A stretch of DNA of 63,008 bases, filler included, from Asterionella formosa (lineage: Eukaryota): assembly GCA_002256025.1 (NCBI GenBank). It is 20 parts of 20 records of this genome, joined end to end, with 100 filler letters (N's around TTAATTAATTAA, not from the genome) between each part and the next. Parts side by side here need not be neighbours in the genome. Positions count along the whole stretch, not along the records: positions 2,639 to 22,269 come from NKIB01003601.1; 19 more parts are not named here. One strand, given 5' to 3'. The position numbers and the translations under genes were made by a program. Under the pieces are notes generated by a model. It was not told where the DNA came from and ran no database searches. It worked only from the letters and a program-made list of their open reading frames with translations. Position 1 is the first letter of the stretch. Each line of letters begins with the position of its first letter. Positions 1 through 63,008 of this stretch are shown here, piece after piece.

Positions 1-234
1 AAGCCACGGCGGTTCAATAGTGCAGTTGAATTTGCTGCGATTCGCCTTGTGTACAATCAGCTTCGTGCTGGTGATTGCGCTTGTTCAGTCATGTCGCTTG
101 CTGCCAAGCTGCGGCGCTTGTCTGGACAAGATGTTAGCTTGACTGCCATGTAGCAGTGTGTAGCTCGTTGGTGCGCTTCGCAAAACATTGTATATTGTTG
201 TATCACCCACACAGCAAAAAAAAAGATGTACTGA

Positions 235-943
235 GTGTCATGCAAGAGTGGTATCTCTAGTATATTAACATGCAGTTTGATTCTTGAAGTGTCACATCAT
301 TTTCCTAGTATCGTAAATATAGATGAAACAAACATTTATTTTGATATGGCGGGCGGGCTTACCCTAGCTGATGGAGGTGCCAACAATCAGCTTACGCACA
401 AATGGCAGCAGCATTCGTTGCACAGTGCTGTTGGGTTTTCAATGTCTAAAGAGAAGCTTGTGCTCCTCTTGTTTTTTGAGAAATTAACAATTAAAAGTTT
501 GATTATCCCCCACAGATTGCTTATTGTTGTCAGACAAAAGCATGGGTTCAGAAAGTCGGTTTTTTCATTGTAGACTTGCAACATTCGGAAGCCATGGAAA
601 ATCAGCCAGTCATGGCACCCAGCCATCCTACATTCGGATGGATGCGTTTCAGATGCATGTGATGGCAACAAGCCTCAATGAAATTAAGGATTGTGGAACT
701 AATGTGGACTTCATTTGTGGAGGATGCACCTCCAAACTACAGGTGTTGGAAATCGGAGTAAATAAACCCTTCAAGGGCTATGTTAGGGATGCTCATGAGA
801 ACTGGATAGTCGCAAATCCTCATGGCACAAAGGTGAAGCGTCGAGATGTTGCTCAGTGGGTTTGGACAGCTTGGGAGAGGTTTTCACAATCAACAATTTT
901 GAACACTTGGAATTCAGTTGATTACATCGTAAGTAACGACTGA
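235..943 (+). mobile_element. pogo/Tigger-like (DDE_1) transposase pseudogene, frameshifted
   Basis: Motifs NIDETNIYFDM, MDAFQMH, GGCTSKLQVLEIGVNKPFK and VAQWVWTAWE..ILNTW are split over two frames. Confidence 0.85.
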
Positions 944-1219
944 AGGCCATATATTGGTCAAAAATTATACTGTCACTATTAATGTAACTTCACACTCTGT
1001 TTATGCATGCTCTTCTGTTCCAGTATTGATTTGTAGATGTCTCCTGGCCTTTAATATCCTCTATCAAGCAGAATGAAGCAATTCCGGAATTCCTCTTGCT
1101 TTTTTTCTCATCAGAGAATTTTTGTGAGCGCAGCAACCTCAAGGGCTAGAACAATGAATTATATGGTAGTTGTTGCTGAAGGCAATACACGCCTGAGGTG
1201 GTCTCTTGCCTGCGAGTAT

Positions 1220-1319
1220 NNNNNNNNNNNNNNNNNNNNNNNNNNNNNNNNNNNNNNNNNNNNTTAATTAATTAANNNNNNNNNNNNNNNNNNNNNNNNN
1301 NNNNNNNNNNNNNNNNNNN
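1220..1319. other. Artificial contig spacer (44 N + TTAATTAATTAA + 44 N), first of 19
   Basis: The identical 100-bp spacer with stops in all six frames recurs at 2539, 22270, 23588, 24906, 26224, 27542, 28859, 30176, 49857, 51174, 52491, 53808, 55124, 56440, 57756, 59072, 60388 and 61694. Confidence 0.98.
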
Positions 1320-1334
1320 TTCATAAATTACTAC

Positions 1335-2437
1335 TTGGAATATTTAAGTTCGCACATTTTGGAATCATTGTACAATTATCGGACTATCCCTGAAGAATGG
1401 ACATGTTTTTTTAAAGAAAGAGAATCACCAGATATTCCAGAGAACATCTCTGATCAGAAACGTATCACTGAAACAACAGACACTGATTTTCTTGATCAAG
1501 AGCAGCCGAAAAAAAGGGAAAAGACCAAAAGGACACACGCACCAGTTACCAAACATATCTACACTGGCAAAAAGCAAGACCCAACACTTGTACCAGCACC
1601 AGGAATGTATTTTAGAAACTATACTTCGAACAAAGTGCTAGATTTTTGGACAATTACATCGATTAAAACATGACCTTTTAACAAGGTCATATGAAACAAG
1701 GCAGTTTTCCTTGGCACGAAAATTTTGTTTTGCAAGTGATACATTACATACAGAAAACAAACAAAAGAAGAGGAGTAAAGTAGTACATATCAATATAACT
1801 GAGGGTATTTCAACAGAAATCGATTTCGAGGGAATGATTTAGGATACAAGGATGTTGCCTAGTTTGTCGCCTGATAATTTGGGAATATCGCCTACCAAGA
1901 TCCATTCACCATCCCTTCCTGTTAAACTTCAATTCTCTGCTTCATCATCAAATGGTCTATGGACTATAGCAGGTGTCCCTAATAAGATTGGGCATGTATC
2001 ACGGAGTAAGGATGTACCCTTGCTTGTCTCAATTGGTTCATCCTGATTTATCGAACGGGGCCAACTACATAAAGAGCATTGCGAATTCAGCATTAGAAAT
2101 AGCAAGAATAAAAAGTCTTGAAGATGGGGTTGGGCCTGGTGCTGTTTCCATTGTAAGGATTGACTTTTATTATCATGTTAAAACTGAAAGAAACGTTCCT
2201 GGCCAAACTACTATTTTCAGATGCCATCCGAAAGGGAATAATGATTCAAATGCAGGAATCTCTGGTCGTGAATGGTTTGACTGGGTCGAAGTGAACTGGG
2301 CTGAGAGAAAGGAGATGGATCAAGTTCCTACACAGTTCAGTTCCGGCAAAACTACTTCTTTGGGGAAATGTTATTCTCTCCAACACAACAACCATTCTCT
2401 TAGCGTGTATTCGTTCCTTCTTGAAAAGTTCAACTGA
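1335..2437 (+). mobile_element. Degenerate DNA-transposon ORF fragment (C-terminus resembling Plavaka/CMC-type proteins)
   Basis: Broken ORFs. The motif TIFRCHP...REWFDWVEVNW resembles the C-terminal 'FRAHP..WxDW' segment of these proteins. Confidence 0.35.
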
Positions 2438-3821
2438 AATGAAAATTCATTAACGTATTTTTTTTGCAAGAGGAGATACCTTATGCAATGATACAACTGA
2501 ATCGAGCGTTGTTGAATTTCATAATATACTTTCGGCAGNNNNNNNNNNNNNNNNNNNNNNNNNNNNNNNNNNNNNNNNNNNNTTAATTAATTAANNNNNN
2601 NNNNNNNNNNNNNNNNNNNNNNNNNNNNNNNNNNNNNNTTGTCAATACACACTCTTGCTCCCATGATGGTGCTTTCAATGGTGAAGGGAGGGTATGAATA
2701 GCTTCCAATTTGGTTGTAACAAATAAGAAATAGCAACTTTTCCGATTTTGGAAGGAATGCCTGTATACCTGCATTTGCTGGCCACCTTGTTGCTTGAACT
2801 CACTCGAGAATGTTGGCAGCAGAACTCATGAGAGGAAGCCAAAGCAGAGCATGTATAGCAGCAATTGGTCTGCTGGTAGCCATTGGCCATGAAGCACATG
2901 TACACTTATGGCAGCATTGAAACAAGTCAATATAAATGGGAAGGGGCATTTTTCGACATGTGCACTGGTATGGATTTTGGCTCATGATGGCAACAATGGT
3001 CAAATACAGCTATCAGTTTATGTGGGAGACAGATTAGATCTGGAGATATTCACCAGCCACCATTGTTGGAGAGAATGAAGCAAGTGTAATGACATGATAG
3101 AATTTGCATCCAACCAACAGCTAAAAATAATATACCAGATATATATACTCTTGCTACATAATAATACCCCAACATTTATCGGCATGCATCCAACTGCCAT
3201 ACCATGTACATGCCGGAATGTTAAGTGTACACAGGTAGGGTCAATACGTAACCTTCTTATTCACGAGTCGGAATGGTATTTCGATATAGAATAATACCGG
3301 TATATTCGGGAAGAACCGTTTTTGAAGTCATTATGTAGGATTGTACATAATTCGAATAATTTTTTCATGTTGAAGTTTCTCGGGCCATTGTCCTTGTATT
3401 TAAATTATTTGCTGTGTGAATGACATCTTTCAGAAATTCTCCGATAGTTGTCTCCTGAGTAAAACATTTTCTCTTCTTATTTATACGCTGTGACACGGAA
3501 CATTAAAAAAGATGATGTCGTTTGTCGTATACTTAGGATTAAGTACATACAATCATTTATATGAAGGGAGCCATAAAAAATCAACCTACGGCTGAATTTA
3601 TTTGATTATTTGACTGCGTGTATTAATTAATATTTTACATCAGTCTGCACATAATGTTCACACAGTTATACTCCATTCTCATTAAATTCATTTCTCATTT
3701 TCCCCTACTTTGCTTGGCAGAACATATTTCTCAAAACAATTTCAATTGCTGCAGCACCTAGTAATTCAAACTAGAGGAAACGCTCATTAGCGTTATCTCC
3801 TTACTACTGCATCACATAGCG

Positions 3822-5804
3822 ATGACGACGGCCCTCGTCCTCATATTTCTTGCCTTCGCTCTCGTTATTGTCATCGTCGCATCCGCCAAGGTGGAATCCA
3901 CAAGCAATCTTCGCAGCAGCTGGGCTCTCGATATCAAGCATCGTCGAGACCAAGTCAATGACACGGTCCAATGTGAGAAAAGCTTCTATGAGACTCAAGT
4001 TGGACTAGCGTTACCTGATGCCATTCAAGATGGGCCTCTGATGTGTACCGAACAAGAAATTGAAGCCATCGGAACAGTTCTCACGGAAGCCTATGACATT
4101 GTTCTTGCTGCGGATAAAGTACTATCCACCACTGAAATCACTCTCAACACGACATTGTGTCCAGGAAGTGCTGTTGCAGCCGCTCGAACGAGAAGTATGC
4201 AGGAAGCTGATGAAGGACACAGAGAGCGTGAACGAGAGTTATTATTAAAAGCGACCACGAAGTATACGTATCTTTGGAAAGGATCGTAAGTCCAGTACCA
4301 TTTCAATTGACTTTACATTCTGTTTTCAAGCAATACTGACAACAGTTTTCGCCCTTTGCTGAACAGTGGAACCTGCCGTCTTTGTACGACAGACAATCGA
4401 GATAAACTTGGGACTCAACGTCGACAACTATTACAGACATCTTTAATCTATGAAGTTATTGATTTCAGTGTTAACAGTGCAGGGGAACCTCTAGGAGCAA
4501 ACGCCGTCGTGAGAAACCAGTGGATGGACAGTCACGGTATGGTCATTACAGCGACATCGCACGACGATGGGTATTCTTATCAGAAGGAAGTTCGCATCTT
4601 GGACACTGCCAAACCTGGTAATCGAACAAAGTTTGGAAGCCCAAATGCCTTATGCAATGGGGGTGGACCAGGAACCGGAATTGGTGGTATTCCTAGCAGT
4701 CCTGGGAAGAACTGCGTGCCTCAAGGGAATGCATTAATCATCCAGCGTAAGCGTGTACCTGACAATGTTTTTTCGCCTTGTGCAGGCGTCCTTACATTTA
4801 CGTTCCTATCGCCGACAAGAATCGGTTCGATAACACTCCTGGGCATCAGAAGGGGAACGGCAAGCATAAGAATCCTTACTGATGACGGCCAAGATGTCTT
4901 AATCCCTGTCCAGGGCCTGGGACGGAATTCAGTCGAACAAGTACACATTGGCTACAGGGTTCAAAACCTCAAAGTTGTCATGCAGGAGGAAGGCAATGGG
5001 GCAGTGACAGAGATCGGTCTCTTCGTACCGTCGAATCAACCTGAAGCAAGCTCCGCACAAAATGCCAGTTTGTTTCAAGAATACATTCCCTACATTCAGT
5101 TCGATCTGTCTTACTATATGACGAACAAGATCAACGACCTTTTCGGATCTGTCCAAGGTGGCTGCTTGCAAGATACTTTTGTCCAAATAGACGTTGTTTT
5201 GACGGAAGTGAGTGAGCTTCCTATCTCAAATGCTGAGCTCAACTGTGGCACATTCTGGACAGCATGTCCATCGCATTTCAGCCAAGGGATTTTGGGGAAC
5301 GAATGCAGCACTGCAGGTCTCCAATGTAGATTCAACTCCACCGAACAAGTCGCCGGCGAAAACATTGAATGCACTTGCGGCTTTGATGAGGGTATGATGA
5401 AGAACACTTTCAATTGTTACTTTTTTTCTGGGTTTCCTCCAAAGTCTGTTCCAACAACGTTCACTCCTTCGACAACTGTGACGGCGAGTCCATCAACACC
5501 CAATCCCACATCAAGTCCTTCAACCCCTCTTCCGACACTTAGTCCAACTTCTACGACTTTAGCACCAAGCTTGCCACTCTTGATGAGTCCAATAACTTCC
5601 AATCCCTCATCAAGCTTTACAGACCTTCCGAGTCTAACTTCTGCGACTTTGGCACCAATAACCCTTGCGAGTCTACCTTCTACTTTGGCCCCAATAACCC
5701 TTCCAAGTCTACATTCGACTTTGGCACCAATAACTCTTCCTTGTCTTACTTTGACTTTGGCACCAATAACATCGTCAGTTTTTGGAGGGAACGGAAATAA
5801 CTAG
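3822..5804 (+). CDS. Secreted or cell-surface protein with a Cys/Gly-rich domain and a Pro/Thr/Ser mucin-like tail; exons 3822-4285 and 4367-5804
   Basis: Signal peptide MTTALVLIFLAFALVIVIVASA. The GTAAG..TACTGAC..CAG intron at 4286-4366 joins the two ORFs in frame (KGS|GTCRLC). Contains GSPNALCNGGGPG..NCVPQGNALIIQ, R-x-L motifs (RELL, RRQL) and TLAPITL repeats. Confidence 0.8.
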
Positions 5805-5899
5805 AAGTTTAACCCCTACTGCCTAGAGAGCAAATTATAAAACACCAGTTTATATCATGTTTTACCTTCAGCACCCATGCTATCTTGTTCCTCGAAAGA

Positions 5900-6477
5900 C
5901 TTTGTTGAACACGTTTTATTGTTCCAAAAAATCTGGTATTCCATTAACGTCTGTTCCAACAATGTCAACTCCTTGGATAATTGTGGTGGGCAGTACATCA
6001 ATACCACCAAGATCTACGACGCTTCTTATTGCACTTAGTCCAAATGCTACGACTTAAGCACCAAATTTGCCACCCACCATGAGTCAAAAAACTTCTAATC
6101 CCCCGTGAAGTCCAACAACTTCACTTTCGACACTTAGCCCAACCGCTTCGACTCTGCCACCAAGCTTACCACCCACGATGATTCCAATGACTACTCTTCA
6201 ATTGACTTTCGACAACTGCTACGCCTCCTTTGCCACCAATTGTACCAACCACGATGAGTCTCCAATCCCACAACCTCACTTCCGACACTTAGTTCGAATT
6301 ATATGACTTTGCCATCAAGCTTGTCACCCACAATTACTCCAATAAATTCGAATCACTTATTATGTCCTTCAACCTCACTAAAACTCGTACAACTTTTGGC
6401 ACCAAGTTTGTCACCTGCAACCAGTCCAATAACTTCCAATCCCACAATCCTACTAAGTCAAATTTCTGAGACTTTGC
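5900..6477 (+). pseudogene. Degenerate duplicate of the Pro/Thr/Ser-rich 3' part of the upstream gene
   Basis: About 5905-6120 aligns by eye to about 5400-5620 (e.g. tctgttccaacaa..actcctt, acttagtccaa..ctacgactt..agcaccaa) but carries stops. Confidence 0.6.
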
Positions 6478-7224
6478 NNNNNNNNNNNNNNNNNNNNNNN
6501 NNNNNNNNNNNNNNNNNNNNNNNNNNNNNNNNNNNNNNNNNNNNNNNNNNNNNNNNNNNNNNNNNNNNNNNNNNNNNNNNNNNNNNNNNNNNNNNNNNNN
6601 NNNNNNNNNNNNNNNNNNNNNNNNNNNNNNNNNNNNNNNNNNNNNNNNNNNNNNNNNNNNNNNNNNNNNNNNNNNNNNNNNNNNNNNNNNNNNNNNNNNN
6701 NNNNNNNNNNNNNNNNNNNNNNNNNNNNNNNNNNNNNNNNNNNNNNNNNNNNNNNNNNNNNNNNNNNNNNNNNNNNNNNNNNNNNNNNNNNNNNNNNNNN
6801 NNNNNNNNNNNNNNNNNNNNNNNNNNNNNNNNNNNNNNNNNNNNNNNNNNNNNNNNNNNNNNNNNNNNNNNNNNNNNNNNNNNNNNNNNNNNNNNNNNNN
6901 NNNNNNNNNNNNNNNNNNNNNNNNNNNNNNNNNNNNNNNNNNNNNNNNNNNNNNNNNNNNNNNNNNNNNNNNNNNNNNNNNNNNNNNNNNNNNNNNNNNN
7001 NNNNNNNNNNNNNNNNNNNNNNNNNNNNNNNNNNNNNNNNNNNNNNNNNNNNNNNNNNNNNNNNNNNNNACAGAAATTGATACAATTGGAATGGCTGTGG
7101 CTTATATCACAATTTCAAAGCTTGGGCAAACTATCGTTGATTGTTTCTTCGGACAAAATTGCATTCATTTCACATCATATCAGCTTACACTGCCTTTGTC
7201 CACCGTTATTCACGATTTTTTCAT

Positions 7225-8955
7225 TTACTCATCATCATCATCATCGAGTGGTCTACACCATTCAGCAAGATCGTCAAGATTTAATGCCAGTATACTCCCA
7301 TCGTCAAAGACCTGCATCACTCCCTTGTTTAAACTTCGTTCCAACAATTTTCCCTTAACAAATTTGTTCTTCCCAACAAGGACAATAACATTGCCACCCA
7401 CCTTGGGAAGTGCTGTTTCTAGATATCTTTCTGGAACATGGTCCAACATGACATGACCATCATCCATTCGTATGGTGGCTTTGTGGTTGCCACGACGACG
7501 AGTCGTAACATCCAAAATGATTCCTTTTTGGGTAAAGTAGGATGAACCAAGTTTTTTAGTCACAATGCGAACACGAATGTTGGGAATAATCCAAGGTTGG
7601 TGTTTAATAATGGTATGCTCATCCTTGGCATCATCGCCGTCCGTTGGTTGCTTGCTTTTATCGTCTTCCTCCTCCCTTACAATGCGATTTCGTTTCTTGT
7701 TCTCTTGGCTGTTGTTATCATTGTTATTATTCTCTTGACGGTCGATTCTTCGTTTTCTCTCATTGGTACTAGCGTTTCTGTACTGTTTGTTCATGTTGTA
7801 ATGGCTTTTTCGTTGGTTGTCGTCCATGTCGGTGTCATTTGTCCCTTCCTCTCGTTGTATCTTCACAATACTTGGACTAGTAATCAAATCCGTTTCTTGA
7901 AAGGGTCGTTTTTCCAATTCCATTCTTGAAAGTAAGGATATACTTTGTTTTTTCACCGAAGAGGTAGTGTTGTCTCGTTCAACTTGTATCAAAACTTGAT
8001 TTAATCCTGGTACACCTGACAATTGTAAGAGTTTCCCACGTTTGTTTGAATCCTCCAGTCGAATCAAACTCCCCACTTGCATTGTCTGTTGTTTGTCCAT
8101 TTGTATTTGTTTCCATTGCTCTTGTTGCAGTTTCTTATATTGTTGAGCCTGCTGTTCATCACGTTGCACTTGTGAAGGAGTACGCAATTTATGGTTATTG
8201 GTATTGTTGGTTCCTGGTGGTGACGGTTGTTTCGGAATAGCCCCCAATCCTAATCGATGAGGACGGTGTTGAATGGTATACGTATCTTTTTTGGAATTAT
8301 CAGTCTCCTCCTTCCATCCCATCCCTCGCAACATGGCAGCTCCAAATTCATGAATGGGAATCGTTGTGTATGATTCTGAATAAATGTCCAATTCTTCTGG
8401 CAGATTTTCCAAGTCCATCAAGTATTGTTGATGATCCTTATCGTTGTTATTGTTATTATTATTATTATTAGTAGTAGAAGTAGTCTTCGTCGTTTGTAAT
8501 AAATGGTTAGTCCCAGAAGAAATGACAAAATCTCCAGTTGCTTCAAAATTGGTGGTGGTTGTATTTGTATTCATCGAGTCAAAATGTTGATTGGCTGATT
8601 GGATCAATGCTTTTTCTGCCGCGGCATTAGCTTCATCTTCTTTCATCGCTTTGGCGCATCGTTTTTGTTCTAGAAAGGATTTATTCGTATTTTTTGGAAT
8701 AATAATCAAAGGGGTTTGCCGTTCTTCGTTACAATCAAAAGTTGTTGTTGTTGTTGTTGTTGTTGTTGTAATAGAAGCAGCAGCAGCAGCAGCTTCGTCT
8801 GTAAACTCTCGCAGTACTGCTGCTGCTGCTGCTGCTGGTTTCTTGCTCTTCTTATTGCTATTGTTTTTGCGTCCTAACAATGAAAAGGCTACTGTAGTAG
8901 TAGGACGAACATTACTGTTGGGAGCATTGTCGTTGTCATTCTTGCCGACAGTCAT
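7225..8955 (-). CDS. GPKOW: G-patch and KOW domain splicing factor (Spp2/GPKOW/MOS2 family)
   Basis: G-patch IPIHEFGAAMLRGMGW..RPHRLGLGA and C-terminal KOW region WIIPNIRVRIV..YLETALPKVGG..LDDLAEW. First ATG is at 8955. Confidence 0.92.
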   Translation of the reverse strand: MTVGKNDNDNAPNSNVRPTTTVAFSLLGRKNNSNKKSKKPAAAAAAVLREFTDEAAAAAASITTTTTTTTTTFDCNEERQTPLIIIPKNTNKSFLEQKRCAKAMKEDEANAAAEKALIQSANQHFDSMNTNTTTTNFEATGDFVISSGTNHLLQTTKTTSTTNNNNNNNNNDKDHQQYLMDLENLPEELDIYSESYTTIPIHEFGAAMLRGMGWKEETDNSKKDTYTIQHRPHRLGLGAIPKQPSPPGTNNTNNHKLRTPSQVQRDEQQAQQYKKLQQEQWKQIQMDKQQTMQVGSLIRLEDSNKRGKLLQLSGVPGLNQVLIQVERDNTTSSVKKQSISLLSRMELEKRPFQETDLITSPSIVKIQREEGTNDTDMDDNQRKSHYNMNKQYRNASTNERKRRIDRQENNNNDNNSQENKKRNRIVREEEDDKSKQPTDGDDAKDEHTIIKHQPWIIPNIRVRIVTKKLGSSYFTQKGIILDVTTRRRGNHKATIRMDDGHVMLDHVPERYLETALPKVGGNVIVLVGKNKFVKGKLLERSLNKGVMQVFDDGSILALNLDDLAEWCRPLDDDDDE

Positions 8956-9418
8956 GGCTTTTGGCTTTATATGATTGAATTTATATTGTACTTCAAGTAC
9001 CAATTATATGTTGTACTTCCATTTTACCGGTAGTCGCAAATAATAAAAAAGCTATTTTATGAATATTTCATATACCGGTAATAAATACATTTACTAGAAT
9101 TTGGAATCACGAAACCCCCCCCCGTGCTATCACAAGTAAAAATATGGAACCCCGGTATGTACACTGCACGAAATGGCTGTTATTTATCATCCAAATATCT
9201 GAATATTTCACCGAACGTCAAAAACCGTAAAAGATAAGAAAATAATATAAATTCGATATTGTCTATTGAATGTACTCTTTGCTTTGATGATACATTAAGC
9301 ATTCGATTACATGATGATTCGATGAAACGATACTCAAAATTTAGTAAACACCGGACCAACATCAACAATCCTTGAATCGATCATTCCATTGGCACATTGT
9401 TTATCGTCGTTCTTAACC

Positions 9419-9619
9419 ATGCCAACATCATCAACAAAAACAGAAGCTGCTAATGATACTGAAATAATGATTGTTACAAAAATGATAGAAACACTTCACT
9501 TGGGCAGCATTCTGAATCCAACATCCAGTCAAGCCATATTGGACCTGTTACATGCCGGAGTAACATCTGACCAATTGGTGGCGATTATTTCTATAATTTC
9601 GTCCATGAAGGAACATTAG
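9419..9619 (+). CDS. Putative MOZART-like (MZT1/MZT2) gamma-tubulin complex microprotein, 66 aa
   Basis: Three-helix pattern IVTKMIETLHLGSILNPTSSQAILDLLHAGVTSDQLVAIISII resembles the MZT cores (ILVDLLKLNVAP and ICVRLCEQGINPEAL). Transcribed divergently from GPKOW. Confidence 0.5.
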   Translation: MPTSSTKTEAANDTEIMIVTKMIETLHLGSILNPTSSQAILDLLHAGVTSDQLVAIISIISSMKEH

Positions 9620-9759
9620 CTGATCTAGAGGGGTTTAACGGAGAATTTGACTACTGGCTGGAGCATAGTGAGCCACCATGCAACCAAAGTATTCACTAAT
9701 GCAACCCCATGGTCACTACTCTAAATATTTGAAAGATATCATAGCATCAATGTATACAC

Positions 9760-10478
9760 TTATAACATTTCTTGTAATTCTTTCCATATCAATTCCGGCT
9801 GTTTCGGATTGAACCAAACGGCCCGAACACCATTGTGCAAGGCAATACGAACATTTTTAGCATCATCGTCCAATAACACAGTACTTCGTTTCGTAATGTC
9901 GGCATGGAACCGTTGCTCCAATTCTTCGACAGCACTTGCCATGTGCCCCTGTTTGCCATCTTGACTTCCCATTCCTGCATATCGCCATTGACTCGAATGT
10001 CCACCACGAATGGGGATCTTGTGCAATGACAGGCGGCCCACCAAATGAGTTAAAATCGTTGAAATTAATTCAATCTGAGGTGAAAATGTGACTACTGCCA
10101 TCCACATGTTACGTTCCATGGCAGCTTGGAGTAATTGAGCAAACATCGGACGGACATGCGACAATAACTCTTGAGATGTTCCATTCCAGACTCCACCAGT
10201 ATGGATATCAATCATGGTTTTGTCAAAATCAATGGCCAAGAAATTAATATTTACTGCATAAATGATTGAGTGATGAGAATTTCGGCATTCATTAAAACAT
10301 TCTATTGAATAAAGTGGGATATTACGTTTCGACACCTGATTGTAACACGTACTGTATGTTACAATATAATAGAGTGGACAATCATGACAATCATCAACTT
10401 ACATTCTTGCAATTTGTCCAAGGCTTTTTTGATTGGTTCCGTCCATTCATTCTCAACTTCTTTGACGATGGTTGTCAT
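9760..10478 (-). CDS. HAD-like hydrolase superfamily protein; exons 10478-10403 and 10253-9760
   Basis: Motif I AIDFDKT, motif II VVTFS, K in GKQGHM, motif IV LLDDDAKN. The GTAAG..CAG intron at 10402-10254 gives in-frame KLQE|LNINFLAIDFD. Confidence 0.85.
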
Positions 10479-11229
10479 GATGTTTCTGCTCTCAATCTCT
10501 CGCTCGCACAACCTCTCTCGCTCTCGNNNNNNNNNNNNNNNNNNNNNNNNNNNNNNNNNNNNNNNNNNNNNNNNNNNNNNNNNNNNNNNNNNNNNNNNNN
10601 NNNNNNNNNNNNNNNNNNNNNNNNNNNNNNNNNNNNNNNNNNNNNNNNNNNNNNNNNNNNNNNNNNNNNNNNNNNNNNNNNNNNNNNNNNNNNNNNNNNN
10701 NNNNNNNNNNNNNNNNNNNNNNNNNNNNNNNNNNNNNNNNNNNNNNNNNNNNNNNNNNNNNNNNNNNNNNNNNNNNNNNNNNNNNNNNNNNNNNNNNNNN
10801 NNNNNNNNNNNNNNNNNNNNNNNNNNNNNNNNNNNNNNNNNNNNNNNNNNNNNNNNNNNNNNNNNNNNNNNNNNNNNNNNNNNNNNNNNNNNNNNNNNNN
10901 NNNNNNNNNNNNNNNNNNNNNNNNNNNNNNNNNNNNNNNNNNNNNNNNNNNNNNNNNNNNNNNNNNNNNNNNNNNNNNNNNNNNNNNNNNNNNNNNNNNN
11001 NNNNNNNNNNNNNNNNNNNNNNNNNNNNNNNNNNNNNNNNNNNNNNNNNNNNNNNNNNNNNNNNNNNNNNNNNNNNNNNNNNNNNNNNNNNNNNNNNNNN
11101 NNNNNNNNNNNNNNNNNNNNNNNNNNNNNNNNNNNNNNNNNNNNNNNNNNNNNNNNNNNNNNNNNNNNNNNNNCTTTTTTATTTTGCACAATTGCCAATA
11201 CCACTGACTCCTTCCATTGGCAAGCCATC

Positions 11230-11730
11230 TGATCAAGACTGATGCTATTCCTTTAATCCTATCTGTTCCTGTATTCAATAACTTGGTCAAGAAGGGTGGT
11301 GGTGGTGATTCCTTTTTTAGATTTAGTCCTTCTGGTCTCATGGTCAAGATAGTGGCATTCAATTCTGTCTGGGTTGCTGAAGCTGCTGTCAGTTGTATTT
11401 CATCATGACAAAATGTGTTGTATTTCAATATAGTGGAGGCTCTTGCCCTGGTTGCAATGGTAAGTATCTAATAGCTTCAATTTGTTCTGCTGGGGAACAA
11501 TCTGCCCAATAGCATTGTAGAATTTAAATCCCCACCTACTACTAGATCCTTTTTGTCATTATTCAATTTCTTCAAATGGTACGTCACCATGCCTTTTGTT
11601 ACCCATGTTATTGTGCCAACTTTGTATGCTACAAATCTAGTGATAGCTTCATAGTATTGTAAAGCTCCTCCATAGTTAGCCTTTGTAACTTCTAGTTCTT
11701 TGACAATGTTGTTTAGAACAAGCTTTACTA
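11230..11730 (-). mobile_element. Degenerate N-terminal region of a DNA-transposon ORF
   Basis: Minus-strand translation VKLVLNNIVKELEVTKANYGGALQY..WVTKGMVTYHLKKL resembles the N-termini of diatom transposon proteins. Stops are present. Confidence 0.3.
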
Positions 11731-12264
11731 AAAATCTTTCGGTTCATTATCCCAACAAGGAAGGAAAAGAAAAAACCATATAAATGAATGATAGCTTTCT
11801 TTCTTACCATCATGTGATGGACTTGATATAGCAAGGATGGTGATAGACTGGTGCTTCCAGACTAAATCAAGACTGCATTGTTGGACAAATCCTCAAAATG
11901 ACAGTGGGTTGCTTATTGTTGATCCACTCCCTCCCATAGTTATGTGGTGCATTCAAGTATTCATCCCTCACACAAATGAATATTTGAAACATGATCTATT
12001 GGTTCCTTCAGTACATCATTCAAAAATGGATGGCCAGAATGTTTACACATCATTCTCATGTTTCAACCAGGTTGTGCACACAGTATTGCAAATCTTGTAT
12101 GAATTGCAAATGAGTACCATCAATGTCATTTGTGGAACAACAAAGGGGAAAATTGCAAGGATAAACCGAAATGTCTTTCTTCTGACATTCAGCAAGTACT
12201 TATTATGCTGTTCCAGCCACTGCATGAATGGTTTGTTCTTTTTTAAACGAAAAAGCAAGCACCT

Positions 12265-13041
12265 TCAATCATCATCATACAACAATTCATATATGGCCTC
12301 ACGTTCTCTTTCTTTTCGTTCCATTTCGGAGCAGCGAATGGGAATAAGGTCAATTCGTTCTTGTAAATTCTTTTCCCAGAAATCCAACTGTTGTAGAGAA
12401 CTTTGTCTCTCCTCATTTCCTATAGACCTTCCATCAAACCGTTGCAATAATGGTAAACTTCCAAGGATATAATATCGATACCCTTCCCATTCCAATTCAC
12501 ATGGATTCCCCACCAAGTACAATTCTTTCAATCGTGGCAATGACTTAAGAAATGGCATGGATGCCTGCAATCCCATAATGTCAATAATATTAAAGGATGC
12601 ATCCAAGTATTCCAATGTGCTAATGTATCCCATCAATTCTTCCAACGAGTTCAAGTTATTGAGTGCCAATACCAATACTTGCAATGCCTTGAATCGTCTC
12701 CAATTCCTTCCATCCAAATCATCAATGATATTATTATGCAAGAGCAATCGTTGTACATTTGGACATGCTCGTCCTAGAACTGGACCAATTTTTTGTATTC
12801 CATCATTTTGTAAATCCAATTCAAGGACGGTATATAAGAATCCATGGTACGCATACGTATCAGTACTACTTGTGTCATTGTCATGAATAATGGTCGTACT
12901 GCAGCGTTGACGAATCAATTCCAATAAAATGGGGCGTTTGTGAATCGTCATGGATCCAAATCCCAAATCTTCCATTTCAGGTGGATTGCATAATTCCAAA
13001 GCACACATGATCCAACATAAAACAGTTTCTGTTAATGGCAT
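12265..13041 (-). CDS. LRRC6/DNAAF11 (tilB)-like protein, LRR plus LRRcap only (short paralogue)
   Basis: ILLELIRQR..LELDLQNDGIQKIG..ACPNVQRLLLHNN..LVLALNNL..LKELYLVGNPC..YRYYILGSLPLLQRFDG matches the LRRC6 N-terminal half. No CS domain follows. The true start may be 12951. Confidence 0.75.
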   Translation of the reverse strand: MPLTETVLCWIMCALELCNPPEMEDLGFGSMTIHKRPILLELIRQRCSTTIIHDNDTSSTDTYAYHGFLYTVLELDLQNDGIQKIGPVLGRACPNVQRLLLHNNIIDDLDGRNWRRFKALQVLVLALNNLNSLEELMGYISTLEYLDASFNIIDIMGLQASMPFLKSLPRLKELYLVGNPCELEWEGYRYYILGSLPLLQRFDGRSIGNEERQSSLQQLDFWEKNLQERIDLIPIRCSEMERKEREREAIYELLYDDD

Positions 13042-14565
13042 GATATTGGTGACATGTGTGGTAGTTGGTTGTGTGGTTGTATTGTTGTAGTTGTATCCTT
13101 CAACTCGCAAGGAGTATCTGTTTATATATATATATATATAAATATAAACATATACTATTCTTCACACTCTCCCGATAGTCTCTATACTTCTTATTTTGTT
13201 GCAGAATAGTACTGGTAGTCTAATTCAGATAAACGAGAGACGGAGGAGCAATCTTGTCATGTCTCATTTGGAGAGGAACGAACGCGATCCAACTTTAGTG
13301 TTGAACAAAATGTTCTGAAAATGTGGAGTCAAAGTACCTACCAGTNNNNNNNNNNNNNNNNNNNNNNNNNNNNNNNNNNNNNNNNNNNNNNNNNNNNNNN
13401 NNNNNNNNNNNNNNNNNNNNNNNNNNNNNNNNNNNNNNNNNNNNNNNNNNNNNNNNNNNNNNNNNNNNNNNNNNNNNNNNNNNNNNNNNNNNNNNNNNNN
13501 NNNNNNNNNNNNNNNNNNNNNNNNNNNNNNNNNNNNNNNNNNNNNNNNNNNNNNNNNNNNNNNNNNNNNNNNNNNNNNNNNNNNNNNNNNNNNNNNNNNN
13601 NNNNNNNNNNNNNNNNNNNNNNNNNNNNNNNNNNNNNNNNNNNNNNNNNNNNNNNNNNNNNNNNNNNNNNNNNNNNNNNNNNNNNNNNNNNNNNNNNNNN
13701 NNNNNNNNNNNNNNNNNNNNNNNNNNNNNNNNNNNNNNNNNNNNNNNNNNNNNNNNNNNNNNNNNNNNNNNNNNNNNNNNNNNNNNNNNNNNNNNNNNNN
13801 NNNNNNNNNNNNNNNNNNNNNNNNNNNNNNNNNNNNNNNNNNNNNNNNNNNNNNNNNNNNNNNNNNNNNNNNNNNNNNNNNNNNNNNNNNNNNNNNNNNN
13901 NNNNNNNNNNNNNNNNNNNNNNNNNNNNNNNNNNNNNNNNNNNNNNNNNNNNNNNNNNNNNNNNNNNNNNNNNNNNNNNNNNNNNNNNNNNNNNNNNNNN
14001 NNNNNNNNNNNNNNNNNNNNNNNNNNNNNNNNNNNNNNNNNNNNNNNNNNNNNNNNNNNNNNNNNNNNNNNNNNNNNNNNNNNNNNNNNNNNNNNNNNNN
14101 NNNNNNNNNNNNNNNNNNNNNNNNNNNNNNNNNNNNNNNNNNNNNNNNNNNNNNNNNNNNNNNNNNNNNNNNNNNNNNNNNNNNNNNNNNNNNNNNNNNN
14201 NNNNNNNNNNNNNNNNNNNNNNNNNNNNNNNNNNNNNNNNNNNTTTCCTAAATCAATGATTATTTTGGGAGTATAATGCATACCGGTAGTATTTAAGGAT
14301 ATGTGCCTATGTCATTTGATTACCGGTATACTCCAGTAGACTACTGTACTCTACGGAATATTTGTTTATCAATGTTATTGCTTGTTCTCATCGAACTCTC
14401 ACACCCATTCAATTTCATTAATGAGGTTCTGATTTGTTCATCGATGATATCCTTGTAGCCTTTAGACTACCGTATTGTCACAACGAACAGCAATTCCTTT
14501 CTCTGAATATTCTTAACGACGAATTCTGATTGAAAAACACAGCGCAGACTTTTTTCTCCCTCAAC

Positions 14566-16770
14566 ATGACGACGACGACAGCGCAAGAGGAAGCGCCGTC
14601 CTTTATTGCCAAATTAGAAGCTCGAGTGGCCGCCATTGACAGCTTGCTTTGTGTTGGTTTGGACCCACACTCGAGCGAGTTATTCCCAAATGGCTTGGAC
14701 GGAGTCTCGGAAGAATTTCACGCACAAGCAGCCTTTACCTTTTGTAAAACAATCATTGACGAGACCCGTACGTTTATTAGTAATACCGGTATATCTGAGG
14801 ACAGTACATTCCGGTAGTTGCTTTCAATTGTATTTGTTGCAGGCTCGTACACTCACACCCTCCCTCCCTTACACACACATTTAGTCCCATTCGCTGCCTG
14901 TTACAAACCAAACGCTGCCTTTTTTGAAGCCATTGGTCCGACTCATGGTATGGCCACATTGGCTCGTCTTTTGAAAACATGCATTCCAAACGATATTCCC
15001 ATTTTGTTGGATGTCAAGAGGGGGGATATTGGTACCACTGCCGAAGCCTACGCCACAGCCTGTTATGACCACCTGGGAGCGGATGCTGTCACCTTGTCAC
15101 CACTCATGGGATGGGACAGTATTAGTCCATTTGTAACAGAACAATATGCAACCAAGGGAGCATTCTTGTTGTGCAAAACTAGCAATCCAGGTAGCAATGA
15201 TTTGTTGGCATTGTCTTGTTGTGGCAGCAACAACAATAACAACATGACATTATACGAATGCATTGCTCAGCTGGCAAGCACTTGGAGTGCGAATCATCCA
15301 GAATCATGTTTGGGTCTAGTGGTGGGTGCCACTGATTCAGTGGCAATGGCACAAGCACGAAACATGGCTGGACAGTCCACATGGATCCTAGCGCCAGGAG
15401 TTGGAGCACAAGGAGGAAATTTGATGGAGGCATGTCGGGCAGGATTGAATGCTCAAGGGACAGGACTATTGATTCCAGTGTCGAGAGGGATTTCCAAGGC
15501 ATTGAACCCTGGAATGGCGGCCAAGGAATTAGTCCACATGATTCAACTGGCACGACGAGAGGTAATTAACAAACAAACTTCCAGGAGTGAATCCGACGAA
15601 CCCATGACGATGGCGAAGATACAAAACTACCAAAAAGAATTTATCGAATTTAGCCTTTCACAAGGAGTTTTGAAATTTGGATCGTTTGTTTTGAAGAGTG
15701 GAAGAACATCACCTTACTTTTTCAATGCAGGATTATTTGCGACGGGGGCATCTTTATTCCGGCTTGGAAAGGCATATGCCAGTGCCATTATGGCTAGTAC
15801 TGAATTGTAAGTTGTACTCCAATATTTTGCATGTGAAATCATGTACAGACTTGTATTTTTTGAGGTGGGGTATGAAGAGGTATTATGCTTGGTCCGTGTT
15901 GTTGATCCGCCCCCACGCGAGTGGCGCTGAAAAGAATCTATTCAAGCTTCTGACCCCCCACAAAGAACTGAAACTGCTTGAACCATTCCCCCTTCCCATA
16001 CGCACACACACGAAGAGAATGGTCAATGACGAATCATATAGGTCTTCTTTCTCCTTAGTTCCTTTTGGAGCCATGCCGGTCAAACTCCTAATCGCTGATT
16101 CGATACATATCTGAGACTTGATACACGTGTGTGTGTGGGTGGGTGGGTTCATAGAGGGCATGTTGATACAACACAAAAAGTGTTGTTGGTTCAAATCCTT
16201 TCTTTGGTTTGGATGTGTTTTATATATAACTTCGACTCACATGCTATCTGGTGTTTATAATCACTCATTTTTATTTCTTTTAGAGTCAAAGATGGCAAGG
16301 TCATATTTGATGTTGTATTCGGACCAGCATACAAGGGTATATCGATTGGTGCTGTTGTTTGTGCGGCATTATACCGTGACTTTGGTGTTGACACTTGCTT
16401 TGCATACAACCGGAAAGAAGCCAAGGATCATGGAGAGGGTGGTCAGTTGGTGGGTGCCTCCATGTATCAAAAACGTGTATTAGTTGTGGATGACGTCATA
16501 ACTGGAGGGACTGCCATTCGGGAATCATACGATATGCTAACATTAATTGGTGCTGTCCCCATGGGAGTGGTAATTGCATTGGACAGAGCTGAAAAACGTG
16601 CCTTGGACGACCCAATTTCTGCAGTTCAAGCAGTCGTGAGAGATATGAATATTCCTGTTATTTCAATTGTGAATATGCCACAATTGCAATTGTATTTAGA
16701 ACAAAGTCCTGATTTTGATGAGGATGTGCTGACTAGTGTTTCAGAATACCGAGCACAGTATGGGGTTTAA
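14566..16770 (+). CDS. UMPS: Bifunctional UMP synthase in inverse ODC-OPRT (pyrF-pyrE) order; exons 14566-14767, 14885-15806, 16284-16770
   Basis: ODC motifs [26 protein letters not shown] and [14 protein letters not shown] motifs [22 protein letters not shown] and [10 protein letters not shown]. Both GT-AG introns (14768-14884, 15807-16283) restore the frame. Confidence 0.95.
15866..15958 (+). ncRNA. Intronic box C/D snoRNA, U18/SNORD18-like
   Basis: Terminal GGGG/CCCC stem and box C ATGAAGA (15872). Guide CTTGGTCCGTGTT (15888-15900) is antisense to the conserved LSU rRNA AACACGGACCAAG. D' TTGA (15902), CCAC-GCGA-GTGG tetraloop hairpin, box D CTGA (15950). Confidence 0.8.
16021..16118 (+). 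ncRNA. Intronic box C/D snoRNA with two LSU-rRNA antisense elements
   Basis: GGTC/GACT terminal stem, box C ATGACGA (16026) and box D CTGA (16111). GGTCTTCTTTCTCC pairs with LSU GGGGAAAGAAGACC. CCGGTCAAACTCC pairs with LSU GGAGTTTGRCTGG, allowing G-U. Confidence 0.72.
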
Positions 16771-16901
16771 TGACACCCACTATACAGTGGGAGTTTAATG
16801 TATCATTCTGTTCCTTGCTTTCTCACTCTCTATTTACTTATATCTATGCTCTCTTTTATCGCTATAACTACTTATTTATAGGGTCATGCAATGGGGTTTC
16901 C

Positions 16902-18347
16902 TTAGTACATTGTAGGAGGTTCCTCGTCGTCGGAACATTCCTCTTGTGTACAATGATCATTTACTGCAAATGAGGTGGTTTTGTTCCAAGTGACTGTTGT
17001 CCGTACTTTGCTGGCTGATGGTTGAAGAGGTAATATCGACTGTGCTGATTGTCCAGTAGCATCTTGCGCCATCAATGCAGCTCCTGTTGATATTGCTTTT
17101 GCTGTTGCTGTATGGGCAAATGACAATAACTTTTGATTCTGAATCCTCGCAGTACTGTGAAAATCATTGTCATCAAGAATGACAATCTTTTCCCTAGTGG
17201 GGAGATTAAGTTCCAATTTACCAGTGGCTTGACTTCGATGTGCTTGAGCCTTCTCTTGACAAATCGTCTGTGGGAGCCTAACTCTCACAACTTGAGCTTG
17301 TACGACCAAACTAATATAATCCATTTTAATATCTAAATCCAAATCTTCTGTTGGTATTTCCTTTGGAATAGATATGACAAGAATGAGTCGATCCATATGG
17401 TAGTCAAGTGTCAATGGATAATTGGGTTCATTGACATTGCGTCGTTCTCCAAATGGTGGTTGTTCCAATGTTCTTGTTTCTTGAAGGACAGTACTATGCA
17501 ATCGTGGCGTGTTGTTTTTGTTGGACTCGTGTACAACGTTCGCTTGTTGACGATCCTTTTCGATACGTGCTTGTAGTGCCAACCATTCTTCGCTCATGGC
17601 ATGACGCTGTTTGGCAATCTTGAGAAATTGTTCATCTTGTTGTAGGTTGGTGGTTGTAGTAGTTGATGTAGTACTATTCCATTGCTCCTCGTCATAATTA
17701 CAATCATCATCATCATCATCGTCATCATCGCCATGGTACTGTTGCATGTCTTGAATAGCCTTGGTCCTCTCGTCAGCTTCAATAGTAATTCCATCCAAAC
17801 GTTTCAATTGTAGCAACGTAGCAATGACTAAGGATCGGTACTTGGTTCCACCAAGTTTATGTTGACAGGGATTGCCAGCAAGAAATAAATCATGCAATCG
17901 TGGCAATCCCTTGAGAGCATCCAATGATTCCAGCAATCCAAGTCTACTACTGGTATTACTGGTATGAATAGCAGTCGTTGTTCTGATATCAATAGCATTA
18001 AAGGATGCATCAATATATTCGAGTGCATCGTAGTGTTCCAAGGATCGAAGTGTAGTTAAATGATTGAGTGCCACTACCAGGACACGCATGGTACGTTTCC
18101 AACCTATTTTAGCAGTTGTACAAGTGGTATTCAATTCATCCAAATGAACAAGTAGATTGTTATGCAAATACAGGCGCTTCAGGTTTGGACATGTTTTCAT
18201 CACAACGGAACCGATTTCTTGTAAATGATCTTGATGGACATCTAAATCGGAGATATCTTTCAAGAGACACAAGTTGTCGTGGTCTTTGGTTCTCTTTCGA
18301 ATCAATTCCAATGTAATGAAACGTTTCGAGGTTGGTGTTGTTGACAT
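16902..18347 (-). CDS. DNAAF11: Full-length LRRC6/DNAAF11 (tilB)-like dynein assembly factor homologue
   Basis: N-terminal ITLELIRKR, LRRs and LRRcap (LFLAGNPC..YRSLVIATLLQLKRLDG). CS/p23-like domain RNVNEPNY..DLDLDIKMDYI..AHRSQATGKLELNLP and acidic C-terminal DEEPP. Confidence 0.85.
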   Translation of the reverse strand: MSTTPTSKRFITLELIRKRTKDHDNLCLLKDISDLDVHQDHLQEIGSVVMKTCPNLKRLYLHNNLLVHLDELNTTCTTAKIGWKRTMRVLVVALNHLTTLRSLEHYDALEYIDASFNAIDIRTTTAIHTSNTSSRLGLLESLDALKGLPRLHDLFLAGNPCQHKLGGTKYRSLVIATLLQLKRLDGITIEADERTKAIQDMQQYHGDDDDDDDDDCNYDEEQWNSTTSTTTTTNLQQDEQFLKIAKQRHAMSEEWLALQARIEKDRQQANVVHESNKNNTPRLHSTVLQETRTLEQPPFGERRNVNEPNYPLTLDYHMDRLILVISIPKEIPTEDLDLDIKMDYISLVVQAQVVRVRLPQTICQEKAQAHRSQATGKLELNLPTREKIVILDDNDFHSTARIQNQKLLSFAHTATAKAISTGAALMAQDATGQSAQSILPLQPSASKVRTTVTWNKTTSFAVNDHCTQEECSDDEEPPTMY

Positions 18348-18750
18348 TGTTTTATTTACAGTATCTTATTTTGTGAACGAATGATTCTATTATTTACGCT
18401 CACAGACTATCAGGGTGTTAGAATATGCTCATATATACATGTATTTTTCATAATCATCCGTAAAATTTACTTCATCCATCATTCATGATGGGGAGAGAAC
18501 ATCAAATAGTATATTATACCGGTATTAGTTTTGAAGACCACTTTTATTCCCACAGACCACAAATATCATTGTGAAATAGATTTTTTTTCCCTCTCATCAG
18601 ACATTGCTCCTTTCCAAAGTGCAGATAGCATCATAGATAATATATATCCTCATATAATATTAATGCATATGAAATCGCAAGATGGTCGGGTTGAACATTC
18701 TTCTTGTCCATGTATCACATTTCATTTCTCGGACATGAGTACTACCCAAT

Positions 18751-20139
18751 TTACAATTTTGGCCCGTCAGACTCATCCTGGTCTGAAGGGGAACGAAGCA
18801 TCCTGTGTCTCCTCCTGCAAACGCAGCTACTCTCTTTGGCGAACAACTTTTTGATCAATGCTTGCTTCTGAGTTGAGTTCATGAGGCCGGCAGCAACTTG
18901 CTTTCTGGAGCTAGCCCTCACACAGGCCTCATAAGTGTCATAATACGTCCAGCACTGATACTTGACAAGATGCTTGCAACCACATGCCCTGACAACATTC
19001 TGCTCAGCATTGCATCCTCTCACATCCACCTTGTTGGTGGAATTTTTCAATGTGCTGGCACACAAGTCCTTGAGATCACCAACACCATCGCCATCTAAAT
19101 CACATTCATTGACTACTATCTTGATATTGTCAAAGCCAGCAGACTCATCGGCAATGGGTTGATTCGTCAGCACCTGAAACGCCAAAGTCAGCTCGCCACT
19201 TAGAAAATATTTGCGTGGCAAAGTTATCGTAAAGTGATGAATCTGGTCAACAAAGGTTTTGGTCTTGTTTCCAAAGCACAACCGAGCCGATTCATTCGAC
19301 ACCACTTCCACACCATAATCGCTGGAATGATCTGGTATTCCTTCATACTTGTCTTCCCAATCAAAATTTCCTAAATCAATCACAAGATTATTAAGTTTCA
19401 ACTGAAGAGAGTCTGGGCCGATTTTCGTACCATCCGCTCGAACATGAAATGGGCCATCCCACGAGTCGATCTCGAAAAAATCAAAGGTTACATTTATGGT
19501 GGAGGCTCCAGTAGGAATGCCCGTGAATTTTCTGAATGGATCCGCATCCGCCTTTTCAAATCGTCCTAGAAAAATGTTGGGCAACGCGTTTTGGAGGGGT
19601 GTGCAACCTAAAGCAATTTTGGCGTTGTTCCATCCTGCAGCCTTGGCATTATTCGCAGCTACCACTGGGTTCGTATTGGCGTAGCTTTGAAAATCATCCT
19701 GAGCTAGAATTTTTCCAACTTGACATGTCGATACTGCTGTTTTTTTTGTAGTCAAGTGGTGTAAAAACGAAAAGTTAGAAAAAGCAGGGCAAAAATGGCG
19801 AAAGTTCGTCGCGTCAGCATATCATGCACCATGCTACAACAAAAATGAAATTTCATCATCGTTCATCATGATGGACTCAAGCTTATTCTGTAGATACGAC
19901 TAGAAATTGCGGAGGGTCCAGCACCACCTGCCTGGATGTGGTGCCCTCCTGCTGAAAGTAGCTTGTACATGGCTTTGACGTCATGTGAAAGTATAAAGTT
20001 ATGCCATTCTATTTCATTTCAGCCAATAAACAAATAATGGAAATTTATAAACACGCAAGGATTAGTTGCGATGCATACCTGATGTGGTGTCAACAATGAT
20101 CATCGCGGAGACAAGAAGACGAGCGAAGTGAAGATTCAT
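18751..20139 (-). CDS. Secreted protein with an FDFFEIDSWDG beta-domain and a thrombospondin type-3-like DxDGDG repeat; 5' exon structure uncertain
   Basis: 334-aa ORF 19755-18751 (FLGRF, FDFFEIDSWDG, DESAGFDN, CDLDGDGVGDLKDLC..VDVRGC). A likely signal-peptide exon MNLHFARLLVSAMIIVDTTS at 20139-20079 is followed by a GTATGC donor. Confidence 0.6.
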
Positions 20140-21973
20140 GGTGATTTTGTTAATGCAGTACAAATAGCACTTGTTTGTAAAGATTTTGAATTTATTTGAC
20201 TTGTTGAAATTATGAGCAAAACACAAACGACGCAACTTTTTTCAAGATTGTTGTTGTTACCCGTCATTGGAAGCAAGATTCACTAGAAGGGCTTCTCTCT
20301 TTCATCGAACAAGCTTGTTAGTATGACGCTTCCTCGCATATCAGTTTAGTGACACGACCATAATGGGTTCACAGTCGATTTCTCGTGTACAATGGCTGAT
20401 TCTAATGGTCGAGCAGGATTTTAGCCGTACTTTCTTCGTATCTAAACGCTTCCAAAATTTGAACGACATAAAGCATAGAAGAATAGCTCCAGTCAGTTTT
20501 GAATTCGTTCACAATGCCGTGACGATGTCTTCTCTATCGTTTGAATCGTCCAAATCGTAGAGCAGCCCTGCTTTCAAATGATCTTGAAAGTGAGGCCCGA
20601 CTTGTTTCTAAATTCACTGTGACGACGTTGATCGACAACAGCCTTGAGCTACTAGTAGCTACTATGGTACTAGAACTAGAATAGTAGAAACAAATAACAA
20701 TAAGCGATGATAAACCAAAGCATCGCGAGGACTATCACCCATCAGCAGTTATTGCTACTGACCAACATAATCGACACGAATCGTTTCAAGTTTATATTAT
20801 CAAATGGCATTGATGTTCTAACTTTTTCACTAATTATCGAACGGGCGTTTTCACAAGCCAGTTATGGTTATAGTAAATGACAACGCTATTGAACGATCTG
20901 AAAGTATTCTAGCGAACAGTGTTCCGAGGATAAAGCCTAATAAAGACTTGAAAGGCGTGTGACATGTCGATCGCAAAAAAAAACCGGTTTTTCATGCAGT
21001 TGTGAGTGATGCAGCTGAATTTGTGAAGGCGGTGCCAGAAATATTGTTTTTATCATGATGAACATTTAGTAAAATTAAAACGGTATGATCTGCGGAAAAT
21101 GAAAATCCACGACAGAAATAATGATATTCATATCATGTACACGTATGTGTATATCGGCATATACATACACATTAAACATATTTAGCTACCGGTACCGGCA
21201 TGTACCTGTATGTCTGTAAATTAGCCTGTCTACGGCACCTGGTGATTACGTAAACGCATGTGTGCTAACGACACTCATTTTGTATCATGACGGATTATAA
21301 TTTTTGGATTTTTGCCGCAGCTTGATGAAGTTGTGCCCCCCCCCCCTCTATTGAAGGAAATTGACTTTTTTGTTGCTCCTTCTTTCAACCGATTTCAGCA
21401 AAATGCATGTACTGGTGGGTGGGGGTGTATCTAAGGTTAAAGGAAAGTAACAAAAAGGTTTTCAAATTGAGCCTCAAAGAAAGACTGTTCAGCCTAATGA
21501 GCTGGCGGAAATAACCCGAGATGATGATGATGTAAAATAAATCGGTAGTAAGGCCGTTGCTTACCGTTGACCCAAACCAAAACCCAAAAACTTTTTTGGA
21601 TTGGTTTTGGTTTTGGTCAACTGACGAAAAATCGATGCTATCGGTTTTTGGGAAATCCTAAATGCTGTCAACCACCCATCTACTGTGACGTAGGATGACA
21701 AAACCATTATAAAAAAAGTAAAATATTTCTATTAGACTACTTTTATAAATGAAATATTATGATTCCTAATTGGGAATTAGTTAGTTTTTCCCGCAATTTG
21801 AGCAATGCTGCTGTCTTGTTATCAACAACTTTGATCCCATTGATTACATGATCAACGACATGCCTAGAAAAGAACACGGATTCTCTGTTGGAAGAGCAGC
21901 CATAATGGGATCGCAAGGACTTTGACAACGATGATATCAAAGATGAAGATGTGTCTTTTCAAATAGCTTTGAA

Positions 21974-22269
21974 ATGCCGCTTCATCCAGACAAACCATTG
22001 ATTCAAGATGCATTGGAGGATGTTCACCGCTGGAATATGGAAATGGATCATGAAAATGGAATTGGAGAAGACGATGAGTTGTCAGGAGACGAAAGGGAGT
22101 ACAGAGAGATGCTTGGCAAGGAAATTAAGTATGACTACGATCATGATCCGGAGTTCGAAGAGCAGTTTCGTGGCCATGTCGTTGTGGCTTGTACCGGTGA
22201 CGATTCCGATCTGGAGATCGCAGAAAAGATTACTCTAGCGCTGACAGGAAAGTTTGGGAAGCAAGTGTT
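21974..22269 (+). CDS. Hypothetical acidic protein fragment, cut by the scaffold end
   Basis: Coding-like open frame ..EFEEQFRGHVVVACTGDDSDLEIAEKITLALTGKFGKQV. The upstream part appears frameshifted. Confidence 0.4.
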
Positions 22270-23162
22270 NNNNNNNNNNNNNNNNNNNNNNNNNNNNNNN
22301 NNNNNNNNNNNNNTTAATTAATTAANNNNNNNNNNNNNNNNNNNNNNNNNNNNNNNNNNNNNNNNNNNNCCCCCACCCCCCCCCCCCCCCCCCCCCCGAT
22401 TCGGATTCCGGGAACTTTCCCTTCTTTTGACTCTGCATTATTTTTATAATACTGTCCCTTCTTTTGACTCTGCATTATTTTTATAATACTGTAACCACAT
22501 AATATATAAGGATATGGAGTTCATACAATATCAAAACTATTAGATATTATATTTATATATATATTTATTTATTTTTAAATATAAAATTGAACACGTGCGA
22601 GGCGGCGGAGAGCGAGCAAGCCAGAAGCAACGGTGGTGGACAAAGGCAAATCATGACGGGCAATTTGTTCGTGTTGTCAGTCATTCATGGATGGGTGGGT
22701 GTAAACATGGGTGGGGCAAAGCAAAGATGCACACTTCTTTTTTGTTTCTTCTTATATATATACAATACGGTATATGTAAGCATGTAGACATCATGCATAA
22801 AACTATGTATGGATACTAGAACCAGTAGTTATGTTCGACGTTTCCACCAAGGCACATGACTTGGATTCGTCGTCATTTAAATTTCTTTCTGAGTGGATAT
22901 GCACATCCATATAGTCCATCATAGGCCAAGCCCCATGATTGAAAAGGTGTTGGTTGCAACTGCCTCAAACCAAAAGCACAGCGATTTTTTGAAAAGTGCA
23001 ATGGATGGTACTTGGAGAAAGAAATTTCATTTCATCCTCACATAATCAAAGTACTGATACTTATTCTACTAGTCCATTCTTCTTGTATGTCATCATTTTT
23101 CTAACTACTTCTAATTTGCCAGTATCCATGATTGATTCATCTTCATTGACACTGTCTTGTTT

Positions 23163-23587
23163 TCACACATCTTTTTGTTCCACCCCTGCTTGTCGCAGGA
23201 ATCTCCACGTGACTTTAGCAGTCCCTCGATTGCTATCTGCTGGATGGAACGTACTTTCTGTTACTAATACCGTTCCATTTTGTTCTAAATATCGTTTGCT
23301 TTCAAAATCACCACCACCATATTTCGTAACTCCTCTTAGCCATGATCGATGAACAGTCCCATTGGTTTCCCACCATGCTGATGCTTGAACTTGTTCAGCA
23401 TCAGCAGTTGTAATAATGTTTGCAGTAACATTATTGCTGCTGCTGTTGCTGTCATTATTCACAACCAAGGATCGTTCCCAAACTCCTCGTGCATTGGTTC
23501 CTCGAATGAACAAGACTCGTCCATTGTCGCGTTGGTCGGTATGTTCAGTTGTCATACCAATAATCCCAAGGGCAATAGATCGTACCA
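23163..23587 (-). CDS. 3' part of a conserved hypothetical protein, possibly calycin/FABP-like
   Basis: RGTNARGVWERSL..AWWETNGTVHRSWLRG..GGGDFESKRYLE..LVTESTFHP, a beta-rich pattern. 5' end is truncated by the contig edge. Confidence 0.6.
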
Positions 23588-23903
23588 NNNNNNNNNNNNN
23601 NNNNNNNNNNNNNNNNNNNNNNNNNNNNNNNTTAATTAATTAANNNNNNNNNNNNNNNNNNNNNNNNNNNNNNNNNNNNNNNNNNNNTTAAGGTTCCTGC
23701 ATTTGAACCCCTAGCTCGAGGTAGGGTTAAAAAAATAATATTAAGTCAGAGTAGTCAAACATGGACTTCTTACGAGTAAAATGTAAATGTATATCGCTAA
23801 ACGGAGCTTTCACCAATACACACCCTTTCCACATGCTAAAATACAGTCATTTATCAAAGTAGGGGTATAGGTCAACGCTATATATCGTCAGGATATAGGA
23901 TCT

Positions 23904-24026
23904 GGCGAGAAACTGCAGAAAGGAACTTCGGTTTTTTAACTATGCTGAAAATAGTGGATTTTACCGGGCTAACTCGTTTATTTGGCCTAGTAAAAAAACC
24001 GAAGTTCCTTTCTGCAGTTTCTCGCC
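23904..24026. repeat. Perfect 34-bp internal inverted repeat (hairpin, 55-nt loop) in the Kolobok end
   Basis: GGCGAGAAACTGCAGAAAGGAACTTCGGTTTTTT (23904-23937) and its reverse complement (23993-24026). A diverged copy lies at about 40845-40966. Confidence 0.92.
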
Positions 24027-24412
24027 GAAAGTTAACTTCTGGGGCTATATGAAGATCACCTATGTACTTAACTCTTCTTCAAACCCTGCCAACGTTGAGC
24101 TATCGTCGTCCAAAAATTCGACGATATCGGCCTTTTCAACGGTCACCAAAACGTCGGAATCAGAATCACTAATCGCCGAAACGTCATCATCGGAATGGTA
24201 GTCTTGTGCTAAAATTTGTAGTCGTAAAATCTCGTGTACAAAAAGTTCCAATGTAATTGGCCGCTGTATTAATCATATTCTGATTGGTTATCCTTATAAC
24301 CGATCGATTGGCACGGTTTGCGAGGTCTTGCAATCCAACGCCGGCCACACTGGACACACATGAAGCATTTTCTTGGGTGTTGGCCGATCCTACCCGTATA
24401 CCGGTATCCGTA

Positions 24413-24518
24413 CGGAGTAGGAATACCGAGTACCGGGTAGACCTATGCGAAAACCATATCTGTCCGGAGTAGGAATACCGAGTACCGGGTAGAGTAGGAA
24501 TACCGAGTACCGGGTAGA
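24413..24518 (+). repeat. Three copies of GAGTAGGAATACCGAGTACCGGGTAGA inside Kolobok copy A
   Basis: Direct repeats visible at about 24414, 24467 and 24492. Confidence 0.8.
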
Positions 24519-25006
24519 TCTACCGGTACCAGGTACCTGATCATCATTGGTCATAGTACGAGGTAGTGCACGCTTACCAGTACGTTACTACCGTTAGTAT
24601 GCACATTCAAATAATTTTCGGAGCCGCCGGGTCTTGAATGTGAAACATATTTGTTGATACGAGTAGGTGTTACTATCGGTAGAAAAGCAATTTAAAACAT
24701 TCAGCGATGTAGAATCTATTTGTACATATTTAATGCATTTGAAATGGAATCTATACACGTACGCGCAAATTTCCACTCATTTGAATATTTCAAACTGAAT
24801 CATTGATATTCAAATTAGCACATGAAATTCTTAGTTCCAGGGAATTTCGGCAACCCTAAGCAATATTTTAATTTTTGCCTAGGGGTTCAAATGCAGGAAC
24901 CTTAANNNNNNNNNNNNNNNNNNNNNNNNNNNNNNNNNNNNNNNNNNNNTTAATTAATTAANNNNNNNNNNNNNNNNNNNNNNNNNNNNNNNNNNNNNNN
25001 NNNNNT

Positions 25007-26223
25007 ATTTCTTCAATCGATCAAACTTTATCTACGTATCTTCGAGGATCCAAGGAGCTGCGACAATTCGCAACTGCAGTGTGCAGGGATTTGCATTGCT
25101 TTCATGCCCCTGCGTTCATTGTAGCCAACCAAACTCTATCCAAATTGTCGAGTGTCCTTGCAGACTGTAGTTCGAGAGGTGAACTCAAGCTGACATTGCT
25201 TGGGGACTCAATTGGGGCCGGGTGTTGTGACCAAAGAGGTGGATTTGGGGCAGGCATTGTAAGCGGTCTGCAAAACTTGCTTGGACCGGATGTTGAATGT
25301 AAATTTAAAAACCGTTCACGAGGTGCGACCCAGACCGAGTACTTTCTTTACTGCGACTTTTCTGATGGTGATGAAGATATTATTATACTTGAATTTGTTC
25401 CTAGTGCTGATAAGGCGAATGTACTTTACCTTGAGGGTTTAGTTAGGAAGCTCTCACTGTTGAAGAGGTCACCCGTCATTATTCTGGTTGCTACTTCGTC
25501 CCCAGATCGCCACAACGACACATTCATTCTTGAGACTACCGAATTGTGGAGAGAAATTGCAAACAATTATTTTCTCCTTTTTCTTGACCTAACTGAAGCT
25601 ATCACTTATGGGTTGACTACATGTGTATCCGGTTCAATGGCAAAAACAAAATTCTACTCTGACTATGTACACCCAAATGAATATGGACATTTGTATGCCG
25701 CATGCCAAATTCTCGGAATCTTCGAAGCGGCTCTGAGATTTTCACCCATTGACAATCGCCACAATTATGTTCCTAAAGCGAAACCTGTAAGCAAGGAGGT
25801 TGAAATGATGGGCATCACTGAATGCTACAGTGTCCTTGAGGAAGACAGATCACGCTGGCCGCATGTTGTGGATGTGCACAATTTCCAAATTGTGGAACGA
25901 GCCCAAGCTGGTTCTACAAGCATTCATAAAAGGAGTTGGCAAGGCAACAAAACTGGTGACTCAATATCTTTCATTTTACCACCATTCATCTCCTTAAAAG
26001 TCAGTGTTTATGTAGGTCCTAGTGATGACTTCGGTGTTGCAAAGGTAAGCATTGGGACAAAACATGTTTCAATTCTTGATACAAGGAGACAGCCTGGAAG
26101 TAGACCATGGATTGAATCTCACAGAGGCTACATTAATGAGTTTCCAATTGTTAGGAGAAAGGATAATGTTACATATGATCATGAAGTTGTTTCCTTTGTG
26201 ATTCAAGTCAACTCAAGCAAGAA
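25007..26223 (+). CDS. SGNH/GDSL hydrolase-family protein (partial at both ends)
   Basis: Block I LGDSIGAG, block II RGAT, block III DIIILEF, block V DYVHPNEYGH. The frame is open across the whole contig. Confidence 0.85.
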
Positions 26224-26323
26224 NNNNNNNNNNNNNNNNNNNNNNNNNNNNNNNNNNNNNNNNNNNNTTAATTAATTAANNNNNNNNNNNNNNNNNNNNN
26301 NNNNNNNNNNNNNNNNNNNNNNN

Positions 26324-27541
26324 AGATGAATATGAGCAGCCAGGTTGAATGAAATGGTATTGTGATGCTCCACACCGTCCTCAAGATAATAGCAGTAGCC
26401 AGTAACATCGAAAGCAACATTCTCGTTCACGTTAAGGTAATTTGTACCATGCACAGATACGCACCGATAGAATGAGCGATGCACAGATGAATCACGGAAA
26501 TAGCAAGTTGGGCAGTTCCCGAGTATGTGAAAGTGCATGGGGTATCGACCAAGAACATTCGTCTGCCCCATCCTGTACAACTGTACACCTTCCACAAAGC
26601 CTGTACCATTGCTATGTACCATTACATGACCACCAAAGCCAGTCAGCTCAGTGTTGGGGCACGGCCGTGATTGATCATCATAAACCGTCCTGTCTGTAAG
26701 TGTACAGTTGAGAGGATCTGGGTCAGTGGGTTCTGAGTCGGTTGCTGAACCCTGAATCTTTATGGTTCGAGTTAGTAGGCCCACTTCGGCCTGATAACCA
26801 GAGTTGGCAACATGAATGTACTTTATGGTCTCATTCACATACACAGCTGCGCCGACTCCAGTAGCTGGATTTGCGACTACTCCTCGAACAGTAAGTACTT
26901 CATTTTGGTGCCATTCTCTGCTGTCCTTCATGGCAGTAGTAACAAGGATGATCTTCTGACCGGGTTCCCAGTTGACTTGATTCTGGACCATCATAACTCT
27001 GTCGCCAACAGCCACTGACTTGGCCAATCGAGTCCAAGTACGGAAATATCGCTTGCCGTGAAGGGAAATACTACCAGACACGGAAATGCCCTTGTAGGTC
27101 TTTTCTGGAATGACGGTGACAGCATTTGCAGGACGGGATCCATAAAGAGTGATTGTAACAGGCGTTTCAAGACGACACGTCTCCGATCCAGCCGTGAGCT
27201 TTCCTATGACGTCCATGCCACGGGTATCAAGGGTAATTCCTGTCGCGTTCTCGCCAAAGATGAGCTCAGAGGTCGCAGGGATGGTAATGATGCCAAAGAT
27301 ACCTACTACGGGCTTGCGAATGACAATTCTCTTGTTGGGTGGAAGCTGTAGGTTAGCAAAGTTGGTTGAAACCGGAACACCACTAGTTCCCCAGGTTGAT
27401 GCGACATGCCAGTCGAGAATACCAGTGTCAAGATGAGGACACAGCGTTCTACCTGAGACAACAGGATTTGCTGGATTGGGGATAGTGATTCTTGTAGAGG
27501 AAACAGTGATGAAAGGGCCTGCTGGAACAGGTCCAAAATTT
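26324..27541 (-). CDS. G8-domain/parallel beta-helix protein (fibrocystin/TMEM2/CEMIP-like), partial
   Basis: G8-like WHVASTWG..SELIFGE..GKLTAGSETCRL..ITLYG, then AEVGLLTRTIKIQG, FGGHVM, RMGQTNVLGRYPMHFH, RCVSVHGT and CYYLEDGVE. Confidence 0.88.
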
Positions 27542-28966
27542 NNNNNNNNNNNNNNNNNNNNNNNNNNNNNNNNNNNNNNNNNNNNTTAATTAATTAANNN
27601 NNNNNNNNNNNNNNNNNNNNNNNNNNNNNNNNNNNNNNNNNCGTACGAGGTACTAAAAACAACCATGCATGGTTTAAGCTATGCTTTAACGCTTACTTTG
27701 AACACGTTATAATATTATCTCTGTAGACTCGGTATTATCTTTACGAGACCTGAAATGATGAATTATATGGTTCACATATTCATTGATTTTACGTACTGTA
27801 TGCCCGATTTCGTCCTCACAAATATAGTTCTCATCTATCTTGCCTGCCTTTGCTCTATTCGGGTTTGCAATAGGCAACGTTCGTCTTTCTTTTATCCCAT
27901 CGTCTGCTGCTTGTTTTGCTAGTTGAAGCGGATCGGTGAGTACAACAGTGAAACACTGAATGTGGATTGTAGATCGTAGTTTTTGGGCCGACTTTCCGAT
28001 TTGATTGCTTCCATGGCTTGTTTTGATCGTTTCCATCGTTGTTTGTCGTTACGCACTGTCGTTTTGTTTCGATTGTACATATCTAAATAAGAACCAATGC
28101 ATTTATCAATGACTACTCATTGAAGATGTGGTATTGTGCCGTTGTTGATCATATTTGTTGATTGGTATAGTTGTTGGCAATGATGTCAAAATTGCCGCCA
28201 AGCAATGCTTTTCTCGTACTAACGCGCTTTGCTAATTTCTACTACGAGTTCGTATCACAAGCTACATAAATACTCAGCTAAAGAGTGTCGATAGTGCTGG
28301 AGCTGCGTGACGATCGCGCTCGCTCAGAATGGAATCATTAGGGTTGTTTGGCGGGAGGAAGAACGACTGTGGGCGGAAGGAGTGCAAGCAACTTGGTCAG
28401 GCTACTACAGCGATGTTCATAATGTTTGCAGCAACCAGATCATCTACGCTACATCACGATGCAGATTTCAATTGGGTTTAGCTTTTTTCTTCCTTTCTGT
28501 TTTGTTTCGCTCTTTGATGGTGTGATGGAAAGTCATTGGTGCCTGTGTAAGTGCTACAATGCATACGTTTACATTGAAACTCCTATTTTATACTTTATTT
28601 CTAACCCGAAACAATTTTTTCTATTTCTCATTTGACACTACTTATTACATCGTATTTCATCCTTTCATTGCTCCAAACATCACATTCAATTTTCATTGAT
28701 GTTGCATGTTACAATCATTCTCGTGTGTTTAACGCTTGTTGTACCCTTTTTATGTATTTTACCGTTATTCTGGCTGTCATCCTAAAATCGGCAATTTTCA
28801 TTCTGTCGAAAAAATTGATATGCCCCATATTGCCCCTAAAAATCAATTACTTAAGAGANNNNNNNNNNNNNNNNNNNNNNNNNNNNNNNNNNNNNNNNNN
28901 NNTTAATTAATTAANNNNNNNNNNNNNNNNNNNNNNNNNNNNNNNNNNNNNNNNNNNNGTTGTTGA

Positions 28967-29254
28967 TCATGGAAGATCGCCTGCTTGCTTGTAGTACCAC
29001 ATTGCCATTGTTTTTGTTTGTGCTAGTACTACTGTCCACTCAGCTGGCTGTTTGTTAAGCGATCTGATTGCATAAGAAACCTTTTTTGCAAGCGCCATGT
29101 GTGCATCTATTTTCCGATTCTCCAGCTCACTCTGCACTTCTTCCGCATGCCTCTTACTTTTCAGCTGGTCATCGACCACTTCAGGACCCAACAAGCACTG
29201 GCCTGCAGCGACATGAAGACCAGATGTTGCAATTGCCCTAAGCACCGTCTGCAA
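28967..29254 (-). mobile_element. Degenerate C-terminal fragment of a repeated transposon-like ORF
   Basis: EWTV..KTMAMWYYKQAGDLP is homologous to KLMVRWYKRSGDLP at 52253-52486 on another contig. Confidence 0.4.
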
Positions 29255-31204
29255 AAAATCATATTCCTATGATGCATCATAGGATTATGATCATCTGATC
29301 ATAATTTTTCGTTACATCATCTAATAATTTTGATAAATGCCCTCGTAATTTAAATAGTAACCCTTTTGACTATGTATATTTAATTATTATTTGTATTGTT
29401 TCTTTTAGGCTCCTTTATTTAAATTTCTTGCTAGGATAATATACCAGTTAAAGTAATGTGGTTTGGCTCATCATCATCGCCAGTCCTCACTCAGATTCTT
29501 GCAACAACAACAAAGCAGTCATGTCAAGAGGAACAAGTATTTGTGATAAAATCTTTAGTTATCGCTCAAGTCATCATATGTCTTCGATGAATCATCATCT
29601 GCATTGTACATTATGTTCGTATGCAATCCGTTAAGAGCTTGAAAAGAAATCCAATGAACACGAAATGGCTCATCACACAAGCAACTCGAATATTTCCGGT
29701 CTGTCAACAGAGCATCAATCAGTGTTACAACCTCAATCATAGCAAAATAGCATCCATTATTGAACAGCACAATCTACCTCTCCGTGATATCGTCTCTCTA
29801 ACAAGAATGTAATACATCTAGAATTGAAATGCAGCATAGCAGGCGATATTCACAAAGAAGCATGAGACTATCTATTTATAGTAACAGAGTGATTCTGGTT
29901 TCGTAATTTTCATGTCTCATCAGATTTCCTTTGTCATTGTACTAGTTCATTACCTTTGAAGACAGGAGCGTATTCTTTGTTGTATCTGGAATGTTTCAAT
30001 GGATGGCAGCAGTTGGATTTAGACACAAACATCGACAAGAGCACAAGTACTTTGTAGATGTTCATGAAAAGCCAGACACTTTGGCCTATCGACCACCAGT
30101 CAGTCTATACTGCAAAAATGCAAGAAGCACAAGTTGAATGCCCATTTATGGATTCAAGTTTCAGTAGTGCAACAANNNNNNNNNNNNNNNNNNNNNNNNN
30201 NNNNNNNNNNNNNNNNNNNTTAATTAATTAANNNNNNNNNNNNNNNNNNNNNNNNNNNNNNNNNNNNNNNNNNNNTATATGCCAATGGTACAGTTACTTT
30301 TCAACAAACTATGCATACTACGGAACGAATTAATATCCATTACATCAAACCTTTTCAAAGGTAAAAGGTTTTCCCTTGGTGTGGGAGAGTGAGCGATCTT
30401 GCGCATCAATACAGATGTATATAATGTTAGTGTTATATCATATATGTATCAGAACTCAATAATGAGAGAACTCGACTAACCCTCATTGTATACTTTGGTG
30501 TCGACTTAGAGAACGAGTTACACACAAGGATTAACAAATAAGCTCATATATTCAACAAATACTACTACTTCTAGTTAGATAATTCAACAGGTACTGGTAC
30601 CAGGTAGCCTGAACATGAATCCAGCCAGACTCACAGCCTTATTTTCCGATGTATCTATTGTTCTTACCGGTACTACCTGGTACCGGTAGTTGAAGGGCGG
30701 TAAATGGGTGGTCCTCATGGTAGACTCGTACCACACTGCAGACCGCGCCAGTATATAGTGTGTTCATTTTACTGTACTACGGTAGTCTGGTACATTCTAT
30801 TACCGGTAGTATGTCATATGAGCACAATCGTCTCCGCGCCCATTTTCAATTAATTAAATATTCTATGAGTATCATCCTGACAACACATAATTGAAAAATC
30901 GTCTCGTCGAAAGGAAAATTTACGATGACAAAGATGGCCTCTGTGTGGTAAGTTTAACGCAATCGTTCTTCTTTTCCGAGCTTCTTCTTCTCATACCCCT
31001 ACATAATTCATCTAAGCCGCGTATTACGTGAAGTGACCATCAAGTAAAAAAGCCTAGTTGATTTTGAATGGATCACATGAATTAGTTGAATACATCAAAA
31101 TGCTTACTTGAATATATCTATATATTATCTGAATACATCACTTTAATTGTTTGATCAGAGTAGCATGCATGCATTCCTGATCATCACTATATTACGTGAT
31201 CACC

Positions 31205-31370
31205 TTCACATAATTATTTGAAATACTTCACGTAATTATTTGAAATACTTCACTTAATTATTTGAAATACTTCACTTAATTCTGTAATTTAGTTCACATT
31301 GCCTTATAATTTTGTTCACGTAATTCTATAATATAGTTCACGTAATGTATTGAATTTGTTTACGTAATTT
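31205..31370 (+). repeat. 22-bp subterminal tandem array (TTCACGTAATTATTTGAAATAC-like, about 7.5 units)
   Basis: TTCAC units start at 31205, 31227, 31249, 31271, 31293, 31315 and 31337, with TTTAC at 31359. Confidence 0.85.
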
Positions 31371-32859
31371 AAAAGTACTATCAAATAATGTTGATTCCTA
31401 ATTCAACTACTGGTACCGGTATTTCACATTACATGGGAAACAAATCTCGATATGCAATCAAACAAAGCAGTTCTTTCAGAATGGCATCTTCACTCTTGAG
31501 AAGGCAGGCATCATGAGACGTCTGTAAGGACAAAGCAAGACAAACAGAAACCGTTCATTCTGAATGAAAAAATTATTCATTCTTGAAAAGGCATCATGGT
31601 GCGAAATCGCAACAGGAATGTATCACACTGGCTTCCTCCTTGTCCTTGAAATGGATGACTTCTTCATTGACCTGCGAAGATTTACAAAAGAACAGTGTGT
31701 CAGTAATTCATTTAGTAAAACTAGCAACAGCAGAAAGCAACACACACATGTGCTATTCAACTGTTTCACGGAGCAGTTAAATTGACAGCAAGACACCGGC
31801 ATTAGCCAGCCACCAGGCAGCACCGCAACTCACTGATGCATTCAAAATTATGCTCCTGTTGTGAAATGGACGGCTAAAATGTAAAATAAATGTAGAAAAC
31901 AATAATAGAACCACGTGATTTATCGCTCGCTTTGCTGATGTGATGACAAAAACTATGGATTAAGCTTACCTTAGTGAAATCTTCCATTGCGGGTCTCCAT
32001 ATTGCATCATTTCACCTTCTATCACTCCTGCTTTCAAAATAACACCTATTTTCTGAAAAGGCCTGTTCAAATGCAAATGTCAACTGAATGTTGAGAACAG
32101 GAGCATTTCATTATGAATTATCACTCGCTTGGTAATATGATAGCAAAAATAGCAAGCAAATAAATCTTACCTTAAAAGCATCCATTGCGGACCATCTCAA
32201 TGTTGCATCATTCCACCTTTTGTTGTTGGTGCAACAAACCATATGTCAGCTGATAAAAGATTTGTTTGTAGTAAGGCAGCTGAAAATCTGGAAGGGGGAT
32301 GCTAGTTGTAAGGGTCGTCCCCATGTTGAAAATAAATTGTTCACAGTGGTGTTGAATGTTGCTGTTTCTATGAATTCAGATGGTCAAAAGTCCTGGCGCT
32401 GCCATGACTTCCTCTTTGTACCAACAGAACCTACAATCTACACGAAAAAATCTGGCGCAGTCTTGCTAAGAACAATTTCGTCGGGACAATTTCTGAGGCT
32501 ACAAGTGCGACTTGAACAAATATGACAAGAGGGAGAGGACACAGCCAATAGTTACTACTCCTAATTGCACATGCACTGAATGATTTATTATTAGCCTCGT
32601 CCTACTATAGTAAAAAATACGCCTTGATTTTATAATGAAAACAATCAACTGATGAGTTAACCAATTCACTTGCGTGATGAAATTTTAATCTGTTGTGTCT
32701 TCCTCAATTATGTTTGATTTTTACATTCAGAGCATTGTAGCAACTGTGTGGCAACCCATCGGTCCCATCCTTGTTCTGCCTAAAAAGAGCTCTTGGATCG
32801 CTCCCTCAAGTGTCCTTGACTCCATGTGACATTTTTCTCCTTCTCAGGTCATCTTATAG

Positions 32860-33197
32860 AATGGCTTCTGTGACTGAAATCACTCCATCTTGCCCTAATC
32901 GGTTTCCAGTCAAATACAGTTTGGTCACAGCGCACCCTCTCCTGATCCCATCAGCCAACGCCATGGCTCCTTTTTCCCGCATGTGATTCCCTGCCAAGTA
33001 GAGCATATGCAAGGCAGATCCAAACAAAGCACGTGCCTATGATCTAATCCCATCATCGCCGACTTGGTTGAATCCAATATCCAATGATCCCAAAGTGCGG
33101 TGTGCTGAAATCCCGACAGCCAACGTATTAAAACATACCTTTGTTTCCCAAGTTGTTGTAACCTGGTTTGAGAATGGAAAGATTTGAATTCTGCAGC
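32860..33197 (-). pseudogene. RNI-like leucine-rich-repeat gene fragment inside the TIR element
   Basis: LQNSNLSILKPGYNNLGNKG / LGSLDIGFNQVGDDGIRS*A..LHMLYLAGNHMREKGAMALADG..TKLYLTGNRLGQDGV, with one frameshift and one stop. Confidence 0.75.
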
Positions 33198-36100
33198 AGG
33201 GCCACTTTGACAAAGCGTGCGTCCGATGACTGCAATCCTCGCTGTGATAATCAATCTACCAATTGTGAGTACGGATGGAGTATTGAGGGAAAAAAGCGCC
33301 AAGAGGTTAGAACAACTGAGCCACGACACAGCGCAAGACAACAACACGCACTCGGGGTGCTTGTACCAGTACTTAACTTGGTTAGCTATCATCGCATGAG
33401 TGCTCTGATACGCGCTGACGGAAACTCTCTCGAGACGGCGTTGCTTTGGTGTAGTGCGAGCTCAATTTGCCAAGAATTTTACATTGACAATGCGCACTTA
33501 CTTCAGCCTACAGCGGCGATGTTTATGGTTACGTCAATTTGGTGCATGAGGATGGCGAAAACTCTTTTCACTGTCATTTCTTGGCCGATTCATACCTTCT
33601 CGGCATATGTACCATGCGTTACTTGAGTTGCATTTCGCAATGATTTATCCTCTAAAACAATTTTATCTTGAACTTTTAAAATATGTAGTTGTAAAATCAA
33701 CTAGTTTTGTCTTGGAAATCACTGTATGATTCCGAACCATCGCATGAAAACCTCGAAGAGAAGTCTTGTTCACTATAATAGTTCAAATCATTAGTACGTG
33801 AAGTGCACAAATATAAACTGTAGATTGTCCATGCATGAAATAAAACACTACAAATATCCTTACTTTTTCACAAATAAAGATGCATGTAGTAAATGAATTA
33901 GCCACGAGAGCAGGATATTAGTTGAACTTTGAAATGAATTATTTGAAACATCAACTCATTCAGTCTCGAGTTCAAAGTTCATTGTGAGAACTTCACATGA
34001 AACCGTTAAAAGTAACCTTTTTTACGGGAAGAGTGGTATTAATTCATGTCAAGTACCCCATCATTAACACTCCTACGTAAATGAAATTTCGAAAAGTGGC
34101 GTATTTCGCGGCTTAGACGTTTCTAATCTCTCATGACTGAATATTCAAGATTCAATCAAGAATATGGGTCGTTTTAAAGCCCTGTAGTCGGCGCCTTTTG
34201 GGCATGTTGTTTTTGTTTCTTCTTGCCATTGGTTCAACTTCCCAAGCTTCTACTTCTCAAACTTCTACCTCCTTGTTTCCTATACTTGGGCCGCCATTTC
34301 CAAAATCACGTTGAAGATTCATACAAGAATGGGGTTGTTTCTAAGCAATCCTTGTTGTCGCTTTTCTGGATATGTTATGATGTTGCCTTTTTCGTTTACC
34401 ATTTTTTTCAATGAGCTGACAAAATGCTTCTCTATTATCTTGATAGAATTCAGTGATGAACCGCACATTTCATGGTGTATCTAGTAGATAAATGAAACAA
34501 GGTAAGAATCATGAACGCAATGTTGATTTGACATGGTAATTGATTTATAATTTCTAAAGCAGGACTATCTCACTTTTACTCTCTTCTCTTTTTCTTCTCA
34601 GATAATACTACATCAAAATCGCCAATTATTGCTTGCTTCTTAGCCGTATTTTTTCCATAATCAAGAGTCAAAGGGAGCTGATGAAATGGGAGTGTTGCGG
34701 CTGTTGTGAATAGTAGGTCAATGAATGCTACCGGAAGCAAGTCCAGATAGAATGGTGCCAAGCAATGATTGCTCCTTTGCTTTTGGTGCTGCCCAGCATA
34801 ACATAATAGCTGCATTGCTAGGAATAAAATAGATTGTTAACACTTTGCTTACAGCTACTCCTATCTAGCAACTGTTTGCATTTTGTTTGCCTTCATTTGT
34901 ACATTTTTCGTGATTTTTGGGAACAATTAATGTGGTTGTAGATATAGAAATTACATGATCAGGCCTACAATAATTTTGTTACTTTGCTTCAAAATTTATG
35001 TGGGTTTATAAAAATTTTTGGAAGCTGTCGAACCTATATTTTAGTTCACTCCTATCATATATATATTATATGATGCATCACATTTTATATTTGGTTTCAT
35101 ACCCTTAAATTATGTACGTAGCCCAATTTTTCATAGTAGGCCACCCAAATAATTAATTTGGGTGATCACATTTGACTAGCGTTTTTTTTGTGGCGGTTGT
35201 ACCAATAATCGGCGTTGTAGATGTGGCTATGGAGATGGCACTCTGCTTGCTCAACACAATTAATGTGACACTCCTGCCCACCTCTTGGGTCCTAAATATG
35301 TTCTCCGCTACCTCTCTGGTTCAGCTGACCATTGCATGCCGCCTCCTACCTTCTTTCCACTACTACTCTTCTTGGTTGGCCCATAACCAATCCCACCCTT
35401 GTCACCTACAAAGATGCAAACTGGGGCCCCCAGGATGCTTCCCAACCTAAACCTTCCGACACCATCTCCATTTTGGAATGTTGCTTGCTCCTTGGTTCAA
35501 TCAGTAACCTTTACTGGAGGTCCTCTTGCCTGGCATGTTGTTTGTGAACCCCGCATTAGCCAAGCTTCTCCCTTCTTCGATCTGTCACACTAGTTTCATC
35601 TGGTCTTCCATCATCATGAACCAAGATTATATACTACCAGTATATCAGTACTTTGGCTGGTACTCCAGTAGTACTTTTGCAACGTAGATTCAATATTAAC
35701 ATATGGATACAAACGATGACCATAGCTACATGTTGGCATACTCCTGATTTATAAATGTGTTTTGGTATTGTGCAAAATCATGTCTGCATACAGCAATGGA
35801 GAATTAGTATAAACATTCAAACATCATTTTTGTTTGTTTAAAATGGAACTCAATCAATCTGGTGCCGATTCCTATTTGATTCAAATATTCAAATAGACAC
35901 TTGAATCATGGGAATTCATAGTAGGAAACGCCCTGTTCCATGCCATTTTTACATTCCTAGTGACGTTTTCTCAAAACTAGGGTTAAGCCAGTGCCGCAAC
36001 TTCAAGTCTAAAATGTGGTCAAGATTGGCTGACAAACAATGAAAGAAATCATTTTCGATTGACCCCTCATTTCCTCCTTTTTTCTTGATTGCAGTGACGA

Positions 36101-36592
36101 AACGAAATTTATTTAGCTCTAAATAATGCGAAGAAATTAGAATCCTTTTTACCATCAAAAATTAATTGTCCTTTTAGTCGCATCTAATTTGAAGCACAAC
36201 ATGGTGCAAGTGGACCGGTATGTAGTAATAGGAAGAATAGGAAATGAGCGAGCCAGTCATCGAGTCCGCCAGCAGCGTCTAATTGTGAATACAGAATCGA
36301 TATACTTGCAGATACCGGCAAGCAAAAGCGCAGACCAAATAAAATCGCTAAAAGGGAAATATATATATACCCAACGTTTTATTATCCTTAATTCAACTAG
36401 ATCCCTGGTAAGAATATACATATACAAAACTGTTTATAGACCAATGACTCGACCAACTCCTATCATAGTACGATATACCTGTGTTGACTTGTCCAATTAA
36501 TGAATATTGAGTATCATATCCCTTCCCTGACCAGATTATACTTCACTTGAACAACAACAAGAAAGAACGTAACGTCAGAAGCAGTCATCATC

Positions 36593-37999
36593 ATGATTAA
36601 CAATGGCAACGACGACGATGAATCACTCACTGACGAAGACGACGATGATGATGCCGAATTTCTGGAAGATCAAGCCGAACTTCAAGCTATTTTAGCATCG
36701 CGGATCAACATTAACAATTCAGAAGAAGCATCCGCCACTGACAGTTTTGATCAGCACAACAACAACAACAGCACTACTACTACTGCTAACGATGATGTAT
36801 TGTACAGTCTTGGAGCTACCAAAGTATTTACTGCATGTGAAGAAACACGATGGAAGGATGTTTTGGAGTGCATTGAAACCGAACCCAAAACGATTTCGAC
36901 GTTTATCAAATCCACAGGGACAGCCAATACAACATTTGGTTGGTCCCTTTGGAGACGCCTTCCTATTCATGAAGCATGTCGAAGACAGGCTCCAGCATGG
37001 GTCATTGCGGCGTTGATCCGTGCGGCGCCTGATACAGTCAAGGCAACGACGCAATTTAGAGAATTGCCACTTCATTTGGCAGTGGAAATGGGAGCGTCGC
37101 CAGAAGTTATTAACTTGTTGATTGTTAGTTACTGGGAAAGTGTTTTGGAAAAGGACAATAGTGGAAGAATTCCATTGGAGTTTCTAGACAAGTCAGAAGG
37201 GATGACACAGTCGGACTTTTCGGTCATTCACGATTGTTTGAAGCGATCTACCAATGCCCTCAAGAAAATTAAACAGGAATGGGATACCAAATACAAGGAT
37301 CTACAAAACACTCACAAGGCAATTTTGAACGATACGAAAACTCAACACTCGCAAAGAATGGCAAAGGAAAAGGAGAAACATCAGATCTTGGCGGAATCCT
37401 ACGACAAGGTCAAAGGTCATGTCCGTGTCTTTCAAGACGAACGGGTGCAGTTGGAACAAGAACTAGCCTTGCATTCATCAGAAAAAGAAGAGTGGCAGCG
37501 GGAATTGGAGTCTCGAGATGAAACTATCCAGCAATTGCATTCACAAGTATCGACTCTAGAGCAAGGCAAGGCTAAGTTGGAGACTAAAATCATGGAACAG
37601 GAGGGTATTGTACTATCCCTACAATCTCGTATTCAGCAACTGGAAAATGACTTGGTGAACATTACACATTTCCAAACATCCACTGTTATGACGTCTCTCA
37701 CTCTTGCCCAAAAGAACCTCAACGCCATGATGGATGCCAATCACGCCCTCCAGGGGACACTGATTGGACAATCTAAAGGTCTTACCATGTTGTTGAATCA
37801 GCGAGGCATTTATCTCCCCCCTCCACCACCACCTCCCAAACCAAAACAGGATCCAATGGTACATGATATTGATGTTACAGAAGTTGGCAATACAGCCGCC
37901 ATGTCTGCATTGAAAGCTCTTCAACTTGAGAATAACAGGGAAACTGTTCATCAAGATCAAGATGATGAGGAATGCATTCCTCATCAACATTTGGATTAA
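36593..37999 (+). CDS. Ankyrin-repeat-like plus coiled-coil protein
   Basis: 468-aa ORF. WRRLPIHEACRR, ELPLHLAVEMGASPEVINLL and KDNSGRIPLE are followed by a long heptad-rich region and poly-Pro. Confidence 0.85.
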   Translation: MINNGNDDDESLTDEDDDDDAEFLEDQAELQAILASRININNSEEASATDSFDQHNNNNSTTTTANDDVLYSLGATKVFTACEETRWKDVLECIETEPKTISTFIKSTGTANTTFGWSLWRRLPIHEACRRQAPAWVIAALIRAAPDTVKATTQFRELPLHLAVEMGASPEVINLLIVSYWESVLEKDNSGRIPLEFLDKSEGMTQSDFSVIHDCLKRSTNALKKIKQEWDTKYKDLQNTHKAILNDTKTQHSQRMAKEKEKHQILAESYDKVKGHVRVFQDERVQLEQELALHSSEKEEWQRELESRDETIQQLHSQVSTLEQGKAKLETKIMEQEGIVLSLQSRIQQLENDLVNITHFQTSTVMTSLTLAQKNLNAMMDANHALQGTLIGQSKGLTMLLNQRGIYLPPPPPPPKPKQDPMVHDIDVTEVGNTAAMSALKALQLENNRETVHQDQDDEECIPHQHLD

Positions 38000-38374
38000 T
38001 TCCATCTTGCTCTACTAAGTAAGTATCGTAAACTTGCTTTTTTAACTACTGTACCGGTTGGTAGTGTGTGCCTCGGATTACTACGCTTTTTCCACGGCTA
38101 TTTAATACACATATTATGAATCACAATAAGATTATTCTTCCCTAGCATACAATAATACCATAAAACCACGCACCCCACTCGTCCAACCATGTGACAAATC
38201 AATATTCATTGTTCATCAGGTCTGTCCGCCACATAGTAATGATTGATTGGCAAAATATCAATTCGCCCTGAAGAAATGCTGCTGCTGGTTCTCAAGAAGT
38301 CCGTTACTAATAACATTGTTGAATGTTCGACAGTTGAACAAGAGAAAACGAGGAATCGTTGGGTTACACACAAA

Positions 38375-38782
38375 ATGTCGTTGCAATCATTATTTCTATT
38401 GTTATTATTATTATTATTATCGGAGACTACTTTGAATTGTATCGTTGCTGCATGGACGACAACCCAAAGAACAACAACTATAACGCAACCAAGAGCAAGA
38501 CAAATGCTCCAACGACAACGACGACCATTACCATGTTCTCCTCCACAGCAAGAACAAGAATCAATATCTGATACTAGTACAACAACTCCTACTACTACCA
38601 TGATACCATCCTCGTCATTGTCCTTGCAAGCCTATGTGGAACAAATACGGATGGAAATGGGAGATATCATTATGAATACCAATACCAACGAAGGAAGGTT
38701 TTGTATTGGCGAGCCATCTGTTGATCCATCAAAATTATGGAATCCTAATCAGGGAGATTCAGAATGGATGGATGATTGGTAA
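38375..38782 (+). CDS. First exon of a putative plastid-targeted protein; downstream exons not found
   Basis: Hydrophobic signal peptide ending VAA-W, then a Thr/Arg-rich transit-like segment, matching the diatom bipartite ASAFAP-type presequence. Possible GTAAAC donor at 38779. Confidence 0.45.
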   Translation: MSLQSLFLLLLLLLLSETTLNCIVAAWTTTQRTTTITQPRARQMLQRQRRPLPCSPPQQEQESISDTSTTTPTTTMIPSSSLSLQAYVEQIRMEMGDIIMNTNTNEGRFCIGEPSVDPSKLWNPNQGDSEWMDDW

Positions 38783-39541
38783 ACTATAAAGGAGTTATTG
38801 CTTGATTCCATACCCAACAGCTTGTTGCATTTATATATACTAGTGTTGCATATTACGCTACGGCAACAAACAGCCCATGTCTGAGGTTTGTTATAATAAT
38901 CATTATTAGTATTGGCCACTATATGTGAGCATTACAAATCATGAACAAGGATACAAAACCTTCCCCAACTCCTTCTGTCATCCTGCATAAATAATAATCT
39001 ATCATCAGCCTAAAAAGTATTCCATCAATTCCGCAATATATTTGGCTTGTTCTTGATACAGGCAGGCAATTGTCCATTTGGGAAAATGTCAACATTTTTG
39101 AATGTCCACGAATAGTACCTAAACTGTATCAGCTACAATGATATGTTTTGATTGTTGGTCATGGTATTTATACTACCTGGTACTATTAGTACCATATTGT
39201 GATATTGTCCCCTCCCTGCTGCTGTGACAACTAGCTACTATACCATAGTATGAATCATAGCAAGTGACATATATAAATATGATAACTTCCATATCTTGAT
39301 CTGTAGGATACTATGTTAATCACTGCAATAATTGTGGACAGGAGTATCTAAACTAGCTATCCCCAATCATTAACTGCTACCCTAACTGCCAAATTGTTAA
39401 TCCCAAACTTCAAGGTCTGACAGATCACTCCAAAATACTTTTTCCTAGGACTTGACTCTTAAAATTGAAAAAATCTATCATATATTTGATTTACAATAAT
39501 GGCAATTCTAGGCATCTTACAAGGGTATCCTGCTTATACAC

Positions 39542-40591
39542 TTATATGGATAGCGCAACAACTGTGATAAGCCCCTGGATTTCAGGAATATTGCATTGAG
39601 CAGAATCAGCATTTCTTTGGTCGGGACATGAATAGAGCAAATAAACCTTTTTAAGCTTTTGTAGCCATTCAGCTTTGTCACACATCTGTAAACTTATCCA
39701 ACACATTTTGGTGTTTGGATATAGATACCTGAACATCACACACTGTTTGATCACACTTACAGATCATGTCGATTTCAGGAATATTGAAAGTATTGGGGTA
39801 CATACATTCCATCTGTTTCTATGATTCTTGGCAACTCATTTGAGGGAAAGGTTGTAATGAGATTGCATTTGTCCAAAGGCAACAAACTCTCCAAAGTAAC
39901 ATTTACATTGAGTGAACAGCAATTCATTGCAATGAGCTCAAAAATCCAACCATGACCACATGCATCATTTCTCAATGTCCTTCCAAAAGAAAATGCGATA
40001 GCCTATTAATAACAAAGGATACAAAGGCTTCAATTTGTAAGCCTCCTCTCCCTCACCAAAAACTGAATACTGCTTTTCATAAAACACTTGATCTCCTGGT
40101 TTAGACAAAACACAGCAAACAGCAGAGTCTGTGATACGAGCAAAATCGTCTTTTTGTTTCATGTCTCGCAATTTTTTAAGAGAACGTATAATTGAGTGCA
40201 ATTCATGCCCTTCATAGTCGTCAATACAAAACTTGAACGAGATTAGATTCCTCACTTGCAAGGGGACCCCACCAGTCACCTCCAAGATTTCTTCGCTGTC
40301 AATTCGGATAACTACTTCTTCAAAGGCTGCACATATTTCCTTCAAATTCATGTTGCAAGGGTGTTTGTACTACTCAAACCCTCGATGCATATCCATGAAG
40401 ACATTGAAATAATTGTCAGTTGAAGCTGAAACAATAGAGACTATGCGGCCGCCCTCAAGATTGTTGATAATGGCACTAAAAGGAAAGGGAAGTGAACCCA
40501 GATCTCTGGCTCCCTTATGCATAGGTCGAGAAAACAATCTGTTGATTTGATCAAAGACTAGGACCCATTTCTTGTTCATACCTCGAATCAT
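39542..40591 (-). pseudogene. Crinkler (CRN)-like NTPase plus REase gene, frameshifted
   Basis: WVLVFDQINRLF (Walker B-like), IVSASTDN, EVTGGVPLQV, GWIFELIAMN and GMYVP. Four broken ORFs are colinear with 44751-45455. Confidence 0.65.
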
Positions 40592-41179
40592 ATTATATAT
40601 GTGGACACGGTTACTTACAATGGAATTTTTCGGACAGGAGATTTTAGGACTAAAAATTCCGGCACACGACTGCCATTCCGATGATGACGTTTCGGCACTT
40701 AATAATTCTGATTCCGATATTTTGGCTACCGTAGAAAAGGCCGATTTTGTCGAGTTTTTGGACGACGATAGCTAAACGTTGGCTGGGTCTGACGGCAATT
40801 TAGATAAATAGGTAACTTTCAAATAGCATCAGCATATAACTTCTGGCGAGAAACTGCAGAAAGGAACTTCGCTTTTTTTACTATGCCAAATAAACAGATT
40901 TCCCCCGAATTTTCGAGTCTTTTTAGCATAGCTAAAAAACCGAATTTCCTTTCTGCAGTTTCTGACCAGAGCCTATATACTGACGATACATAGAGTGGAC
41001 CTACACCCCTACTTTGTCCGAAGACTTTATTTAAGCATATGGAAAGGGTTTCTATTGGTGTAAGCTCCGTTGAGCGTTATACATTTCTAATTTATATGTG
41101 AAAAGTACATGTTTGATTAGTCTGACTCAATATTATTGTTTGAACCCTACCTCGAGCTAGGGGTTCAAATGCAGCAACT
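40585..41179 (+). mobile_element. Kolobok copy B, partial (hairpin-bearing end), inverted relative to copy A
   Basis: Reverse-complement match to 23692-24270, including the acidic ORF tail, the internal inverted repeat and the terminal CTAGGGGTTCAAATGCAGCAAC. Confidence 0.85.
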
Positions 41180-41975
41180 AGCTGGTGTCTTGCCACATAA
41201 CCCGCCAACATACTATTGATTCTTCACTTTGCAATCTTCTTCTGTACTCCATAATAAGCCACCTGCATCGTCAGAAATAAACCACCATGTAAAATATCTT
41301 TCATTGTAGGTTGAAACAGCAAGAGCGAGTTGGTCCCTACTTATTGATGTATCTAGGAATGTGGGCAACTACTAGTACTAAGATATAGCAGTACTATAGT
41401 ACTCGGATACCAGGTTTTCCAGTACAAATGCGAGTAATGCTTGTATTCCTGTTGTTAAAACATGAGTGAGAAGGAAGAACTTTTTCTAAACCAGATTTAT
41501 CATTTAATAAAATGTATTACTAATATTCATCCCAAACCGTGTTACTACCTTACTCCGTTTGCTCTGTTTTATGGTATCAGCAAGTTGCGATGATTTTGCT
41601 GCTGAACTAAGGATTTAGCTTTTTTATCCCGTATCAAATTGTTTATTTAAGAAAAATGACAGCATCAGGTTTCTGTACCTGCAAGCAACAGCAATTTTCC
41701 TTGGGGTTGTTGCCAAAATTCCCTAGAATTAAGAATTTTATTAGCTATTTTTGAATGACGTGACTCCATTTGAAATATTTAATCAGTGGAAATTTGCGTG
41801 TACGTACATACTAGATTCCTTTCCAAATTCGCTAAGTATAAAGATAAACATTCTCCATCAATGAATGTATTTCTAACCTATAATACGATCAACATATTTG
41901 TGTCGGAGGATCGCAGCATGGAAAATATCATTGATGACTATATTGGTAAGAAACAAAAAGACGCAACAATCAACC

Positions 41976-42425
41976 ATGAGCGAAATTACACATCATCGTG
42001 ACAACAAGGGGGATGACCCATTCAACTGCAGTCATGATACCTGTCCAACATGTCAAGACCGGTTGATTTTAGAGTCGGATGTGGAGGGATGTGAGAGTCG
42101 AATTGTTCTGCAAATGCTGTGATTTTGGTTGTCATGAATGTCAGTGCCGATGGGATGAAGTCGAAGAGTTGGTGGAAATTTTCTTGGATGATAACATTCT
42201 CAACAAACTGAAGGATGAAGAGAGTTTACGGCGTCAAGAGCCCACGACCTTCTCTACAAGTTTTTAATCAGAGTTTACTGTGGACCATTGGGAAAAGGTG
42301 TTCGCATGGAACTTCCTGACTGTTGTTTGAATGGGGCTTGATCTCTATTGAAAAGCTAGGACTGAAACGAAGAGTACACTGGCTTCAAACCTGTTTCCAA
42401 ACGTTCTAAATCTAGTAGTGATTAG
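41976..42425 (+). pseudogene. KolX-like accessory ORF, frameshifted copy
   Basis: Colinear with the intact ORF at 58092-58550 (MSEITH..CPTCQDRL..ECQCRWDEVEELVE..GPLGKGVRMELPDCC). Confidence 0.8.
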
Positions 42426-42621
42426 TTTATTTTATTATTTTCATTCACTTCAATAGTTTACAGAAATACAGCTAATACGTATGTTGTTTCAAACTCATCA
42501 TCTAGAAGTGAGGTGGCATGTACTCGTCTTGTTTTCTATATTATTTTGTTAACGTTGTTATATAATTTAATAAGTTAACACGTCAGTAATAACAACAAAC
42601 AATATCTACAAATAACGCAAC

Positions 42622-44330
42622 ATGCCGCGCTCCAGTGGTGGCAGTCTTTTAGCAGTTTCTTGGAGTTGGTGGTCATGGAGGTCAGAATATACTAGTCAAC
42701 AACGAAAATCAGAATTGGTGGTGTCCTACAATCAAACAACCTCCTTCTGCAACAATCACATCTCCCATTCAACCAGCTTTTCAGCAAAACAGGAATCAAG
42801 TCATCGATTATCCTTCATTGTCGACATTGCTGCAAAAAGATGTGTTTTGCAGAATATGTGTTAGTACATTTGTTGATGAATAAAGTAAACAAACTGTTCG
42901 TGCCTTTGTAACTTACCTACAAAACAATAGTGTCTACCACATTACAATGGCAGAGAAATGTGATTCTTTCTTGAAACAGGCCTTGTTAGAAAAATCAGTA
43001 ATGCAACTGTTGATTGTTGTGTCATTGGACACTACGCACGGGTTGGCAAGTGCCGTCAAAATAACATGTTTGACCTGCCAAGAAAAACAAGTTGCTTAAC
43101 TCGAATCTGCAAGAAGCTGCAATGACGAAGATGAAGACCATGGTGAGATAAAGAAAAAAGAAGCAAAACACTTTGCAATAAACCAGCAGTATATTCTTGG
43201 TTGTCACAAAGCTGGATTGGGACCTGGTGACTCCGCAATGAACTTACCTCTTTCAGTTGGATTTTGGTCAACCCAAGGTAATTTCACTGGGGTAGAAGAG
43301 AAAGTTGGTGAGGCGGAAGTGGCGACCACAGCTCTTGCTATGGAAGACGAGGCTTGTGAGGAGGAAATACATCAAACACTGAGTGTGCGTGAACATGGCG
43401 ATTGGGCTGACAAAGGACAAGATTTCCAGCGGTGGAATAGTCTACCTGTTACAGAACGCATGTCTGTACTCAATATGCCGCAACTCCTGTTACTTATGAT
43501 ATGGGATGGCAGCAGCAATCCAGTGGGAATAAATACAACTCCGCAAGTGGACATGCATTCTGTATTGGTGGCTACACGAGAAAGATACTAGACTATCGAG
43601 TAAAATCAAAGGTCTGTAATGTGTGCGACAGGGCTATACGGTACAAGAAACCTATCAAACATCATGTTTGCTCCAAGAATCACGTGACTGGAAGTTCGAG
43701 GGCAATGGAACCAGATTCGGATGTGGAAATGATGGTTGATGCCATTACTAAATACAATGTTATCTACTCAACAATCATCTGTGATGATGATTCTATAATT
43801 CGGGCTGTCTCCATATGGTCCTATAAGGAATTATCAAATCTACAGTCTGACTTTCAATCGCCAAGAACAATTAATGGTAAAAAAACCGACAAAGGATGCC
43901 TTTCAATCATGGCCAAGAACATTAGATGGTAAAAAAACCCGACAAAAGATGCATTCCACTACACATTCCAGAACAAAGGTTTCTGTCTGATCCATCGCAC
44001 AGGATCCGCATTCTTCTCCGCCCTGCTTTCCTGAAATCCAATGGCCCAGTCTATGTAGAGCAACCTTCCAAAGCAGGTTGTCTCCGACTAAAACTATATT
44101 ATGGAGCGTGGATAAAAGAAACCGGAATCTCTCTCTGACCGAATTCATGGAGTCCTCCAAAGCACCAATCAACCACTTGTTTGGTTGCCATGCACAACTA
44201 CTTCTCTGCACGACTAATGCTCTGAGTCATGGTGTCCTGCAAAGTCTGGAAAAAGTGTTAGTAACGGAAAATATCATGACAAGGAAAAGGAAACGAAAGA
44301 ATGCGAATGGTTAATGAAAAATGTGGCTGC
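42622..44330 (+). pseudogene. Kolobok/Mutator-like DDE transposase, multiply frameshifted and 3'-deleted
   Basis: GLASAVKITCLTC, AINQQYILG, TYDMGWQQ..NSASGHAFCIG..KILDY..SKVCNVC..HVCSKNH..GSSRAME..IICDDDS and FLSDPSHR. Confidence 0.85.
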
Positions 44331-44750
44331 AAAAGTCGAAGGAGAACAGCTCCTATCATTATATCATCCCTTCAATACACAGATGAAAACCGAAGTATGT
44401 TTCTGCAGTTTCTGACCAGATCCTGTATGCTAACAATATTTAGAGTGGACTTACACCTGTACTTTGTCCGAAGACTGCATGACAGCATATGCAAAGGGTG
44501 TGTAATGGCGAAAGCTCCGTTGAGCTTTATACATGACAATATTGTACGTAAAAAGTATGTGATTGATTAGTCTGACTCAATATTATTGTTTGAACAGTAC
44601 CTCGAGATAGGGGTTCAAATGCAGCAACCATAAAGGACAGCGACATATTTTATCATTTATAGTACAAAAGGACATCTTCTCTGCATAGCACGATTCAGCG
44701 AAAGAAATAGCGGAATTCTTCTAATTTTCAAAAACGAGAATACAAAGCGT

Positions 44751-45455
44751 ATGACTATGACTTTCAGGAAAACATTATGCACTTCAGGAGACGAAATAGG
44801 ATACGACATGAAGTATTCAATTCGTGGTGAGGGTAAGGAGGCCTATCACTTTAAGCCTTTGCATCCATTGGTGATTGTAGCGTATCGACGCTGCTTTTGG
44901 GAGAGCATCATGGCTTTTGTCCATAACCACGAGCAATTACTTTTGGATATCTGCGCCAAACCCGATTCGACAAATGATGTTCGTGATCGTATTTTTGAAC
45001 TCCTTGTGATCAATCGCTGCTCACTCAATGCAAATATTGCTTTGAAGAGACTTTTTCAATTTAAGACATGCAATCTCATTAAAATCTTTCCATCAGATTG
45101 TGACTGTTGCATATATGATCTGCCAATGTCAATGGAAAAGAATGGAATGTATGTGCCCCGAAACTCCAATTTTCCTGCAATTGATCTCATCTGGAAGTGC
45201 GGCCAAAGTGTGTGTGGTGTCCAGGTTCATATTTGCAAACATGATAATGTGTTGGAAAAGTTTACAGCAATGTGTCATGAGGCTGGATGGCTTACCAGTT
45301 TTAAGAATGTTTATTTGCTGTATTTAAGTCCTGAACAAGGAATTGCTGATTCTGTTCAATGCAATATTCCTGAAACCCAGGGGCCAATCACAGTTGTTGC
45401 ACTATGCAAAAGCAGCATACCCTGTCTCAAAACTCTTCAATGGCCATGTTTGTAA
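44751..45455 (+). CDS. C-terminal part of a Crinkler-like protein (REase domain); 5' end lost at the Kolobok junction
   Basis: NDVRDRIFELLVINR, GMYVPRNSNFPAIDLIW..GVQVHI (PD-(D/E)xK-like). Paralogous to 39542-40351. Confidence 0.65.
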   Translation: MTMTFRKTLCTSGDEIGYDMKYSIRGEGKEAYHFKPLHPLVIVAYRRCFWESIMAFVHNHEQLLLDICAKPDSTNDVRDRIFELLVINRCSLNANIALKRLFQFKTCNLIKIFPSDCDCCIYDLPMSMEKNGMYVPRNSNFPAIDLIWKCGQSVCGVQVHICKHDNVLEKFTAMCHEAGWLTSFKNVYLLYLSPEQGIADSVQCNIPETQGPITVVALCKSSIPCLKTLQWPCL

Positions 45456-46290
45456 ATCATATAAATAGTTGAATTTATCGATACATAAGAACTTAGCACG
45501 CAAAGGCGAAGGTTTGAAGAGATGATATATCAATGTCCTCAATGGCATGAAGTTTGGGATTGACTGCTTGGCAGTATGGGTAACAGATGATAAGGCAATA
45601 TGAGTGGGGATTGGAAGGGAAATATTCAATATAGGCCGTTTATTGCACCTTGGAAATGATGAGACAAATCAAACAGAATCATCATAAAATAATTGCCCTC
45701 AAAATGAATATCAAGAAATCTAAACCTTGCAACCTTCCAGGGATTTTTCAGTTGAACAATGTATTGTGCCTCTTCTTCATCACTATCATAGTGAAGCTTT
45801 TCGTCCCCAAGAACAAGCATTGCTAGCTTTTGCGTATGGAAGAGTCTCACTTGCATCGGTAATGGCCTGTTCCATTGAGACCATATGTAGTGCTGAGAGA
45901 CAAAGAGCCATTGCCACTGACATTTAGTTTGCCCTCGGAGGCGTTTCCAGAACAACGCAATCACCGACACCACCAATAAGTATTTCGACATTGGTCCTTC
46001 AACAACCACCTGCTTCCTTGGAAACACTCAAGGATGCACTATTTCACGCCTTGGCTTGTTGTGCAGGTAATGATGATACGAAAATGGTGGAAGATGCACT
46101 CTTGCAATTGGTACAAGAGTATGAACAACAACACCAACAACACCAACAACAACACCAACAACACCAACTATTGTAAATATAAATGTAGTCTGTATGTATG
46201 ACTGGGTCCAAATTTTGGGGCCACGAGGCCCCCCCCCCTCCATACCGGTAGGCCTACCAGTAGCTAGCCTTAGCAAAAACCCTGACCCTA

Positions 46291-47960
46291 CATCTAAGCC
46301 GTGAAATACGCCACTTTTCGAAATTTGTTCTACGTAGGAGTGTTAATTATGTGGTACTTCACATGAATTAATGCCACTCTTCCCGGAGAAAAGGTTACTT
46401 TTAACGGTTTCATGTGAAGTGTTAACGGTTTCATGTGAAGATTTCACAAAAAACTTTGAACTCGAGAATGAATTAGTTGATGTTTCAAATAATTCATTTC
46501 AAAGTTCAACTAAGACCCTGCTCTCGTGGCTAATTCATTTACGACATGCATCTTCCTTTGTGAAATAGTAAGGATATTTGTGGTGTCTTAACTCATGCTA
46601 CCAGGTACAGTTTATGGTTGTGAACTTCACGTAAATAATATTTACTGTTTTGCTGAACAAGATTACCGGTACTTATCGTGGTTTCATGTGATGGCTGGTT
46701 CACAATCATACAGTTATTTCCAAGGCAGGACTAGTTGATGTTACGACTAAACATTTTAAAAGTTCAAGATAAATTGTTTAGAGGATAAATCATTGCGAAA
46801 GACGACTTCACTACAAATTGTTTGATTGCAATTTGCCCTGAATTGATTGAGAAAAACGGAGCGAAATGGATCTCGAGAAATATCGCGACATGATTCGTGA
46901 GGATGCAAGCAACAACCAACCCTAATGAGGACAAAACAGGTACGGAACGAATCATTTAATATTGAATTTGAAATGCTAAACTAAACATCTATTCGAATTA
47001 GTGTGTGTTATCGACTGCAAATCTTCGGAGTGCTATTGGGCATGAATTGATGGAGAAAATCGAAGCCATGTGGTTGTCGGCAAGTGGGTGCATGAAGCAT
47101 ATCAACAATCATCCTTACCATCGATATTGTCAGCATCCAATATGAATTCTCTTATTCTTTTACAAAAACTCCATTTCGTATGAATTCTGAAGATACAAAA
47201 TATGTAGATAACATACCTGGTGTATTGTGAATATGTCTGGAATGGCATCGTGATGCTGAGTGTGTTGACCTCAGCTAATGAATAGTAGGTATGGTACCTG
47301 GGACCAGGTACCGGTATGCAAGGCCTACTCAGGGCTACTATGATACATACTACCAGGGCTAGTACCAGGGGAGTACATGTTACCTGGTACCTTGTACCTT
47401 GGGTCTTTTGACGTTGCACTCAGACATACTAACAAATAGCTATACTGTATAGTACCACCAGGTACTCCTGGCTGGTAGGTACCAGGTCATCGTTACAAGT
47501 GTGAGACTGTAGGTTTGCCCTACCAGTATTTCCTTCTTTCCCTTCTTGTTACAATAGGAATTATGCCGTTCGTACTGAGAAACTGTACTCATTTCTACGT
47601 GCATACTGTGGAACTGTAGGGTTGCACTACCAGCATTGCTTCCCGTATTCCCCTTATTACAATAGAATATGGCGTTCGTACTCTGATTATATTAAGAGTA
47701 ACCTCTGGCTGTCCTCTCCTTCTTGTCATACCGGTATTTGTTTAAGGTCACACTTGTAGCATCAGAATTTTTCCCGACGAAGTAAGACTGCGCCAGGTTT
47801 TTTCATGTAGATTGCAGGTTCTGTTGGTACAAAGATGAAGTCATGGCTGCGCCAGGATTTTTGGCCCTCTGAATTCATAAAGACAACATTTAACCACCAC
47901 TGTGCACAATATATGTTTTCAACATGGGGACGACCCTCAAAAGCAGCATCCCCTTCTGTC
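46291..47960 (-). mobile_element. Second, inverted and partial copy of the 31009-34119 TIR element family
   Basis: Starts CATCTAAGCCGTGAAATACG. About 500 bp is a reverse-complement match to 33636-34119, and 47700-47960 matches about 32290-32560. It abuts the Gypsy pol. Confidence 0.75.
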
Positions 47961-49856
47961 AAGTTGGTTTAACCATTGATTTCGTAAATAACACCATGTC
48001 CTGTATGGATATGATTGTTCCTATGCATCCTCTCACATTCTTTGATGATAGAGAACGTTTACAAGATGTAATATTATATTTTGATGCACCTATGATTGTG
48101 GAATCTTCATATGCGCTGGAAATTAAAGCTGCTGAATATAATTACGTAAATATTGATACAGTGGTGGATAAACAGATACATTTGACAACAATACAACGAT
48201 CATGCTTATGAACTATATTGGTTAAATATCAAACCTTATTTGATGGCAAATTAAAAGTCTATCCTCATAAACAGGTACATTTGGAATTATTATCAAATGC
48301 TGTCCCTTGTCATCAACGAGCATATCCAGTCGCTCATATTCATTTAGAAGTTTTCAAAACAGAATTACAACGATTATGTGATATTGGAGTCCTAAAAAAA
48401 ATGTGGTGCTTCTAAATGGGCATCTCCTACCTTCATTATTCCAAAAAAGGATGGAAGTGTCCGATGGGTATCAGATTTTCGTGAACTCAATAAAGTCATC
48501 AATCGCAATATATACCCTTTACTTCGAATACAAACTACTCTCACTTAACGTGCTGGATATGTATTTTTCACCAAATTGGATGTTTCCATGCAGTACTATA
48601 CTTTTGCATTGGATGTGGAGAGTCAAAACTTGTGTGTTATTTCAACTCCAATTGGATTATATAAATATTTACGTCTCCCTATGGGGGTGAAGCAATCATC
48701 TGATATTGCACAAGAAACTATGGAACAGATCCTTAGTGATTTAGAGGATGTGAAATTTATATTGATGATGTGGGTTGTTTTTTCAATGAATTTTTCAGAT
48801 CACCTTCATTTATTGGACACTATTTTACATCGTTTACAGACAAATGAGTTTACAACTAATCCATCTAAGTGTGAATGGGCCGTCCAAGAGACAGATTGTT
48901 GGTTGGGCTAGTATTGGTTAATTCCTAATGGACTGAAACCTTGGTCTAAAATGGTCCGAGCATTGATTAATATGTCTTCACCTACCAATCTTAAACAAGT
49001 TCGATCATTTCTCGGTGCTGTTACTTACTATCGAGACATATTTCCTAGACGATCGCATGTTCTTGGACCACTTACGGATTTAATTGGAACTAGTCCATTT
49101 GTCTGGTTACCTATCCATCAACAAGCTTTTGAAGAAATGAAAGCATTGTTAGTTGCAGATACACTCATGCGTTATCCTGACCATAATCTTCCTTTTCATA
49201 TCTTTACTGATGCCTCTGATTATCAATTAGGGTCGGTCATTATGCAAAATGATCTCCCAGTTGCTTATTATTCTCGCAAATTATCTGCTGCTCAAAAGAA
49301 TTATACTACTATTGAAAAAGAATTACTTTCTGTGGTAGAAACTTTCAAAGAATTTCGCTCTATGTTATTGGGCGCCGTTCTACATGTTCACACTGCTCAT
49401 CGAAATCTTATATATAATACTTTACATACGCAACGTGTTCTACGATGGAGACTTTACATTGAAGAATACCATCCTACTTTTCACTACGTGAAAGGGACTG
49501 ACAATGCTATTGCAGATTCCATCTCTCGCCTCCCGAGGCTTGAGTCTTTGGTGGGGGATGATATTGATATTGGACCGAAATCTCCAACATCAACATCCAC
49601 TTCTACTTTTTCAATTGACTTAGATGATGAACCTTTGCTTGTTACATGTTTCCTTAATTATCCCATCTTGACAGACAATATTCAATATCCTCTGGATTAT
49701 AATTTAATACATTATAGACAATTGCTGGGTATACAATTGATTCTCAATCAACAAACACATCCATTAAAATTTCCTTCTATCAATTTTCATGATATATTTT
49801 TAATATGTTTTGTGAAGAATCCAGGAGATACTTGGCGTATTGCTATTCCTACATCA
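47960..49856 (+). mobile_element. Ty3/Gypsy LTR-retrotransposon pol (RT plus RNase H), degenerate
   Basis: [44 protein letters not shown] region frameshifted, VRSFLGAVTYYR, FHIFTDASDYQLG and YTTIEKELLSVVE. Confidence 0.93.
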
Positions 49857-50779
49857 NNNNNNNNNNNNNNNNNNNNNNNNNNNNNNNNNNNNNNNNNNNN
49901 TTAATTAATTAANNNNNNNNNNNNNNNNNNNNNNNNNNNNNNNNNNNNNNNNNNNNCTCCTTTTCTTGTCGTTGTGGTGATTGAAAAGTAATTCTTGTTG
50001 TGCCCTTCTGCCAAATTAGTTTTTCTACCACTTGTCGTAGAATTCTACGCAACTGATTGAATTACGGGGAGTGATAGAAGGGCATACTTATATATAAACC
50101 TGTTCGCATATGTAAAAATAACATTCATTTGCGTGTGTGTCGTATGATGTCGCTCGTGTTTGTAATTCTTGATACTTGTCCATTACAGTACTAACATAGT
50201 CTACCTGAAATAATTTCTCTACCTCCTGACGTCGTTGAGTTCTACATGAAATCATGACCATGATGATGCCGGAACTTTTGTCCATCATGAAATATGTTTG
50301 TACATATGCCCTTCGTGATAGTAAACCGGTATCAGTACAATAGGTACATTTATTGGAAAAATACCGGTGGTACCACTCCACATGGTTCGTTATAATCGTC
50401 ATGTAGAAGAAGGTTGAAGTTTAGCCCAATGTATGTTTGATACCAGTATTTAACATAGATTAATGACCCCGAGGGTCATTTTAGCTTACCCGGTATTCAG
50501 CTAAGCAAAATTCCGGAAATGATTGAGAATTTTTCCCTTTCGACTTGTATCGACAAAATGTTGGTACAATAACAATACTTCCTGACTCAAAACGTCCTTT
50601 ATTTTTGCACATGGAAATTTGATGGAAATTAGTCCATTCTCAGCGGGATTTTTGTGAAGGTTATTGCTGTTAGCGGTCCTAAAAGATCACTACGTCTGAT
50701 CCACATATCGCGATAAAGCGTCGTAGCTTTCTACCTGTGGCTGGTATGGCGATCTTTTGAATTGCCACGATTTTATTGG

Positions 50780-51173
50780 TCATTGGTTGAACACCCTGAC
50801 GAGCTATCCAAAAACCAAGATACTCAATTTCGATAGCACAGAATGTCGACTTGTCTGCATTTATCCGAAGGCCCGCTTCGGATATTCTTTGCAGTACAAT
50901 TCGTACATTCTGTAGGTGATCATGAAACGATCCCGAGGTAATACCCAGAAGGTCGTCTAAGTACGTACGTACCCAGGCCTGTCATTAAGTTTGACATTTT
51001 TTCTTGAAAAATGTCCGAGGCACAGTTGGTTCCCATTGGTAATCGGTTATATCTATACTTGCCCCAAGGGAAAATTATAGCACTTAAGTTTTGTGCCTCT
51101 TTATCTAAACGAATTGTATAGTATCCCATGTTAAGGTCTAATGCCGTGGCATATGTTAACCCTTGTTCAATCT
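50780..51173 (-). mobile_element. Ty3/Gypsy reverse-transcriptase fragment
   Basis: ATALDLNMGYYTIRLD..IIFPWGKYRYNRLPMG..DIFQEKM, then YLDDLL after a frameshift. Confidence 0.9.
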
Positions 51174-51273
51174 NNNNNNNNNNNNNNNNNNNNNNNNNNN
51201 NNNNNNNNNNNNNNNNNTTAATTAATTAANNNNNNNNNNNNNNNNNNNNNNNNNNNNNNNNNNNNNNNNNNNN

Positions 51274-51830
51274 TTCATCATGTCAAGAACATGATAGATG
51301 AGGGTGAGTTGCATATTGTTTTTCTAAGATCAGAAAACAATCCAGCAGACATTTTGACGAAGAATGTCAAAGAGCAGATTTTTACAAGGTTATCTGGACC
51401 CGTGCTGAGTGGTACAATTTTAGAACTTCTTGAACATGGTAATGAGGAGGATGTCAAGAATATAGCATCAATGGCTATAATGAGTCACAAGGACTGTGGA
51501 CTCGACTATAGTCCAATGAGTCAAATGGTGCGTTCCCATGTCAAGAAGCTTGCTAATGAGATTGATGTCTTAGATCAATCAGAAGAAGGTTTACATCAAC
51601 GAAAAGGGAACACGAAGAACAGGTTCTCGAAGTGTGATGAATGGGATTGAAACTTAGTTTTAGTTTAATCTTATAATTAAGAAACAGTGAGAATTGACAG
51701 AGTAAGGTCAATAGCGAAAACTAGCACGAAGGCTAGCAGCAGAAAGAAGATAACAATACTAGTGGTATAACAGGTAAGTTTTACGTAAGAGGAACCCGTC
51801 AGACGGGAAGGAGTACGAGACCTTTCAACA
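51274..51830 (+). mobile_element. Ty1/Copia 3' end: RNase H C-terminus, polypurine tract and putative 3' LTR (51452-51830)
   Basis: HHVKNMIDEGELHIVFLRSENNPADILTKNV, then purine run GAGGAGGA directly before TGTCAAGAA. Candidate LTR end TTTCAACA. Confidence 0.75.
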
Positions 51831-51847
51831 CCCGGTACCACTTAAAA

Positions 51848-52054
51848 ACTGTAAGCCACCGCTATTTTACTCTATCTTTCGACTAAAAATATTTATGTAA
51901 TTCAACGATCAAAACTTGACGCAAGTACAAAGCTTATGTTAGACAATGCTCTCTGCTATACTATTAAGGAATCAGTTTTGATTCAGTGTATCTAGCCATG
52001 AAGAAATAATTTTTCCAAAGTCACTAAGATTATTGCATAGCGGTGGCTTACAGT
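51848..52054. mobile_element. MITE-like element of 207 bp with 18-bp TIRs
   Basis: ACTGTAAGCCACCGCTAT ... ATAGCGGTGGCTTACAGT is a perfect inverted repeat around an AT-rich interior. No target-site duplication is evident. Confidence 0.65.
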
Positions 52055-52252
52055 GCATATTTTTCTATCTGTACATGAATATATTTTACCCCCAAACCGT
52101 GTTTATTTTTACTCCGTTAATACTACAAAAATTATTTTCTTATTACTTTACGTTTTACACTTTTGCAGGGGCAGCATCATCGTTGGAGAATTCTTCTGAT
52201 GCATTACATTAATCTCGAGCTTCTTTGCATCTAATTTCTTGCTTGCGGAGTC

Positions 52253-52490
52253 TCAAACTTCATCACGGAATGGTGGATCGGCAGTAGCAGTTGTAGAAGG
52301 AAAGGGAATAGCAACAGGAGGAGGTGCAGTAACAACAACCACAGCAATAGGAGGTGCATGGAGAGGGAATGGCGGCTGCTGGTCACCACGGTGATTGGTA
52401 TCGTCGAATCTTGTAATCAGAGCTTGCCTTGTTTGTGGAACCGGCAAATCCCCTGATCGTTTGTACCAACGCACCATTAATTTCAATTCT
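52253..52490 (-). mobile_element. C-terminal fragment of a repeated transposon-like ORF
   Basis: LKLMVRWYKRSGDLPVPQTRQALITRF; homologue at 28967-29254. Confidence 0.4.
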
Positions 52491-52590
52491 NNNNNNNNNN
52501 NNNNNNNNNNNNNNNNNNNNNNNNNNNNNNNNNNTTAATTAATTAANNNNNNNNNNNNNNNNNNNNNNNNNNNNNNNNNNNNNNNNNNNN

Positions 52591-53807
52591 ATTTTCTTTT
52601 CCATGGAGGGACCTCCGTTGAAGGGCTACTCTGCTTCGATTCGATTGGTGACCTGGATGGTTCTGCATCCTGGTCACTTGCAGCAAAACGATTTGAGCCC
52701 TTGTTCTTATTTGAAATAGCTAAGAGTTCCGCAAGTAGTTCGTCATCATTAGCGTCACCGCCACGATCACCTTGAAATGTTTTGGCCTGTGAATTCGCCT
52801 TGAACCCACCCTGTGGTGTAGGAACCATGTCTTGTTCCTGACTAACTGTTACGTCTGGTATCGAAGAGGCGACAAGGATGTCATCAATATCTGCGTCGTT
52901 AGTTGATTTCGGTGTTGCTGGTTTTTGAAATTTTCTTTTCCATGGAGGGACCTCCGTTGAAGGGCTACTCTGCTTCGATTCGATTGGTGACCTGGATGGT
53001 TCTGCATCCTGGTCACTTGCAGCAAAACGATTTGAGCCCTTGTTCTTATTTGAAATAGCTAAGAGTTACGCAAGTAGTTCGTCATCATTAGCGTCACCGC
53101 CACGATCACCTTGAAATGTTTTGGCCTGTAAATTCGCCTTGAACCCACCCTGTGGTATAGGAACCATGTCTTGTTCCTGACTAACTGTTACGTCTGGTAT
53201 CGAAGAGGCGACAAGGATGTCATCAATATCTGCGTCGTTAGTTGATTTCGGTGTTGCTGGTTTTTGAAATTTTCTTTTCCATGGAGGGACCTCCGTTGAA
53301 GGGCTACTCTGCTTCGATTCGATTGGTGACCTGGATGGTTCTGAATCCTGGTCACTTGCAGCAAAACGATTTGAGCCCTTGTTCTTATTTGAAATAGCTA
53401 AGAGTTTCGCAAGTAGTTCGTCATCATTAGCGTCACCGCCACGATCACCTTGAAATGTTTTGGCCTGTGAATTCGCCTTGAACCCACCCTGTGGTGTAGG
53501 AACCATGTCTTGTTCCTGACTAACTGTTACGTCTGGTATCGAAGAGGCGACAAGGATGTCATCAATATCTGCGTCGTTAGTTGATTTCGGTGTTGCTGGT
53601 TTTTGAAATTTTCTTTTCCATGGAGGGACCTCCGTTGAAGGGCTACTCTGCTTCGATTCGATTGGTGACCTGGATGGTTCTGAATCCTGGTCACTTGCAG
53701 CAAAACGATTTGAGCCCTTGTTCTTATTTGAAATAGCTAAGAGTTTCGCAAGTAGTTCGTCATCATTAGCGTCACCGCCACGATCACCTTGAAATGTTTT
53801 GGCCTGT
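52591..53807 (-). repeat. 339-bp coding tandem repeat (113 aa per unit, about 3.6 near-identical units)
   Basis: The CCATGGAGGG anchor occurs at 52601, 52940, 53279 and 53618. The unit encodes FQGDRGGDANDDELLAELLAIS..EVPPWKRK. One unit has a TAA at 53066-53068. Confidence 0.92.
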
Positions 53808-53909
53808 NNNNNNNNNNNNNNNNNNNNNNNNNNNNNNNNNNNNNNNNNNNNTTAATTAATTAANNNNNNNNNNNNNNNNNNNNNNNNNNNNNNNNNNNNN
53901 NNNNNNNGG

Positions 53910-55091
53910 TTTGTTTTTTCAAGAGCTTTAGAAGCCAAATGGAAAGTACTTTTTTGCATTGCTGTATTTCTTCCACATCCCACTTATTTTTATAATATTC
54001 TGATTGGTCATCCTTATCAGGGACAGTTTTTTGCGTTGGCAATTTCATATTATTACCTTCCTCATTTATTGAATAAAGTTCAAAACAAAAGCACATGGAT
54101 TTGGCTTGATTATTTGAAATTATTGATTTCCATTTTTGGATTTTTGCTGGCATTCTGGATCAGTGAAATGAGTGCTATATTTTTAATTTTTATTGGTTCA
54201 AGCTTTTTCTTCTTTGGTTTGATTTATATCTATTACCTCAAAAGTTTGTTCATGCCCGATCCCATATACAACAAACTTTTTATAAGTTCTTGGTCTGATA
54301 TTCAATTGCAATTTTCTTATTTTTTTAATCAGCTCGAAAATGCATTTTTCTTCAAAAAACATTATTCTATTTTCGAAGGAATTTTCTATTATGTCTTACT
54401 GATTTGTTTGGCTATTCTTAGCTATTAGTTTTTTAAGAAGCAACATCCACAAAAGCAATTAATCACAGCATTTTTCATCAGTTTTTTTGTTTCATGTTGG
54501 CTGCTCTTTTTCTCATCCTGGAATTTAAGAAGCCAATTCGATGCTAAGTATTATGGCTTATTGTATACATTTTTGTGGATAGGAATTGGATATGCTTTTC
54601 AATCGTATTCCAATAAAATACAATGGGTAGTTTTTTTAATGTTGATGTTCGTTAATACCACGAATGCTTTCACAATGATTCAAAGGAATTTTAGCCATGA
54701 AACAGTTTTTGAGCAAAATAAATTAGAGTCTGAAATACCTAAAGGAACATTACTTGGCTCTTATTGGAGAGTCTTTAAAATTGCCTCAATCCATGAACAA
54801 TTGCAACCCGCTTCAAACAATATAAGCGAAGCCAGAAATTGGTTAAAGAGAGATGTTTATATTACAAATAGAAATTTTTATCTGTTTAAAGATGAACTGA
54901 ATTTATTGCAGCACAGAGGTGATACTATTTTGTATATGAACAGGAGACTCCTTGCTACTCAAGATAGCTATTTATTGAGTGGATTAAGGCTTTATAAGTA
55001 TACAAATTTAGATGCAAATAAAAAGTACATTTCAGATTTGATTAGAAAAGATATAGTTCGAGCGCATGCCGAATGTGGCTTTCTTCTATAG
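53910..55091 (+). CDS. Intron-less AT-rich polytopic membrane protein of bacterial appearance, with one internal TAG (54426-54428)
   Basis: ORFs 54036-54428 and 54561-55091 are in the same frame, which is open from 53910 and between them. Many hydrophobic segments. Composition is unlike the host genes. Confidence 0.55.
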
Positions 55092-55223
55092 CCAAGTACT
55101 ATCGAGAACACTGGTGGCAATCANNNNNNNNNNNNNNNNNNNNNNNNNNNNNNNNNNNNNNNNNNNNTTAATTAATTAANNNNNNNNNNNNNNNNNNNNN
55201 NNNNNNNNNNNNNNNNNNNNNNN

Positions 55224-55297
55224 GCTTCGACAGCATTGATTGACACCGAAGCCAAGAAGGCTATAAATATGACTGCTTTTCTCAGGAAGGTTGGCAT
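55224..55297 (-). CDS. N-terminal signal peptide of a secreted protein, cut by the contig edge
   Basis: MPTFLRKAVIFIAFLASVSINAVE. Confidence 0.4.
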
Positions 55298-55607
55298 CTT
55301 GGTTTAGCAAAGTGTTGAACATAAGCAATGACTGATTCAATGATAACTTGCAATTTGCATTTAATTCTGCAATTAAGTCATGACTCGACTCATCTTGAAG
55401 GTTCGCTAGCTCACTAGTGTATTTCCTCTGCCTGATTCATGATTTGAAGGGAGGTAAACATGATTAAATCATCAAATGTCGGGCAATTCAGCATTGATGC
55501 CATAAATATATACAATTCAGTCATGACAAAAAAAATAAAAAAAAAATCATACAAAAATAAATGTACAGTCGCTTTTATATTTTTATTCAATTACTGGTAC
55601 CAGTAAA

Positions 55608-56428
55608 GAACTGCTGTGACCCACTGAGTTCTCCTATTCGTTTGATTAGTTCGACTAAACCTATTCCATGTCTTGCGAGAATCAAACTTGCATGTCTTGT
55701 TAACCAAAGGAGTCATCAAGTTGTGGATCTGTCGATATTCTCATTAAAGGTCGAGGTGCTGAGATACGAACCCTTTTATGTGGACAAAATTTGCCGGTAA
55801 TGGGTCACAGCCGTACTTAAATTTTTATCTATAGTTGAATATAATTTTATATACCATTACGATCACGGATTACCCCGTTTGGTTTTCGAAAAATTATTTT
55901 TAAGAAGAATTTTCGTATCCAGATTTATCCGAGTACCTGCTGTACCAGGATACCGGTACATCACAATCACACACAAATGCATTCAGCCGTCAACACATAC
56001 CGGTATGTACCGGTTTCGGTGCACACTTTCTTCGCATTGTTGTACGGGGGCTGATGGTATGTGGGTTGACCTTGGCGCGCCCGTTTATGCATGCTGAAAT
56101 TACTCAATCAATGTCAGGGGATAGGGATATGTTTATGACAAGAATCATAGGCAAAATAAATCGCATGCGATATTTTTGTATCTAGTTGCGTATATCACAA
56201 AACAATGAATCCTTAAAACATGGGGTAATCCGTGTTCTGGCAATAATTTCGTCGATTGCACTTTTCAACCAATATTTTAGGAGAAACAAATTGCTATAAA
56301 CTTAAATCTAATGGCATATCCTTAAAGCGTAGATGGTCAGGATTTGGGTCGAAGTTTTAAAATTAACATATTGGCATTTGGTGGGGTCAAACCGTGTTTT
56401 TCTCCTGTTCAGTGGGTCACAGCGGTTC
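55608..56428. mobile_element. Putative non-autonomous TIR element
   Basis: GAACTGCTGTGACCCACTGA ... TCAGTGGGTCACAGCGGTTC (1 mismatch in 20), plus an internal partial copy TGGGTCACAGC at 55801. Confidence 0.5.
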
Positions 56429-57855
56429 CAATTTTTTTTNNNNNNNNNNNNNNNNNNNNNNNNNNNNNNNNNNNNNNNNNNNNTTAATTAATTAANNNNN
56501 NNNNNNNNNNNNNNNNNNNNNNNNNNNNNNNNNNNNNNNATGCCAGTAGTCACTAGCGTGCCTGCATCAGAAGGCATAATGATGGATGATGAGCAATGTC
56601 GTTGTTGTTGTTATGAATGGTATACAAGGGTATGATATATTGTAGCCGAGGAAAGTGGTGACAGGAAGATCTTTTTGATTTTCTATAAATCATCTCGTTG
56701 CATTCAAATACCGGTATATTTATAGATTGATGTATCGGTAGTATACCGGTACAAAAAAGAATATAAATACATGTATGAATACCTGGTATTACGACTTAGT
56801 ATCCTTAGCAACATTTGTACCGGTATAAGGTTAACTGTTATAGTACCTGGTACCGGTACATCAATTGGCGTGGTACCACATACTGTACCATAGGTCAAGA
56901 GGTCTATTTTACGCATGCATGCATGGTGGGGTTTGATTTACTACCTGGTACCTGGTACCTGGTACCTGGTACCGAGTGTTGTAGCTATGAGGATTTTTTG
57001 TTTGCTTCTCAGCCATAGGTACGAATTTCGCCGAATCCTCTGGTGACGAGCTCGTAGTACCTGGTGCGTACCGGAAATAGTCCTTGATAACTAATATCCA
57101 TATCTGACGTATGCATGTATCTTACAGGCAAAATGCAAATAAATACTATACATACATACCGGTATATCTTAGACTACCGGGTATCCCTGAGCTATAGGTA
57201 CTGTTCCAGGTAGGTACCAGGTTTCTGGTACCCTTAACTCTATACCACAATGATGTAATGGTTTATACAGTACAGGTATTTTAGCTAAATGCAGTGGTAC
57301 ATACCCTGGCATCCTGGTACCTGTAGTACCGGTATTCCTGTCTGTAGTAGACCAACTGGTACCGGTATCCTGTCATGTTATTTTAGATACTTGTACTGGT
57401 ACCAGGTACCAGGTACGGCATTCGACGAGGTCGATGGGAAGACGAATGTACTGTTATTTTTCATTTTAGCATTAGCATTAGGATTAGCATCAGCATGTAA
57501 CAAATACATCAATATAAATTATTTCCTTCCAAAGAAAACCCAGACAACAAAAGGTATTGTTGTGTGTCGGTGTTCCTTCAGTGACTGCTGTCCAATCCTT
57601 TTCCATACATCAAATCATAGCTACATCCTGGTCTATCATCAAGGCTACTTGTAGCAATCATTTCAAGATCCAAGGCAAAGAGCTTTTCTCCATTCGTTCG
57701 CGTCGTATTCTACTTTGTAGTTTGCTTCCACCGCCCAGTTCTGTGAATTCCGTCGNNNNNNNNNNNNNNNNNNNNNNNNNNNNNNNNNNNNNNNNNNNNT
57801 TAATTAATTAANNNNNNNNNNNNNNNNNNNNNNNNNNNNNNNNNNNNNNNNNNNN

Positions 57856-58862
57856 CCACCAACACCAATTTCGGAAATGAGACGGCTACCACTGGAACGT
57901 GGCATGATTTTGTCTTATAATAGTTGGCTGGTGTTGCTGTTTTTATGGCAGGTTGATTCGTTAGATTGTGTAAAAATAAAAAATATTTTTATCATTCATG
58001 CCACCTCATTTCTAGAAGGTTTTGAAACATCGTACGTAGGTGGATTGAAGTTCTTGATTTCCTAATGAAATAAATGAAAATCGTAAAAACACTAATCATT
58101 AATAGATTTAGAACATTTAGAACGTTTGGAAGTTGGTTTGAAACCAGTGAACACTTCGTTTGGGTCCTTGTTCTTCAAAAGAGATCGAACCCCCTTCAAA
58201 CAACAGTCAGGAAGTTGCATCCGAACACCTTTTCCCAATGGACCACTGAAAACTCTGATTAGAAACTTGTACAGAAGATTGCGGGCTCTTGATGCCGTAA
58301 TGTCTTCATCCTTCAGCCTGGTAAGAATTGATTCACCTTCCAGAAACTTCTCCACCAACTCTTCGACTTCATCCCATCGGCACTGACATTCAGGGCAGCA
58401 AAAATCGCAGCATTCGCAGAAGATGCGATCCTCACATCCCTCCACATACGACTCTACAATCAACCGGTCTTGGCAGGTAGGACAACTATCATGACTGTAG
58501 TTAAATTCGTCATTACCATTGTCATCATTTTGATGTGTAATTTCGCTCATGGTTGATTGTTGCTTTTTTTGTTTCTTACCGGTAGTCATCAACAATATTT
58601 GCCATGCTGCCAGCTCGTCTGACACATATATGTTGATTGTATGATAGGGTATATAAACATTGAGCGATGGAGAACGTTTATGTATATATTTATTGAATTC
58701 GAAAAGGAATCTATGTATGTACGCGCAAATTTCCAGTGATTCAAATATTTCAATTGGAATCACGTTATTCAAAATTAACTCATAAAAATTCTTAGTTCCA
58801 GGGAATTTCGGCAACCCTAAGCAATATTTTAATTTTTGCCTAGGGGTTCAAATGCAGGAACC
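57856..58862 (-). mobile_element. Kolobok copy D (KolX-bearing end with TIR, followed by TTAA)
   Basis: The terminal ~75 bp is identical to the end of copy A. TTAA at 58863-58866. Colinear with copy C at 41700-42660. Confidence 0.88.
58092..58550 (-). CDS. Intact KolX-like protein (Cys-rich, P2X7 C-terminal ballast-like domain), 152 aa
   Basis: CPTC..CECCDFCCPECQC, then ARNLLYKFLIRVFSGPLGKGVRMQLPDCCLKGVRSLL..EVFTGFK, matching the R..Y......G.LG...R..LP.C....R......Y.GFK pattern. Confidence 0.85.
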   Translation of the reverse strand: MSEITHQNDDNGNDEFNYSHDSCPTCQDRLIVESYVEGCEDRIFCECCDFCCPECQCRWDEVEELVEKFLEGESILTRLKDEDITASRARNLLYKFLIRVFSGPLGKGVRMQLPDCCLKGVRSLLKNKDPNEVFTGFKPTSKRSKCSKSIND

Positions 58863-59725
58863 TTAAGGTTCCAGCGAAAATACCAGAATGTTGGAATCCT
58901 TGTTACGTAGTAAGCCAGAGGCGTATGAAACAAGATGTATAGTATAAACTTTGTATGTACGATTTTACTTGGCACCAGATTTTATGCTAAACTGCATTTA
59001 TTTGTTAGTCTTTGTGGTAGAATGTCAAAATATTTCGATCTCCTGTAATATACGTATATAAACAGTAAAAGNNNNNNNNNNNNNNNNNNNNNNNNNNNNN
59101 NNNNNNNNNNNNNNNTTAATTAATTAANNNNNNNNNNNNNNNNNNNNNNNNNNNNNNNNNNNNNNNNNNNNAAAGATCAACTCAAGCACATCCTCAAGCA
59201 TGAGTTCTACCATAAGCCGAAATCGACTTCGCATCGCTTGTTGAAGGCAATCGTGTTATGTCGAGAGAACGCGCATGCCTGGTGTCGATTTTCTAACACA
59301 AAATCGTAAATAAATAGTTGAAGTTGAAGACAATTCCATGACGCATCAAGAAAATAAGCGTGACTGGTGTCAATTTTAACAAAAGATCGTCTTCGCATTG
59401 CTAAATGCAGTCCTGTGATGTATCAAGAATACAAACTCCATTTCAAGCGTAAATTTGTACATGATAATTTTATACTCAGTGGTGATGGCAGGGCACATGC
59501 ATTTTAGTGCAGCCGGCCACGCATGGGATATGAAACAACGGTCAAACATAAGATTCATGGAGTTAACATTACTAACACTACTAACCTTGTTCCTGTTCGG
59601 AATCCTGTGCCTGTTCCACATGCTCGTATGTTAAATACATGGAGTCATAATACTCGTCCATCCGGTTGGGGTACCGTGCCACGTGCCGATCCTACCGAGA
59701 ATACATCTGCCCAGGAAATTTCAGT

Positions 59726-60370
59726 GGTCACGAACCTTCCTGCTGGTCAGATAGTGACTTTTGTCCCTCCTACACAACAGCAGATTGCTGATCGCCATTC
59801 CAGAGGTATGTGCGATAAGAGCGATGCTATTTATAATGACTCGTTGAGTATATCTCACGTTAGTCATCACCTGAATAATATTGTTTATTTACAGGTTGAA
59901 TACACTATGAATACCGCGGTTAATGTTATGCGGGATATATATAACTGCATTGATGGACATGATGTTCCATATACATATCAGGGCCCAATTCCGGTTTCCT
60001 GTTTTACTTCTAAGGATATATTAACATCAATTGTTTCCAGAATCCTCGTACTCAAGGTGGTCGAGCAGGTCACATGACTGGTCGTCATAATGGATATGGC
60101 CGTTCCAGTTTTGGTAGACGAGGACATTTTAGTGGTCATGAACCCTCCTGTTGGTCAGTTAGTGGCCGATGTGCCTAATAAAAAACCAGCAGAATGCTGA
60201 ACAGATCGCCTTAACAGAAGTATGTGCGACAATAGCAACAATGCTATGATTTTAATAATATACATATATATATATATTTATGAGCGACAGCACATTGAAT
60301 ATGTCTTACGTCAATCATTACCTGAATAACTTTTGTTATTTACAGGATAATTACAGGTTGGATATCACCG
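59726..60370 (+). repeat. Diverged tandem duplication of an exon-intron unit in an unknown gene
   Basis: gtggtcacgaaccttcctgctggtcag..gtatgtgcga..cctgaataa..atttacagg occurs at about 59724-59895 and again at about 60132-60346. Confidence 0.6.
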
Positions 60371-61422
60371 CTATTTGAACACGGGATNNNNNNNNNNNNN
60401 NNNNNNNNNNNNNNNNNNNNNNNNNNNNNNNTTAATTAATTAANNNNNNNNNNNNNNNNNNNNNNNNNNNNNNNNNNNNNNNNNNNNCTGTATCGTCATT
60501 TGCTTGTTGAAATTGTCCGTTTCCTCAAACTTGCTTGGCGTGTGCGTGCAGACACTGTCGACTGGTTTTCAATGGTATGTTGTTCTTGTATTCACTGTTG
60601 AACTTGTCCGCATCTTTGTTACCATCAATAGAGCGACAAGTGGGTCTCTTCATTGTTGTTTGCTCCTGGAAAAGTCCGTGTCCATGTCCGTGTCATCCTC
60701 ATCAATAGAGAGACAAGTTCTTTCGTTGGAAAAATTGGTACCCGTGGTATCATCATTCGCTCGTTGGAACCACTGTCCGTTGCCTCAAACCTGATTAGCG
60801 TCTGAGTACCGGTACCCGGTATGTGCACTGTCGACTTTAGTACATTACAGGCGGAGTGACTTCGCTACTAAATTGCGTGATATAATAATATACCCTGTAG
60901 CACGTCGCAGAATACATTTGCTTCCCAATCATCTCATCATGATTGATAAGATGATACTGTGATATCATGATAGGGTTACATCGATGCATACATCACCAAA
61001 GTATGATACGTAATATTGAATAAAGTACATCACATAGCTATGATACAATTGATCATAAAAATATGATGATTTTATCAAAAGTTTATGATATAATTTTGAT
61101 CAAAATATGATCATGTAAAAATAGTACAATGACAATAAAATACGATAAAATATGTACGCAAGTGTTACCAAGACATCATAAAAAATAAATCAAGCAATCA
61201 TAAAGTATGTTAATTATTATATATGTTTGTCGTTTGATGTATACACTTAAAGTCAACACTTAATATGATAGTATTATACAGTGGATAGGATCTAAGTATA
61301 CGGATGCGTTGATATGTACATCACTATAATATGATTTGTGACATGATGGATTGATGCATATCACATACCGGTATCCTCAACAACCAGCCATCACGTTCAT
61401 TGTTGTGTCGTCTTTCCTTGTT

Positions 61423-61650
61423 TTAGCTATATACCGGTATATGCTCAGATCCGTTCTTCCATTGCAAATCTTCCTTCAATAGGTCAAACTCGTCATCCTT
61501 GAGCATTTGCCTTCCAGCGGCATCGTAGGACTGAAGCGCGTCCAGAAAGATACGCTCCTTTTCGGCTACTGTGAGACGAATGAGTTCCCCACTTTCCGGA
61601 TCGACGACACAGTATTCCTTGTCAGGACTACTTTCGTTTTTGCTTGATTC
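61423..61650 (-). pseudogene. PGRL1 (PGR5-like)-type exon fragment, truncated
   Basis: EYCVVDPESGELIRLTVAEKERIFLDALQSY..QMLKDDEFDLLKEDLQW..GS resembles PGRL1 EQEFLQALQSFY..MSNEEFDNLKEELMWEGS. Preceded by an AG acceptor and stops shortly after. Confidence 0.7.
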
Positions 61651-61793
61651 CTATGGGGAAAGATGGAAGTAAGAATTTTTATTTACTCATAAANNNNNNN
61701 NNNNNNNNNNNNNNNNNNNNNNNNNNNNNNNNNNNNNTTAATTAATTAANNNNNNNNNNNNNNNNNNNNNNNNNNNNNNNNNNNNNNNNNNNN

Positions 61794-62308
61794 CGACGTT
61801 TTGCTTGGCCGGCGTTGAACAACAAAATGGCCGCCAACGCTTGTGGAGAATCGTCCACTTGCAGTGGTTCCGCTTCGTGAAAGGCATGCATCCCTTCATC
61901 AAAGTCCATTCGTTGATAAATGTAACTGGACGTTGGAGGACAGGTTGTTGCAGAACAAGTTGTTGCAGGAGGACTCTGACCGATGCGACAGTGAGGTTCA
62001 ACGACATTCTCTTGCTGTAGCTTGTGACGCAGTGCCGTGGCTTCCTGGAATAGATTGAATGCCAAGCGGAAATCGCCTTGCGAGTACAAGGACACGGCTC
62101 GGTTGTTGAGCTCGACTATGGTCAATTCCATATTGGTCTTGCTCTTGTGCAAGGCTCCAAAGACCACCGAGAGCAGTCGACGTTTCGAAGGCGTTCCAGT
62201 ATGATCAACCGCGTATTGAGTGTCCAATCCCACCTTGGTGGATCGTCGCTGCTTGGAACTTGCCGGAACGGCGTTTGTGTTTTGTGGTGGATGATTGCAG
62301 GTTCCCAT
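61794..62308 (-). CDS. TPR-like repeat protein, N-terminal part
   Basis: ELNNRAVSLYSQGDFRLAFNLFQEA..YIYQRMDFDEGM..LAAILLFNAGQ. Truncated by the contig edge. Confidence 0.7.
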
Positions 62309-63008
62309 GGTGGATGGAAGATGAATGCGACAGTGATTTATGGGTTTATTATCGTAATGGAACTTCAGGGTATATTTGTTGTCCAGTCAGGATTGTCTGG
62401 TCAGAGCGAGAAAGAGTGGGATTTATAAGTTCTGCTCGTCTCTGTCTTGTCAAAAGAGAGCAGGAGCAATCTTGGAAAATCTTACAAAGTATGACAAGAA
62501 CTAAAGAACACTTGTCGACCAGAGAAAGTACCAGCAGGCACGAACGATTTATGGGAAAACAAATAATAATATATGCCCCGCAGTTGTTTTACATAGTAAA
62601 TATCTTACAAAAAGTAATGAAAGTAATAAGTGGTCTTGAAGCTACATATATACGGTATATTGAGCGACGATCATAGACGAACGATTCTTCACTGGATCAG
62701 AGCCCGAATGCTGACTACCAGTACCGGTATACAGGCAGCGGTATTCATATACTGGTATATAGCTACCGGCATTTCAATTATTTATAATGAAAGTGCGTGG
62801 AAAACGAGGTTTGGAGTAAATAAGGATTTGGTGTCCCTACTGGAGCAACTGTGTCGAACTATATGAGATGACCTTAATTAGAAATGCTACCAATAGTGCA
62901 GACACGTCGTCATTGCTAATGTAGCCAATCAAATGATTTCTACACGTCACCAGTCATTGGGCCCGACAAGTGGTACGACATTGACTCCTTAGAAATACTC
63001 CTAAGGAA

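Follow-up and report, generated by a model that had tools for sequence, protein, structure and literature searches.

The spliceosomal intron of a UMP-synthase gene in the freshwater alga Asterionella formosa hosts a predicted box C/D snoRNA, whose first antisense element is complementary to the strand of large-subunit (LSU) rRNA that is bound by yeast snR190, S. pombe snR107 and human SNORD12. Judging from its sequence and layout, this RNA may well be a functional counterpart, and probably an orthologue, of the snR190/snR107/SNORD12 group, acting mainly as a pairing chaperone or placeholder, a reading to which we assign a probability of about 0.5. All positions given below are those of the window, meaning the whole stretch of 63,008 nt that was analysed, and all features lie on the + strand.

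The snoRNA and its host intron

The host intron (15807–16283, 477 nt, GT..AG) separates the OMP-decarboxylase and phosphoribosyltransferase parts of the gene, with the Pfam domains OMPdecase (14818–15807) and Pribosyltran (16285–16767) flanking it and the reading frame maintained across the 15806/16284 join. A single metatranscriptome contig splices 15806 to 16284 with GT..AG ends, its short side being 30 nt long at 82% likeness, which is weak by the tool's own criterion. Contigs from RNA libraries enter the snoRNA from the exon or the intron and break off at 16104–16205, and as these ends are undefined, the depth or coverage of such contigs is unusable as a sign of a processed snoRNA. Elsewhere in the window a scan returned only two other box C/D candidates, both weak, and the Rfam scan of the window found no U14, the fungal type of synteny being absent.

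The predicted snoRNA, as read from the sequence, is a well-formed intron-encoded box C/D RNA of about 98 nt (16021–16118). Its C box, AUGACGA (16026–16032), deviates from the consensus RUGAUGA only at the fifth base, which is C and not U, and its D box is CUGA (16111–16114). Directly after this box comes GACU (16115–16118), the 3' side of the terminal stem, which pairs with GGUC (16021–16024) immediately outside the two boxes, in the k-turn context. Beyond this, RNAfold predicts an external stem of 17 bp made up of a CA-rich 5' arm (15995–16012) and a GU-rich 3' arm (16126–16143), in which 15995–99 and 16001–12 pair with 16126–37 and 16139–43 (z = -2.44 for the 151-nt stretch). Within the body, GGAG (16067–16070) can pair with CUCC either at 16051–54, in element 1, or at 16085–88, in element 2; the predicted fold instead has a GUUCC/GGAGC hairpin (16058–62 with 16067–71).

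Conservation in related strains

The contigs of two related strains, about 92–95% identical, were used for comparison, and both have 0 differences over the 104 bases of 16021–16124. Outside this block, the first contig (X15 record 2) carries 18 changes in 226 intron bases (15 substitutions and 3 indels) and the second (X18 record 9) at least 22 in 295 bases (12 substitutions plus 10 or more indel events), giving Fisher p values of 9e-4 and 1e-3 respectively for contigs that share many changes and hence are not independent. Divergence amounts to about 8% in the flanking intron and 1.4–2.8% in the flanking exons, against 0 in the 104-nt snoRNA block. The snoRNA, which looks like a real one, is selectively conserved relative to the surrounding intron in these two non-independent contigs. 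Element 2, for which lack of conservation in relatives would have counted against the first-pass annotation, is invariant in both of these close contigs, but so is the entire snoRNA, and element 2 is not singled out. In the external stem, the related contigs have C>T at 16126, which leaves G16012 paired, as G·U; in X15 position 16012 is itself changed from G to A (giving A-U), 16010 is deleted and 16011 reads G for C, so that the inner end of this stem is uncertain.

Antisense elements and their rRNA targets

Pairing was assessed against 29 eukaryotic LSU fragments and a complete rDNA unit of another eukaryote, from which the alga's own rRNA may differ. Element 1, GGTCTTCTTTCTCC (16041–16054, nt 21–34 of the snoRNA), is the putative equivalent of ASE1 or box A and is antisense to LSU GGGGAAAGAAGACC. 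Its exact complement is GGAGAAAGAAGACC, and all 29 fragments carry GGGGAAAGAAGACC, which gives a duplex of 14 bp comprising 13 Watson-Crick pairs and one G·U (at U16052), with an energy of -23.5 kcal/mol. No other contiguous pairing between the snoRNA interior and the complete rDNA unit is as good. According to the Rfam LSU structure line, the target covers the end of the helix-73 5' strand, a 6-nt segment of the peptidyl-transferase ring and the first base of helix 74; it is a known snoRNA target, and in the supplement of PMC3116282 the drawings of snR190 (G2395) and HBII-99 (G3878) show the same stretch. The proposal that the first element faces the region bound by snR190 and SNORD12 is borne out, the rRNA strand being the same for yeast snR190, S. 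pombe snR107 and human SNORD12. Both antisense motifs are found where they had been placed, at 16041–54 and 16076–88, and each occurs once in the window, with one-mismatch expectations in shuffles of 0.01 and 0.02 for elements 1 and 2.

Element 2, CCGGTCAAACTCC (16076–16088, or 16089 with one further pair), is antisense to LSU (G)GGAGUUUGRCUGG with marginal significance. The 13-nt motif is found 177–413 nt downstream of the element 1 target in 24 of the 29 fragments, R being G in 21 and A in 3; of the remaining five, three end less than 205 nt past the first motif, and two (L001 and L002) have at least 500 nt there with no exact match. The duplex would comprise 13 bp, one or two of them G·U, or 14 bp if U16089·G is counted. 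The first-pass annotation put this second target just before the P-loop, whereas by the Rfam structure line it actually takes in the final 4 bp of the helix-75 3' strand, then the UU junction, all of the helix-80 5' strand and bases 1–2 of the P-loop itself. Though about 200 nt downstream of the element 1 target, it is adjacent to it in secondary structure, the two being separated by 12 rRNA bases and the helix 75–79 arm and belonging to the same helix junction; a position within 250 nt on either side would be reached by chance in about 9% of the 5.4-kb rRNA set, by a post hoc estimate.

How far element 2 exceeds chance depends on the measure. Watson-Crick runs of at least 11 occur in 19.7% of 1000 shuffles and runs of at least 12 in 5.2%; the contiguous duplex energy is -22.2 kcal/mol, with 40 of 1000 shuffles reaching -22, and the gapped duplex energy of -29.7 is equalled by 4 of 96. 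On the full rDNA unit the next-best interior pairing has -16.5 kcal/mol, against -22.2 for element 2. In a cofold with a 257-nt LSU fragment element 2 is the minimum-free-energy intermolecular helix and element 1 does not form, because the fragment's own fold competes; this modelled structure shows only that element 2 would make a strong duplex. Duplex folding of the 56-nt 3' part of the interior (16055–16110) with long rRNA windows gave unrealistic gapped duplexes, and contiguous-run and short-window tests were used instead. A second rRNA contact through element 2, marginally above chance at p about 0.04 to 0.2, is possible and weakly supported, with roughly even odds. Of the proposed bridge between two domain V strands, the end formed by element 1 is supported, and the end formed by element 2 is only marginally better than random.

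A third element, absent from the earlier note, adjoins the element 1 target exactly: GCUGAUUC (16094–16101) is antisense to GAAUCAGC, directly 5' of that target in the helix-73 5' strand. With the commonest flank it could form nine Watson-Crick pairs, matched or exceeded by 15 of 5000 shuffles. The flank reads GAATCAGC in 12 of the 29 fragments and AATCAGC in 16, the Rfam consensus being aucaGc. Element 3 includes an internal CUGA (16095–98), overlaps a possible split C' box (UGAU-UC-GA, 16096–16103) and in the predicted fold of the free RNA pairs internally with CGAAUCA (16030–36). Given the overlap with box-like CUGA/UGAU and this internal pairing, its complementarity to rRNA could be incidental. 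Its rRNA partner also varies among eukaryotes.

A guide next to the D box can be set aside, as the C' candidates lie only 7–12 nt from that box and the best pairing on its side, UUCGAUACAU with LSU 2287–96 (10 bp, of which two G·U, short of the box), looks like chance.

Box register and methylation

Neither element adjoins a canonical CTGA, just as the first reading had it: TTAG comes after element 1, while TAATCG stands between element 2 and the next CTGA. After element 1 no canonical D' box was found in the snoRNA; its 14-bp duplex has next to it only the degenerate, D'-like candidate CUUA (16054–16057), which is out of register. From element 2, the internal CUGA, itself a perfect box, is 6 nt away. 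The G that is methylated in S. pombe and human, the third of GGGG (G2395 in S. cerevisiae numbering, G2483 and G3878), faces U16052, as G·U. An in-register D' box would have to occupy 16057–60, which reads AGUU, and CUUA would select an A on the 3' side of the G2395 equivalent, at a distance of three bases. Because the D' box is degenerate and out of register and the target G faces U, chaperone or placeholder pairing is likelier than methylation of that G. The layout of element 1 fits a base-pairing chaperone, and methylation of the neighbouring A remains compatible with it.

That snR190 acts as a chaperone, as stated in the first-pass annotation, is documented, and it is a non-methylating one (PMC8536666). 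The extension to the present RNA, a chaperone and not a guide, is supported by the lack of an in-register canonical D' box and by the G facing U, but it is weakened by the fact that a divergent D' box can be active: the box is CCUA in S. pombe snR107, which methylates nevertheless (PMC11971394), and in yeast methylation is directed by C'/D' motifs that diverge strongly (PMC3116282). The D' box of S. cerevisiae snR190 reads CCGA (PMC3116282).

Alternative explanations

There is some room, amounting to a sizeable minority of our expectation, for an active methylation guide, in which CUUA and a degenerate C' box would place fibrillarin on the element 1 duplex, U16049, the fifth base upstream, would select the middle A of GGGG-AAA-G (the AAA of GGGGAAAG; yeast A2398), and elements 2 and 3 would serve as "extra base-pairing" stabilising the guide duplex in the manner of van Nues et al. 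2011 (PMC3116282). CUUA is at least as near to CUGA as is the CCUA with which snR107, having UGACGA as its C' box, methylates (PMC11971394); in yeast divergent C'/D' motifs are active, with extra pairing stimulating methylation up to five-fold, and snR190 and HBII-99 bear such pairing 5' of the same target (PMC3116282). The Rfam alignment of SNORD11 likewise puts CCUUAG on the D' box (CCUGAu in the model), at an E value of only 0.33. On the other hand, CUUA is without the G needed for tandem G·A pairs, its first base would itself be paired with rRNA, and no convincing C' box is present among the candidates UGGAGCC (16066–72), AUGCCGG (16073–79) and UGAUUCGA (16096–16103). Furthermore, we know of no methylation at the equivalent of yeast A2398 in yeast or human. 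The target of element 2 is also some 200 nt away in sequence, whereas extra pairing, in the published cases, is adjacent to the guide duplex. A stronger contender, falling a little short of even chances, is that only element 1 is functional and that element 2, perhaps together with element 3, is a coincidence in a spacer conserved for other reasons (protein binding, hairpins or remnants of C'/D'). The shuffle frequencies of 19.7% and 5.2% and energy tests reaching merely p about 0.04 agree with this, as do the absence of elements 1 and 2 together from 241 million metagenome records, the box-like CUGA/UGAU and internal pairing of element 3, and the invariance of the whole snoRNA at 5–8% divergence with no element singled out. 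It is less easily squared with element 2 being by far the best remaining pairing (-22.2 vs -16.5 kcal/mol), with a target in the very helix junction of element 1 (the chance of about 9% being a post hoc estimate), and with element 3 adjoining the element 1 target exactly.

Two further explanations carry little weight. Element 2 might be a conventional guide if UAAUCG (16089–94) paired with the rRNA 5' of GGAG, the internal CUGA (16095–98) acted as D or D' box and the base opposite A16090 were selected; that CUGA is a perfect box, and the rRNA 5' of GGAG varies, the AAAUUG of one fragment (L025) being able to pair at 4 of 6 bases. GGAG is, however, preceded by GG in 20 of the 24 fragments, which would give U·G and then an A/G mismatch at the target, and by AG, GC or UG in the other four; only 12 nt lie between the internal CUGA and the terminal D box, leaving no room for a C' box and a guide, and it is the bases after 16111–14, not those after the internal CUGA, that pair with the 5' end. 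We regard this as very improbable. Least credible of all is a decaying or non-functional snoRNA-like intronic relic, to which the C box being off consensus, the absence of a canonical C'/D' pair and the lack of an Rfam match might point, since 0 changes in 104 nt are seen in both related contigs against about 8% in the intron and 1.4–2.8% in the exons, and neither the two stems nor the bases that form the k-turn are disrupted.

Homologue searches

No Rfam family, snoRNA families included, matched the full window at the gathering score; a match to a known single-guide family, which would have spoken against the first-pass annotation, was thus not among the results. At the locus itself, with E values of up to 10 allowed, the only matches were a lncRNA fragment and SNORD11 (E 0.33; 19.4 bits, where the gathering score is 55), whose alignment sets AUGACGA on the C box of the model and which was rejected as a relative. 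Homology to snR190/SNORD12 is accordingly a matter of target and layout, as there is no covariance-model match.

Elements 1 and 2 jointly gave 0 matches among 241 million metagenome records. The pattern of C box, element 1 and CTGA was found there at 11 loci, all inspected by eye and two by Pfam, and none was accepted as a homologue: L037 lies within the ORF of an IS21-type transposase (rve), notwithstanding a 10-bp "terminal stem"; L036 (= L038) falls where an FtsH peptidase gene ends, and its GCTGATTC is best taken to be coincidental; L034, L039 and L040 share a single sequence; and the remaining loci look by eye like bacterial coding DNA. Our literature search found no survey of stramenopile box C/D snoRNAs, and an snR190/SNORD12 equivalent is unmentioned in the accessible text of the O. 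tauri snoRNA paper (PMC7671301); as far as this search showed, even the plain annotation as a snoRNA is new for stramenopiles.

Comparison with known snoRNAs

Two traits of the snR190/snR107/SNORD12 group are present, namely an element 1 complementary to the helix-73 5' strand and ring stretch GGGGAAAGAAG and an intronic location; a D' register on the third G, a second element directed at domain I and a curated covariance-model match are not.

In snR190, the D' box that follows box A downstream is divergent, box A takes part in an internal stem, G2395 is unmethylated, and the RNA acts as a chaperone or placeholder that is released by Dbp7 (PMC8536666). The algal RNA resembles it in the LSU stretch to which the antisense element following the C box is complementary (yeast GCGGGGAAAGAAGA, algal pairing with GGGGAAAGAAGACC), in its divergent D' box, in an internal stem able to sequester part of the element, in a putative second antisense element that is not a guide, and in the expectation that the G2395 equivalent stays unmethylated. 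In contrast, the snR190 duplex lies 2 nt towards the rRNA 5' side and has a C, the fifth base upstream of D', facing G2395, where the alga has U; 25S domain I, or else UUGGCAG at 9 nt upstream, is the target of its box B, where the algal candidates would pair with helix 75/helix 80 and the adjacent GAAUCAGC; and snR190 is about 190 nt long, with a long Npa1-binding stem-loop and co-transcribed U14, as opposed to about 98 nt in a protein-gene intron.

S. pombe snR107 is closer in size and setting: it is intronic and 107 nt long, with a 14-nt ASE1 at nt 19–32 (21–34 here), a D' box of the same CxUA type and a second antisense element that is needed for 60S biogenesis independently of methylation (PMC11971394). 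It differs in methylating G2483, the G2395 equivalent, in having its ASE2 just upstream of the D box and directed at 25S residues 333–343, and in scaffolding the meiotic regulators Mmi1 and Mei2. The second elements of snR190 and snR107 both target 25S domain I (PMC8536666, PMC11971394), on the strand with which 5.8S pairs; here, no pairing of at least 9 bp with domain I (LSU 300–420, rDNA of another eukaryote) was found, and there is only an 8-bp match of AAAGGGAA at 414–421. Human SNORD12/12B/12C (HBII-99) is likewise intronic, with a guide that pairs with 28S GGGGAAAGAAG and extra pairing 5' of the target, but it is a canonical Gm3878 guide whose extra pairing reaches UUGGC, 9 nt upstream, and whose second element is small. 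To the extra base-pairing snoRNAs as a class (van Nues et al. 2011, PMC3116282) element 3 would be a good fit, as it matches rRNA adjoining the target, whereas in the published cases the extra pairing is a few to about 10 nt from the methylated site and the element 2 target is about 200 nt downstream. A by-eye comparison with the alignment in the supplement of that paper suggests that the UGCCGG of the C'-like candidate AUGCCGG, which is without both A's of a C' box, is similar to UGCCAG, the core of the element that is conserved second in snR190/HBII-99 (6 of 7 positions, p roughly 0.1), a weak likeness.

As regards the P-loop, snR67 binds this region and guides Gm2619 (E. coli G2251), with whose equivalent C16076, the 5'-most base of element 2, would pair; snR67 is, however, a canonical in-register guide, whereas element 2 is without an in-register box and would compete with it and not replace it. 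SNORD31 we take to be the equivalent of snR67.

Proposed mode of action

If the RNA is indeed a chaperone of the snR190 kind, the particle would presumably be freed after splicing by trimming up to its snoRNP-protected ends, and element 1 would bind nascent pre-LSU rRNA, with element 3 extending the pairing on the same strand so that a 22-nt rRNA stretch faces a split antisense. Elements 1 and 3 are separated by an insert of 39 nt that contains element 2, which may contact the base of helix 75 along with the helix-80 5' strand and the P-loop's first bases and would thereby tie both ends of the helix 75–79 (L1-stalk) arm. The RNA would most likely act by pairing, as snR190 does, without methylating the G2395 equivalent, and its release would require a helicase, as with Dbp7 on snR190. 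The fullest version of this, a three-point staple of domain V with elements 3 and 1 on 22 consecutive bases (all of the helix-73 5' strand and the peptidyl-transferase ring) and element 2 on helix 75, helix 80 and the P-loop, is tentative and on balance doubtful. [quoted passage not shown]

The target combination had been put forward as unfamiliar, and this holds in part: a pair of antisense elements is already found in snR190 and snR107, and the bridging idea is not new in kind, but a second target at helix 75/helix 80 instead of domain I would be new, as would a third element. The only well-studied helix-73 snoRNA placeholder is fungal (snR190/snR107), and the algal RNA would be a distant counterpart that keeps the helix-73 element, has lost the methylation register and makes different secondary contacts. 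If this is true, shielding the helix-73 strand, and not methylating it, would be the ancient conserved job, and the alga would offer a natural variant in which to test which second contacts are interchangeable.

The snoRNA and its host intron

The stretch 16021-16118 (+) has the layout of a box C/D snoRNA as read from the sequence: GGUC, the 5' half of a terminal stem, is followed by AAUGACGA, which includes the C box AUGACGA (16026-32), then a 78-nt interior, the D box CUGA (16111-14) and, directly after it, GACU, the pairing partner of the 5' GGUC. On the same strand, a 17-bp external stem is predicted between a CA-rich arm (15995-16012) and a GU-rich arm (16126-16143), and the fold of the 151-nt stretch holding it has z = -2.44. 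By its anatomy and conservation this is a real snoRNA; its processing to a species of about 100 nt is predicted, the contigs from RNA libraries giving neither its ends nor its levels.

Over 15600-16500 the window was compared with contigs from two related strains, at 92-95% identity across the intron. Outside 16021-16124, X15 record 2 carries 15 substitutions and 3 indels in 226 bases and X18 record 9 carries 12 substitutions and at least 10 indel events in 295 bases, while inside both have 0 changes in 104 nt (Fisher p = 9e-4 and 1e-3, respectively, the two contigs having many changes in common and therefore not being independent tests). The flanking exons vary too (5 substitutions in 180 nt and 3 in 217 nt). 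As the nearest changed positions are 16020 and 16125, the block free of changes coincides with the snoRNA. The related contigs have 16126 C>T in the external stem, the pair with G16012 being kept as G·U, and X15 also has 16012 G>A, but together with a deleted base at 16010 and an altered one at 16011; these changes give only a hint of compensation. The DNA contig X16, from coded organism A, is identical to the window wherever it covers it.

The exon upstream of the intron encodes an OMP-decarboxylase domain and the downstream exon a phosphoribosyltransferase domain (Pfam). Judged from these domains, the host gene (14818-15806 and 16284-16770, +) is a UMP synthase in decarboxylase-first order, an arrangement characteristic of stramenopiles and a small number of other groups; the gene probably has further 5' exons near 14530-14817. 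A splice from 15806 to 16284, with GT..AG ends and the reading frame kept, is seen in one metatranscriptome contig, which on its own is weak support since the short side of the contig is just 30 nt at a permissive likeness setting. The snoRNA-bearing intron sequence turns up in 20 public runs belonging to 14 studies, all of them metagenomes or metatranscriptomes labelled lake, freshwater or 'algae' apart from one coded organism, which marks its owner as a freshwater eukaryotic alga. The snoRNA lies inside an uninterrupted piece of the window (14244-22269), and a 487-aa open frame with leucine-rich-repeat-like text and a poly-Asp run is found just 3' of the host gene on the opposite strand (16902-18365, -).

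Pairing with LSU rRNA

The rRNA reference consisted of eukaryotic LSU fragments contaminating prokaryote assemblies (at least 29 loci), rather than A. formosa's own rRNA, and of one complete rDNA unit, L032, with SSU, 5.8S and an LSU bearing a group I intron. The contig holding this unit, from a 'Bryobacteraceae' MAG (G001:C4:1-20000), has at least two eukaryotic rDNA repeats 10.2 kb apart; many isolate assemblies share short LSU fragments with one identical flank, probably a common contaminant.

Element 1, GGUCUUCUUUCUCC (16041-54), forms 14 contiguous pairs, one of them G·U, with an energy of -23.5 kcal/mol; no other contiguous pairing between the snoRNA interior and L032 as a whole is as strong. 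The element's target GGGGAAAGAAGACC is present in 29/29 LSU fragments among the matches listed, confirming the antisense element proposed in the first-pass annotation. On the Rfam LSU structure line this target covers the helix-73 5' strand over its last seven bases, then six single-stranded ring bases (GAAGAC), and enters helix 74 by one base. Published drawings also bear out the statement that snR190 and SNORD12 pair here: the PMC3116282 supplement places on this stretch box A of yeast snR190 (predicted G2395) and human HBII-99/SNORD12 (G3878), and ASE1 of S. pombe snR107 targets it as well (Gm2483; PMC11971394).

Element 2, CCGGUCAAACUCC(U) (16076-88/89), makes 13-14 contiguous pairs, one to three of them G·U depending on the rRNA variant, at -22 to -24 kcal/mol, extendable across the P-loop with two mismatches by pairing GCC (16070-72) with GGC. 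The motif GGAGTTTG[AG]C[CT]GG occurs 177-413 nt downstream of GGGGAAAGAAGACC in 24 of the 29 fragments listed (R being G in 21 and A in 3); among the other five, three end within 205 nt and two have no exact match. According to the Rfam structure line, the target begins with one internal-loop G and the last four pairs of the helix-75 3' strand (GAGU, pairing with ACUC 13 bases past the element 1 target) and continues through a UU junction, the helix-80 5' strand GRCU and bases 1-2 of the GGGGC P-loop, the second of which is equivalent to E. coli G2251 and to yeast G2619, methylated through snR67. Both targets fall in the same helix junction, a point in the element's favour, if one noticed post hoc. 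When dinucleotide shuffles of 16055-16110 were set against L032, runs of at least 11 and at least 12 Watson-Crick pairs arose in 19.7% and 5.2% of 1000, a contiguous duplex energy of -22 or lower in 40/1000, and a gapped short-window energy as low as that observed in 4/96; also in the element's favour, the next best pairing is far weaker (-16.5 kcal/mol). The second antisense element of the first-pass annotation therefore holds up as a pairing and is borderline, on its own, as a departure from chance; from sequence, we put a genuine contact at roughly even odds. The element is separated by 6 nt from the internal CUGA (16095-98), and in 20 of the 24 motif-bearing fragments listed GGAG is immediately preceded by GG in the rRNA, which would leave the would-be target mismatched. 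On these grounds it is ruled out as a conventional guide, unless A. formosa's own rRNA differs there.

A new lead is element 3, GCUGAUUC (16094-16101), the exact complement of GAAUCAGC; the PMC3116282 supplement draws AGAAUCAGC directly 5' of GGGG in human and yeast. Against the commonest flank it reaches 9 Watson-Crick pairs, C16093 with the first G included (15/5000 shuffles), and against the AAAAUCAGC variant an 8-pair run (92/5000). Among the LSU fragments listed, GAATCAGC occurs in 12/29, AATCAGC in 16/29 and ATCAGC in 18/29, and the Rfam LSU consensus reads aucaGc. If this candidate, whose flank was read from other eukaryotes' rRNA, is real, elements 3 and 1 would pair with 22 consecutive rRNA bases, and the 39-nt segment between them, carrying element 2, would loop out at the junction. 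A box-like CUGA/UGAU lies within element 3 and might be a split C' box (UGAU-UC-GA); in the free-RNA fold the element pairs with CGAAUCA (16030-36).

Relationship to known snoRNAs and putative function

Judged by its first element, the RNA is placed with snR190, snR107 and SNORD12. For snR190, PMC8536666 describes box A upstream of a divergent D', no methylation at G2395, an internal stem involving box A, a second element of 15 nt to domain I, mutual redundancy of the two elements for 60S production and release by Dbp7; part of the second element had earlier been interpreted as pairing additionally with UUGGCAG, which lies 9 nt upstream of the guide duplex (PMC8536666, PMC3116282). As presented in PMC11971394, snR107 is a 107-nt intronic RNA that methylates G2483 via ASE1, and its ASE2 (to 25S 333-343) is required for 60S biogenesis independently of methylation. 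SNORD12 is described as the guide for Gm3878 with a small second element (PMC3116282, PMC11971394).

Size, intronic position, a first element alike in placement, length and rRNA target, a degenerate internal box and the presence of further antisense segments are common to this group and the present RNA, which is set apart by the register of its first duplex, by the U opposite the canonical G, and by its secondary targets, its interior showing no domain I complementarity against L032 (another eukaryote's unit). It fails every Rfam model, giving just a weak SNORD11 alignment. Given the shared layout and target, but also these differences and the lack of an Rfam match, we regard it as snR190-like in mechanism, by analogy, and as a probable but unproven orthologue.

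Action as a chaperone rather than as a methylation guide, as the first-pass annotation suggested, is the most likely reading, with a probability of about 0.5. With yeast numbering fixed by C2392 and G2395, the element 1 duplex spans C16054:G2393 to G16041:C2406, and the G2395 equivalent is faced by U16052, whereas the yeast and human group members have C there; a D' box in register with G2395 would need to be AGUU (16057-60). The sole box-like sequence at this element is CUUA (16054-57), which resembles CCUA of snR107 and CCGA of snR190 and is set on the D' box by the SNORD11 alignment. Used as such, CUUA would direct methylation to an A lying three bases 3' of G2395, and guiding at that neighbouring A is a tentative, less likely alternative.

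Homologue searches and other candidates

A pattern combining elements 1 and 2 had no matches in 241 million metagenome records, and one combining the C box, element 1 and CTGA found 11 loci there, all rejected as homologues on inspection, being bacterial genes or DNA resembling bacterial coding sequence. One of the 11, L037:501-567 (-), lies inside a bacterial IS21-type transposase ORF that happens to hold a C box, the 14-nt element 1 motif with CUGA immediately after it, another CUGA and a 10-bp 'terminal stem', a warning that pattern matches alone may mimic a snoRNA. The literature search found no survey of diatom or stramenopile box C/D snoRNAs, and any novelty of the RNA and its target pair is limited to that scope.

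Two other box C/D-like candidates occur in the window. The one at 12189-12275 (-) has UGAUGA repeats, CUGA and a 4-bp terminal stem, and contains CCATTCATGC, a 10-nt perfect complement to the LSU at ~2390 of L032 that is not beside a box. The second, weak candidate (58390-58513, -; C box AUGACGA), complementary over 13-14 bp to the 5' region of the LSU and to the 3' region of the SSU, lies in a linker-riddled part: pairs of 44-N runs split by TTAATTAATTAA recur every ~1317 nt at 1220-2638, 22270-30275 and 49857-61793, and look like a linker by which many short pieces were joined during assembly. N runs of greater length are found at 6478-7069, 10527-11173 and 13346-14243.
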